Below are positions 1-64,000 of a stretch of 64,000 nt of DNA, piece by piece. The stretch lies in assembly GCA_964019335.1 (NCBI GenBank), contig OZ025698.1, positions 1 to 64,000 of the forward strand. The letters are read 5' to 3'. Position numbers and translations under genes: made by a program. The first letter of the stretch is position 1. Every line of letters begins with the position of its first letter. The notes beneath the pieces were generated by a model. That model made no database searches, was not told the DNA's origin, and saw only the letters and a program-made list of their open reading frames with translations. Source of the DNA: Diplonema japonicum. Taxonomy: Eukaryota > Protista > Euglenozoa: Diplonemea.

Positions 1-637
1 GGGTTTGCGGGTTTGCGGGTTTGCGGGTTTGCGGGTTTGCGGGTTTGCGGGTTTGCGGGTTTGCGGGTTTGCGGGTTTGCGGGTTTGCGGGTTTGCGGGT
101 TTGCGGGTTTGCGGGTTTGCGGGTTTGCGGGTTTGCGGGTTTGCGGGTTTGCGGGTTTGCGGGTTTGCGGGTTTGCGGGTTTGCGGGTTTGCGGGTTTGC
201 GGGTTTGCGGGTTTGCGGGTTTGCGGGTTTGCGGGTTTGCGGGTTTGCGGGTTTGCGGGTTTGCGGGTTTGCGGGTTTGCGGGTTTGCGGGTTTGCGGGT
301 TTGCGGGTTTGCGGGTTTGCGGGTTTGCGGGTTTGCGGGTTTGCGGGTTTGCGGGTTTGCGGGTTTGCGGGTTTGCGGGTTTGCGGGTTTGCGGGTTTGC
401 GGGTTTGCGGGTTTGCGGGTTTGCGGGTTTGCGGGTTTGCGGGTTTGCGGGTTTGCGGGTTTGCGGGTTTGCGGGTTTGCGGGTTTGCGGGTTTGCGGGT
501 TTGCGGGTTTGCGGGTTTGCGGGTTTGCGGGTTTGCGGGTTTGCGGGTTTGCGGGTTTGCGGGTTTGCGGGTTTGCGGGTTTGCGGGTTTGCGGGTTTGC
601 GGGTTTGCGGGTTTGCGGGTTTGCGGGTTTGCGGGTT
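1..637 (+). repeat. Perfect 8-bp tandem array (GGGTTTGC)n, about 79 units, telomere-like satellite
   Basis: Read directly; array runs off the window start and ends at GGGTT|CAGTGG. Confidence 0.97.
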
Positions 638-989
638 CAGTGGCAAAGGCATCCTGTGTGTTGCAGCTGCTTACAACAGTCTCGAGATCCGAATCCACAT
701 GTTCCCATTTGTTCCGCACACATCCACAGCTGCCATGCTGCATAGGAGCAGCATCGCCTTGAGTACATGATGGTTGGTAAGCCTGAGTTGTTTGTGGTGG
801 AAGCAATTGATAACAGTGTTTCAAACAACCGGAAGAAAAAAAAAACGATTCGTATCCGCTAAGTGACCCGGCCTTTGTCCATGGTGGCTTCTTGCAGGGA
901 ATTTAAAAAAAAACGATTTCTTTTCTAATATAGTTTCATTTTTATTTTTAAAACGGGGACTTGTGAAGCTTTTCTTTTTTCAAAAGAAA

Positions 990-2010
990 ACAAAATCAAG
1001 AAAGGGGAGGGAAGCCCACTGACATGAAAATGAAAACAAGTCGACAAATGGAACTTGAACCCGAGAGCAAGGCGTGGGTCTCTTCTATTCCTTTTTTTTT
1101 TAAGGGGAAAGAGAGGGGAAGAAGAAGAAGAGGCAAATTCAAAAACGAACTATTCTAGTATAATTTGGGAAGGAGGGAGGAGGAAAGAGGGAAAAAGAAA
1201 AAGGGGAAAGGGGAAAGAAATGGAATGACATCAATTCCCATGCGAAAAGCACGGAGTCAGGTGGGAAAATAAAATCCAAAAACGAAGGGGAAAGAAGAAA
1301 AAACAAATACCAAAACAAACTAAAAGATCTTTTTTTTTTTAAAGAACAACAATAGTCAAAACGGAGAGGAAGGATGGTGACAGTAGTTTCGGTTCACATG
1401 CCCATCGTCGTGATCATAGAAAAACGGGGAGGGGAGGATTAGAATATCTTTCATATTCACGTTACATGATGGGGGGATGCTGTTATGCCACTGGCAGTAG
1501 TGGAAAAGAAGAAACAAAAAAAGAATTTATCTGATAGTTCGGAAATTTCTTCACTCCCTACCCCAGAGGTTCGAAGAAGTCTCCTGCCTGAACCTGGTGG
1601 GAATTGACAAACTGAGGGGAAAAAGCGGCCCCACTGGGAACTGAACCGGGCCTGGGTCGCTGCACTTTGGCTGTTTTTCATAATTTGACAGTTATTATTG
1701 ACAGTTGATAGCTCATAATTTGGTTTTGGGGTTTTTGGCCCATTTTCTCGGCGGCTCAATTTCCGAACAATCAGATAAAATGACTTACTTTGCACCAAAA
1801 TATGGCCATACCATTTACTCTCGAACCGCTTTTTTTTTTTTTTTTTTTTTTTTCTTCTAGACTTCGGGCCCTTCAGGCCCTCGGCCAAAAGAAACCACGA
1901 TTCTCGGGTAAGTTATGGCCATAATTTGTTTCATCATCAAATAAATAGCTCTAGAGGAGTGAAGTTTTGACCTTTCTTTTTTGAAGGGGGGGTATTTCCA
2001 AGTGAATTAC
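990..2010. repeat. Dispersed non-coding composite repeat, uninterrupted copy
   Basis: Near-identical blocks (GAACCCGAGAGCAAGGCGTG...GGTTCACATGCCCATCGTCGTGATCATAG) at about 5430-6020 and 24368-24820; its right half recurs at about 9893-10330. Confidence 0.85.
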
Positions 2011-3523
2011 CACTCAAATGACGAAGATTGAAATACAAAATAAAGCGCCTTACTTGCCGCCAAATGAGCCATTATTTAACTCCCGCTACCGGGAATGAAT
2101 AATGCACAAGAAAAAGAAAAACCTGTGTTTCGTGCGCAACTTCTTTTAATTTCACGAGCGAACCACTCGTGAAAAAAAAAAGAAGAAAAAAAAACATTCC
2201 TCGTAAAATCTGCTTTATTTAATAAATAGTTTAGTTTTTTTTTTAAACAATATATGGTCACCTCTCCGCTATTTGTCAATGCTTTTTTCGAAAAATGCAA
2301 AATAACGCTTTTAAATTTTCACAAAAATGGGGCAGCATGCAACCACAGGAAGTATGAAAGAACCGTGTAAATAGTCCCGAAAACTCCGTTAAAGGGCTTG
2401 CTTTTGAGTAAAAATACAATGTGGGGGGCTGAAACATAAAAATGAACCGAAATTTGGCTGTCACGAAAACGGGGAAAATGCAGCAAAATCCCGATTTATT
2501 CACCCAGAAACGCGCAGCATTTAACCATAGATCTCTTATTCAAAATTTTATTGACAATCTGCAGCCAAGAGGGGTCCCACTGGAAGGTGCTTTTGTCTCT
2601 TTACGATCTTCGGTGGGCACTAGTGAGCCAATGTGCGCTTTTTGGCCTGGTTTGGCCCTCCTGATTATCAGGCAATAAAATCAGATTTTCTACACAGCAA
2701 CACCTCTAAGTGCTTCAGAGTGCTCTTTTGGCCCAGCAAACACCATGAGGTACTTGTGGGGTGCTGTTGGGACTCTTGCAGCGGCTTTTCGGCATCTTCT
2801 GCAAAGAGCCGAAGGAATTCGGTGGGAGAAACGGTGGTTTCAGCCGCCTCAGAACAGCCCTTCCTGGACAAGGATGTCGACCCGAAGGACATCGTCAAGT
2901 TCTTTTCCTTGGACAGCAGTGACACGCGTTTGTGTTACAGATCATGAGAGTCCCCTGCAAGGAAAACGCGTTCTGATGCATTGTCAGCAGGCATATCGCC
3001 TGCGCTATTGTGACCTGGTGCAAAATGAATCGATTCTGCATCAAAGCCGCAGAACAATTCGTGTTTCTCCCGGGAGTGATCAACGCATTGGGCTGCGTTA
3101 CGCCCAAGGCACTTTTCATGAGTTCCACGTACAGTTCCTGGGCTCGGGTGCTGATGTAGTTGGCTACTCCACCTTCCTGAAGAAACAAGGTACCGGTTCT
3201 CGTGGCGTATGAACACAGTTTGCACAACTTCGACATGGAATTAAAGGGAAAAGTAGTGTAAATCATGCTTAATTTTCGCTGGGTTTAAAGAAAGTAAAAA
3301 AAATGACAGCACCTAGCCATGATTTTCTCTAGACTCGGTCATGACACAGAGATTTTTTTTTTTTTTCTCCTCTCCTTTTTTTTTTCTCTTTTACCTCGGA
3401 CCAAAAGCCTCTCAGCACACTGTTACAAATCCTGAGTTCAAGTACTGCATGCAGCCACTACTCCCTGCCCCCCTTTTTCCTTTTTGTTCTTACCAGAAAC
3501 TGAGGAGCACGTTAAGGTGAGTG

Positions 3524-3556
<33 letters not shown>

Positions 3557-3666
3557 TAAAATATCCATCTATCTTTTGTTTAACAATGTTTTTAGTAGTA
3601 AGGAGGAGAGAGAATAGAAGGGCTAATAATAGTAAAGTACTCTTCAAAAGTAAAATATTTACGACG

Positions 3667-4155
3667 GGTTGTGCACGGGGGGGGTAGATTCAGCATCTCG
3701 GGGCAAAAAAAGCAGCATCAGGACCCCTCAGATGTCTCAGACCGAGAGAAGTGCCTCTTTGCGGGTGGAATATCGGCCTCGAGATCGTCAAGAGGCCTTT
3801 TTGGGGTGACGGAAGAGTGGTACGAAAAAAGCACTTATTAGGACAGAGGTGGCAGTTACAGGTGTAGCATTTGTTGATTGTGCGTTTTGTGCATCTTTTC
3901 AATCTGCAGACCCTGGTGCCCCTTTGAGTGGCTGGTGGTCGCCAGATTTCTATGCACCACGGGACAGCTTCATTTTCTCCCCACCAGCCCATTTTATGGT
4001 CTCTATGGGTACCAACTCCTTTGCCCATGAAGGTTGGACCCCGTCCGTGGCTGTACTTTTGCGGTTTTTGGGCGCAGTCACACCCGTCAATTTTGCGTTT
4101 TTAGCCTATCTACTTGGATTTGGGACCCACTTGGTGGTGGATAACAAGGTTAAGT
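3667..4155 (-). mobile_element. Internally deleted piggyBac fragment without TIRs (family of 53900-59035)
   Basis: Matches 54117-54395 and 58670-58885; encodes the Cys-rich tail CRLKRCTKRTINKCYTCNCHLCPNKCF. Confidence 0.75.
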
Positions 4156-5760
4156 TATGCAGCGCAGCTGTCTACTTGATTACAGGGGGCGCACCTCGAC
4201 CGAGCAGTAGCTTCTTCTGCGTTCCGCGCTGTGTCCTTAATGCGTGCGGTGTGCAACTCAATCCTAGAAAAACAAAAACTGATGTACTTCTTGCCATTTC
4301 TTCTTTCCATATTATCCCCACCACCAACCCGCAAAAAAAAAAAAAGAAGCAGAGAGGAACAATAATCTTAACCTTCGTCTCTTTTCTTCTTTTCTTTTGA
4401 CGAGGAGGGCTTTTTTTTCCTTCTTCTTTTTTCTTTCTTCTTCTTCTTTTCCCCTACTTCATTTTCATCGGTAAAAAACTTCATAGGTCGAGCTTTTTTT
4501 TTTTTTTTTTCCCTTTTTATATAACTCCAGTCAGATTTTCAAGGGTGGGAGTGAATATAATATTTCACATTATTTCACGCTTCACTTTATTTTCACGGCA
4601 GATTTCAGGCTTGTTTTAGAAAACAAGGGCAGAAATGAAAATTACTTTATGAGTGAAATATAAAGTACTTCACGCTTGCCCTATTTTCACTGCACAGCAA
4701 GGGGTCGGGGGCGCAAACACGGAAAAGGAATCACCTAAGGGGTACCACACAGGCCCCTTGTTTTGGAAACCCCGGTTCGAATCTGGGAATCTCACTTTTT
4801 ACGTCACTCAAGGATCTGGTCGCCTCCCTCAACAGAAGGGGAGAGAGGTGGGCTTGGCAAGCCAGCAGCGGTGACAGCTGCTAGTGGGGCAACCTCAGCA
4901 ACCAGGCAGCAGCCCCACAGGTCCAGACCGAGGTCCTGTCAGCACCCATGGACGCACAGCCCGCACCACACAGGATATGCCTTGACAATCAATATCAACC
5001 ATAAGCACCCCCAGTAAAATTTGTAACTTGTAACTTGTAACCGTAATACCCCACCCTTTCAAATCTGACTGACGTTAAATAAAACAACGGATTTAGTTAA
5101 AATAGATCCGATTTTCACTTGTGGTGGCATGTTTAACTCGTTGATGTTACTTCACTCGCTTCGCTCGTGAAGTCATATACCCACTCGTTAAACCACTGCC
5201 ACCACGCGTGAAAATCATACGATCTTATTTTCACTAAATAAATAGTTCTTTTTTTTTTTTAATTTTTTTTTTACCAGTTTCAAACGAAGAAGGGGACGGT
5301 AGGAAAGGAAGAAAGATGATAGGAAACGAAGTGTTAGCAATGGCCCACCGCGGTGGCATGCCAACCTTATGGTGCTCCTCCTTCTGGGGGTCGAGAAAAG
5401 ATGGCAAAAGAAACACAAAATTAAAAAGGGAGGGAAGCCCACTGACATGAAAATGAAAACAAGTCCACAAATGGAACTTGAACCCGAGAGCAAGGCGTGG
5501 GTTTCTTGTACTCATTTTTTCTTTTAAAGGGGGAAGAGAGGGGAAGAAGAAGAAGAGGCAAATTCAAAAACGAACTACTCAAGGGAGGAAAGAGTGGGGT
5601 GGGAGAGTACAATTTGGGAAGGAGGGAGGAGGAAAGAGGGGAAAAAGAAAAAGGGGGAAATGGAAAGAAATGGAATGACATCAATGTCCATGCGAAAAAA
5701 GCATAGAGTCAGGGGAAAAGAGAAAAACTAAAATCGAAGGACCAAAACATAATAGAAGAT

Positions 5761-5792
<32 letters not shown>

Positions 5793-6079
5793 TTTTTTTA
5801 TAAGAAAAACAATAGTCAAAACAGAGAGGAAGGATGGTGACAGTAGTTTCGGTTCACATGCCCATCGTCGTGATCATAGAAAAACGGGGAGGGGAGGGGG
5901 GATTAGAATATCTTTCATTTTCACGATGATGCGGGAATATGCTGTTATGCCATTGGCAGAAAAGAAAAGAAAAAAAGAAAGAAAAGAAGAATGTATCTGA
6001 TAGTTCGGAAATTTCTTCCCAACCCCCCCTATAACCTGATTGCCCTCCCCTCTCATAATTTGATAATCCGAGCTATAAA

Positions 6080-9000
6080 TTGATTGGTAAGAATGCTCAT
6101 GGCAGGGTTCGAACTCGCGATCCCCGAGTTTTTTCCGTCAACGTAACATCCCTGAAGAACACTCTCCATATCGTCAAGACAATGAAGTCGAACGTCCAAT
6201 TATTACAAGAAACCGCATTGACGCTGGGAGGACAGACAGAAATCGCAGCGTTAATAATGTCAGACAATGATATGAAAGAAAAACGGATGTTATTCGGAGT
6301 GCCACAACCAGGAATGGTGCTAGACGGTGTCGAGAGCAAGATGATAGGGAGGAGGGGTGGACTGGCTACGATTGCAAGACAACCAACAACGTGCGTCACA
6401 ACGCACATTGACGGTCTCGGGATCGGACAAGATGACAGAGTACAACACCTCAAAATCGCGGTAGGCGCAACCCGATGGTTACACATTTTCAACCTGTATT
6501 GTGAAGTGAGGAAGAACTCGTGCGGAAAGCGGCTGAGAGAGGCACTTCTGGACGGGATACTGAACAAGGCAAGGGCTCTCCTTGGGGACGTTCCAATCAT
6601 CGTAGCGGGTGATTTCAACACCACGGTAGCCGAGTCGCCAGTGCTGAAGACCGCCCTCCAGAGCCACTGGATCGATGCAGCAGCAATGCAAGCACGAAAG
6701 GAGGGGCTGGAGGCACCACCGTCGTACATAACCAGTACAGCATCAACGAGACCCGACTATATCCTTCTCAATAGTGCCGCTGCGACCACCCTGAAAGAAT
6801 GCAGAACGGAAGATATTGGTGTTCCGTCACACAGAGCGGTAACAGTCACCCTGGAAATGGAGCCACTAAGACAATTGGTAAGAATATATCAAGTACCACA
6901 GATCCTCACACAAAGAGACACGGCGAATGCGGAAGAGGAAGGGAGCGACATCTTCGGGAAATACAAGCTTGACCGCTTATCGTCATGCACAGCCAGTGAG
7001 ATCGATGCTTGTTACACGAGGCTATCAGAAGCTGTGGAGCAGTTTTATCATGCAAGCAAAGCGCAGATGGGGAGAGGTTGCGTGCGTGAACCGAAGCTAA
7101 GAGAGTTGATAGCGCCATCGACCAGTGGAGGATGCGGTGCAGCGACTTGGAAGGAGCACAAACACCCATTACTTAAAGGAAAGATAAATAGCTTCCTCTC
7201 GCGCCTTGGAGACTACGAAGGGATGCTCCCGTATGATGTACGAAACCAATTAAGGAAAGTGGAAAAGTACGCGGTAGGGATAGGCGTGCATCCAAAGAGA
7301 AGCAACATGGAGCAGTGGACATGCGTCGGGGACATAACCAAAGAACTCATGGTGATGAGGGAGGAGGCCCACAAGACGTACGCCAAAGAACTGCAACGAA
7401 TAAAGTCTAAACGCGCGAAGGCAGAAGAGGCCAGAATTTTATCATCTTTCGGAAGAGAGAGGAAGAGGATCACTGCATTTCTGAAGTCTGGTGACGCTAC
7501 TGACATGATGAAGGCGAAGACAACCGAACAAATTAACAACGGAAAAACCATGACAGCGAGCAACGAGCAGATGTTGGAGGCACTGCGAAGCAAGTGGGAT
7601 AGCATATTCTGCATGTACAGGGGAAAGCAACAACCAAGATATAGCAGTTCAAGGAGAAGTACAAGGACTACATCAACAACTACGAGATGGAATGCTCCGA
7701 GATAACGTGTGCTGATCTACGCGAAGTGCTGAAGAAAACCAAAGGCAAACACTCATGTGGGGTCGATGGGTGGAGATTCGCCGAAATTGAGGCACTACCT
7801 GACACTCTGCTCAAAGGGTTTGCAAACCTCCTCAACGCCATTGAAAGGACGGGTATATGGCCAGAACCGGTGCTCACCGCCTTAGTAACCATGCTGCCGA
7901 AATCGGGAACGGGGGAGCCCCTGGACCACAGACCGATCACAGTCACGAGTGTCGTGTATAGATTGTGGGCATGCGTGAGGCTGAAGGGAGTGCTCCTATG
8001 GCAGGAAGAATGGATAAGGGATAGCCAGCACGGGTTTCGACCTGGACATGGCTGTGATGATGTGCTCGCTGAGCTGTCGACGAGGGCTGAAGCAGCGATA
8101 CTAGGAGGAGCACAATTACATGGAGTCGCTGTTGATTTCCAGAAATGTTTTGATACAGTGCCACAGGAGCTATCCCTGAGGCTGGTTGAGGAACTAGGAC
8201 TACATCCTTGCATAGCGAGACCACTGCGATATGTCTACGCCAACCTGTCACGGAGACTAAAACTTCCTAATGGAGTCGGAGACCCCTTTGAGGTGACGAA
8301 TGGCATCCTACAAGGGTGCCCCCTGTCAGCGGTCCTCATCAACGCCCTCTTGTCGGTGCTCGTAGCAGACATGGAGGAGAGCACCGATGCCATCGTAACC
8401 TCGTACGCCGGCGACCTCACTGCGATGTCCAAGGAAGGGGAGAAGCCGATACAAGAGGCGATGAACGTTGCAAAGATGTTCTGCATGATCACCGGGATGA
8501 TCATAAGCAAACCGAAGACGTTGACATTCTCGACGAAGAAGGGATACGTGTCCAAAGTGAAAGATGGTGAGTTCACTTATGCATCGACGAAGGCTGTGAA
8601 AGCACTCGGAGTTACAATTTATGTAACAAGAGCACGTCAAGCGGGCCACAAAAGGGTCTCAGACGCGATAGAAGCAGCAAGACGGCTAGGAGCGACACAA
8701 CTGCCGTTCGTGAAAAAATCGTTGATAGTGGCACAAAACATCATCCCGGCGGCCCTATATGGTGTTTTGTACGAGCCACCAACGAGGCAACGCCTTGAAG
8801 ACCTCAGGATAGCAGTGACAGATGCACTTTGGGGACCCAAGTACGCGACTCGTTCATCACCGACCCTACTAAACGTGGTACTCCCTGGCCATACACATGA
8901 TCCAGCGGGGAGGTGGCTGGAACCTACACAGCATACCTGGAGCATATCTACTGGAAGTGCAAAGAGTATGAATCTGTACGGAAAGAAGCGATGTACACCA

Positions 9001-9808
9001 CGGTAATGAATTTTCCGAAGGAAGATATGCCTCAATGTCTAAGACTTCATGGAATCATACCGAAAAACTGCAAAGTACCACAGCCGGAAATTGTGCAGAA
9101 ACTGCTAGTCAACATGATAACTCTTGCGGACGCAACCAAGATGATAGCAGAAAAGAATGAGAAAAGGGTACATGTATGGAGACGCCCTGCGCTATGGAGC
9201 AAGTACACAGTACCTGAAATGAGGTGGTTCCGAAAGCACTTGAAGATGAACTTCATAGGAGCACAGATTGTGCCGGAAGTAGTTAAGTGGCTTTCGAAAT
9301 TAGAATGGAATAAGCAGGGGTCGGTGACTAGACTAGAGCTAGTGATAGATTTCGAGCTGACGAGTGGGGTGTACGTTTTGGGCAGGCAAGACGACATCAC
9401 CAAGAGGGCCAACCGATTGGCAAAAATAATTGAAAGACTGATGGGCGCAGCCGAGGCACGCACCAAAGCCGTTCATGCCCAAGGAAATAACTGAATCCGT
9501 GGCATTACGATCGATAGGTGCACCCAAGAGACTGAAGGGGTACACCGGAAGGCCGAAATTCGCATCCAGCAGAACGTGCGAAATTCTGGAAAGACAATGC
9601 GCAGTACCGACTGCACAGAGAAAAGAGTGGTCCGACCCCTTCGTGCCCGACTACAGAGCACAACAACCTACCAGAACGCAGTCCACCCTTCCCGCAGCCA
9701 TGCATCCTTCAGCACAGAAGGGTAGCAACATCCGCTAGCGCGGTTAAGAAGTTGCTCGTACGCCAGGCGGTTTATGAAGCAACCAAAGTCATTCTTCTTT
9801 TTTTTTTT
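6080..9808 (+). mobile_element. LINE-A: 5'-truncated APE-RT non-LTR retrotransposon, defective
   Basis: APE motifs (SVNVTSL, LLQET, AGDFN, RPDYIL, SH); RT motifs (RPITV, QHGFR, DFQKCFDTV, GILQGCPLS); catalytic YADD reads YAGD; frameshifts near 7640, 8910 and 9460; C-terminal LELVIDFE motif. Confidence 0.93.
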
Positions 9809-11020
9809 GAAATCATTCGGGCAGTTTTAGGGGAAAATGCGACCCGGAAGGTTCGAGAATGGGACCGAGTCAAGCTTCTTTGGAATCTTGCTGAAGAAGT
9901 CTCCTGCCTGAACCGGTGGGAATTGACAAACTGAGGGGAAAAAGCGGCCCCACTGGGAACTGAACCGGGCCTGGGTCACTGCACTTTGGCTGTTTTTCAT
10001 AATTTGACAGCTATTATTGGCAGTTGATAGCTCATAATTTGGTTTTGGGGTTTTTGGCCCACTTTCTCGGTCCATCGGAGTGGCTCAATTTCCGAACAAT
10101 CAGATAAAATGACTTACTTTGCACCAAAATATGGCCATACCATTTACTCTCGAACCGTTTTTTTTTTTTTTTTTTTTTTCTAGACTTCGGACCTTCCAGG
10201 CCCTCAGCCAAAAAAAACCACGATTCTCGGGTAAATTGTGGCCATAATTTGTTTCAAATAAATAGCTATAAAGGAGTGAGAAGTTTTGACCTTTCTTTTT
10301 TGAAGGGGGGTATTTCCAAGTGAATTGCCCCAGGCTGGCCGTGTTGGTGAGAAAACAAAAAGGGAACAACGAAGTTTAGTCTTTTATTTCATTTTTTCTT
10401 ATTTTTTTTTTAATTTTTCCTCACTGTAGTGGGGGGGGGGGGGGGGGGGGGGGGGGGAATCCCCCCATCACAGTATTATTCAAATATTCTTTCAGTTTCT
10501 CTGATAAATTCAGGTAAAAAAATAAGTAAAATAAAATAAAAAACCATGCATTCTTTTTTTTCTTTTGTTTTTGCGGGAACTAATCAAACTTTGAAAGGAA
10601 TTGTTATTGCTAAAAAATAGTAGAGGCAGCTTGTCCGCTCATCCCTTCTGTAAGTTCAAACGGCGTGCACAAACAAGATTTAGCACAAGAAAAAGAAAAA
10701 CCTGTGTTTCGTGCGCAATTTCTTCTTTTTCTTTTTCCCCCCCTTCCTTTTTAACTCTACAGAAAAAGAAGAGGGGAGAGAAAGAAAAGAAGAAGAAAAA
10801 GGTCAGCTTGTAACGCAGATTGTTGCACGACCATTCCTTTTAGATAACTAAAACAACAACAAAGTGTTTCTATTTTTTTTTTGTCGTAAAAGTATCGTGA
10901 ACCTGCAACAAAGCCAACTCAACGCAGACTTCGGTGATTGCTAAAATAGGTGGGGGAGTTGAAAAAAAGTTTACTTAAATATAAAACATGATGATATAAA
11001 ACGTTTTTTTCTTTTTTTAA

Positions 11021-13078
11021 CCATTAAACCCACATGTCATATATATATGACATTAAAAAAAAAAGAAGAATGACTTTGGTTGCTTCATAAACCGCCTGGC
11101 GTACGAGCAACTTCTTAACCGCGCTAGCGGATATTGCTACCCTTCTGTGCTGAAGGATGCATGGCTGCGGGAAGGGTGGACTGCGTTCTGGTAGGTTGTT
11201 GTGCTCTGTAGTCAGGCACGAAGGGGTCGGACCACTCTTTTCTCTGTGCAGTCGGTTCTGCGCATTGTCTTTCCAGAATTTCGCGCGTTCTGCTGGATGC
11301 GAATTTCGGCCTTCCGGTGTACCCCTTCAATCGCTTGGATCGATCGCAATGCCACGGATTCTGTTATTTCCTTGGGCATGAATGGCTTTGGTGCGTGTGC
11401 CTCGGCTGCGCCCATCAGCTTTTCTATTATTTTTGCCAATCGGTTGGCCCTCTTGGTGATGTCGTCTTGTCTGCCTAAAACGTACACCCCACTCGTTAGC
11501 TCGAAAAAAGAAAAAATATATAGGCCTTTTGGTCAAATTATGACCTTTCTTTCACTTTTCTGACGCCATTGCACGATTTCTTCCACTTTGTTTGGCTAAA
11601 TGCTGCCCTTTTTCAGCATTATTTTAAGAATTTGAGAGGTCGAAAATCCGGGAAAAAATGATTTGAGAATGAAGAATACTCGACTGGAGCAGAGGGCTGG
11701 TCGTGAGTGATGAAGAATGCAAAGAAATGTCAGAAAATGGTAGTTCTGAGTCTAGTAGTACTTGGGGGGAGGAAAGTGTGGAAGAATTGGAGGAAATGGG
11801 GTGGAAAGAGGCAGTGTAATCGAACCAGCAGACGACCCAACAGGGAAGAGCCCTCTCCAGCTTTTTTATTCGTTTTTTACACCATCTCCGATGCCTGACA
11901 GCATTCACAAACAACCACCTGGAGCGCCGCAAAATCGACAAAAGAGTCACGGAAGCTGAAATCCGAGCGTTTCTGGGCCTATGGGTGTTAATGGACCTCA
12001 CCATCCGTCCCAACTTCCGTGACTACTGGAAAACCGATCCTGACTCCATTATGCATACTCAGGGGTTTGCACGCGTCATGTCCGGAAACCGGTTTGAGCT
12101 GTTCTTTGGAAACATATATCTGTGCAAGGACCCATCCTGGGACCCTGATCGAGATGAGATCAGCTCGGCATGACAAACTCTACAAGGCCCGCTGGCTGGT
12201 TGAAGCTGTGATGCAGCGTTGGGGAAAGGCCTCCCGGACTATCAAGGAACGGGGACAGGTGATGAAAAGGGGAGAGTTCCGTGTGTTCCAACGAAACAGG
12301 CCCGGCATGCACTTTTTTTTCGTGGCGGGGCGGAAAGCTTGTCCTGAGCACACCCCCTTTCAAGCCAAAGATGACCGCCACTTCTTCATTCAACTGCTGG
12401 GTACTTGCGAAGAGCGTCAATTCCCCCATCAAGTTCAATGAACTGGAAGAATGCATCGCACACGGCCTCTGTAAATGCATGGGCAAAGAACCTGCACCAT
12501 CGAGACCACAAGACTCGAAGGATGTAACGTTTGACCGCATCAAAGAGCATTTTCCTGCAAAGATTAGCATAATAGGTGCGTAGTCCATCATTGCATGGGT
12601 CCCAGAAGGTCCTCTGGCTATGAATGTTCTACCTGTGGCAAGTGCCTCTATTCCACACCTTGCTTTTGGCTTTACCACCTAACGAAGACATCACCGAGGA
12701 TGATCTTCAGGAGCCCGAAACACCGACAAGTACCAGAAACTCACTGATGGACCCCCGGACCCCCTCCACTGGCCAGAGAGGTGTGAAACGCAAGCTAAAT
12801 CTGGGCTAGAATAGTGTTACAAGGGGCTTTTAGTGCATTTTATTATTATTTATTTTGCACTTTTTTCTACTCCTCTTCCCCCCCTTACCAAAAAGGGTGT
12901 TGGGTCAAAAATCATAAGTTCAAAAGCCAGTTCAGGGGAACCCTGATACGTGAATGTCTCCAGAGGTCATTTCTCCATAAAAAGAACACTTTGTATGGTT
13001 AAATGCTGCCATTTTTTGAATTTTTTAGAATCGCCTCAAAAATGGGCTTTTTCGGTTTTTTGCCTGTGGGCTTAATGG
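11021..13078 (+). mobile_element. piggyBac element with decayed transposase
   Basis: TTAA at 11017-11020 and 13079-13082; TIR CCATTAA(A/G)CCCACA 13/14; remnants EIRAFLGLWVLM, DYWKTD, MSGNRFE, DKLYKAR. Confidence 0.88.
11055..11503 (-). mobile_element. 5'-truncated LINE-A 3' fragment nested in piggyBac
   Basis: Reverse complement of about 9353-9808, including the same 3' terminus. Confidence 0.92.
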
Positions 13079-13468
13079 TTAAAAAAAAAAAAGACAATGT
13101 GAAATATCCATCTATCTTTTGTTTAACAATGTTTTTAGTAGTAAGGAGGAGAGAGAATAGAAAGGCTAATAATAGTAAAGTACTCTTCAAAAGTAAAATA
13201 TTTACTTTTAAAAAAAAAGAAGAAGAAGAAGAGGAAGGGAGGAACAATAATCTTAACCCTCGTCTCTTTTCTTTTTGTTTTGACGAGGAGGGCTTTTTTT
13301 CATTCTTCTTCTTTTTTCTTTTTTCTTTTTTCTTATTCTTCTTCTTCTTCTTCTTTTCCCCTGCTTTTTTTTCATCGGTGAAAAAACTTCATAGGTCGAG
13401 ATTTCTTTTTTGCTTTTTTTTACCAGTTTCAAATGAAGAAGGGGACGGTAGGGAAAGGAATAGGAAAG

Positions 13469-13591
13469 GAAGAAGAAGAAGAAGAAGAAGAAGAAGAAGA
13501 AGAAGAAGAAGAAGAAGAAGAAGAAGAAGAAGAAGAAGAAGAAGAAGAAGAAGAAGAAGAAGAAGAAGAAGAAGAAGAAGAAGAAGAAGAA
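13469..13591 (+). repeat. (GAA)n microsatellite, about 40 units
   Basis: Read directly. Confidence 0.97.
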
Positions 13592-13961
13592 AAAAAGGAA
13601 AAAAGGAAAAAAGGGGGAAAAAAAAAAAGAAGAAGAAAAAAAAAGAGACATTTAAGGGTGGCAGGGATGTCTGAAAAAAGGGGTATCCAGGGTGAGTGCA
13701 AAAGGGGATGATGTGCTATTGATGTTGTACTCTCGAGAAGAGCCGATCCAGTTGACACCATAAAACAATGCCATAGGGAACGGAACACCATTTTGAAAAG
13801 AAAAAGAGAGAAAAGTTAGTCACCTTGTGAACTGACAAGATCGTTAACTTCATCCACAGAGGCCTTCGAAATCACGACCACACAACCAGCAATTCCATAG
13901 CGTTGTACACAGTACCACATGGAGGAGTGTTCACTGCAGGAGCAACACCTCGCTCAAAACC

Positions 13962-16900
13962 CTAGAAAGGTAAGTTCTCATTCTCATCTGCATGACTGCG
14001 GGAATTCCTGACATACAACCACAGGAAAGCACTCAGACCCATCAGCACCGTGCTCAAAGCACCGAAGAAAGCGAGATAGAACCACCACCGCGTTCCTTCA
14101 CCCAGATCCTCAGGCTGCGGAGTGCTCTCAAGAGGCACTGCGTCAGGAGTCGCCACATCTGTTGGTGCATCCAGCGGCACGTCTCCTTCCAGTTTTGAGG
14201 GTGAGGGTGTGAGCGGTGCTGGTGTTGGTGGCGAGAGTGTGTCACTACTTAAAGGTGAAGGTGTCGGTGGTGCCGGTGTTGTTGGCTCTTCTGTCACTCC
14301 TGTAGGCAACGCTGTCGGCGCAGTCGTAGGTGGTGAAGATGTTTCTGGACTCAGTGTCGGAGGACTAGGTGTTGGTGGTTTCGGAGGAGATAATGTGGGT
14401 GGAATTGGAGTCAGTGGTGCAGGTGTTGCCGGGGACTGAGTAGGTGGACTCGGTGTAGCTGGACTTGGTGTGGGTGGTGAAGATGTCAGTGGTGACTGTG
14501 TAGGCGGACTTGGGGTCGGTGGTGCTGCAGTAGGTGGACTTGGAGTAGGTGGTGCTTCAGTAGGTGGACTAGGGGTCGGTGGTGCTGCAGTTGGTGGACT
14601 TGGAGTTGGTGGTGCTGCAGTAGGTGGTGATGGTGTCGGTGGACTTGGAGTAGGTGGTGCTGCAGTAGGTGGACTTGGAGTAGGTGGTGATGGTGTCGGT
14701 GGACTTGGGGTCGGTGGTGCTGCAGTAGGTGGACTTGGAGTCGGTGGTGCTGCAGTAGGTGGTGATGGTGTCGGTGGATTTGGAGTAGGTTGTGATGGTG
14801 TCGGTGGACTTGGGGTCGGTGGTGCTTCAGTAGGTGGACTTGGAGTAGGTGGTGCTTCAGTAGGTGGACTTGGAGTCGGTGGTGCTGCAGTAGGTGGTGA
14901 TGGTGTCAGTGGACTTGGGGTCGGTGGTGCTTCAGTAGGTGGACTTGGAGTAGGTGGTGTTGCAGTAGGTGGACTTGGAGTCGGTGGTGCTGCAGTAGGT
15001 GGTGATGGTGTCGGTGGACTTGGGGTCGGTGGTGCTTCAGTAGGTGGACTTGGAGTAGGTGGTGCTTCAGTAGGTGGACTGGGAGTCCGTGGTGCTGCAG
15101 TAGGTGGACTTGGAGTAGGTGGTGCTGCAGTAGGTGGTGATGGTGTCGGTGGACTTGGGGTCGGTGGTGCTTCAGTAGGTGGACTTGGAGTCGGTGGTGC
15201 TGCAGTAGGTGGTGATGGTGTCGGTGGACTTGGAGTAGGTGGTGCTTCAGTAGGTGTACTTGGAGTCGGTGGTGCTTCAGTAGGTGGACTTGGAGTAGGT
15301 GGTGATGGTGTCGGTGGACTTGGGGTCGGTGGTGCTTCAGTAGGTGGACTTGGAGTCGGTGGTGCTGCAGTAGGTGGACTTGGAGTAGGTGGTGCTGCAG
15401 TAGGTGGTGATGGTGTCGGTGGACTTGGAGTCGGTGGTGCTGCAGTAGGTGGTGATGGTGTCGGTGGACTTGGAGTAGGTGGTGCTGCAGTAGGTGGTGA
15501 TGGTGTCGGTGGACTTGGAGTAGGTGGTGCTGCAGTAGGTGGTGATGGTGTCGGTGGACTTGGGGTCGGTGGTGCTTCAGTAGGTGGACTGGGAGTCCGT
15601 GGTGCTGCAGTAGGTGGACTTGGAGTAGGTGGTGTGGCAGTAGGTGGTGATGGTGTCGGTGGACTTGGGGTCGGTGGTGCTTCAGTAGGTGGACTTGGAG
15701 TCGGTGGTGCTGCAGTAGGTGGTGATGGTGTCGGTGGACTTGGAGTAGGTGGTGCTGCAGTAGGTGGACTTGGAGTAGGTGGTGATGGTGTCGGTGGACT
15801 TGGGGTCGGTGGTGCTTCAGTAGGTGGACTTGGAGTAGGTGGTGCTTCAGTAGGTGGACTTGGGGTCGGTGGTGCTGCAGTAGGTGGTGATGGTGTCGGT
15901 GGACTTTTAGTCGGTGGTGCTGCAGTAGGTGGACTTGGAGTAGGTGGTGCTGCAGTAGGTGGTGATGGTGTCGGTGGACTTGGAGTCGGTGGTGCTGCAG
16001 TAGGTGGACTTGGGGTCGGTGGTGCTGCAGTAGGTGGTGATGGTGTCGGTGGACTTGGAGTCGGTGGTGCTTCAGTAGGTGGACTTGGGGTCGGTGGTGC
16101 TGCAGTAGGTGGAATTGGAGTAGGTGGTGATGGTGTCGGTGGACTTGGAGTAGGTGGTGCTTCAGTAGGTGTACTTGGAGTCGGTGGTGCTTCAGTAGGT
16201 GGACTTGGAGTAGGTGGTGATGGTGTCGGTGGACTTGGGGTCGGTGGTGCTTCAGTAGGTGGACTTGGAGTCGGTGGTGCTGCAGTAGGTGGACTTGGAG
16301 TAGGTGGTGCTGCAGTAGGTGGTGATGGTGTCGGTGGACTTGGAGTCGGTGGTGCTGCAGTAGGTGGTGATGGTGTCGGTGGACTTGGAGTAGGTGGTGC
16401 TGCAGTAGGTGGTGATGGTGTCGGTGGACTTGGAGTAGGTGGTGATGGTGTCGGTGGACTTGGAGTCGGTGGTGCTGCAGTAGGTGGACTTCGAGTAGGT
16501 GGTGCTGCAGTAGGTGGTGATGGTGTCGGTGGACTTGGAGTAGGTGGTGCTTCAGTAGGTGGACTTGGGGTCGGTGGTGCTGCAGTAGGTGGTGATGGTG
16601 TCGGTGGACTTTTAGTCGGTGGTGCTGCAGTAGGTGGACTTGGAGTAGGTGGTGCTGCAGTAGGTGGTGATGGTGTCGGTGGACTTGGAGTCGGTGGTGC
16701 TGCAGTAGGTGGTGATGGTGTCGGTGGACTTGGAGTCGGTGGTGCTTCAGTAGGTGGACTTGGGGTCGGTGGTGCTGCAGTAGGTGGAATTGGAGTAGGT
16801 GGTGATGGTGTCGGTGGACTTGGGGTCGGTGGTGCTGCAGTAGGTGGACTTGGAGTAGGTGGTGCTGCAGTAGGTGGTGATGGTGTCGGTGGACTTGGAG

Positions 16901-19412
16901 TCGGTGGTGCTGCAGTAGGTGGTGATGGTGTCGGTGGACTTGGAGTCGGTGGTGCTGCAGTAGGTGGTGATGGTGTCGGTGGACTTGGAGTCGGTGGTGC
17001 TTCAGTAGGTGGACTTGGGGTCGGTGGTGCTGCAGTAGGTGGAATTGGAGTAGGTGGTGATGGTGTCGGTGGACTTGGGGTCGGTGGTGCTTCAGTAGGT
17101 GGACTTGGAGTCGGTGGTGCTGCAGTAGGTGGACTTGGAGTAGGTGGTGCTGCAGTAGGTGGTGATGGTGTCGGTGGACTTGGAGTAGGTGGTGCTTCAG
17201 TAGGTGGACTTGGGGTCGGTGGTGCTGCAGTAGGTGGTGATGGTGTCGGTGGACTTGGAGTCGGTGGTGCTGCAGTAGGTGGACTTGGAGTAGGTGCTGC
17301 AGTAGGTGGTGATGGTGTCGGTGGACTTGGGGTCGGTGGTGCTTCAGTAGGTGGACTTGGAGTAGGTGGTGATGGTGTCGGTGGACTTGGAGTCGGTGGT
17401 GCTGCAGTAGGTGGACTTGGAGTAGGTGGTGCTGCAGTAGGTGGACTTGGGGTCGGTGGTGCTGCAGTAGGTGGACTTGGAGTCGGTGGTGCTGCAGTAG
17501 GTGGTGATGGTGTCGGTGGACTTAGAGTAGGTGGTGCTTCAGTAGGTGGACTTGGGGTCGGTGGTGCTTCAGTAGGTGGACTTGGGGTCGGTGGTGCTGC
17601 AGTAGGTGGAATTGGAGTAGGTGGTGATGGTGTCGGTGGACTTGGGGTCGGTGGTGCTTCAGTAGGTGGACTTGGAGTCGGTGGTGCTGCAGTAGGTGGA
17701 CTTGGAGTAGGTGGTGCTGCAGTAGGTGGACTTGGGGTCGGTGGTGCTGCAGTAGGTGGACTTGGAGTCGGTGGTGCTGCAGTAGGTGGTGATGGTGTCG
17801 GTGGACTTAGAGTAGGTGGTGCTTCAGTAGGTGGACTTGGGGTCGGTGGTGCTTCAGTAGGTGGACTTGGGGTCGGTGGTGCTGCAGTAGGTGGACTTGG
17901 AGTAGGTGGTGATGGTGTCGGTGGACTTGGGGTCGGTGGTGCTTCAGTAGGTGGACTTGGAGTAGGTGGTGCTGCAGTAGGTGGTGATGGTGTCGGTGGA
18001 CTTGGAGTCGGTGGTGCTGCAGTAGGTGGATTTGGAGTAGGTGGTGCTGCAGTAGGTGGTGATGGTGTCGGTGGACTTGGGGTCGGTGGTGCTGCAGTAG
18101 GTGGACTTGGAGTAGGTGGTGCTTCAGTAGGTGGACTTGGGGTCGGTGGTGCTGCAGTAGGTGGACTTGGAGTCGGTGGTGCTGCAGTAGGTGGTGATGG
18201 TGTCGGTGGACTTGGGGTCGGTGGTGCTTCAGTAGGTGGACTTGGAGTCGGTGGTGCTGCAGTAGGTGGTGATGGTGTCGGTGGACTTGGAGTAGGTGGT
18301 GCTTCAGTAGGTGGACTTGGGGTCGGTGGTGCTGCAGTAGGTGGTGATGGTGTCGGTGGACTTGGGGTCGGTGGTGCTTCAGTAGGTGGACTTGGAGTCG
18401 GTGGTGCTGCAGTAGGTGGTGATGGTGTCGGTGGACTTGGAGTCGGTGGTGCTGCAGTAGGTGGATTTGGAGTAGGTGGTGCTGCAGTAGGTGGTGATGG
18501 TGTCGGTGGACTTGGGGTCGGTGGTGCTGCAGTAGGTGGACTTGGAGTAGGTGGTGATGGTGTCGGTGGACTTGGGGTCGGTGGTGCTTCAGTAGGTGGA
18601 CTTGGAGTAGGTGGTGCTGCAGTAGGTGGTGATGGTGTCGGTGGACTTGGAGTAGGTGGACTTGGAGTAGGTGGTGCTGCAGTAGGTGGACTTGGAGTAG
18701 GTGGTGCTGCAGTAGGTGGTGCTGCAGTAGGTGGACTTGGAGTAGGTGGTGATGGAGTTGGTGGACTTGGAGTCGGTGGTGCTGCAGTAGGTGGACTTGG
18801 AGTTGGTGGTGATGGAGTTGGTGGACTTGGGGTCGGTGGTGCTGCAGTAGGTGCTGCAGTAGGTGGACTTGGAGTAGGTGGTGATGGAGTAGGTGGACTT
18901 GGAGTCGGTGGTGATGGAGTAGGTGGACTTGGTGTAGGTGGTGCTGCAGTAGGTGGACTTGGAGTCAGTGGACTTTGTGTCGGTGCTAGTGTTGGTGGTG
19001 ATAGTGTTGGTGGACTCGGCGATGGAGGTGCGGGTGTAGGTAAGAAGTCTTTGTTGGCTGCGCAGAATTGTGTAGCAGTAAGCAGTGTGTTAGCAGAAAG
19101 ATGCGCTGATCTGGTTCTTGTACCGCAACATTTTGCCCTATTACCGTACGTTGTTCCATCGACGTGTTCAAATTTACCCTCCTGCGAATGATCAAGGCCT
19201 AATACATATGTGGGCTCTGATGCGCAGTAACAGCACTTACATGTAATTGAAATAAAACCTCCGAATCTATGCCAATAAATCTTACCGACACCAATGCGAG
19301 CCCAAGCCGGATCCCAACCATAACTATGGTAAGAGGAAACTTCGCCGCATCCCGGCTGAGGAGTAGCAGATGTTGCAGAGTGTATCAAAGCACATATGAA
19401 AAGAAAACGCAT
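13962..19412 (-). CDS. Type I membrane mucin/extensin-like surface protein: signal peptide, Cys-rich head, PPTPS/PPTAA/PPTEA stalk, TM helix
   Basis: Uninterrupted ORF; ATG at 19412 gives MRFLFICALIHSATSA; head of about 110 aa with several Cys; about 1550 aa of 5-aa repeats; WWFYLAFFGALSTVLMGLSAFLWLYV then a short tail. Confidence 0.88.
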   Translation of the reverse strand: MRFLFICALIHSATSATPQPGCGEVSSYHSYGWDPAWARIGVGKIYWHRFGGFISITCKCCYCASEPTYVLGLDHSQEGKFEHVDGTTYGNRAKCCGTRTRSAHLSANTLLTATQFCAANKDFLPTPAPPSPSPPTLSPPTLAPTQSPLTPSPPTAAPPTPSPPTPSPPTPSPPTPSPPTPSPPTAAPTAAPPTPSPPTPSPPTPSPPTAAPPTPSPPTPSPPTPSPPTAAPPTAAPPTPSPPTAAPPTPSPPTPSPPTPSPPTAAPPTPSPPTEAPPTPSPPTPSPPTPSPPTAAPPTPSPPTPSPPTAAPPTPNPPTAAPPTPSPPTPSPPTAAPPTPSPPTEAPPTPSPPTPSPPTAAPPTPSPPTEAPPTPSPPTPSPPTAAPPTPSPPTEAPPTPSPPTPSPPTAAPPTPSPPTAAPPTPSPPTEAPPTPSPPTAAPPTPSPPTPSPPTAAPPTPNPPTAAPPTPSPPTPSPPTAAPPTPSPPTEAPPTPSPPTPSPPTPSPPTAAPPTPSPPTEAPPTPSPPTEAPPTLSPPTPSPPTAAPPTPSPPTAAPPTPSPPTAAPPTPSPPTAAPPTPSPPTEAPPTPSPPTPSPPTPIPPTAAPPTPSPPTEAPPTPSPPTEAPPTLSPPTPSPPTAAPPTPSPPTAAPPTPSPPTAAPPTPSPPTAAPPTPSPPTPSPPTPSPPTEAPPTPSPPTPSPPTAAPTPSPPTAAPPTPSPPTPSPPTAAPPTPSPPTEAPPTPSPPTPSPPTAAPPTPSPPTAAPPTPSPPTEAPPTPSPPTPSPPTPIPPTAAPPTPSPPTEAPPTPSPPTPSPPTAAPPTPSPPTPSPPTAAPPTPSPPTPSPPTAAPPTPSPPTAAPPTPSPPTPSPPTPIPPTAAPPTPSPPTEAPPTPSPPTPSPPTAAPPTPSPPTPSPPTAAPPTPSPPTAAPPTKSPPTPSPPTAAPPTPSPPTEAPPTPSPPTPSPPTAAPPTRSPPTAAPPTPSPPTPSPPTPSPPTPSPPTAAPPTPSPPTPSPPTAAPPTPSPPTPSPPTAAPPTPSPPTAAPPTPSPPTEAPPTPSPPTPSPPTPSPPTEAPPTPSTPTEAPPTPSPPTPSPPTPIPPTAAPPTPSPPTEAPPTPSPPTPSPPTAAPPTPSPPTAAPPTPSPPTPSPPTAAPPTPSPPTAAPPTKSPPTPSPPTAAPPTPSPPTEAPPTPSPPTEAPPTPSPPTPSPPTPSPPTAAPPTPSPPTPSPPTAAPPTPSPPTEAPPTPSPPTPSPPTATPPTPSPPTAAPRTPSPPTEAPPTPSPPTPSPPTAAPPTPSPPTPSPPTAAPPTPSPPTPSPPTAAPPTPSPPTPSPPTAAPPTPSPPTAAPPTPSPPTEAPPTPSPPTPSPPTPSPPTEAPPTPSTPTEAPPTPSPPTPSPPTAAPPTPSPPTEAPPTPSPPTPSPPTAAPPTPSPPTAAPRTPSPPTEAPPTPSPPTEAPPTPSPPTPSPPTAAPPTPSPPTATPPTPSPPTEAPPTPSPLTPSPPTAAPPTPSPPTEAPPTPSPPTEAPPTPSPPTPSQPTPNPPTPSPPTAAPPTPSPPTAAPPTPSPPTPSPPTPSPPTAAPPTPSPPTPSPPTAAPPTPSPPTAAPPTPSPPTEAPPTPSPPTAAPPTPSPPTQSPLTSSPPTPSPATPSPPTQSPATPAPLTPIPPTLSPPKPPTPSPPTLSPETSSPPTTAPTALPTGVTEEPTTPAPPTPSPLSSDTLSPPTPAPLTPSPSKLEGDVPLDAPTDVATPDAVPLESTPQPEDLGEGTRWWFYLAFFGALSTVLMGLSAFLWLYVRNSRSHADENENLPF
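14470..18970. repeat. 15-bp coding minisatellite with higher-order repeats
   Basis: GGTGGACTTGGAGTA / GGTGGTGCTGCAGTA / GGTGGTGATGGTGTC units. Confidence 0.95.
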
Positions 19413-19542
19413 ATTAACCTGGTAGAGAGGTGGAAAAGTGGCAAGAAAAACTCGATAAAATTTCAATGTGCATGGGGGTGCTCACGTGTTCAAGAAGAAA
19501 TTCACACTAATCGGTCACCGTTCTGCGGTTGCTGTCTGGTGC

Positions 19543-22500
19543 GTCAAGGGCGGCCTGCGGAAAGCGTACAACGCCTTCCTTATCGAACGCGTGGATCGAC
19601 GCTTCGCCATGGAGAAAAGCAACTTGCTGGCCTTCTTCACGCAAGTCCTCCACCGATACGACGCCAGAGCCCCGGTAGATTCTTGGTTGCCGGAAAAAAC
19701 GTACATAGGCCCCAAGAAACCCCGTGCGCTTCCCTCGGACGACTCCTCAGCTGACTCCTCAGTCGTCTCCTCAGTCGCCTTCTCGGGGGGCCCCTCAGAC
19801 GAGCCCTCGGACAATTCCTCGGACAGCTCTTCAGGTCTTGTCGAACCGTCACAACCCCGAGCAGCCTCCGTGGTCTCACCATCTGGTGTCACGGACCAGG
19901 TTTTTTCGCCCCCCATCAACCTGCACACCAACAGCGGGGAAGGTCGCCTGGGCCTGGAATGCGGCTGGGCCGTCATAAACTGGTTGGCGGACTATGCTGG
20001 TGTGGACCGCATCCCCTTCTCTACAATGCAGGAGATCCAGGAGATGTACCACGGCTTCTCACGACTCATCTCCCCTTCCAGCACTGATGAAGCGCCCGAT
20101 CCTCTTGGCAACTTTTCCCGCTCGACCTTGTCACGTGCTTGCCTCATGGTCGTTGGTGCAAACTTGGAGGTCTTCCGTGCAGGCATGAAAGAAAGCCCCT
20201 GCTTGATCGTTGGTCCCTTGAAACGAAGTCTCAGCGGCCACTGGTTCATCGCTCTCAGGAAGAAGGGAAGGTACATGGTCAAAGACACCGACGTACGGCT
20301 AAGGCTCCAGAGCTTCAAACACATCTGCGCGACATACTCCGAACACAACATCCTCTGCATCCCAGACGATGTGTGGGCCAGGACAACCCCAGGCAGGAAA
20401 CACAACACACGTGTTCTAGACCCTGAGGCTGAGTTTCGCCAGTTTGAGCCGGTCATCACCCCGGCGGCACCCCAGGTAAGCGACTCGAGCGCGCGAAAGA
20501 CTGAGACCGCTCTCAACACCCCGGAAGATCGCACCCTCCTAACTCATGTCACCCTAGCTGCAGCTATAGCTACATATGCCGCACGCACCCGACGGCTCGA
20601 CACAGGAGTCGCCGCATCAGGTGTGGATGCGCACACCGCTCACTTCGGGCGGCCCGTCGCCACCGCCATCGTAGCCCTAGCTGCCGCCGTGGCCGCGCGA
20701 GCCGTGCACACCGGATGCTCTGTCACCACCACGTCTACGGCAAGCTAGACTAACGTGGTCGGAACTGTCCCGCTCTTCCTGAAGGTCTCGAGTCTGCACA
20801 AGTCTACACCACAGACAGCAGTCGCAACCTGTCAGACGGACCGTGTCACAGCACCTGTACTGTTCTCGATATCATCGACGCTCCAGACGGATCCTCCCAG
20901 CAGTAGACTGCCCCCGATGGACGCCGGACTGGGGTCGCCCTCGGCCGCGGCGGTCAGACTTACGAAGTCTGTCGAAATTCCGACGCCCCGCGCGACCCTG
21001 TCGAGGCGGCCGGTTACTGAGCCTCGGTTGACACCATGCCTTCCACCGCCAACGGACGTGTCATCCACCCAGCTCGCGGCCTGCACTCAGTCCACCCGTC
21101 GGGACACCGGACACGGGAGTGACACACCGATGCCGTCGTCTACCATGGGACACGCGACACTCCAACCAGTGGTCGGCTCCCAGATTGTGACAACGTCGGC
21201 TGTGGAGTCATCGCTCGCCCGAGCCGTGACAACGCCCGTTCTGGCAGACGCCCCCCTCGGCGCCCGCCAGGTACAGCTCACTCCTTGCATCCAGTCCGTC
21301 CATGAGAACATCGGACTCGGGATGGATACGCCGATGGCTCCCGCCATGGGACACGCGACGCTTCAACCGGTGGTCAACGCCCAGAGAGACACGACGCTGA
21401 CCCTGGAGCCGCCCGTGGCCCGAGCCGAGGCAGACGCTCCCCTAGACCCTCACCAGGCGGATGGTGGTTTAGAAATGATCGACCTCACGCAGGACTCCCC
21501 GGACAGACCCTCGCGCAAGAAGAAGCACGACGGCACTGCTTACGAGCACGAAAGCCGTCGTGGTAAGAGTTCCTCCACAGGCGATGGGGATCTTCTCATC
21601 CTGCGCGAGCAGTCACAGGGTTTTGATCAGGAAGCCCTCAACCGAAGAGCCCTCCAGAGACGGATGGATCGATACCTCAGTCTCTTGGTCTACTTCCGGC
21701 GACACCCGGAGCTCTTGGACGAACACCAGCGTCAGCTCCTGTCGGTCGGTCCCCTCCCGATGCACCTGGACACCTCTCCACATCAACTGCTGCTCGAGGC
21801 CCGTGACACGGATAGAACTGCCGACCAACAGGCAACCGTCGCCAACCAGGAACAGCTTCTTCTGATTGCGCACAAGGCGTTGCCTACCACCGAACGTCTT
21901 CGGTTGTCTCACGAATGGCACTCGGGGCTGAACACCGCGGTACAGCAACAGTGGTGGTCGGAGTTCTTCGCCCAAGGCGGCTGGAAACACCCACTCTTCG
22001 GTTCCGAGGCCCCAAGAGGTGACGAGACTAGGACTCCAGGGAGGACCCCTCTCCTGCTCACCTACAACGGGCAGAGGAACAAACGCCCGGAACCCGAAGA
22101 CGGCCCCGCCCTTCCCGCGGCCAAACGGGATCTCGCCGCGACGAGGCCGAACACCAGAGTCACTGGACTTGTCGCCCTTAAGAGGCTCACCAGGGAAGCA
22201 GACGTCGACGGCCCTGAGGACCTGGATGAGCTTCGACACCTGGGCTTCCTTTCCCAGGGCGAGGCCGTCTTTGACCTCAGCTGCATGTCCAGGGCTTGCA
22301 CACACTTCCTGGGTGAGACCCCCATGGTCACGGTCCCCCTCGACACACGCGCCGCGATCCCGTGTCTGCTGGTCTGTTATGACTCGACGTGGCTCTACGC
22401 TTCCCGCCAGGAACAGGGCTTTCGGTTGCAGACCCAAGGGTTCAAGGACAAGTCGTATCCGACTGTGGCAGCCCTACTCGCTGACTTCGTGGGGGCAGGG

Positions 22501-22554
22501 ACCCTCTACTACAGCGAGTCACAGTGGTCGACTGTGCTGAACTCCTACAACTAG
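19543..22554 (+). pseudogene. J-A ORF: Josephin-like protease domain, low-complexity linker, inactive Josephin-like domain; one in-frame TAG at 20746-20748
   Basis: ECGWAVINWL, DPLGNFSRSTLSRAC and GHWFIALRKKGRYMVKDT resemble ataxin-3/JOSD motifs; ORFs 19468-20748 and 20755-22554 share a frame. Confidence 0.7.
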
Positions 22555-23038
22555 GAACTACTGGAGACGACCCTACGCAATGTAGGATTGCCGGCCCGGC
22601 GTGCTACGAGGGCGATAGGCTATGCAGGGTCTCACAGACCTCGCACCCTATGATTTTAGTTTCCACCTTTTCCTTTTCCACTTCTTGTCTTTTAACTTCC
22701 CTTCTGCTTCCCAACATGGTTTCCGTCCCGGGTATGACGTTAAACTGCGTCCGCCGACGCATTTGGGTCAACATTCTCTGATGACCAAGCCGTCTTTTTC
22801 CGTTTCTTCTCCCCTTCTCTTTGTTATGTTATTTTCATTATTCTTTCTGGCGATAGACTGATACGGGCCATGGAAGCAACCTCTGCTTAATTCCTGGTAC
22901 GTGGGAGGCTCCTCTTGAGGATGTCAGTCACCTTTTCCCTTTTTTACTCGACTCTCTGTTTTCGTATGCAGTATTTATTCTTTCCCACCCCTTTTTACCT
23001 ATTTCTTCGCTTCTTCATCCTAACTTAAAACCATTTCA
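19543..23038 (+). mobile_element. J-A retroposed element, 5'-truncated
   Basis: TSD GGTGC (19538-19542, 23039-23043); 3' end ...CTTAAAACCATTTCA shared with other copies; frame is open from the 5' junction. Confidence 0.85.
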
Positions 23039-23117
23039 GGTGCCTGCGGTGGCTGTTTGTCTCGATGAGATGGATGGCATCTGGGTGAGAAACATTGCTT
23101 GGAGTCGTGCTAGGTAG

Positions 23118-24169
23118 AAATGATTTTAAGTTAGAGTAGAGAAGCGAAAAAATAGGTAAAAAGGGGTGGAAAAGAATAAATACTGCATACGAAAAAAGAG
23201 AGTCGAATAAAAAAGGGAAAAGGTGACTGACATCCTCAAGAGGAGCCTCCCACGTACCAGGAATTAAGCAGTGGTTGCTTCCATGGCCCGTATCAGTCTA
23301 TCGCCGGAAAGAATAATGAAAATAACGGAACGAAGTGAAGTAGGAAAAGAGAAAAGACGGCCTGGTCGCCAGGAAGTGCTGGTTCAGACGCGTCGGCGGA
23401 CGCAGTTTAACGTCATACCCGGGACCGAAAACATGTGGGAAAAGGAAAAAGCAGAAAGGGTAGTAAAAAGTTTAAAATTGGAAAGAAAATGGAAAGGGTG
23501 GAAACTAAATAATAGGGTGCGAGGTCTGTGAAACCTTGCATAGCCTATCGCCCTCGTAGCACGCCGGGCCGGCACTCCTACATTGTGTAGGGTTGTTTCC
23601 GATTGTTCCTAGTTGTAGGAATGCAGGACAGTCGACCACTGCGACTCGTTGTAATAGAGGGTCCCGGCCCCTACAAAGTCAGCGAGCAGGGCTGCCACGG
23701 TCGAGTAGGACTTGTCCCCGAACCCTTGGGTTTGCAGCAGAAAGCCCTGTTCCTGGCGGGATGCGTAGTGCCACGTCGAGCCGTGACAGACCAGCAGGCA
23801 CGGGATCGCAACCCGTGTGTTGAGGGGGACTGCAACCAGGGGGGCCTCACCCAAGAAGTGAGTGCACGCCCTGGACATGCAATTGGGGTCAAAAATGGCC
23901 TCGCCCCTGGAAAGAAAGCCCAGATGCCGAAGCTCATCCAGGTCCTCAGGGCCGTCGACGCCTGCATCCTTGGTGAGCCTCCAAAGGGCGACGAGCCCAG
24001 TGATCCTGGTGTTCGGCCGCGTCGCGGCGACATCTCGCTTGGCCGTGGGGAGTGCAGGACCGTCCTCGGGCTCCGGGCGTTTGTTCCTCTGTGCATTGTA
24101 GGTGATCAGGAGAGGGGCCTTCCCCGAAGGTCTAGCTTTATCGCCTCCTGGGGTCTCGGAGCCAAAGAG
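23118..24169 (-). mobile_element. J-A element, second diverged copy, 5'-truncated
   Basis: TSD CGTGCTAGGTA(G) at 23106-23117 and 24170-24181; homologous to about 21994-23037. Confidence 0.9.
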
Positions 24170-24839
24170 CGTGCTAGGTAGGGGGCGGTTTGGCTCGAGG
24201 TGAAGAGTGGTCTCCTGTCGTAGCCGTGTGCCGTCGGGCCCCCAAGATGTCGAAGGGTATGCACCCTTGATTTGGCGTTGGGAAGGCTGACCTTCCACAA
24301 CGTGCTAAGCATTTCTGGATGTGTACCAAGATGTATCGCATCCTTGCGGCCCTCTCAAATGGATATTGAACCCGAGAGCAAGGCGTGAGTCGCCTCTATT
24401 CCCTTTTTTTTTTAAGGGGAAGGACTTTTTTAAAGGGAAGAAGAGAAGAGTTCAAAAACGAACTATTCTAGTACAATTAAGAAAGAGGGGAAAAGAAAAA
24501 GGGGAAAGGGGAAAGAAATGGAATGACATCAATTCCCATGCGAAAAGCACAGAGTCAGGTGGGAAAATTAAATCCAAAAACGAAGGGGAAAGAAGAAAAA
24601 ACAAATACCAAAACAAACTAAAAGATCTTTTTTTTTTTAAAGAACAACAATAGTCAAAACAGAGAGGAAGGATGGTGACTGTAGTTTCGGTTCACATGCC
24701 CATCGTCGTGATCATAGAAAAACGGGGAGGGGAGGGGGGATTAGAATATTTTTCATTTTCACGTTACATGATGGGGGAATGCTGTTATGCCATTGGCAGT
24801 ATTAGAAAAGAAGAAACAAAAAGCTATTTATTGCTAACA

Positions 24840-25630
24840 AATAATGAGTCATTATTTAACTCTAGTTCCCTAATCTTTTGCACGAGGGCCCACAGGGCCC
24901 GAGTGCAAAAAAAAAACGGTAACTAGTTAAATAATGGGCGTTTCGCGTTAAATAATGAGTCCCTTAGTGAGTGAAGAAAATGACGAAGAGTGAAATAATA
25001 GCTATTTACTGCCAACAAGTAATGACTTTACCGTTACCTCGAGGTTTCGCATTTTACCGTCGAGGGCCTGCAGGGCCCGAGATGGTAAAACGCGGAACCG
25101 AGAGGGCGGTAAAGCATTACTTGGCGGTACAATACAAGTTGTTTTTCCTCCTTTCGTTGACTAAAAGTGCTGCCGCTGTCGCTGGCATTGCCACTGTCAC
25201 CATCTCTAATCAGGCCTTCTCGTACCTGGTGCGGCCGCTGGCTCCTTTTCTTCTGCTGCTTCGGTATTTTGAAGTCTTTTGGGGAGCTTGGGTAAGCTGA
25301 CTAAGTTACCCTTGCCCACAGAAGAGTTACCCCCAGAAACTAGGGAGTGGGCAAATTGGGAGGGAAAAGTAGTCCAACTTGGAACTGAGCCGAGGCAAAA
25401 GTTGGCCAATTGAGCTGAACCTGGGGGGAAATTAGCAAACTGAGAGGAAAAAGTAGCCCCACTGGGAACCGAACCGAGGCAAAAATTGGCCTACCGAAGC
25501 ATATTATTTACCGGAACCCCCTATTACTTCACGGAAAACAGGCCATTATTTCACCGTGAAGTAATGAGATTTAGCGTGAAGTAATGGGCCCCCCAGTGCG
25601 TGAAGTAATTTCTGAAGAGTGAAATAAAAT
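24840..25630. repeat. Hairpin-rich non-coding repeat
   Basis: Two long imperfect palindromes centred on GAGGGCC-N-GGCCCGAG; CGTGAAGTAAT x3 plus an inverted copy. Confidence 0.7.
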
Positions 25631-25635
25631 TCACT

Positions 25636-28600
25636 ATGATAGGAACGAAGTGGTTAGCAACGGCCCGCCGCGGCGGCGTGCCTACCTTATAATGCTCCCC
25701 TTTTGGGGTCGTTCCCTGCTACCCACCGTAGTGCCTAGCTGTCGTTTATATCTTCCAATCCTTTCTTTCCGGTAATCTTCTCTCAGTCCTTTCAGCTTGG
25801 TCGCCGTCAGCCCCGATGCAAACAGGGCCCTCCTATCAAAGCCAACGACGTGGTCGCGGCCAATGGATCGTAGTGATCTCACGTTCTTGCATGACTGCGC
25901 CGGAAAAGCGCGTCTCCTCTTCTCCCTCATCCATGTCGCTTGCAGCGTATCCAGGATCCGCTTGATCCTCACCGCCTTCTTGTCGATGTCAATCGTCGTG
26001 TTGATGTTAACCCCCAGCGTCTTCTTCGTGTAGCACTCGAAGTCAATCGCCAGCTCGATCGCCGACACGGACGTCCCTCTTCCGCCCACCGCAGCGCAGC
26101 CATCTCAGCACCTGATCACCATACTCCCTGAGCTGCGGGGTCAGCTTGAGCTTGTACAGTTCCACAACCTTTGGCGCCTCGAAACGCCTTCCTTGAGTCG
26201 TCACCATCCACGGCGGCTCCTTCTCAACCGCGAACCGCTTCACCGCCAGAGCATCGTCCCTGCGCCTCACCACCTCTGCCAAATACCTCTGCAGCCTCTC
26301 CAAACCGCGGAACACGACCTTCCTCGGAGAATCCCGTGCAGCTCCAAACAGACCGGCCACCTTTCGCTCCTGACCAGACCGGTATATACCTCCTTCTTCT
26401 GCACCTCCAATGCGACCTCGCACTCCCAAAGTTGGTGTCGCAGCAACCTAACTGTGCTGCCCTTCGCAGCATCACAAACATCGCAATTGAGCGTTCCCGC
26501 TGCTTTGTCCGTCCTCCCCCTATCCAGGTGGTCGGTTCCTTCCTCGCTCCCCTCACCTCCCTCCTCATCAGGTTCTTCAGGAGGGGAGAGTAAAACTTGT
26601 TTCGCATACGGGCTGAGGTACGGCACCGCCCCGGCGATTATCCTCCTCACCCGCCACGCTTCGAGCGGTCTGCGTGCGCTGCACTTCATCCAGTAAGCGT
26701 TCGTTGCAGGGGCCGCGCCCATCCCAAGCCCGGCCATCTGCTTCGCGCCTTCACAATACCCGATGTCCTCATCCTCCGCAGAGCCTCCCTGAGGTCGTGC
26801 CCAGGATTCTCTCCTCTGTGCCAGCTTGCCAGCCTTTCCCACTTCCATCCGATCGCCGGAAGCCACCTCAGGAGCACAATTCCCACGACCCCCCTCGGCC
26901 TCACCTGCCCAGAAGTTCCGTACGCCTCTGCGTCCATGTTGCCATTGCCCCGTCCTGCCTCAGCCAGCACCTCCTCAGCATCATCAAAGCACTGTATACT
27001 ACGGCACACAGCGGGTCCACCCGGTGCGCTCGCGCCAGGATTGACAGTACCACGTCTGGAGATCTTCCTCTGTAGTGGGGGCCCCACAGGCATTTCACGA
27101 TCGAGCCTTTAAGCTGACTGAGACTCCAGTCACTCGGCAGAGAGAAGCTCGAGCTGTATGACAGTCCCGGCATAATATGAGTTCTGATGAGACTCTCCTT
27201 CCTCTGAAAAGAGAGCTGGGTCGAAGCCAGCCTTTCCACCTTCTGTCTTGCAGTAACCGCGGCGTCGTTCCAGCTCGTGCCGCATGCTGTCGTGTTCAGC
27301 ATAGTTCCCAAGGCCTTATGTTTGTCGACCTTGTTGAGCCTTACCTTCCTTCTTCTTCCGTCCACCTCACTACCGACGTGGATGATACACTTTCCGATGA
27401 CCACCGTCTTCCGTATATTCAACTCCATGCCCGTTATCGTACAGAACTCCATGACACCGTCCGTCGCCGCTTGTAGTGCCTCCCGCAACTTAGCCAGCAT
27501 GTAGGCGTCGTCCGCATAGGCTATCGTCACGAGGTCTCCACCGGCTTCCAGCGCCTTAAGCATGACCGCAATGAGCGCATTGATCATGATCACGGACAGC
27601 GGACACCCTTGCAGGATCCCATTGGTCACTCTGAAGGTTTCGCCCACCCCAAAGGGGTACTTGAACCGCCGCGTGATCTGTGAGTACATGCCCTCCATTG
27701 CGCACGCAATTCCCGGCTCGAGCCCAAGGCTCCGCATTAGCTCGAAGGTGAGCCGCTGCGGTACCAGGTCGAAGCATTTCGCAAAATCCAGAGCCACGCC
27801 CACCAGCTCCTTACCCTCCAACATCGCCTCTTCATACTGAGCTAGGAGGTCCAGTAGTGCCGTCTCCGTGCCCCGCCCCTTCCGAAAGCTGTGCTGTCTT
27901 TCGCAGATCCACCGTTCTTGCCACGGGAGAACCGTCCTCAGCCTGGCGCACGCCCACAGTCGATACACCGCGCTGGTGACAGTAATCGGCCTGTGGTCCA
28001 AGGGGCCGAGGCCTGCCCCCTTCGGTATTAGCGACACCAGGGCCGTACACATGGCTTCCGGCCACCTCCCCTCCCTCTCGATCAGGTTAAACAGGTCTGC
28101 CAGTCCGTCCAGTACCCACCTGGGCAGCCTCTTCAGCTCCGCGTTGCGCCATCCGTCGACCCCACACGCGCCCCTAGGACGCTTGCGGCTCAGCACCTCC
28201 TGGAGCAGCCTCCCCGTAATCTCTGACCTCGGCATTTCCTGGTGCTGTATGTGTTCCTCGTACTTTTTCCTGAAATCGGAGAATTGCGGTTCTCGTCTTT
28301 CCAAGCTAAAGAAAGATCCCTTTCCACGCCTCCCTGAACACCTCGTCCATTTCTTGTGGGTCCGCCGTCACACCGTCCCCAGCGTCCACCGCCACAGACC
28401 TCTCGCATTGCGTTCCCCGCAGCAGCGCCGTGAGGTGCCTCCTACCCTCGTCCAGGTTCGAGACAATCGTTCTCTCGTAGGCCTCAGCCCGGCTACACTT
28501 CTGTTCCGTGCAGAGCGCGGCAATCTGTCTCCCCGCCACGTCACGCACTTCAGCGATAGCTTCCTCGATGCTCTCCAAGGAGCCGTGCATGGGTACGGCG

Positions 28601-31200
28601 CAGTCAATACCTAGCTTCACGCATCGTGCATTGGCGTTCTTCAGGGTATTGTGGGTCACCTGCGGAAGTTGTCCTACGTGCCCCCTCCGAAGGTGGTCCT
28701 CAATCTGTCGCTGGGCAGCCTCTACGCACCGTTTCAGCTTCACCAGCTTCCTTTGTCGGTCGCACACCGCACCGACAATCTCTTCCGTAGCAGGTGGACC
28801 ACAGTTCCCTCAGCTTCGGCAACCTCGTCTCACCCCTGCCAAGGTAAGCCCCCGCCGTGGTCCCTGCGAAACCCCGCATCAAATGTTCTTCTGCGAGTCT
28901 GGCCCGTTCCCTGTAGGCCTCGTCCACCTGCCTATCCTGAATGCACCGCTCAAAGATGGAATCCGCCAGCGACGGCTCGGGGTCTTCTTCTGTCATCGCA
29001 ACCTCCGGTATCTCCCTCGGGATCGAGTACTGCAGCACTGCCCGCCGGATTCTCGTTGTCCCCAACTCCAGCGACAAGCACCTGTGGTCTGAGCCTTCCA
29101 CGCCATCATGCGCCCAACAGCGTATCAGAAACTGTGCAGCAAGGGGGTTCAGAAGCGCCCTATCGATCCGAGAATGGGAGTTGGTCCTCTTCAAAGTCGA
29201 TTCGGGTGTCGCACCGCTCAACGCCGCACATGCAGCCGCCGCATCAACCCAGTCTGAGGCCAAAGCCTTTTCTAAGGTCGGCGAGCGATCCTCCTCGCAG
29301 TTGAGGTCCCCAATCACCACGATCGGCACGTCTCCCAGCTCTATTCGCTTCCTGACCAGAATGTGATGCAGAAGTTGCTCCCGTTCCCTGGCTTGCACTG
29401 CCTCATTGCCAGCAGGACAGTAGACGTTCAGCACATGAAGCCATCGTTTGCTGCCGTCCAATGATGCCTTCGTGTGCACGCAGCGGCTCTTGTACGCTTC
29501 CAGCTCGTCCCCTGCGCTGCACCTCAGAGAGGCTCGGGGCCTTTTCACGAAGGTCGCGACCCCGCCCCTTTGTGCGACTGTAAGTGACACCACTCCACCG
29601 CCCACCCGGCCTGGTTGTGGTTTCCCCCAGTGTCTTTCGTAGGCCCTCCCCCACGCATCTCGCCCGAGAGAGAGTTCAATCTCCCGCTGTACCGTCGCCG
29701 TCAGTGCCGTCTCCTGTACACAGAACACATCGGGATCCAGTCCTTTGCATTCCCCCATCCTGTTGTTGAAGGACGCGACGTTCAGGGAGGTGATGACGAG
29801 AGGCTCGTTCTTCGGTAATGTGGGCGGTGGGCTTCTGTTCCTCTTAACACCCGTCTTTGCACCTGTCCTTGGTCTCGCACCCGCGGCTCTCTCCGCATCA
29901 CGCGTTCCCCTCATCATAGCCGGCTTCGGACCTGTCTTGCGCTTGGGACCGGGGTGCGGATGAACCCCCTGCGTCACGAGTAAGTCAAAGTCCTCCTCCC
30001 TCTCCGACTTACCCGTGCGCTTCGCGCTTCATTTGCCGAAACAGCGAGTGCACGCCCAGGTTATGCACCCCGCACACTTCCTCGCGAAGGTGTCCTTTTC
30101 CTTCTGCTCCTTGCAGACACCGCAGCACCACACCGCTCCCTTTCGCGCTCCCTTCTCTGGGAACCGGTGCTTGCACGTCCTCGCGTGTTCGGCCATCGTC
30201 CGCTGCTCCGGGGACTCGGGTTCGTCCTCGTCGTTGAGGAGGCGCTTCTTGGGGTTTGGAGTAGACATCTGACTGTTCCCCGACTTCTTCTCCGGTTGCC
30301 CGGCGGATAGAACATTCGACTCATCGGTGGATGGTGCCTGCGGCATTTGCTCACCTGTCTGCTGTGCAGTGGGTGGCGCATCCGTTGTAGCTCCGGCAAG
30401 CCTCCCAGGTGAGGTCTTCTGCGCGGTCGAGCCAGCCCACTTGGGGTGCACACCAGGACACTCGGTTCACACTCCACACTCGGTTTGACCGCAGCGGCGA
30501 TACCCTTGCGAAGGCTTGCGAAGTCCCCCATCCCCCCGAGCCTCGTTACCCTGAGGTACCTCATCCTGCGTTCCTCCCCAATTAGGACTGGGAGGGGGAG
30601 CTTCAGGTTCTCCTCCAGATGCGTGGCATCGCCGTCCACCACCAGCTTCTTCCTGGTGATCAACACCATCCCGCAGCCCAACTGTTCGCCCCTGCTCGCG
30701 AGCTCCCTGTGCTCATCCAGCCACAGGTCGTACGCCTTCTGCGCGCCTTCCTCGTCCTCACGCACCATTACCCCCTCCCCCTTTGGCTCTGTGAGGACGG
30801 GGCAATGCCAGTCCGCCGGGTCCAGGCTCACCGCGCCCATTACCTTCCTTGCTGGCACCTTCGTCCACTTCAGCAAAGGCTTCGTCACTGTCTGCTTCGA
30901 CGCCTGTTTTCCTTGCTTCGCTTGTTGCTGTTGCTTATTCCCTTGTCCCTGCTGTTGACGCGGCTTCGTCTGTTGCTTCTTCTGTTGCTGTTGCTGTTTC
31001 ACCTTCTCCTGTCCTTGCACCTGCTCCTGTCCTTGCACCTGCTGCTGTCCACCCTGTGTGCCTGTTCCTCCCTCCATGATGTCCAGGGCCGTCTCCAACA
31101 GGAGGACGGCCGGCTCTTGCCACATGACACCCTTCTTCGCTAGTACCTTTGCCCTCATGATGATGGCAGTTACCATGTCCTTCAAATTTCCACCCATTTT
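25636..31200 (-). mobile_element. LINE-C: near full-length non-LTR retrotransposon (Q-rich ORF1-like region, Cys/His finger, 2A-like motif, APE, RT, CxxC..H..C, C-terminal domain), multiple frameshifts
   Basis: SLNVASF, CVQET, IGDLN, RIDR, SDH; RPITV, DFAKCFD, GILQGCPLS, YADD; CDVCD...HQLWEC; ELAIDFE. Confidence 0.93.
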
Positions 31201-31836
31201 TATAAAGGGGAGAAAGTGTTTTTTTTTTTTTTTTTTTTATATGGGTCGATTTCAAACCCCCCCCCCCAAAAAAAATGAGGCCAATTGACACTTTCGTTGC
31301 ATCTTTGGGCATGCCGCCCCCTTTAAAAAAAATTCTCCATATTTCCCGGCCCATATTAGGAAAGAACCCGGGTCAGAAATCGCTCAAGAGTGCTATTTTG
31401 ACCTATGAAAAATTCAGTTTTAGGGTCAAAATCGCGTTTTAGTGGTTTTGGTAAAGTCAGAGAGTATGCTTTCAATAGCAAGAAATAGCGGAACTCACTG
31501 CTAGAAGGTGGCTGAAATGATGTTGGAAGTGGAAACCTTCATTTCCTAGTCTTCTGCGGCTGAGATGTGCTGCTGCTGAGTGGGCGACCTCGTTTCTTTT
31601 TCATACTATTAGGCCTTCTACCGCATTTTGGGGGGTTTTAAGAGGCTCATTCGTAGGTGTACTTGGTGCTTTGGGCTTGTCCTGGGGTGTCGAGTATTTT
31701 TGTAATTTGGTTACTATTCTTTCTCGTTTTTCAAGTCCGGGAAGGCTATCAGGAACGTCCTCATACTCATCACAAGATTCATAGACTGGGGGCCTTTTCT
31801 CTGCCCTGTCTGCAGCGAGTTCTTTGATGATGTACT

Positions 31837-32277
31837 TTAGTTCTTTCTAGCTCGTGGACGCGCACGTAGCAAATACACCCTCCGGTGTGCTCCTGCACCT
31901 GTAAAATCCGGAAACTCAAGAATTTTCTTTTTGTACGGGCCAAAGACATCAGTAACTACATGCATGGCGCACCGTATCGTATTGGTGATGTTACTTATTT
32001 GTTCCACAGTTTTAATTGTTGTGGAACGAGGCACCCAAAACCAAAAAACACGAGAGAGCACACCAAAGTGGCTGTCCCTGTTGTTCTTGCCGTGTTTCTC
32101 CCCCAGAAACCACAGGGAAAACGTCCGATCGGGATATACAAAACGAAGACCAAAAAGAACAAAGTAGCAAAATTCCTTTGCACGAAAGTGACGCCCACCG
32201 TCAGTCCAGAGTATCCACTCCATTTTTTTCTTTATTTTTTTCTGTGCCCATGCTACTGTGGAACAAGACTTTTCCAA
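31837..32277 (-). pseudogene. DNA transposase fragment, Sola-like motif pattern
   Basis: WTDGGRHF...FLGEKHGKNNRDSHFG; superfamily assignment tentative. Confidence 0.5.
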
Positions 32278-32596
32278 CAGTAAGGCCAGCTGCCCTTATT
32301 TCATCATGTGTGATGTGGTCAAGCCTCATGCCTCTGACCAATTGGCGCCGTGTGGTGTCTTGTTGGCTACTAAATCAACCAGAAAATGATAGCAGAAGTG
32401 CCGCTAGAAGTTCCCTTTTACACACCACTTCACAAACTAGTGCAGCACAGTCGTTGCCACTGACTTTGGTGGGGCACTGTCCTTTTCCACCAGCTGGGCT
32501 GACAAGCTTTGCAGCAGGAAAGGCTACAAAAGCCGCAGGCCCACCACCGGAAAACCTGGAAACGAGAAGGACAAAGAGAGGGCACGCTGTTTCGCC

Positions 32597-33914
32597 ATGC
32601 AATTCAGGTCAATAATCGACACCCATAAAGTAAGGCCTGAATTGGTCTGGAATATGGACCAAACCTCCCTGCAGCTGTTGCCGTTGGGGTTAAAAACCAA
32701 AACGAAAAGGGGTGCAAAGGTCGTAAAAGTCCGTGGCTTGGGGGACAAACGGGCCATAACCGGACAGCTGGCTGTCTCCCTGGCTGGGGATAAGTTGCAT
32801 CCGCAACTTATATACAAAGGCAGAACGGAACCTGCAGCCGACAGGGTTTATCCAGGGTCCGTGCCCCGGGTCAAGCACCCGCCCGCCGAATGGAGCCTAA
32901 CGGCATCGCCCAGTCATTGGGCTAATTATGATACACTCAGTATCTGGGTCAAAAAGCTGTTTCTTCCTTTTTGCAGTAAAACCATCGATTCTCATGGTTT
33001 TGCCCCGAACGAGTCGATTCTGCTGCTTGTCGATGACTACAACTGTCATTCGACCGATGAGTTTTTGGAGTTGTTCGAAGGCACAAACGTGCACATTGCT
33101 TTTGTCCCCCCTGGGCTCACCTACATGGTTCAACCGATGGATATTGGGTTGAACGCAGCTGTAAAAGCATCTATTAAGAACAGTTATAAAAAGTGGGCTA
33201 CACGAAGGCTCGACAAGCTGATTGCCTCAGGGGCGGCGGCTGAATCATGGGAGGTGCCCTCTACTAGCTCGATTAAAGGGCCTCACTTGAGGTATGCCAC
33301 GAGGCTTTTTCTTTTCCTGTTTTTTTCCTAGGTGGGTCGAAACAGCCTGGGATGCTGTCTCCGGCCAGTCGATCAGGAACAGCTGGGCTTCCTGTTTTGG
33401 CCACTACCTGGAACCCGGATGGAGCCCAATTTGGGAGTTTTCGGTACTTGCTGCATACGCCGGTGTTGCGTGTGTGCTGGCTGTTGGAAAAACATGGGAG
33501 GAAGAGTGGGAAGAGGACTGGAGCTGGGAGGAGGTCTGGGAAGAGGAGGAAGACGAGTACTCCCTATATGCCAGGCTTGCCCAGGACATGGAGCATGGAC
33601 GTGTGGAAGTCATCGACGTAGATGCATCTTCCGACACGACCACCGTGTCCGCCGCCTCGACGATAACCGAAGAAACCTTTTCCGTTTCTTCAGACTCGTC
33701 AGTGGAGATACTCCCCAGTCTCACCCAGCAACGGCTGGATGACGCTGCCGCCAGGAGGGCCGCCAAGAAGGCAACAGCTAAGCCTGCAAGAAAGAAGGCA
33801 GCAGCCAAGCCCACAGGCAAGAAGGCAGCAGCTAAGCCCGCAAGCAAGAAAGCAGCAGCTAAGCCCGCAGGCAAGAAGGCAGCGGCCAAACCCGGAGGCA
33901 AGGTAGCACAGTAG
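32597..33914 (+). CDS. pogo/Tigger-type DDE_1 transposase lacking its N-terminal HTH; exons 32597-33291 and 33332-33914
   Basis: NMDQT, LLLVDDYNCH, QPMDIGLN; a 40-nt GT..AG intron restores LR/WVETAW..IRNSW; KKAAAKP tail. Confidence 0.82.
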
Positions 33915-34133
33915 ATGGCTCTGCCCCCCCTTTTTTTCTTTTCTCTTTGCCTTTTATCAATCAGTTTAATCTTGAGCTTTATGCCCACACGGTATCTTCT
34001 TCCAGGGATAATACGGACACGAAACACATGACCCAGATACCCAGTGGTTTGGTGGCGGTTTCTTCGCGCGGTTGCCGTTTGCAGCCCAGGCCAGTATGTA
34101 GGTGGTAGTGGACCAGGCCCTGACGACCTTACA

Positions 34134-34232
34134 GGAAAAACTCCCGGACGGAAAAACTCCCGGACGGAAAAACTCCCGGACACCAAAAAAACTCGGACAT
34201 TTTTCCGTCCGGGAGTTTTTCGTTTTACAGTA
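34134..34232 (+). repeat. Right terminus of pogo element with 16-bp subterminal repeats
   Basis: GGAAAAACTCCCGGAC x3, one inverted copy, end ...TTTTACAG-TA. Confidence 0.7.
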
Positions 34233-34689
34233 TTTCAAAATTTGCTTTTTCGCTAAGTACTTTCTTTTGAACACGGTCCCTGGACTTCAAAATATGGCAT
34301 TGTTGCGCGGTTTATTTTGTCTTGGAACTACATTTTGCGTTAAAAGTTTTGTTTTAAACCGGCAGGGTTGGCTTAAAATGAAATCAGATGGTCAAAATAG
34401 CAGCGAAAACGTGAGTCTCCCCCGACTGGTCAGAAAAAGAAGAAAAAGACGATGAGGCGGTCAAAGAGGGGCCGGAAACGATGCTTGGGTGGGAGAAATA
34501 CTCCCAAAGACCCGAAACATATCACTTCCGTGAAAAGGTGGGCTCAGGACACCTCTAGGTGAAGCGGCCAATGAGGAGGGTGTTTTTAATCTTTTTTTTA
34601 CACACGCAGTACTTGAGCTCATAGTTTCTTCCCCGAACGGTCGTTTCGATTCAAAAAAACAGCGGAATCTGAATCTTTCCATCCCAGAG

Positions 34690-35670
34690 TACAAAATTTG
34701 GCTTGGGTTGGTCCTGTTAATGGGTTTACGCTCGGCACCGAACATGAAGAGCTACTGGACAACAAATTCTATTTTAACCATCCCGGCTTTTGAGAAAATG
34801 AGCAAACCGATTCGTTGACATGCAGCGCTACCTCACCTTTGACAACCTGGAAAACATCAGTAAAGCCTGAAACTGCACCTCATGCGCAGGTTTCTTGACA
34901 TCATTGTCAACCGGTGTAGGACTGTGCGGACCCCTGACAAGTGGTTGTCTGTTGACGACAGTGTTATCCCGACAACAATGAAAGTCATGGCACCACGAAA
35001 AAACAACTCGGCATCAAGGTAATCGCTACATGCGACTCATAAAGCGGTTACCTGGCGAATTTCAACATTTTCAGCAAGAAGTCCACAACACAGGACCTAG
35101 TCATGCGTGCTGTCGACTCCTAAGGGTTTGCTGTCGACCCCTGACCGCAAGACGAGCTCCAGGGGACTGGAGTTCGGCATGTTGAAAACCCGGAAGTGGA
35201 CCATGGTCGTTTTTTATTGGGTCCTGGAAAGCTGTGTTGCCAACTCCTCCATAATCTGGAAGAAGAGCAGGGAATGTGGCAAAAATTACGGCTTCCCGAG
35301 CTTCAAAGAAGAACTTGTTGGAAAGCTTCTCACCCATGCCCCAAAAACCGATAGCACACACCCCCCAACAACACCGTCACCGACCCCCAAGCGCAAACAC
35401 GCTAACAATGAGGATTCCCTCACTCAGAAATACCCAAAACGTCTCGATTTGACCCTAAATCACACCTCCGAGACCACGATGAACGGAACGAAGGTGAGGA
35501 GGGTGCTCTGTGCTGTTCCTGGGTGCGGGAAGAAGGTGCAAACGTGGTGCCCCTGTTGCAAAACCCCCTTATGCAAAACTTGTTTTTTGCCCTTGCATGC
35601 TACCCCAGCTGAAAAAAAACTTACTAGTTGCTTTTTTTCATCCCACAGCCCCAAAAAGTCTCCAGACTGA
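34690..35670 (+). pseudogene. piggyBac transposase remnant
   Basis: GLVLLMGL, LSVDDSVIP, KTRKWTMVVFYW, CAVPGC..CPCCKTPLCKTCF; stops, frameshifts, deletion; TIRs not found. Confidence 0.85.
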
Positions 35671-35928
35671 CCTCAATCCTAGAGTTCAGGGCACCAAATA
35701 GAACGGCACCGAAGGGAACCTGCACCTGGTGAAAGTGCAATCGTTGGAGGGGGGGAAAAGAAAAAAAAGAAAAATAAAAAGAAAAAAAAAAGTTTTCTTT
35801 TTCCTAAACCACCCTCGGAATATGTTCTTTCTTTTTTTTTTCTTTTAAAAAACCTAGAACCCATATCAAACAATCTTTTTCATTTTCTTTCTTTTAAACC
35901 TTTAAACCAGGAAGATTAAAAATTTTAA

Positions 35929-37703
35929 CCATCTACCTACGGACCATTTTTGCCCACCAGGGGGTAAACTTTCAAAACTTCAAAAAAAGCTATTCCAGCG
36001 CAACGCTGGGGCTATATGCCCCCGGAAATGCCTCCAGATGTCCCAATTCTAGAGAGAGGGTGCCCACAGCAGGGTCCACCCCCACAACATTGTCAAAAAT
36101 ATCGTTCCCGAAGTGCCCGAGAGGGGGTACAAAAACAAGTCAAAAAAAATCGACTGTAAAATTCTATAAAAAGCTATTTAAGGCCTTCTTGACGCGGTTC
36201 GTATGTGCCCCAGGGCTGGGGAACTTCTTTTTTGACCCCGAGAGGGGTTTCTGGGGTATCCCCGGCAAGGTGGTAGTCTTTGAAGCACGGAGTCACGCAA
36301 AGTTGTACCAAGCAGGCTGAACACTGAAATAGGGGTCTTTTCGACTTGCAATGCTTGCACCGCACGTTGCACTACTTTTTCGGGGAAATGGTCCCAGAAG
36401 GTACTGTCACGGCGCATTGGGGTCTCAGAGCACTCGTTCTGTGTTTCGGGGCATGGTATTGGGGCAGCCTGCTCTGTAGTTGACTTTATCTGTTGTTTAG
36501 ACTGCCTCCCTAGTAGCCCTTCGATGACTGCCTCTTTGAAAGGCGTGAATCCACTGTCGTTCGTACTCAGGGTGTTGGGGGGCAAGGCTTCTTTCCAAAC
36601 AAGCCAAGCATTCGCCAGAGATTTACCTAACAAGTACAAAAATAGTATACTTTTAGGGGCCACTTTTAAGTCATAAGGGAGCGTTTATGGCGTTTTGTCA
36701 CAGCATCACCCAGCGTCGGTTCCGCCCATTGCGGTGTTGTAAAGGGGGCGGGATGTCCTTTCCGGCTTTCATTCTCTTTTGGCCGACACGTCAAATTCGA
36801 CTTCACCGGAACATCCAACGTCGACAGAAAGCACGCTGGCATGATGTCATGCCACGTTGTGGTGCAAAGGATGCTCGCGTGCTGGTGGAACTGGGTGTCC
36901 CCACGGGATGCGCGTCCTTGGGCTTGCGGCCTCGATTCTTTGGGGCATCCATGATCTCCGGGAGGCCTTTGCGATAAGTAGAAGTCAGCACGCTTGTTTG
37001 TTTCGCTGTGGAAACACAGATTTCCCAGAATAGTCAAAAAGCGGTCTCTTGACATGACGGTGGCGTACCCAGGGGTGTAGTTGAGACGTGGAGCCAGTGT
37101 GCCAGAATAATCTGGCTTGATATCCAAGTCCATCGACAAAAGGGCACCTAAGAAGGTATGCAGAGAAGCAGCATCGAGATCCAGGGAGACACCTTTTTTA
37201 GCCGCATTTGCCACATTGTTCGAAGTTATGACCCGAATAACGTTTGGGACGAGCATTTGGGAGAATATATGGTATGGCGTTGAGCCTTTGATGTCAAAAC
37301 AGGGTCCACAAGGATTCCGATCTTCACGAAACCGGATGCCTTCCAACTGCTCCGGCTTTGCTGTCCAATCACCCTGCTGTGACTCGGAATCGGTCGAATT
37401 CGTATCAGAATCACTGTTTATATTAGGGATGAGCCATCAGTGCTGCCATCACTCATAACGTCCTCTTCCGGCCTCTTTCCGGGCGCCTTTTTTTGAAGTG
37501 ATTTTTAAGGGTAAATTTGGGCTGGCGTTTTTTTCATTTTTTCATTTTCTTGTTAAGTTAGGGCAGCATTTAGTTTATTTTTCTCATATTTTCCGCGCAG
37601 GACCCCGCCGGCAAGAAAGGGCCGGGCTGTATTGTATTGAAAGCCCTTTGCGTAACAGATTCTTTTTCAAATCGTCTATATATAGACGCTCGTTGGTAGA
37701 TGG
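35929..37703 (-). mobile_element. piggyBac element, internally deleted
   Basis: TTAA at 35925-35928 and 37704-37707; TIR CCATCTACC(T/A)ACG; FLGALLSM, MSRDRF, CKHC..CSACLVQLCVTPCFKDYH. Confidence 0.9.
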
Positions 37704-37786
37704 TTAAGATAGAAAGAAACAACAACAAAAAAATTAAAAATAAGCTTTATTCTCGTGCGGGTTTGCAGGATTTGCGGGTTTGCGGG

Positions 37787-38239
37787 ATCCATGCAAAAAG
37801 TCACTCCCAATGGAGGTCACACACTGCCCAGGGTCCGTCACTCGGAAGTGACGAAGGCCAGAAGGGAAATATTCTGTGTGAAGGCGAAGGCACTCATCAC
37901 CCGATGCCTCCACCTGAAGAAGAAGGTCAGGGTCCTCCTCCAAACGCCGTCCCATCGCCTCCCTTGTATCTTCTGAAGACAGCTCCTGTGAAGAGACACA
38001 TCGTGTTGTGCACATTGCAGCAGAGAAGGAGTTCGCACCCCTCCCACATCCCCAGCTGCTGTACCTCATTCTCACTGAAAGTGTCATCCAGTTCTTCACC
38101 TTCGAAGTGCAAGAGGAAGGTTCCCACCTCCACCGCAGAAGCCTTTGCCGCCTTCCTGTACAGGTCCTTCACCGTGTCAAGGCCTCCCCGCTCCGTGCGT
38201 CTTCCCGTCTTCCATCTTCACGAACACCGTCAGGCTCAT
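37787..38239 (-). pseudogene. Ubl-LRR family 5' fragment
   Basis: Near-identical to 39178-39637 with small deletions; truncated at GGGTTTGC-like repeats. Confidence 0.85.
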
Positions 38240-38590
38240 TTTCTTATTTATTTCGTTGTTGGTTGCAAACAAAAGCTGTGTTGATTGGACCAATATTCTG
38301 AAATCAGTTTTCAGACTAAAATATAATATAATGGAATGGAAAGATGTAGTAAATTGCGTTCAACGTGTCGCTGATTCTTTCTCCTGTAAATTCGACTCCC
38401 GTTTCGACCTGCCAAGCCGTTCCCACGAGGTGGGGTGGAAGTGTTTTGAGACGCTTTACCGGGTTTGGGGCTCTTTACTGGCACTGTTCTTCACCTTGGT
38501 TGATCATCCTTCCTGTGCAGCCCTTCCATCCTTTTGTGTGCTTCCGTTCACCTGCCCAGGTAGTAAGTTTTTGTAATCAAACTCAGTTCA

Positions 38591-39637
38591 TCAACACACA
38601 ACACAACACTTGAAGCATGTCCTTGGCCGCTTGCGTTCCCCCAAAGGTACATTGTCGCAGTAGTAGTGTTCCCCAACAACTGTGACCCTCTCCCTCAGAT
38701 CCCCGAAGTCAACGGTGGTCAGAGAACGGCAGTCACAAAGAAAACCGCTTCCCAATCTTTTCAAGTTCCGCATCGCACTCAGGTCAACAGAAGTGAGGGA
38801 GGTGCAATTACTCAGAAAATAGTCTCCCACCGACACCACACCAGGAAGGCCAAAATCCACAGAAGTGAGGGAAGTGCAATTGCTGAGAAACCTGTTACCG
38901 ATCACTGTGACATTCCGAAGGGGGCCCACATCAAGGGTCTGCAGAGACTTGCAAGATGACATGAAAGATTGATCCACCTCCGTCACGTTCTGAAGGGGTC
39001 CCAGATCCACCAGTGTCAGGGATTCACAGTAACTGAGGAAACCAAACTCAAGTTTCTTGATATTGTGAAAGGGAGCGAGGTCAATGGCCTGCAACGATTT
39101 GCATCTAGAAAGAAAATAAAGTCCTACTACTCGAACACACTGAAGGGAGGTGAGGTCAAGGGTGACAAGTGATGTGCATCCATGCAAAAAGTCACTCCCA
39201 ATGGAGGTCACACACTGCCCAGGGTCCGTCACTCGGAGGTGACGAAGGCCAGAAGGGAAATATTCTGTGTGAAGGCGAAGGCACTTCACACCCGATGCCT
39301 CCACCTGAAGAAGAAGGTCAGGGTCCTCCTCCAAACGCCGTCCCATCGCCTTCCTTGTATCTTCTGAAGACAGCTCCTGTGAAGAGACACACATCGTGTT
39401 GTGCACATTGCAGCAGAGAAGGAGTTCGCACCCCTCCCACATCCCCAGCTGCTGTACCTCATTCTCACTGAAAGTGTCATCCAGTTCTTCACCTTCGAAG
39501 TGCAAGAGGAAGGTTCCCACCTCCACCCCAGAAGTCTTTGCCGCCTTCCTGTACAGGTCCTTCACCGTGTCAAGGCCTCCCAGATCCACATCGTGCGCCT
39601 TCCCGTCTTCCATCTTCACGAACACCGTCAGGCTCAT
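38591..39637 (-). CDS. Ubl domain + BspA-like LRR protein with C-terminal CaaX (CVVC)
   Basis: MSLTVFVKMEDGKAHDVDL..TVKDLY..LHFEGEELDD (Ubl); 22-23-aa FLxxCxSLxxVDL repeats; basic patch then KCCVVC-stop. Confidence 0.85.
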   Translation of the reverse strand: MSLTVFVKMEDGKAHDVDLGGLDTVKDLYRKAAKTSGVEVGTFLLHFEGEELDDTFSENEVQQLGMWEGCELLLCCNVHNTMCVSSQELSSEDTRKAMGRRLEEDPDLLLQVEASGVKCLRLHTEYFPSGLRHLRVTDPGQCVTSIGSDFLHGCTSLVTLDLTSLQCVRVVGLYFLSRCKSLQAIDLAPFHNIKKLEFGFLSYCESLTLVDLGPLQNVTEVDQSFMSSCKSLQTLDVGPLRNVTVIGNRFLSNCTSLTSVDFGLPGVVSVGDYFLSNCTSLTSVDLSAMRNLKRLGSGFLCDCRSLTTVDFGDLRERVTVVGEHYYCDNVPLGERKRPRTCFKCCVVC

Positions 39638-40276
39638 TTCTATTTTCTTTGTAGTTATTTGCAAACAGAATCCTGTGACAGTGTTGGTTGGACTAAAATC
39701 CTGGATCGCTTTTGAAAAGAGAATAATGGAATGGAAAGACGTAGTAAATCTGCGTTCAATCGGCGTTTCGACTGCCAAGCCGTTCCCACGAGGTCGTTGA
39801 AATGATAATGCGGTGGTGGGGTGGAAGTGTTTTGAGACGCTTTACTGGGTTTGCAGAATCTTTTAACACTGTCTTACAATATTTCTACTTTGGGTACGGG
39901 GATGGGATCTCGTGTTGGGGTTCTGCACTTTGCCTTCTTCGACCGGTCCATGGTGTAGACAGTGATGCTAGTAGTAGTCGTGGTACGTGGGAAGACTTTC
40001 TTGCCTCGTCTGATCGGTCGGCTGCTGTGGTGGCGGGTAGCACTTTACATTCTTTCTTTAAATAAATCAAATTTCTTCCTCTTTTCATTGGTTTCTTCCT
40101 TTGACCCAATCCCCTCACTCTTCTCTTTTCTTTATCACGCGTAATCGGGGTGGTCCGTTATGGGGGGACTTCTCTTTTTTCACACTGCTTCGTCTGACTG
40201 GCGTAGGACATCCCGTACAGCTCCAAATACCTAAGAAAGAAACATGTGTTAAGTGTTTTGTTATCAAACTCAGTCA

Positions 40277-40560
40277 TCAGCACACAACACAACGCTTGAA
40301 GGTTGCCCTTGGCCACTTGCGTTCCCCCAAAGGTACATTGTTGCAGGAACATGCAGTCCTCCCCAACAACTGTGACCCTCTCCTGTACCTCATTCTCACT
40401 GAAAGTGTCATCCAGTTCTTCACCTTCGAAGTGCAAGAGGAAGGTTCCCACCTCCACCGCAGAAGCCTTTGCCGCCTTCCTGTACAGGTCCTTCACCGTG
40501 TCAAGGCCTCCCCGCTCCACATCGTGCGTCTTCCCGTCTTCCATCTTCACGAACACCGTC
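40277..40560 (-). pseudogene. Ubl-LRR copy lacking the whole LRR block
   Basis: Ubl joined directly to ERVTVVG tail; frameshifted. Confidence 0.8.
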
Positions 40561-40877
40561 TTGTGTGAAATATAGAAGAATAAGAAAAACTCAAAGTCTC
40601 AAGGCAATTGAGGTGTTGGATTGCATTTCGGCAAACGGCATGCGTGCTAGCATCACGCGTCAATTGCACCTAAAGTGGGAACACTCTGGCTACGTTGCCT
40701 TCCTTCCTGTTCAGCCTTGAACCCTCTAACATCCCTTCCTTCTCCTTTTTGTTCAGCCTTTTCATTCAGTTTGCCCCGATCTATTCTTCTTTTACATTTC
40801 TTTTTCACCTGTATGGGTATAGAAGGGCGGGTTTCAAAAAAATGGGGGAGTAAGATTTTACAATGAAACTCAGTTCA

Positions 40878-41806
40878 TCAGCACACAACACAACAATATT
40901 TCTTTTTTACGATGCTTGTCCCTGGCCGCTCGCGTTCCTCTAAAGGTACATTGTTGCAGCACAGCATATAGTGCTCCCCAACAACTGTGACCCTCTCCCT
41001 CAGATCCCCGAAGTCAACGGTGGTCAGAGAACTGCAGTAAGAAAGAAAATCCGGTCCCAATATCTTCAAGTTCCGCATCGCACTCAGGTCAACAGAAGTG
41101 AGGGAGGTGCAATTATAAAGAAAATGGTCTCCCACCGACACCACACCAGGAAGGCCAAGATCCACAGAAGTGAGGGAAGTGCAATTGTTCAGAAAACAGA
41201 TACTGATCACTGCGACATTCCGAAGGGGGCCCACATCAAGGGTCTGCAGAGACTTGCAACACGTCATTAAAGAATGATCCACCTCCGTCACGTTCTGAAG
41301 GGGTCCCAGATCCACCAGTGTCAGGGATTCACAGAAACTGAGGAAACAAAACTCAAGTTTCTTGATATTGTGAAAGGGAGCGAGGTCAATGGCCTGCAAC
41401 GACTTGCATCCAGAAAGAAACCTATATCCAACCTTTCGAACACACTGAAGGGAGGTGAGGTCAAGGGTGACAAGTGATTCGCATCTACCTGAAGAAGAAG
41501 GTCAGGGTCCTCCTCCAAACGCCGTCCCATCGCCTCCCTTGTATCTTCTGAAGACAGCTCCTGTGAAGAGACACATCGTGTTGTGCACATTGCAGCAGAG
41601 AAGGAGCTCGCACCCCTCCCACATCCCCAGCTGCTGTACCTCATTCTCACCTAAGGTGTCATCCAGTTCTTCACCTTCGAAGTGCAAGAGGAAGGTTCCC
41701 ACCTCCACCCCAGAAGCCTGTACAGGCCCTTCACCGTGTCAAGGCCTCCCAGATCCACATCGTGCGCCTTCCAGTCTTCCATCTTCACGAACACCGTCAG
41801 GCTCAT
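40878..41806 (-). pseudogene. Ubl-LRR-CaaX copy with internal deletions
   Basis: Paralogous to 38591-39637; ends KKKYCCVVC. Confidence 0.85.
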
Positions 41807-41926
41807 TTCTTTATTTCTTTATTTTATTCTTTTTGTTGTTTTGCAAACAAAAGCTGTTTCTGTGATAGTGTAGCTCAACTTAAAGGGGGCAATTCTATCC
41901 CAGATAATGTGTTTCTTTCCCAAATA

Positions 41927-42222
41927 CTGTAAAGCGAAAAATCCCGAAGAGAAAATACCGGAGTGACAAACTCCCGAGAGCGAAAAAAAAAAGCCCCTCC
42001 GGATATTTTTCTCCAGCCGGCATTTTCGGGAGGGGTGGGGGGACCCTGGCGTATTTCCCCACTTCGCCGGGACCGAAAGGCAGAACGTGTTAGGAGCACC
42101 GGTGTCAGCATCCCACATTCGCGGTCTGCTCCGGTCCAACCCACACACCGGAAAAAGTAAATATTACCAGAAGCCCCAGAGGACCGGAAGTTTCTACTTC
42201 CGGATATTTATTGTTTTCACAG
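41927..42222. mobile_element. MITE, pogo-like termini
   Basis: TA-CTGTAAAGCGAAAAATCCCG ... TTTTCACAG-TA; left end resembles the reverse complement of the 34230 terminus. Confidence 0.65.
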
Positions 42223-42629
42223 TATTTCTCTTTTTCGTGTTCATCAGTCCACCCCACTTTTCTATTTTTTTAAGGGAGTACTGATGGAATAAAGTAGGAA
42301 GAGGAAAGAAAGGGAAAGAAAAGAAGAAGAATAACCTTGGTTTTTCTTTTTTTTAAATCAGACACACCCTGCTGGCTTGCCAAGCCCACCTCTCTCCCCT
42401 TCGTCTGCTGAGAGAGGCGACAAGATGTGCCTTTTCCTTGAGTGACGCTTCATGTAAACAAGACCTGTGGTTGCTTATAAACCGCCTGGCGTACAAGCAA
42501 CTGCAGGCACAGTCTACTTGATTACAGGGGGGTGCTCCTCGGCCGAGCAGTAGCTTCTTGACATCCCGTTCAGCTCACAACCCCTTCAGCTCCAAAAATG
42601 TGTTAAATCTTGCGGTTAAACTCAGTTCA

Positions 42630-42955
42630 TCAGCACACAACACAATACCTGAAGCGTATCTTTGGCCGCTCGCGTTCCTCCAAAGGTACATTGTTGCAGG
42701 AACTCATGTAGTTCCCCCCAACAACTGTGACCCTCTCCCTCAGATCCCCGAAGTCAACGGTGGTCAGAGTACTGCAGCCAGAAAGAAAATATTTTCCCAA
42801 TTTCTTCAAGTTCCGCATCGTACTCAGGTCAACAGAAGTGAGGGAGCTGCAATCACTCAGAAAATCGTTGCCCACCGACACCACACCAGGAAGGCCAAGA
42901 TCCACAGAAGTGAGGGAAGTGCACCAGCCGAGAAAATAGTCACCGATCACTGTTA
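42630..42955 (-). pseudogene. LRR-CaaX 3' fragment
   Basis: Three LRRs; ends RFRYCVVC. Confidence 0.8.
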
Positions 42956-43276
42956 TTCGTGTGGTACCTACCGATTGGGACCGGTGGACGAGAAGGGACG
43001 CAAGAGTCACAGCTGTGCTCTGAGCCCTTTTGCAAACGAATGGAAGGTAAAAAGAAAAAAAGAAAAAAGAAAAAAAAGGGGGAGATTAAAAAAAGGAACG
43101 ATACTCAACACTTTTTTTCTTTCTTCGTTTCCACAGCGAAACAAACAAGCGTGCTAACTTCTACCTATCGCAAAGGCCTCCCGGAGATCACAGAATCGGC
43201 TTGTTCTGGGCTTGGCATTTTCCTTCTTCCCTCCCCCCCTCCCTTTCTTTGCTGGTGTGGCTCTTTTCTTGTTTAA

Positions 43277-44167
43277 CCCATAACACCCCAAGGCGCAAAT
43301 ATTTGTCGTTTTGAAAAATCGTTTTTTTCTCCATGACTTTTTCGTCCCTACGACCCCTGGATCTCCAAGAACGACTATAGTGAGGAGTTATTTTCAACAG
43401 CATTTCATGCTTTACCTTGTTATACACCCACCAAGTGGGTCCCAAATCCGAGTCTTGCTTGCATTTCGTGCGTACTCTTCTGGTGGGCCCTAGAAGTGAC
43501 AATAGTTAACTGCCATGCACTTCAAATAAAATATGGTTCAGGGATGTCAAAGAGATACACAACCCTGGCTGCTTTAAGAGCGCTTTCGAGAGAGCCTAAT
43601 TGATGGGTCCAGCGTTGCAAAAACACCACTCCCGGCACCCAACTAGTGGTGCACACCCCCGATACCCCAGATTACACCAAACGTGACCACCAGACACTCA
43701 AAGGGGGCACCTCCAGGGTCAGCAGGTTGAAAGGATGTACAAAACGCACAATCTACAAATGCTACACCTGAAACCAACACCTCTGTCCAAATAAGTGCCC
43801 TTTTCGTACCACTCTTCCATCACCCCAAAAAGGCTTCTTGACGACTTCGAGGCCGATATCTCACCCGCAAATAGGCTTCTCTCGGTCTGAGACATCTGAG
43901 GGGTCCTGATGCTGCCTTTTTTGTCAAGATGCTCAATCTACACCCCCGTGCACAACCAACTTTGGTCGTTTTTGAGCACCCTACGGCCATTCAACTCTTC
44001 ATCCCCTTTGTATTTTTATTAATTTTCGAACTTCTTTTTTAGTTTTCCTGGTCCAAAAAACCCGTTTTACCTGCAAACGGGGGTTAAATGCTGCCGTTTT
44101 CCCCCTCAAATTATGAAAAGGAGCAAAAAAGGGACCCCTCGGTAGATAGGCCCCGGAGTGTTATGGG
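43277..44167 (+). mobile_element. Non-autonomous piggyBac, 891 bp
   Basis: TTAA at 43273-43276 and 44168-44171; TIR CCCATAACAC(C/T)CC; deletion derivative of 53900-59035. Confidence 0.92.
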
Positions 44168-45082
44168 TTAAGTGTGATTTAAATGTGAGGCGAAAGAAAA
44201 TAATAAAGGTGTATAAAAAGGAGTAAAAACTCAAGAACGAAAGACCCAAAGCAACGCATCACAAAGAGAGAAGGCAAAGTCCCCTGATAAGATTATTATA
44301 TAAAACCAAATAAAAAATGAAAATAAAAAAATGAAACTATTATTTTGAGGTATGCGTTTTTGCGCTCACCGGCCGAGCTGCGCTTAGTCCCCGTTGTCCC
44401 CGTTCTAAGGACTCTGGCGGATTCCTACTGCGGTGGTCAAACTGCGGGGCAGCCTTGTCGGAGTCTGCGATAGGTACCTCGTCGTAGTATCTGGTCAGCA
44501 GCTTGGGCGTGAAACCTACTAGCGAGTTGTTGAAGATGCACGCGGGTGCAGATAAAAGGCGAAAACAAAATAAAAACAAGTGAAGAAGGGCACCAGGAAC
44601 TAGGCAGAGGTTGCTTCCATGGGCTAGCATCACAAGGTTGTAATCAAACTCAGTTCATCAGCACACAGCACAATGCTTGAAGAATCTGCTTGGACGCCTG
44701 CGTTCCTTCAAAGGTACATTACATATCTACCTAACATTTATATGAGGATGTTCTCACTCCCAAGCTCTTCTTTCAGTCCATTCAGCTTAATCGGCCAGCC
44801 TCAAATGTGAATAGAGCCCTTTCCTTCGCAAACCCGTGGAACACCTTTTAACCTTTCTGGACAATCTGTCCATTGAAACCACTAAATCTAAATCAGCCAC
44901 ATTATTAAAACTACTTAATCTAATTCTTATGTTCGCATCTGCTGCCCTGTTGTTGAGTACCTCCTTGCCGCTAGAACTCCAACGTCGCCTGACGTTGCCT
45001 AACCAAAGCTTCAATCTAAACCCTCTTGCTTGAACAAAGAAGTAAGTAGTGGAGGGCACCACCTTCTTCGTTTCCTTATCCA

Positions 45083-45197
45083 TTGGTAAACGTTCTTCTT
45101 CTTTCAATCGATTGTTATATGTACTTATAAAATATAAAATATAGCGCGCATTCGACGACACTGATCAAGCGACTGGCACCTTCCGAAGAAGGGCCTC
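45083..45197 (-). mobile_element. J-B element, 115-bp 3'-terminal copy
   Basis: TSD CGTTTCCTTATCCA at 45069-45082 and 45198-45211; same 3' end as 54737. Confidence 0.92.
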
Positions 45198-45688
45198 CGT
45201 TTCCTTATCCAGTGCCTCCAAGAAACCCAAATAATAAACCATCAAACCACTTGGGGAGAATAGAACAAATCTCTTTGTCGACAATTGTCCAACCACATCC
45301 ACCCCACCCCTGGTGAAACTGAAACAAACTAAAAAAAGAAAAACACAATCTATCTTACGCAGACTGGATGAACACTTTGTTTGAGCTGCGTACCCATACT
45401 CTTCCCTCCTCCCCCTCCTCTGCAATAAAAACTCGATCCATCCTTCTGCCGGTCAGATCCCCCCCAATGCTGCCAACCTCATACACCGGTTGCCATCCCA
45501 TCAATCGCCCCATGGTGTTTGTTCTAAGGTCCATCTTAGTCATCGCACCAAGGATAACACTTTCTCTCGCAACAAGCATCTTCTCCGTCTGACAAAAAGA
45601 AACTCGATAAAACCTCAGTGTGCATGGGGGGTCACTGTTAAAAGGAAAACCCCATTGCACTAGTCCGCAAGGGACAGGGTTGCTCCTA

Positions 45689-46255
45689 TCACAAGGCGAC
45701 ACCCGCCACAAGCGGTGCACGAGGGTGCATGCCTGCCTGCGGGGAATGCAGCTTCAGAAGCTGCACCACGTCCCAGTTCCCTGTTGCCGCTGCATGGTGG
45801 AGAGCGGTGCTATCACACAGCGTAGGGTATTGTGAAAGAAGAAGCTCTGTGCACTTAGGGAAGCCGCACCATGCTACGCAGTGCAGCACCTCTCTCAAAA
45901 CTGCTTCGTCTCCGCACACTGCTGCATTTAGCATCCCAGAGATCTCTTCGGAGTAGCTGCAGTCTGCCGCATAGTGCTCAGCTTCGCTGCCCTTCCAGTA
46001 GACCCCAAGCAGCTTGACAATATCTTGCAACCCGAAGCTCTCCACACACACCACCTCCTCCCCAATACCGCACTCCACAACACTCGCTCCCTCCGGAAGC
46101 TCTTCGCCACCGCATGTCAGCTTGAAGCTGTTCAAGCCCATTCCTCCCAGCTCCCTCACTCTCTCTTTCAAATCCCAAACTGTCCAGTGTTCCAGAAGAA
46201 CAACCGCCACCGTCACTGACTGAGGAAGCGCTACGCTAATCGTGATGGTCTGCAT
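45689..46255 (-). CDS. Ubl domain + ankyrin-like protein, probably truncated
   Basis: TVWDLKERV..FKLTCGGEEL (Ubl); TALHHAAATGNWDVVQLL (ankyrin). Confidence 0.6.
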   Translation of the reverse strand: MQTITISVALPQSVTVAVVLLEHWTVWDLKERVRELGGMGLNSFKLTCGGEELPEGASVVECGIGEEVVCVESFGLQDIVKLLGVYWKGSEAEHYAADCSYSEEISGMLNAAVCGDEAVLREVLHCVAWCGFPKCTELLLSQYPTLCDSTALHHAAATGNWDVVQLLKLHSPQAGMHPRAPLVAGVAL

Positions 46256-46652
46256 GTTCCTTCTTTTCTGGGGTCTTTTTAAAGCTTTGTTTACCTATTT
46301 GTAAAACAATTCTACAAATTAAAAAAGTCTGAAAATAAAAAGGTCCGAAGAAAAACAGAGGTCTCGCGTCCAGAGCTTTTCCCTCCGGTGTTCTTCTTGG
46401 GTTTGAAGGATCTACCATTGGGAGGAACCACCACTCCACCGTCTAGAAAATAACACGCACATCAACGAGGCCGAAACTCGGTCAGGTTGCTAGAAGGAAT
46501 GAGGAAGCGGTCGCCGATGAACCTGAGATGAGACAAATCAACAGTAGTGAGTGAAGCGCACCCGGAGAGGAAGTCCCGAACTGTAGTCTCGTGAGGCTAC
46601 GGGATGTTCGAGGAACCGATGCTCTCCAAGCACGGGATGTCAATATTGATGG

Positions 46653-47072
46653 AAGGCGAAGGGGGACGTCGAGAGACGGCAGCAGTTCACGCGGCACGGA
46701 GATATGAGAGCCTTGAAGGATCACTACTTCGTGGCCACTGACTGGCTGTTCTTCACCACGCTGCAGTGGCATAATGTGGGACAGCGCCACCCCCCAAGAA
46801 CCACGAAGACCTTACGCAAGTAAGAGAGCTGGCCCGGCGAGCTACGAGGGCAAAAAACCTCATTTCTCCTTGGAGATGAGAACATATATTATAGTGCGAC
46901 ATGATCAGACTGGAACGGCCGCCCCGGGGCATCCTCTGCTCAACCCGGCGGACGTGGGAGGCCCTTCTTCGGAAGGTGCCAGTCGCTTGATCAGTGTCGT
47001 CGAATGCGCGCTATATTTTATATTTTATAAGTACATATAACAATCGATTGAAAGAAGAAGAACGTTTACCAA
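46653..47072 (+). mobile_element. J-B element, 420-bp 3' copy
   Basis: Reverse complement of 54737-55156; no TSD seen. Confidence 0.9.
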
Positions 47073-48036
47073 AGGAGTATCGTGTGTCGCAGTTTTCGTT
47101 GGGGTCCTTCCTCGTTTCCCCTTTCGCCACCACCATTTGCAGTGGTTGCTGCTTCCACGCCGCCGTCAGCGCCATCCGGTGCTCCCCCACCTGCACCTCG
47201 CCGAACGGGGGCTGCCCTGCCGACTGGACCACCGCCAGTTGCCGCCCCTTCTTCGGGATGACGCGAATGACCGTCGCGTCCTTCCACCCGTTGTTCCGTA
47301 GCAAGCCCTGCACCTGCTCGCCCGTGATCCCGCGTGGCACACCGTGGAGGTCGAACTTTCGTCCGGCCCCTGTTCCCACCAGCAAGCCAGCCTCCTGTGC
47401 TTTGTGTCTGGCGTCGTCGCTGTCCAGGTTCCCGTCTTGCACCAAACCGAGACCCCTCCCGTTGCTTGTGAGGGTGGCCGTAGGTCCTCCGATCCCCCGC
47501 GCCGCCGACACGTCCCACGTCCTCAGCCATAGTGGTGGCTGCTTCTCTCGCTTCCTCCTGCGGTCCTCTACGAACAAGCCCCCCGCACCAGCCTGCTTCG
47601 CCTTCCCTTCTTCGTTGGCCGCCACGTAGACCAGGAGGTCCAGCTTGGTCAGCTGTCCCTTCCAGGCCTCGCCTCGTGGCTCTGAGATCCCCCGCAGGGT
47701 GACTCCCAGCGCCTTGAGTGCCTTCACCGTCTCGTTCTTGGCGTCCGCTTGCACCTTCGCCCACCCGTCCTCCCCGGATGCGGCTCTCCACCAGATGGCT
47801 CGCAGTACGATCGTGCTGCTGTCGTTGTCGTCGTCCTCGTCCATCCACTTCTCCTGCACCTGCACCTGACGAGAAGGCCATTCCTTCGCCGTCACCTTCT
47901 GCGCTTGCACCGGCTTCCCTGACCTCGCCGTTCGCGCCACCTGCACCCATGTTGATGATGCTGCCTCCTTCTGGGGAGTTTGCTCCCCCCCCTCGGGAGG
48001 GGACCCAGGGCCACCACGTGGAGGTTCCCCAGCCAT
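47073..48036 (-). pseudogene. Probable LINE ORF1-like protein (RRM-like), cut off at the J-B junction
   Basis: GC-rich ORF; KFDLHGVPRGITGEQVQGLL..GW..LAVVQS pattern; no ORF2 follows. Confidence 0.45.
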
Positions 48037-48999
48037 CTTTGATTGCGATTATTTTGATTAATTCCAACCCAAATTACCAGCCCCTTTTTTTAAAAAAAGA
48101 CACGGATATTCCGAAACACCAAATCAACTCACGTGCTGGGGCCGCACTTCACGCAAGATCGCTGCACGGCTTTGAGCTGTAACAATTGTTCTGTCTTAGG
48201 ATTACGTTTCAAGAAGAAATCATCAAATTGACCACCCTGATGAGAGGAAATAATAAGATTGGTCATCGCATTCATGTCGAAGGCTTCTAGACTTTTGCAC
48301 CCTGATAGCTTTGAACCTTGTCATCTTTTTCTTTTCTTTTTCTCTCTTTGGGCTACTGCGGGTACCTGAAATGTTTAATGGGAGAAAAAGAAAAAAGAAT
48401 AACAGTAACAACCTTAAAAAGAAGCAGGATAAAATACAGCATCTTCCTCTCCGAAATTCTTCGCTTTACAGTAATCAAAAAAGAACATTTTTCCTACTTC
48501 TAACCTGCACCGTACCACACAACCTATTGGCGCACCTGCAACGACTACACAGCCATCGCCCCCGTGTCAAGAAAATGGGCTAAACACGTACCTTGGTGTG
48601 AGCTTTAAGGTTGTCTTCTTTCCCCTAAAAATAAAAGAAAACAATTTAACACTCGCTGATAAAGGGAAGCCCGCCCAGATCGAATTGAGGTCGTTTCTTT
48701 TTTTTTCTTTTTCTTTTCTTTTACTCAAATCCAAAGCAATGGTGAAAAACCTGGAAAACAAAAAGAAAAACCCCCCCAAAAAAAAACAAAACCAAAAAAA
48801 AGCTTTAAAAAATGCCAAAAGTTCGTTCTGTTCACTTCTTGCTCTGAAGACAGGGAAAATGGATAAGACGGGAAAGAAGGGGAAAATGGCAAAAAGCGGG
48901 CCTTAAGAGCAGGAGTCCTTATCTACAAGTCTTGGGTTACGTTCTTCCTCCTCCCGGGGGAGAGGAGGGTCACACAATGTCTCCTTCTTCTTATTCTGT

Positions 49000-50224
49000 A
49001 TGCTTACCCCCGGTGGCACCTGATCCTTCAAGAAAAGTATCAGTGCCTCCTCTCAAAACGATGGTTCTTAGTTCTTCGCAACTTGACAAGAAGCCATCAC
49101 CAACGGAATTAAGATTGGTCATCCCATTTAAGTCGATGGTTCTAGCTTTCTGCACTCTGACAAGAAATCATCACCAATGTAATCAATATTCGTTAATCTT
49201 TTATTCCCTGTACTATTATTTTACATTTGAAGAAGCGCATTCAATTTGAAAAAAAAAAGGGGGGATCACCAATGTAATAAAGATTGGTCATCGAATTCAA
49301 GTCAATGGTTTCCAATTTGCACTCAGTCAAAAAGGAGGCACCAATGGAATAAATAATTGTTAGTGATCATCCCTGTCGTCGGCGGGTCCTCTTACCCACT
49401 ACCTGTAAACGCAAGGTCTGGACCAAAGCTTGGTTGGCTATTATGCGCTGCAATGCGGTTTCGTCCCTCTCCACCGGACCGCGGAACTAACAAGAGGCCT
49501 TGTGAAGGCCTAGGGACTCATCAGCGATGAAGCCACCTCTCGAGAGTTCAAAGTACACCTTTTTAAGGTGAAAATAGGATGAAATGAAAAAAGGACATAC
49601 AATGAAGCTCGATTGGTGACTCACAAGACACGACAAGGATGTTTGCCATACCTTATCTTTCGTCGTCGTCCTTGTCTTGCGGCCCTAAGGCACCAATGAA
49701 AGCTTGGTCATGTGATTCAAGCTGATGGTTTCCAGTTCGGTGCACCCATATAAAAAGTAATTATGAATAGAAACATTGGGGAGGATGAGATCAACGTCAG
49801 GTGGCTGCAATTTTGAAGAAACGAAGATAGTATACTTGTAACACAGCCTGTGGAGTCGGTGACAACGAGGAACCGAAGTCCAGAAGGAAGGTCCGTCTTG
49901 CTCATGAACAAGAAAACGACAGCTGGTGAGCTCCCCACCTCAACCACCGAACCAGCTCAGGGTCAGCTGACACAAGACCCTCAAGCTCCGAAAGCACTCC
50001 TGAGTTCTTGTCCTTCAGGTCTTCCAGATGAACGGTTCTCATCTTCGCCTCCACATGGACCACGGAGCCCTCCGCAAGCCCAAGTTCCTGAAGCTCTTCA
50101 CCCCCGTTCTTGTCCAGGGCCTTTCCCTCCCAAACCAGTTTGAACTAGCCTTCGAGTAAACCAGCAGCACACCCATCGTCATATCGCTCACCTCTTCATC
50201 TGATCTCTTTCTCTTTCCATTCAT
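49000..50224 (-). pseudogene. Decayed Ubl-LRR copy (subfamily of 50974-51825) interrupted by an insertion
   Basis: LPSGLRFLVVTDSTGCVT shared; frameshifts. Confidence 0.75.
49347..49687 (-). mobile_element. Short insertion with 11-bp TSD carrying a hammerhead-like core
   Basis: AGGCACCAATG at 49336-49346 and 49688-49698; minus strand CTGATGA-GTCCCT...AGGGAC-GAAAC. Confidence 0.6.
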
Positions 50225-50973
50225 GTTTTTTTTAGTTTCGTTCTCCCCCCCCCCCCCCCCACACCCTTTTTGCTTTGTTTCTTATTTTCCCTGTGTCAAA
50301 TGATGATGAAAGAAGAAGAAGAAGAAGAAGAAGAGATTCTCTGCTGAGAAGATGATCCTCTTGAAAATAAAACCCACGTCAACTACTTATCACACTGCTC
50401 GAACATAAGGGAACGCAGCAGCATCATCTTCGTATGTGTGTGTATGAGTGTGCAGGCGTTGGTACCTGTTGTTACCTCGTTTCTTTATGCAAACAAAAGG
50501 GGAACGTTGGCAGCCTGTTTCGGGTTGACAGACTTCTCCAGGTCTTACCCGGCACGTACAAACAACGGCTAGTTCCTCTTTTAATTTAAACCCAAAGCAA
50601 ATGAAAAACCAAAAAACAAAAAGGTCTCTTTTTTAAATTCCACTTCTTTTTCGACTTGCTAAGGCCGCGCTCACCATGACCGTGCTGGTGTTCTCATTTC
50701 ACAAGCTTTGCTGGTTGTTTTGGCACTTGGCTCTAAAAGAAAAAAAGGCCACAAACTCGTTTTGCTGTTCTCTATTTCTCCTTTTTCTCTTTTTTCTTCT
50801 GTTTTATTTTGTTTCCTCCATTTGGAGGACCTTACACGAACTGCAAAGTAAAAAGAAAATGGCCCCCACCCCGTCCTTCCTACACTTCTTGCACTCTGAA
50901 AACAGATGGAGGAAAGTAAAACATAAGGTCATCTGATTTCAAGGTGTAGAGAGTGTACAAGATGTCTTTCCTT

Positions 50974-51825
50974 TTATTTCCGTATACCTACCCACGGTGG
51001 CACCTTAGCCTTTAAAAGCCTATTAAAAGTATCAGTGTCTCCTCTTAAAACGATGGTTTCCAATTTGTTGCACCCATCCAAGAAGAAATCACCAATGGAA
51101 TTAAGATTGGCCATCGCATTCAAGTCGATGGTTTTTAGTTTTTTGCACCTAAATAAGAAGTTATGACCAATAAAAGAAAGATTGGCCATCGCGTTCAAGT
51201 CGATAGTTTCTAGTTCTGTGCACCCTGACAAGAAGAAAAAACCAACGGAAGAAAGATTGGTCATCGAATTCAGGTTGATGGTTTCTAACTTTTCGCAATC
51301 TCTTAAAAAGTAATCATCAATAGTAGAAACATTGGGGAGGATGAGATCAACAGACGTCAGGTGGTAGCAATATTGAAGAAACGCTGCGCCTATCCTTGTA
51401 ACACAGCCTGTGGAGTCGGTGACAACGAGGAACCGAAGTCCAGAAGGAAGGTTCCACCCGTTCATGGACAAGACTTCGACAGCTGGCGAGTTCCCCACTT
51501 CAACCACCAGAACCAGCTCAGGGTCAGCTGACACAAGACCCTCAAGCTCCGAAATCACTTCTGAGCCAAGATCCTTCAGCTGAACGGTTCTCCTCTTGTT
51601 TGCCTCCACATGGACCACGGAGCCCTCCACGAGCCCAAGTTCCTGAAGCTATTCACCCCCGTTCCTTTCCAGGACTTCTCCCTCCCAAACTAGTTTGAAC
51701 CTGCCTTCGAGTAAACCAGCAGCACACCCAGCCTTCTTGTATAGGTTCCCCACCGTCTCCTTCCCAGACACTTCCACATCGTGAACCCCGCCTCCTGTCT
51801 TCACGAACACTGTCATATCGTTCAT
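50974..51825 (-). pseudogene. Ubl-LRR gene with one in-frame TAG (51649-51651)
   Basis: MNDMTVFVKTGGGVHDVEV.. is in frame with the LRR ORF; paralogue near 50095 has GAG at this codon. Confidence 0.8.
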
Positions 51826-53631
51826 TTCTTTTTCTTCTTTTTGTTGTGTTTCTGTTCTGTGCCTCTCAAGCCCTGTCTTTGAAAGTGATCTTGCAAACGA
51901 GGAAATATAAATAAACGAAAAATTACCGGAAGGAAAAATATCCGGACTTGTTTTATATTTTCTATGAAAAGTAGAAACATTGGGGAGGATGAGTTCAACA
52001 GATCAGGTGGTTGCACTTCTGAAGAAACCCAGCGCCGTAAACTTTTATGGAGACACGAAACATGTAAAGCAGAGAGGTAGCAACTAGAGAGGAAAATTCG
52101 TGTTAAAAAGTTGTGTCTCCATGTGCCCGTCTTCGCACGTCTCAGGTGTGTTTCTGCACAAATTGTGCAATTTGTTATCGTTACAGTAAAAAGTAGGATA
52201 AGGCCGTAAATAAAGGACCCCATTTCCAGTCACCTTCTCAAGGGATTGGACTGTTCTGAGGTCAAACAGTTATTTTTGGACATTTAAAAAGTATGAACTG
52301 CTCAGAAGCAGCTTGAGAAATTGCTTGAACAGCACCGTAGTGCTGACAAGCGGGTAATTGGGTAGTTTTCAACCAGCAATCTCACCATGGCATCCCTGTT
52401 AGGTCATTGCCTATGGCTTCTTCCCGAGCGCAAGGATGCCCTCCGAGAACAAAGGAAATGGCAAATCGCGTTTAAAACACCAACCTTTTTTCTACCCGTG
52501 TTATGTAGCAGCTTAGAAAAAGGGGGAAATAGCAAAAAAGAATTAGTCCGCATGAAACGGAACCGGCAGTCCTTTTTCGAGGTTAGGAAAGGAAAGGAAG
52601 GGTCTACTGGGACTGCTCAGAAAGTACTTAGGAGAGGTTCCCGAGTCAGTGGGGCTCCAGATGATGCATGCATGAGGGAACAGCGCTTTGTTCGCTGCAT
52701 CGTAAGCAGAGGGTAAAAGCCTGTTCTTACAACACGAGCAGTCCGTGGTGGCAGGAACGTCTGGAGACGAGGACTCTCTTTAGTGCTGGTGCGGATATTC
52801 TAGAGAAAACTAACGAATGCACGAGGATTATTTTCCAGAAAGCGAAGGTTGAACTAAAAACAAGCCGAACAGAAGACAGGGAAGCACACTCTTAATCATG
52901 ATGGAAGCGTACCGGACTGTTTTCTTGCCCCAAACGGCATCCTTTCCTACGGAGTGCTTAGACGCACGTTTATGACTGGGAGTATGACCACCCCTCTACA
53001 TAACGTTGCAAGGCGCAGGTACTGTTCACGTGCGGAACTGCTTGGTCTCGTGCTCCCTTTGTTAAAATTACAAGTAATCCTCGATTACTGTAGGAATGCA
53101 TACTGGAACGTGCGAAGAGGCGGACATGACGCACTGTGAGCGTGCAGATGCACCTATGTGTAATGATGAACGATATTTACTTTTAATAGGTGGTGGGGAT
53201 AACATGAAAATATAAGAAAAACATCAGATGTGTTGTTCGCTGTTGACCTCCTCGTCGGTCATCACCGGTAGCGCCCGAGTGGAAGAACATAATGCAGATG
53301 CTCAGGGTGACGAACAGGCAGCAAACTGCACGAGCGCAGAATCTTGGTTACCCGGGACGCACCGGCTGGGGTTGAGCTGTACACTGCACGCATTAAGGAC
53401 ACGACGCGGAACGCAGAAGAAGCTACAACTCGGCCGCGGCGCGCCCCCTGTAATCAAGTAGACAGTTCTTGTGCAGGGCGCCGCCAACACCGGCCACGTG
53501 TACGGCTTCAGAACGACCCAGGAACCACCACTGGGAGGTCGGAAACACCTATCTTTTTTACCCCCACTGGACATGGGCCTTACCCATGAAGGTCAAATGC
53601 GACATGTTTGACTGTGAAAAAAAAAGGAAAA

Positions 53632-53737
53632 AAAAAGGTGATACTTTCTCGATTAATGCGTGTCATCCTTGCGCAGGGACCATGCTAATCTTCTCTGTAT
53701 CGATCCAATTTTAACGGATGTTCCATTTCTGGACTCC
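53632..53737 (-). ncRNA. U6: U6 spliceosomal snRNA
   Basis: GGAGTCCAGAAATGGAACATCC 5' hairpin, ACAGAGAAGATTAGC, ISL GGTCCCTGCGCAAGGATGAC, oligo-T terminator. Confidence 0.96.
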
Positions 53738-53899
53738 AACAGACACTTGACGGTCTAAGGTAGGTTTCTGCTCTGTGAGCCACCCAGAAAAAGAACCATG
53801 TACAGTGGGAACCGAACAGAGAGGCTTTCTATCAATGACATCAATTTTTATCAACATACGGATACACGAACGAAATATGTTCATTTAAATCACACTTAA

Positions 53900-56800
53900 C
53901 CCATAACACTCCGGGGCCTATCTACATAGGGGTCCCTTTTTTGCTCCTTTTCATAATTTGACGGGGAAAATGGCAGCATTTAACCCCCGTTTGCAGGTAA
54001 AACGGGTTTTTTGGACCAGGAAAATTTAAAAAAAAGCTCAAAAATTAATAAAAATACAAAGGGGATGAAGAGTTGAATGGCCGTAGGGTGCTCAAAAACG
54101 ACCATGTCAAAATGAGTTGTGCACGGGGGGGTGTAAATTGAGCATTTTGGGACAAAAAAAGCAGCATCAGGACCCCTCAGATGTCTCAGACCGAGAGAAG
54201 TGCCTATTTGCGGGTGGAATATCGGCCTCGAAATCGTCAAGAAGCCTTTTTGGGGTGATGGAAGAGTGGTACGAAAAAAGCACTTATTTGGACAGAGGTG
54301 TTGGTTACAGGTGTAGCATTTGTAGATTGTGCGTTTTGTGTCATCCTTTCAACCTGCAGAACCTGGAGTTGCCCCCTTTGAGTGGTTGGTGGTCACGTTT
54401 GGTGTAATCTGGGGTGTCGGGTGTGTGTGCTCCACTAGTTGGGTGCCGGGAGTGGTGTTTTTGCAACGCTGGACCCATCATTTAGGCTCTCTCGAAAGCG
54501 CTCTTTAAAAGCAGCCAGGGTTTGGTATCTCTTTGGCTGAACCCTAACCATATTTTATTTAAAGTGCAAGGCAGTTAACTATTGTCACTTCTAGGGCCCA
54601 CCAGAAGAGACCGCAACACTCCAACGAAATGCAAGCCCCCTCACAGTTTTTTCACAGGCTTCGGCCAGACCCACAGTCGAAAAGTAGTTATTGCAAACTA
54701 CCGTGCCGTCGTTCCCCGAAAATTCCCCGTCAACCCTTGGTAAACGTTCTTCTTCTTTCAATCGATTGTTATATGTACTTATAAAATGTAAAATATAGCG
54801 CGCATTCGACGACACTGATCAAGCGACTGGCACCTTCCGAAGAAGGGCCTCCCACGTCCGCCGGGTTGAGCAGAGGATGCCCCGGGGCGGCCGTTCCAGT
54901 CTGATCATGTCGCACTATAATATATGTTCTCATCTCCAAGGAGAAAAGAGGTTTTTTGCCCTCGTAGCTCGCCGGGCCAGCTCTCTTACTTGCGTAAGGT
55001 CTTCGTGGTTCTTGGGGGGTGGCGCTGTCCCACATTATGCCACTGCAGCGTGGTGAAGAAAAGCCAGTCAGTGGCCACGAAGTAGTGATCCTTCAAGGCT
55101 CTCATATCTCCGTGCCGCGTGAACTGCTGCCGTCTCTCGACGTCCCCCTTCGCCTTACAGCCTTCCGAGTCATACCTGGCCATGATCCACGTCTTGTCAA
55201 AGTCCAGGATGAGGGCGAACCGGACAAACTTCATGTGAATCCCGAGTTCCTTCGCGGTTTTAGGCTCTTCGCCGAGCACGTGTTTGCAGACCCGTATCAT
55301 GGCTTCTGGCGTCCACTCCCCTTCCGCTTCGACGATCCCGGCCGTCGCCAGTTTCGTGTGGGAGAGCTTATCTTCCAGACCCGCTCGATGTTCTTCAGCC
55401 AGGGCGTGAACGGCGGCCTTGCCCGACCGTCGGTTCGCCCTGAGGAGGTCCAAGCGGTCTTTCTTCTTTGCGGGCTCCGCTTGTCCGTCGCACAACTGCC
55501 CGCGCTTCGCGCTCTTGGACCGCCATTTGACGAGCAGAGGTGGCTCTGGTGCACGATCTGTGCTGGTCCTTACCAGCTTGGTGTCGTGGCCAAGGTACAC
55601 GTCCGGGCATGCGCCTCCCTTTCGCTTCTTCTTGTGGTGGCTTGCGAGGGGCGGGGCCGGGGCTGGGGCTGAGTGTGGGGCCAGGGCTTCGTCGCCGTCG
55701 TGGGTAGTGAGGCATGCCAGTTCCAGCTCCTCCGTCCGTGGCGCAGGTTCCGCCGTTTCCGATGGCGGGGTCGAGGTCGGGGCAGAGACTTTGTCGTCGT
55801 CGTCGCCAGTCAGGTCTATGACCACCTTCAGATTTCTCTGTGCCTCATCGGTCCCCCGTGGGGCAGGTCTCGCTGACTGAGGATGGGGGTCGTCGTCTGT
55901 TTGCGTCGACTCTGTGGGTGGTGGCTCCAGCATGTACATGTCCCCCTGTGGGGGAGGAGGAGGTTCCGTCGCAGCAGTCAAATCCGCGGGTGGCTCCAGC
56001 ATGTACATGTCTCTGCTGTGCTGTGTCAGCTCCGGCAAGTACAGGTCGTCTGTAGCCGACAGACCGGCCAGGGGTGAGAATCGTTCTGGGGTGCGAGGGA
56101 AACACGCGGTCGTTGCGCTGTGTGCGCGTCTCGGTTGTGATCCGGGGCTTGACGTGCGACCTCTCGTGATGCCCCCACGACCTCGTTGGTGCCCCGGGAC
56201 ATCGGACCACAGCAGACTCTGATGGACAGTCGTCGTTGTTCGCGTAAAAGAAGAAGAAGCAGAAAAAGAAGGAGGAGAAGTAGAAGTGCCCCGTCCTAAC
56301 GCAGTCCTGCTACTGCTTTGCATCTGTCGTTGCGACATCGTCGTCAGAGCTAACGGCACCCAGGGCTCCGCTGTCGTCAAGAGGGGTGGTGGGGCGACCG
56401 CCTCCGTTGAGGGCTCGGGTTGCACCCATGTCGTCGATCCATGCTGCCCCAGAGGTTCAGACAGGTCCATCTGCACGGGGACTGGGTCTGTAACGGGGAG
56501 GGCATCAACTTCGGGTAACGGGTCCGAGGCGAGGACCGGGTCAGACGCGGGGACCGGGTCTCTGGTGGAGGCTGCGCCTGGTGTTGGAACCGGGTCTGCG
56601 GAGGGGATCAGACTAGAAGCGTGGACCGGGCCTGTGGTGGGGACTGCGTCCGTGACAGAGATCGGGCCAGGCGAACTGACTAGGTCCGTGGCGTAGACTG
56701 GGCCAGTTGTGGGCACTGGGTCGTCAGGGACTATCGAGACCGGGCCAGATGCGGGGACCGGATCCGTGACGGGGACCGGGTCAGCGACTGGGCTGGCTGC

Positions 56801-59035
56801 GGGGACCGGGTCTGTGATGGGGGCCGTGTCTCCAACCGGGTTGGTTGTGGGGGCCGGGTCCGTGACAGGGACCGGGTTAGCCGCGGGGACCGGGTCTGTG
56901 ACGGGGACCGGGTCAGCGACTGGGCTGGTTGCGGGGACTGGATCTGTGGCAGGGGCCGTGTCTGCGACCGGGTTAGCCGTGGAGACCGGGTCTGCGGTGC
57001 GGACCGGGTCAGCGACTGGGTTACTTGTAGGGACCGAGTCAACGACCAAACTGGTTTCGGGGATCGCGTCTGTGATGTGGGTCGTGTCTGCGACCGGGCC
57101 AGATGCGGGGACCGGGTCTGTGACGGGGACCGGGTCAGCGACTGGGCTGGTTGCGGGGACTGGATTTGTGGCAGGGGCCGTGTCTGCGACCGGGTTAGTC
57201 GTGGAGACCGGGTCTGTGGTGAGGACCGGGTCAGCGACTGGGTTACTTGCAGGGACCGGGTCAACGACCAAACTGGTTTCGGGGATCGCGTCTGTGATGT
57301 GGGTCGTGTCTGCGACCGGGCCAGATGCGGGGACCGGGTCCGTGACGGGGACCGGGTCAGCGACTGGGCTGGTTGTGGGGACCGGGTCTGCGACGGGGGC
57401 CGTGTCTGTGACGGGGACCGGGTCCGTGATCGGCTAGCTGCGGTAACTGGGTCTGTGATGAGGACCGGGTCAGCGATTGGGCTAGTCGCGGGGACCGGGT
57501 TCGTGACGGGGGCCGTGTTCGCGACCGGTTTAGTCGCGGGGACCGAGTCCGCGACCGGATTAGCCGTTGGGGCCGGGTCCGTGACGGAGATCGGGCCAGA
57601 TGTATGGACCGGGTCTGCAACGGGGGTCGGGTCAATGCTGTGGACCGGATTGGCGTCTGAGTCCGGACCAGGTGAAGGGACCGGGTCATCATTGGGGGTG
57701 AGGCTAGCTGCAGGGGTCTGGCTCAAACAGGGGCCTGAAACCGGTGGCATTACCTCGTCCTGCGCTCCCTTGATGCAAGCGTGGACGTCGAACGCTTTTG
57801 GTCCGCCGCCGTTCTGCTCCCTTATGGTCCTTGCTCTGGCCCAGCTTTCTTCGGTGATACCCAGGATGTTCTGTTCGTCATACATACGTAGGACCTGCCT
57901 CAGTCCATTGACACGGTGTTCTTCCTTGTCTGTGTCCATCACGGTGTACCACGACCTGCCGGTTTTGATGGCTGTAGTCCAGTGGCCCGTCCTGGAGCCT
58001 TTCGGCGGGCCGATTACCAGAACTGGGTACCGTCCGCTCTTGACCACGCTCTGCAGCGAGGCCTCTTCGCCAAGGATCACAAAATTCCCCGTCAACCCCA
58101 GCACCACCTTTTCCACGACACTGAAATCTTCAAGTGCGTGCCCCTCGATTTTGGTGGCGTGGACGCGAAAACGCGAAAGACAACCCGTGCTCACGCAGTT
58201 TAGGCAGTATATTTTTATGCCATATCTCTTACGCTTGAGAGGACAGTAGACCCCAAGCCCCCCCAATTGCCCCGTGACGGTACGAGTGTCTCGTCAATGC
58301 TTAAATATTTTCCTGGCACTGCTGTTTTTGCCCACTTGTTACCAATTCTGCCCAGAAACCCTCGTGTCTTCCACAACACATCACCGTTTGACTCTTCTGT
58401 GTGAGTGAAGTGGAGGCTACTTTTAATTTCCTGGTAGCGTCTCCTGGGCTTCGTGTTACTGAAAAGGGGGATTTTCATGGGTCCTGTGGACCAATACGTT
58501 TGCTAATTCTGGGCACGCCGCAAACCCATTATAATGCTCAATCCGAGAAAGCGGTGGAGTCCTGGGTCGAAATCTTATCAATCTCAGCGTCCTTATGCTT
58601 GTTTGTCTCTTCTTGGATGACGTCTGTGAACTTCTTATCAAAAAACCGAAGGAATAATCATCGTCAGGTTTCTGCGTACCACGGGACAGCTTTTTCCCCC
58701 CCCACTGGCCTATTTTATGGTCTCTATGGGTACCAACTCCCTTACCCATGAAGGTTGGACCTCGTCCGTAGCTGTTTTGGCTTTACCTTTGCGTTTTTTG
58801 GACACAGTCTGCACACCCGTTATTTTGCGTTTTTTCGCCTACCCACTCGGATTTGGGACCCACTTGGTGGGTGGATAACAAGGTAAAGTGATGCAGTGCA
58901 ACATGAATTGCAGTTGAAAATAACTCCTCACTATAGTCGTTCTTGGAGATCCAGGGGTCGTGGGGACGAAAAAGTACTTAGAGAAAAAAACGATTTTTCA
59001 AAACGACAAATATTTGCGCCTTGGAGTGTTATGGG
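53900..59035 (-). mobile_element. piggyBac element with decayed transposase, interrupted by J-B
   Basis: TTAA at 53896-53899 and 59036-59039; TIR CCCATAACACTCC; LSIDETLVP, KRYGIKIYCL, NNYFST. Confidence 0.92.
54737..58080 (-). mobile_element. J-B retroposed element, 5'-truncated within the Josephin-like domain; ORF 58080-54986 with a frameshift near 57431
   Basis: 18-bp TSD AAAATTCCCCGTCAACCC at 54719-54736 and 58081-58098; GHWTTAIKTGRSWYTVMDTD; P/V/A/T/D-rich repeat linker; C-terminal domain homologous to J-A. Confidence 0.9.
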
Positions 59036-59504
59036 TTAAAGAAAAAAAAGTGTCTCGAGTTCCTCTCCTTGGAAGGGGAGGTGGTCGAGAAGGTACAAGA
59101 AATTCTGTATATGGTTTATTGATCATGGATCAGATTGGGTACCAATAAAGTACAGAAACTGTAGCTTTAGAATCGTTGGTTAACCTCCCGAACCTCTTTC
59201 TCCAAACCCAGATAAGGCTTAGAGGGGGAGGAGCAAGGAACCCGCGGTGGTCTGGAGGGAGAAAAGGGAGGGGGGAGGGGATTCTCACCGTGAACAAAGA
59301 GGTACACGGGTTGGAGGCGATCCCGTCCTGGAAGGAAGGAAGGAAGGAAGGAAGGAAGGAAAGAAAGAAAGTCCTTTTCTCCCTCTTCCCTTTTCCCCTT
59401 TTCCTTTTCTCCGTCCCGCTCTTCTTTTTTTCCGACTTCCCTCGCGCGAGCATGTTCAACAATTTGGCCGTCTATCGGACCCTTTGGAGTTCCGTGGCGG
59501 TAAC

Positions 59505-59645
59505 TGAAATGGTTTTAAGTTAGGATGAAGAAGCGAAGAAATAGATAAAAAGGGGTGGGAAAGAATAAATACTGCATACGAAAACAGAGAGTCGAGTAAA
59601 AAAGGGAAAAGGTGACTGACATCCTCAAGAGGAGCCTCCCACGTA
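59505..59645 (-). mobile_element. J-A element, about 140-bp 3'-terminal copy
   Basis: Reverse complement of about 22898-23038 with the same CATTTCA end; no TSD seen. Confidence 0.88.
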
Positions 59646-60093
59646 AAAAACGCAAGCCCCCCCTTTTCCCCTTCTCCTCCGGTAGTTCCTATTATATCAT
59701 TCCTTTTTCTTAATCACGTCATCGGGTGGGGAACTTTCTTTCACACTACTCTGTCGGCGGGCGGGTCTGCTGTGGTGGGGGCAGGATGTCTGCATCCGCA
59801 AAAAACATGTGCTTTTCGGGAAGCGACGAAACCTCGATGCTTTGCAACTTCGGGCACTCAGCCGCACCTTTCCTGGTGCCTCTTCACTGTTGTTTGCGTG
59901 AAGGGTGCTCTTGGTTTCCCGACCCGGTAGTTCGTCTTGGTCGCTCCGCAGTACTTGCAGGTGAACGGTCCCTGTTTTCGTGGGCTTGCCTTTTTCTTCT
60001 TCTTCTTCTTTTTCTCGGCTGGTCGTTTCGGGTCGTATCAAATGGTCTTTGATGCTACTTTCATCGAGCATCTCCCCCTTCGCTGTTGCATTC

Positions 60094-61377
60094 CTAATCG
60101 ATTCCATCGCTAATTGAGATGACGTTGGTGAAGCCTGCCAGATCTACGGTTTGCAATACAGGGCACCTAGACAGGAAGAAACGGCCAATGGTGGTGACGT
60201 TGGAGAAGCCCGTCAGGTTCACTGTTTGCAATCCCGAGCAACCATCCAGGAAGTGATTGCCTATGGTGGTTACGTTAGAGAAGACTGCCAGATCCACGGC
60301 TTGCAATCTCGAGCACTTATTCAGGAATCTACTACCAATGGAGGTAGTGTTGGAGAAGGCTGTTAGATCCACGCTTTGCAATCCCGTGCAATTAGCCAGG
60401 AAGGAATCGCCAATTGAAGTGACGTTGGAGAAGACTGCCAGATCTACGCTTTGCAATCCCCAGCATGAAGTCAGGAAGTTAGCACCAATGGTGGTGACGT
60501 TGGAGAAGGCTGTCAAATCCACTCTTTGCAATCGCGAGCAATCAGCCAGGAAGCAACTGCCAATTGAGATTAAGCTGGGGAAGACTGTCAGATCCACGGT
60601 TTGCAATCTACAGCAATCATGAAGGAAGGAATCACCAATTGAGGTGACGTTGGAGAAAATTGTCAGATCCACGGCGTGCAACCCAGAGCATGAAAACCGG
60701 AGGAGGAAGAAACCGCCAATAGTATTGACGTTGGAGAACGTTGGAAGACTGTCAGATCCACGGTTTGCAATCCCGAGAAATTAGACAGGAAGTCATCGCC
60801 AATTGAGGTGAAGTTGGTGAAGAAGCTCTCATCACCAAAGTTAATGGACGAGAGGTACGACTCGTGAAGGAAGTCGTCCCCAATGGTGTTGAGCTCCAGC
60901 CTCAAATCGAGAGACTCCAAGGTGACATCACAATCAATGCCCCCACAAAGGAAACCATCTCCGATATCCCTGGCACGGTTTGTGGAGTCGGTGACAAGAA
61001 GGAACCGAAGTCCAGAAGGAAGGTCCTGCCAGTCAATGCACACCACCTTGTCTGGCGAGTCCCCAACATCGACTTCAAGAACCTCCTCGGGGTCTGCCGC
61101 CACAAGCCTTTCAAGTACCAGTTTCACTTCAGGACACTCCTTCAACTCAGTCAGCCCAACGATTGTGCCCGGGACCACATCGACAACAGCCCCCTCCACG
61201 AGCCCGATCCCCTAAACATCCTCATCCCCGAACCTGCTCAGCACCTGTTTCTCCCAAACCAGTTTGAACATCCCATTCAGCAAACCAGCAGCACACTCCG
61301 CCTTCTTGTACAGGTCCCCCACTGTCTCCGTCCCAGCCACCTCCACCTTTCGTCTTCACAAACACTGTGAAGCTCAT
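60094..61377 (-). pseudogene. Ubl-LRR gene, third subfamily, disrupted
   Basis: MSFTVFVKT..; TAG at 61212-61214; frameshift near 60700; regular 23-aa FSNVTSIGDSFLxxCxGLQxVDL repeats. Confidence 0.82.
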
Positions 61378-61786
61378 TTTAGCTTCTTTTCCTTTTTTTC
61401 TTTTTTATTCTTCGTGTGGTATCTACCGATTGGGACCGGTGGATTAGAAGGGGCTCGAAAGGAAGGTAAAAGAAAAAGGCCATGTCACATGCAAACTCTG
61501 CGCGAGAGCCGCAGGCCCCTAGAAGGCGCTAATTTGTAAAACGAGGGTAATGAGGGTACTGTAACAGCACGCAACAGATGGACACAGAGGCAGACTCCTT
61601 TTAAGTATGCACAGCTGATGTGCATGTGTGATTCTATTCTCTCTCTCTTTCTTTTTCTTTTTCCCCTCCTTTTTTCTTCTTCTTCAGGAAACAGGGATCG
61701 CATTAAGACGTGTATGGTTTATGCTAATTAACAAATAAATAAAAGAATAAAGCTAGAAGGGAGGAGAAATCGAATAGACATTGGGG

Positions 61787-61824
<38 letters not shown>

Positions 61825-62182
61825 AAAGAAAGAAAGCCTGTCGCAGCCGTCCTGTCAGGCCAATAATGTAAAAGTAATAAGAATATTTTAATGGCGTTCA
61901 ATTTCTCATTCTTTTTTTTTTCTTCCCTCTCAATTCGGTGACTCGAGAAAATGGGCACAAACACCAAAATCAGATTATGGCAGTGAGTATTATGAAATTT
62001 CTTATAGCTTTCTTAGTGTCTAAACAACCTTTCCTGTGACAGTATTGTAGATATCGCAGTCACAGCAATGACAATAGGGTGCTCTACTTACTAGCTACTA
62101 TCTGAGCTGGGGTCCCACGTTGTTCCGAGGTTCCAAAGATAATAGGGCTTCCGTAGTGAAGAAATTTCTGAAAAGCGAGATT

Positions 62183-64000
62183 AAAAAAAAAAAAAAAAAA
62201 AACTCGATAAAATTTCAGTGTGCATGGGGGTGCTCACTGTTCAGGTAGAAATTCACACTAATCGGTCACCGTTCTGCGGTTGCTGTCTGGTGCCTGCGGT
62301 GGCTGTTTGTCGCGATGAGATGGACGGCATCTGGGCGAGAAACATTGCTTGGAGTCGTAGGTAGGGGGGGGTTTGGCTCGAGGAGAAGAGTGGTCTCCTG
62401 TCGTAGCCGTGTGCCGTCGGGCCCCCAAGATGTCGAAGGGTATGCACCCTTGATTTGGCGTTGGCGGGGAAGGCTGACCTTCCACAGCGTGCTGAGCATT
62501 TCTGGATGCGACCCAAGATGTATCGCATCCTTGCGGCCTTCTCCGTGAGCAGGTCTTGATCGTCGAGGGGACCTATGAGTGACCGGCGGGTGGTCTGCTC
62601 ATAGTCTATGGCGAGTTCCATTGTAGTGACGGAAGTTTTCTTCTTACCATCGTACCATCGTAGGCCTCTTAGCCACTTGAGGACGTTCTTCAGATGAAAG
62701 GTCAGGACCGCGCCTGACGCCCCGTTCGCCTTCAGCAACGCTTCCGTCGGAACATCATGTTGCCTCCCTGTCGTTACCTCATCCCAAGGGTTGGAGGTGA
62801 GCACTCTCTTGCTTTTTTCCGCTGCTCTGGCGTCACGGACCGTCACTACTTTCAGGAGGTATTGTTGCACCATCCTGGCACGTTCTTTCCCTGCTTTGTC
62901 GGCTCCTCTTGGGACTATCCCGTGAAGGGCTGTGGCAGCTGGGAGGCCTTCTCGCTTCACCTCTGCGTATTGCTCGCTTTCCAACACACTCCTTGCCGGC
63001 TCGCACTCCCACAGTGCATGCTCCGTCATGCTGGTCGTTGTCTGGGACCGGTGGTCGCAAACGTCACACGCTAATGCTGGGTTTTCCACACCAGGGCCAT
63101 CCAATTTTCTCCCCCACACCCTCGGGTGAGTCGTGAACACTGCACCACTAATGATGCGCCGCAACCTAAAGGACACCAACGGTCTCCGGGCCTGGAGCTT
63201 TTTCCACCAATAGTTCGTGGACGGGCGCGCCCCTGCCTCCATCCCCACGAAGGTTGATCTCTTCTCGATCAGCCTCTTCGCAACTGCCGGTCTGATGGCT
63301 TGCCTCACTTTGTGAGCCACCGCTGTATCTCCGTGCAGGTCGGCCACAAAGGACCATCCCTTCCCCAGAAAGGGGAGCCATCTGTTCCGCAGGACTCCAA
63401 TCGGACCCATCACCTCATCGTCATCACGGTCCTGGTATAGACCAATGATCTCACCAACACGCTGCCGCAAACGCGGAGAGGCCAGGCTCTCCCGGACCAA
63501 GCTGTTTATCGTTCCGTAGATGACCTTCGACAGCGGATGTGCCGTATGCCCTGGCAGCAGAACGTTCAGTACAGACACGGGGTTTCCCTTCCCGAACTGG
63601 GGGCCCCACAGGGAGACCACTGCCGCTGTACACTTCTTCAGCTGGTCGTCCGAGGGTGCCGCATACGTTGCTCCGTACAGACACGACGGTAGCACAGTGC
63701 TCGTCAACATCGTCGACTTGTTCTCAAACCCTAGTGGCAAAGCTCCGAGACGGGTCAGGCGTCCCTCCGCTGCGTCCAGCTTGTCCAGCCTGTGATTCCC
63801 ATCCATGCTCAGGTTCACGCCAAGTGATTTGATCTCCCTAGTTACCTTGAACGAGGAACCGGTGCATACTAAACTAGGGCCGATCTCGTTTTTCGTCGAG
63901 AATCCCTGCGACTTCTTTCCGTTGAGGCGCATCTCTGTCCGGTCCCCGAACTCGATCACCTTGTTGGTCGCCCTTGTCAGGACCTCCGCTAAACGCGCCA
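62183..64000 (-). mobile_element. LINE-D, C-terminal part and 3' end (continues beyond window)
   Basis: Post-RT KSLGV, CDVCD...HALWEC and ELAIDYE motifs homologous to LINE-A/C; ORF open over 568 aa. Confidence 0.9.

Follow-up and report, generated by a model that had tools for sequence, protein, structure and literature searches.

The J-A and J-B repeats of Diplonema japonicum most probably belong to an autonomous Penelope-like retrotransposon (PLE) of the Naiad/Chlamys type that forms two families, a reading to which we give a probability of roughly 0.8, the mechanism of integration and the function of the C-terminal module proposed below included. Judged from its motifs, J-A has the permuted layout of these elements (i.e. 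with the endonuclease, EN, N-terminal to the reverse transcriptase, RT), and it is assigned to the Chlamys rather than the Naiad type because its endonuclease lacks the CCHH cysteines. The placement of both families among the PLEs rests on domain order and diagnostic motifs rather than on an RT tree.

In the window (the whole stretch of 64,000 nucleotides that was analysed), self-BLAST recovered all six copies located in a preliminary description of this DNA, and the target-site duplications (TSDs) that it described in four of them were tabulated, with lengths of 5, 12, 14 and 18 bp. The window copies are dead. They and their surroundings are as follows:

19543-23038, + strand: J-A copy 1, 5'-truncated, equivalent to about 3392-6891 in the 6.9 kb element, with the last part of the RT region followed by J1, linker, helical region, J2 and 3' UTR
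19538-19542 and 23039-23043: TSD of J-A copy 1, ggtgc, 5 bp
23118-24169, - strand: J-A copy 2, 5'-truncated, of a diverged subfamily
23106-23117 and 24170-24181: TSD of J-A copy 2, cgtgctaggtag, 12 bp
59505-59645, - strand: J-A copy 3, a 3'-terminal fragment of 142 bp
54737-58080, - strand: J-B copy, with its truncation point within J1
54719-54736 and 58081-58098: TSD of this J-B copy, aaaattccccgtcaaccc, 18 bp
46653-47072, + strand: J-B 3' fragment, without TSD
45083-45197, - strand: J-B 3' fragment of 115 bp
45069-45082 and 45198-45211: TSD of this J-B fragment, cgtttccttatcca, 14 bp
62195-62543, + strand: paralogous empty site for the J-A insertions at 19543 and 23118

J-A copies 1 and 2 form a tail-to-tail pair, in which copy 2 is regarded as a diverged subfamily because it is only 83-85% identical to copy 1 (window self-BLAST); its J2 has 95% protein identity to that of the L030 subfamily. 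Copy 3 has 99-100% identity to the last 142 bp of J-A (100% in the comparison with positions 6750-6891), and the overlapping parts of the three J-B copies are 98-99% identical to one another. No TSD was found at 46653-47072 or at 59505-59645. The empty site is uninterrupted, holds each of the two J-A targets once and has 91-95% identity to 19443-19542, 23036-23117 and 24175-24356. Joints of 19542 to 23039-23083 in contigs from sequencing runs are paralogous empty sites and do not prove insertion polymorphism. As had been claimed, the 3' ends are fixed and family-specific (..AAAACCATTTCA in J-A, ..GAACGTTTACCAA in J-B) and poly(A) is absent, neither end having an A-run. Together with the variable 5' truncation and the TSDs, the fixed 3' ends mark target-primed retrotransposition, in agreement with the preliminary description.

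The same description had reported neither an RT nor an endonuclease, which holds for the window copies, where Pfam finds neither because these copies are 5'-truncated, but not for full-length copies, which have an RT and a GIY-YIG nuclease upstream in the same frame. Full-length J-A measures approximately 6.9 kb (L037:2955-9845), with a 5' end common to the copies at L037:2955, L039:2901 and L042:2932; the L037 copy has a TSD of 11 bp, and all three full-length copies are without a regular pLTR. Copy 1 of the window is 99.5% identical to L037:2955-9845 across element positions 3392-6891, other copies carry on with common sequence upstream of its start, and its first codons, from 19545 on, form the end of the ORF that contains the RT. 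From N- to C-terminus, one frame runs through GIY-YIG, a KR-rich block, CxC, GxKF, DK, RT, J1, a disordered linker, a helical region and J2, with the first in-frame Met (MAKDQV) about 200 codons into the element, and in L004, L005 and L006 a single frame stays open from RT through J2 for 1,506 aa or more. J-B has an RT upstream too, and the single J-B upstream piece examined (L043) is internally deleted after RYI and preceded by an unrelated RT ORF. The idea of a protein-coding, RT-less retroposon mobilised in trans, which had been put forward earlier and which fits the absence of Pfam RT and EN domains from the window copies, is thereby ruled out and keeps next to no probability: at least three copies reach 6.9 kb with GIY-YIG and RT in frame with J1/J2, the scattered 5' ends of shorter copies are what truncation would give, and the upstream RT recurs in J-B.

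On L037:2957-6889, Pfam matched GIY-YIG at aa 248-288 (E 4.5e-4) and RVT_1 at aa 940-1022 (E 8.6e-5), both under the curated cut-offs, with the motifs visible in the translation (GIIY..YAGQT..R..H..E..N, NCPCSK, GMKF, IDKS, KLHK, YDF, GIPMGGNASP and RYIDDF). These motifs can be aligned with P0001 and P0002, which were the only matches to EN-RT among 5.8 billion proteins, both of them distant. The KR-rich block reads RRRRNTKRKPK, the DK motif is IDKS, and the CxC (NCPCSK..H.H..GH) and GxKF (RGMKFRL) regions align with PVCKC/RCICE and GANYRI/GYKYRL of the two homologues, whereas the endonuclease of J-A lacks the CCHH cysteines (LAVDKHGEPVYAGQT versus ITCSKCNIHYVGET in P0001 and P0002). Between YDFRDMYTNL (motif A) and GIPMGGNASP (motif B) lie approximately 80 aa, a length similar to that in P0001 and P0002. 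Both homologues carry GIY-YIG N-terminal to an RT-like region, which Pfam flags as RVT_1 in P0001 only. The nearest Atlas clusters consist of proteins of about 1,000 aa with varying combinations of GIY-YIG, RVT_1, HTH_animal or DUF8422; taxa are on record for a few, most of them animal. Used as a profile against PDB sequences, the EN-RT alignment returned chance matches only and no TERT or RT.

The alternative reading of the preliminary description, an autonomous non-LTR clade with a long C-terminal protease module, was right about the autonomy and the C-terminal module, but the element looks Penelope-like and not like a LINE. A new LINE clade of this kind is very unlikely for an element with GIY-YIG N-terminal to its RT and no Pfam match to Exo_endo_phos (APE) or RLE in the full-length ORF, and LINE identity was rejected, even though the TPRT-like features (a fixed 3' end with 5' truncation and variable TSDs) would suit it, Dualen/RandI LINEs are known to carry Josephin domains (PMC9977147; bioRxiv 10.64898/2026.06.17.732966) and a Flectonema LINE (P0012) bears a J1 homologue. 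The CxC, GxKF, DK and KLHK motifs are likewise those of the Naiad/Chlamys type, to which the only homologues in sequence belong as well, and both poly(A) and a simple-repeat tail are absent.

A DNA search of the own genome gave at least 65 matching pieces for J-A and at least 78 for J-B, numbers that count pieces rather than copies and are lower bounds. Most of the pieces are 98-100% identical, with a common 3' end and scattered 5' ends, besides which diverged subfamilies have 75-85% identity. The element is also seen in partial tandem and inverted arrangements; the partial tandem 3' pieces in L017, L025 and L041 arise from insertion into a target that the element itself carries in its 3' UTR. 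On C52, frames of 2,175 and 1,995 aa are open, and P0003, a D. japonicum Trinity ORF (transcriptome), is 98% identical to J-A. The element looks recently active, to judge from the 98-100% identity of its copies, the open 2,175-aa frame and the matching transcript. Processed pseudogenes of one static host gene, which 5'-truncated copies with TSDs do resemble, were rejected and have a negligible probability, as the source encodes its own EN and RT, the matching pieces (at least 65 and 78) belong to two families, next to diverged subfamilies, poly(A) is absent and a strict target motif lies at the 3' junction.

This target motif, GYTACCT, adjoins J-A insertions in 30 out of 30 distinct flanks, while the J-B flank sequence is RGGNTT. 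Given the fixed 3' end, the variable 5' truncation, the lack of poly(A) and TSDs of 5-18 bp, insertion could proceed as follows: the GIY-YIG nuclease would nick the bottom strand at the target motif, and the exposed 3' OH would prime reverse transcription from the 3' end of the element RNA, an early stop of which would leave 5'-truncated copies such as those in the window, while a second, staggered nick would generate TSDs of variable length. GYTACCT could also reflect primer-template pairing rather than nuclease specificity.

Downstream of the RT, copy 1 contains the following features:

19894-20388, + strand: J1, a Josephin-like cysteine peptidase domain by fold and conserved motifs
20389-21470, + strand: low-complexity linker, weakly constrained (dN/dS 0.77-0.84 over much of it)
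20746-20748, + strand: in-frame stop codon, private to J-A copy 1 (other copies read C at 20746)
21475-22161, + strand: IDLTQD/KKKH patch and helical region before J2, conserved
22162-22524, + strand: J2, a catalytically dead J1 duplicate by hhalign, BLASTP and secondary structure
22555-23038, + strand: J-A 3' UTR, ending ..AAAACCATTTCA, without poly(A) and without hammerhead ribozyme

The ORF stop codon of copy 1 is at 22552-22554. Neither a hammerhead ribozyme nor any other element RNA was found by Rfam in the full-length copy, at the gathering threshold or at E<=1. The linker contains an internal duplication of approximately 165 bp (21070-21235 versus 21274-21437, 71% match in the window self-BLAST), and P0003 spans both the IDLTQD/KKKH patch and the helical region. 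Purifying selection acts on J1, J2 and the helical region, with dN/dS values of about 0.2-0.3 (0.17-0.41 for J1, approximately 0.2 for J2 and, versus the 80% subfamily, 0.16-0.29 for the helical region).

J1 is predicted to be a Josephin-fold domain with a Cys/His/Asp triad that looks intact. Its AF2 model (pLDDT 91.4) has Josephins as its best five matches in VIA-align (Z 10.4-12.6, the next family, C39, being at about 9), with ataxin-3 at Z 12.6 and an rmsd of 2.8 Å over 140 aa of 165 residues and JOSD2 at Z 11.4, and Foldseek agrees (TM 0.62-0.66). The putative triad consists of Cys 19960-19962, His 20239-20241 and Asp 20284-20286; ECGWA, GHW and DTD are kept in most of 12 J1 homologues, with a spacing that fits the Josephin Cys/His/Asn-Asp. 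A Josephin (PF02099) sequence match was absent from Pfam at E<=1 and from HMMER, and the J1 alignment as a profile against PDB sequences gave no Josephin and chance matches only. The "double Josephin-like protease" of the preliminary description survives as a Josephin-like J1 and its duplicate J2, but J2 is catalytically dead (Cys to Thr/Ser, His to Thr, Asp to Gln). Homology of the two domains is indicated by hhalign of J2 versus the J1 profile (probability 70.5%, E 3.9e-5, 120 columns), by BLASTP (E 0.002) and by the same order of secondary-structure elements, the J2 model being of low confidence (pLDDT 57); J2 had no significant Foldseek matches.

As to function, J1 may be a deubiquitinase-type or ubiquitin-like-specific cysteine peptidase that serves the element, for instance by shielding its protein or RNP from ubiquitin-dependent disposal, with J2 as a possible non-catalytic binding or scaffold partner. 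Less probably, though as a serious alternative, J1 is no deubiquitinase but a peptidase that processes the polyprotein or resembles C39, and might e.g. free EN-RT from the C-terminal module: it combines a papain-like fold with a seemingly intact triad, it is matched at Z 7.5-9 by C39 double-glycine peptidases and viral leader proteases, and the ORF encodes a very long fusion in which linkers are disordered. Josephins, however, outscore every other family by 2-3 Z units, with a coverage of 140 of the 165 residues, and homologous domains sit at either end of unrelated MULE and LINE proteins, where there is no polyprotein to cut.

If J-A and J-B are Penelope-like elements as proposed, the permuted (Naiad/Chlamys) PLEs are extended to Euglenozoa, from which a literature search found no report of them; the D. 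japonicum genome note is silent on transposons, and the D. papillatum paper names LINE, SLACS, R2, MULE, TATE and Helitron, PLE not being among them. With its recently active look, the element is a candidate model for PLE integration, a poorly known mechanism, and the strict 7-nt target motif offers a concrete handle on GIY-YIG nuclease specificity. J1 would represent a well-folded Josephin-type domain under selection in a PLE, alongside a pseudo-enzyme duplicate. Because homologues of the domain occur in LINE and MULE proteins, the recruitment of ubiquitin-system peptidases by transposons looks recurrent and testable.

A clade with essentially this architecture has already been described, an outcome that the preliminary description had named as one that would refute it: according to Craig et al. 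2021 (PMC8557442), the ORF of Chlamys-1_cBra from Chara braunii is about 1,800 aa long, and its C-terminal extension shows weak homology to Josephin. The EN-RT-Josephin-like layout is thus reported once, in a green alga, and J-A is a variant in a new lineage, as compared by the published description of the Chara element. J-A resembles Chlamys in its N-terminal GIY-YIG without CCHH, the KR-rich block, CxC, DK in place of DKG, the lack of a canonical hammerhead, its length (3.3-8.2 kb in Chlamys), frequent 5' truncation and tandem/inverted partial insertions, and perhaps also in a long insert between RT motifs A and B at the IFD position. It differs in its diplonemid (Discoba) host, whereas the Chlamys hosts listed are green algae, spike mosses and Physarum, and in its second C-terminal module, a dead Josephin duplicate where the Chara element has a C/H-rich motif. 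Its target is also different, being the 7 nt GYTACCT (RGGNTT for J-B) instead of the (CA)n or (C)n repeats towards which an insertion bias is reported for many, not all, Chlamys elements (PMC8557442). With the Naiads of invertebrates, J-A shares the permuted EN-RT order and the CxC, GxKF/Y and RT motifs, but it lacks the EN CCHH cysteines (P0001 and P0002 do show Cys residues in the EN hairpin, as Naiads should) and has the Josephin module and about twice the length; the preferred targets of Naiads, moreover, are (TA)n, unlike those of J-A and J-B.

Like the Josephin deubiquitinases (ataxin-3, JOSD1/2; PF02099, MEROPS C86), J1 has the Josephin fold, and its putative Cys, His and Asp follow one another in an order and at distances that fit, the acid lying 15 residues after His like the amide in H119-N134 of ataxin-3. 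Unlike them, it has no Pfam/HMMER sequence match, Asp in place of Asn and three additional residues between the GEG motif and Cys. Dualen/RandI LINEs of green algae, with their Josephin-related cysteine protease (JCP), are likewise retrotransposons with a recruited Josephin-type domain, but are of the APE/RLE LINE class. The Josephin domain is N-terminal in Haematococcus ORF2p (bioRxiv 10.64898/2026.06.17.732966) and in P0012, a diplonemid LINE in which the J domain is followed by APE and then RT, whereas in J-A it is C-terminal to RT and duplicated; J1 homologues also occur in the MULE transposases P0010 and P0015. It is conceivable, although on balance doubtful, that the J domain is a portable cassette swapped among transposon classes of diplonemids and related protists, with the active/dead J pair of J-A and J-B as a ubiquitin-editing unit that the element needs for evading a ubiquitin-based transposon defence of the host. 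If so, no N-terminal-EN Penelope-like elements would have been known in Discoba before J-A and J-B, and the clade would have to be very ancient or to have spread by horizontal transfer.

Comparison of the window (contig C51 in an assembly of 132 contigs and 62.5 Mb) with itself recovered, in Diplonema japonicum, a diplonemid (Euglenozoa, Discoba), all six copies of the repeat families J-A and J-B that the preliminary description had listed, and both families indeed show family-specific fixed 3' ends without poly(A), with target-site duplications (TSDs) of 5, 12, 14 and 18 bp in four of the six. Two J-A copies, 19543-23038 (+) and 23118-24169 (-), face each other with their 3' ends across a gap of 79 bp and share only 83-85% identity. 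Since a paralogous, uninterrupted sequence at 62195-62543 spans all three J-A flanks and contains each target once, these two copies inserted independently into a single host repeat. A stop at 20746 is found in the window copy 19543-23038 alone; the other copies have C at this position. The following features, among them other dispersed or tandem repeats around the J elements (73-97% identity in the self-comparison), were also seen:

13962-19466 (-), ORF of 1,834 aa, nearly all PTPSPPT(A/E)APPT repeats, with a hydrophobic N-terminal leader, a head rich in Cys and, C-terminally, a segment resembling a membrane anchor
52299-52437 (-), U4 spliceosomal snRNA gene (71.3 bits)
53631-53734 (-), U6 spliceosomal snRNA gene (88.7 bits), 1.2 kb from the U4 gene
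981-1552, 5405-6018 and 24356-24822, other repeats
37787-42953, other repeats
3667-3940, 43685-43957 and 54116-54394, other repeats

Judged by its sequence, the ORF at 13962-19466 appears to encode a mucin-like surface protein; the J-A insertion site adjoins it.

Taken as a whole, the preliminary interpretation of retroposed families with a double Josephin-like protease, and not a reverse transcriptase (RT), as 3' ORF is partly supported: the lack of an RT is true for the truncated window copies only, whereas full-length J-A has a GIY-YIG endonuclease (EN) and an RT upstream, and J-B has the same RT upstream in locus L043 (a copy with an internal deletion). DNA searches of the own genome gave at least 65 matching pieces for J-A and at least 78 for J-B (lower bounds, which count pieces and not copies), mostly at 98-100% identity, sharing the 3' end and differing in where the 5' end falls. 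In copies matching the window copy end to end, the common sequence extends further upstream, and ~3.4 kb farther up three J-A copies share a 5' end (L037:2955, L039:2901 and L042:2932), which makes the full-length element 6,891 bp long. In L037, which has a frameshift, an 11 bp TSD lies exactly at the ends of this element. In L004, L005 and L006 one frame stays open for at least 1,506 aa, from the RT motifs across J1 (the Josephin-like domain) and J2 (its second, dead copy) to the stop; around J1 on contig C52, a profile search of the genome found open frames of 2,175 and 1,995 aa. Each protein used is the unaltered translation of one natural copy. P0003, a Trinity ORF of D. japonicum in EukProt, matches the C-terminal region of J-A at 98% identity.

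The first ~200 codons of full-length J-A (L037:2955-3560) are open and folded-looking (..EEVIRTICDAYGAGVRKALFVRDVVQNGNVLKVHLEIA..), with no Met before MAKDQV. Upstream of the J-B copy in L043 (contig C114) lies an unrelated RT-like ORF (L043:199-1353, ..LVYIDNFVLY..), which is probably part of another retroelement. Copies of J-A and J-B concentrate strongly on a few contigs (C85, C81, C91, C52, C60 and C106) and are often nested in one another, which suggests transposon-rich islands; at C85:119007-119610, 42 bp of the J-B 3' region (query 3148-3189) are tandemly repeated in at least 13 units.

The upstream J-A ORF contains the GIY-YIG motif set (GIIY..YAGQT..RRR..GHW..ENQYINRL; Pfam PF01541, E 4.5e-4), followed by a KR-rich block, NCPCSK..H.H..GH (CxC), RGMKF, IDKS and KLHK and, farther along, YDFRDMYTNL, GIPMGGNASP and RYIDDF (Pfam RVT_1, E 8.6e-5). 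Among 5.8 billion proteins the J-A EN-RT had only two matches, P0001 and P0002 (~935 aa each), which have an N-terminal GIY-YIG, the CxC motif and an RT-like region (RVT_1 being flagged by Pfam in P0001 only) and align with J-A across all diagnostic motifs. Its Atlas neighbours, a lead only, are ~1,000-aa proteins with varied combinations of GIY-YIG, RVT_1, HTH_animal and DUF8422; few have recorded taxa, and these are mostly animal. No hammerhead was found in J-A, even at E<=1.

J1 (19894-20388) has 13 remote homologues among 1.8 billion representatives, and no match in Pfam or in a PDB sequence search. Its AlphaFold model (pLDDT 91.4, from a 12-sequence alignment) had its highest Foldseek TM-score with the ataxin-3 Josephin (0.62-0.66), and in VIA-align five Josephin entries rank top (ataxin-3 with Z 12.6, rmsd 2.8 A and 140/165 residues; JOSD2 with Z 11.4), followed by C39 peptidases at Z ~9. 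The conserved motifs ECGWA, GHW and DTD provide Cys, His and Asp, with a His-to-Asp spacing of 15 residues that equals H119-N134 of ataxin-3. The J1 profile matches J2 (22162-22524) from the catalytic-Cys position to the end (hhalign probability 70.5%, E 3.9e-5, 120 columns), with Thr/Ser, Thr and Gln at the triad positions. The model of J2, of low confidence (pLDDT 57), has the same helix and strand order as J1, and Josephins rank best, with matches that are not significant. The term double Josephin-like is therefore fair, if J1 is counted as the copy that appears active and J2 as a dead one. Against the ~80% identical L030 subfamily, dN/dS is 0.17-0.41 in J1, 0.77-0.84 in much of the linker and 0.16-0.29 over the stretch made up of the IDLTQD/KKKH patch, the helical region and J2; J1 and J2 are therefore both maintained by selection.

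At the J-A 3' junctions, ..CATTTCA is followed by G-Y-T-A-C-C-T in 30 of 30 distinct junctions; position +1 is G and +5 is C in all of them, and +6 is C in 29. Because the TSDs of L037, L014, L020 and the second window copy begin with this motif, it belongs to the target. J-B junctions read R-G-G-N-T-T. The J-A 3' UTR itself contains the J-A target (CAG|TCACCT), into which new J-A copies have inserted with an 18 bp TSD, so that L025, L017 and L041 carry 3' pieces in partial tandem. The GIY-YIG nuclease would nick at the J-A motif and the RT would prime from the nicked end; base pairing between the primer and the RNA 3' end may contribute to the target bias or account for it. In public runs, contig depth increases toward the element 3' end, as 5' truncation predicts. 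Read on the opposite strand, the J-A target (junctions in L004-L042 and the window) is AGGTARC, which resembles the 5' splice-site consensus AG|GTRAG.

Josephin-type domains are known in LINEs, such as the JCP of Dualen (PMC9977147) and the N-terminal Josephin of Haematococcus ORF2p (bioRxiv 10.64898/2026.06.17.732966). J1 homologues were found N-terminally in a LINE of Flectonema neradi (P0012, 1,748 aa: J domain, APE, RT) and C-terminally in two MULE and SWIM transposases (P0010 and P0015); three transposon classes have thus recruited the same peptidase domain. In P0006 and P0014 a J1 homologue follows immediately on an RT of the type seen in J-A. The D. japonicum YPF1604 genome paper is silent on transposons (PMC13598402), and that of D. 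papillatum lists LINE, SLACS, R2, MULE, TATE and Helitron, without Penelope-like elements (PMC10161547).

Craig et al. 2021 (PMC8557442) define the Naiad/Chlamys clade of Penelope-like elements by an N-terminal GIY-YIG, a KR block, CxC, GxKF/Y and an insert at the IFD position (between RT motifs A and B), together with the lack of a canonical hammerhead, truncated 5' ends and insertions that are tandem or inverted. In Chlamys, as opposed to Naiad, the EN is without the CCHH cysteines and the DK without a fixed third residue. By its architecture and motifs J-A probably belongs to this clade and, as in Chlamys, its EN is without the CCHH cysteines (LAVDKHGEP, against ITCSKCNIH in P0001) and its DK motif is IDKS. 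An RT followed by a Josephin-like domain has already been described in a Chlamys element, since the ~1,800-aa ORF of Chlamys-1_cBra from Chara braunii has a C-terminal extension weakly homologous to Josephin, with a C/H-rich motif after it (PMC8557442). What appears new in J-A/J-B is the Discoba host, the dead Josephin duplicate, a short sequence target instead of microsatellites, and signs of recent activity.
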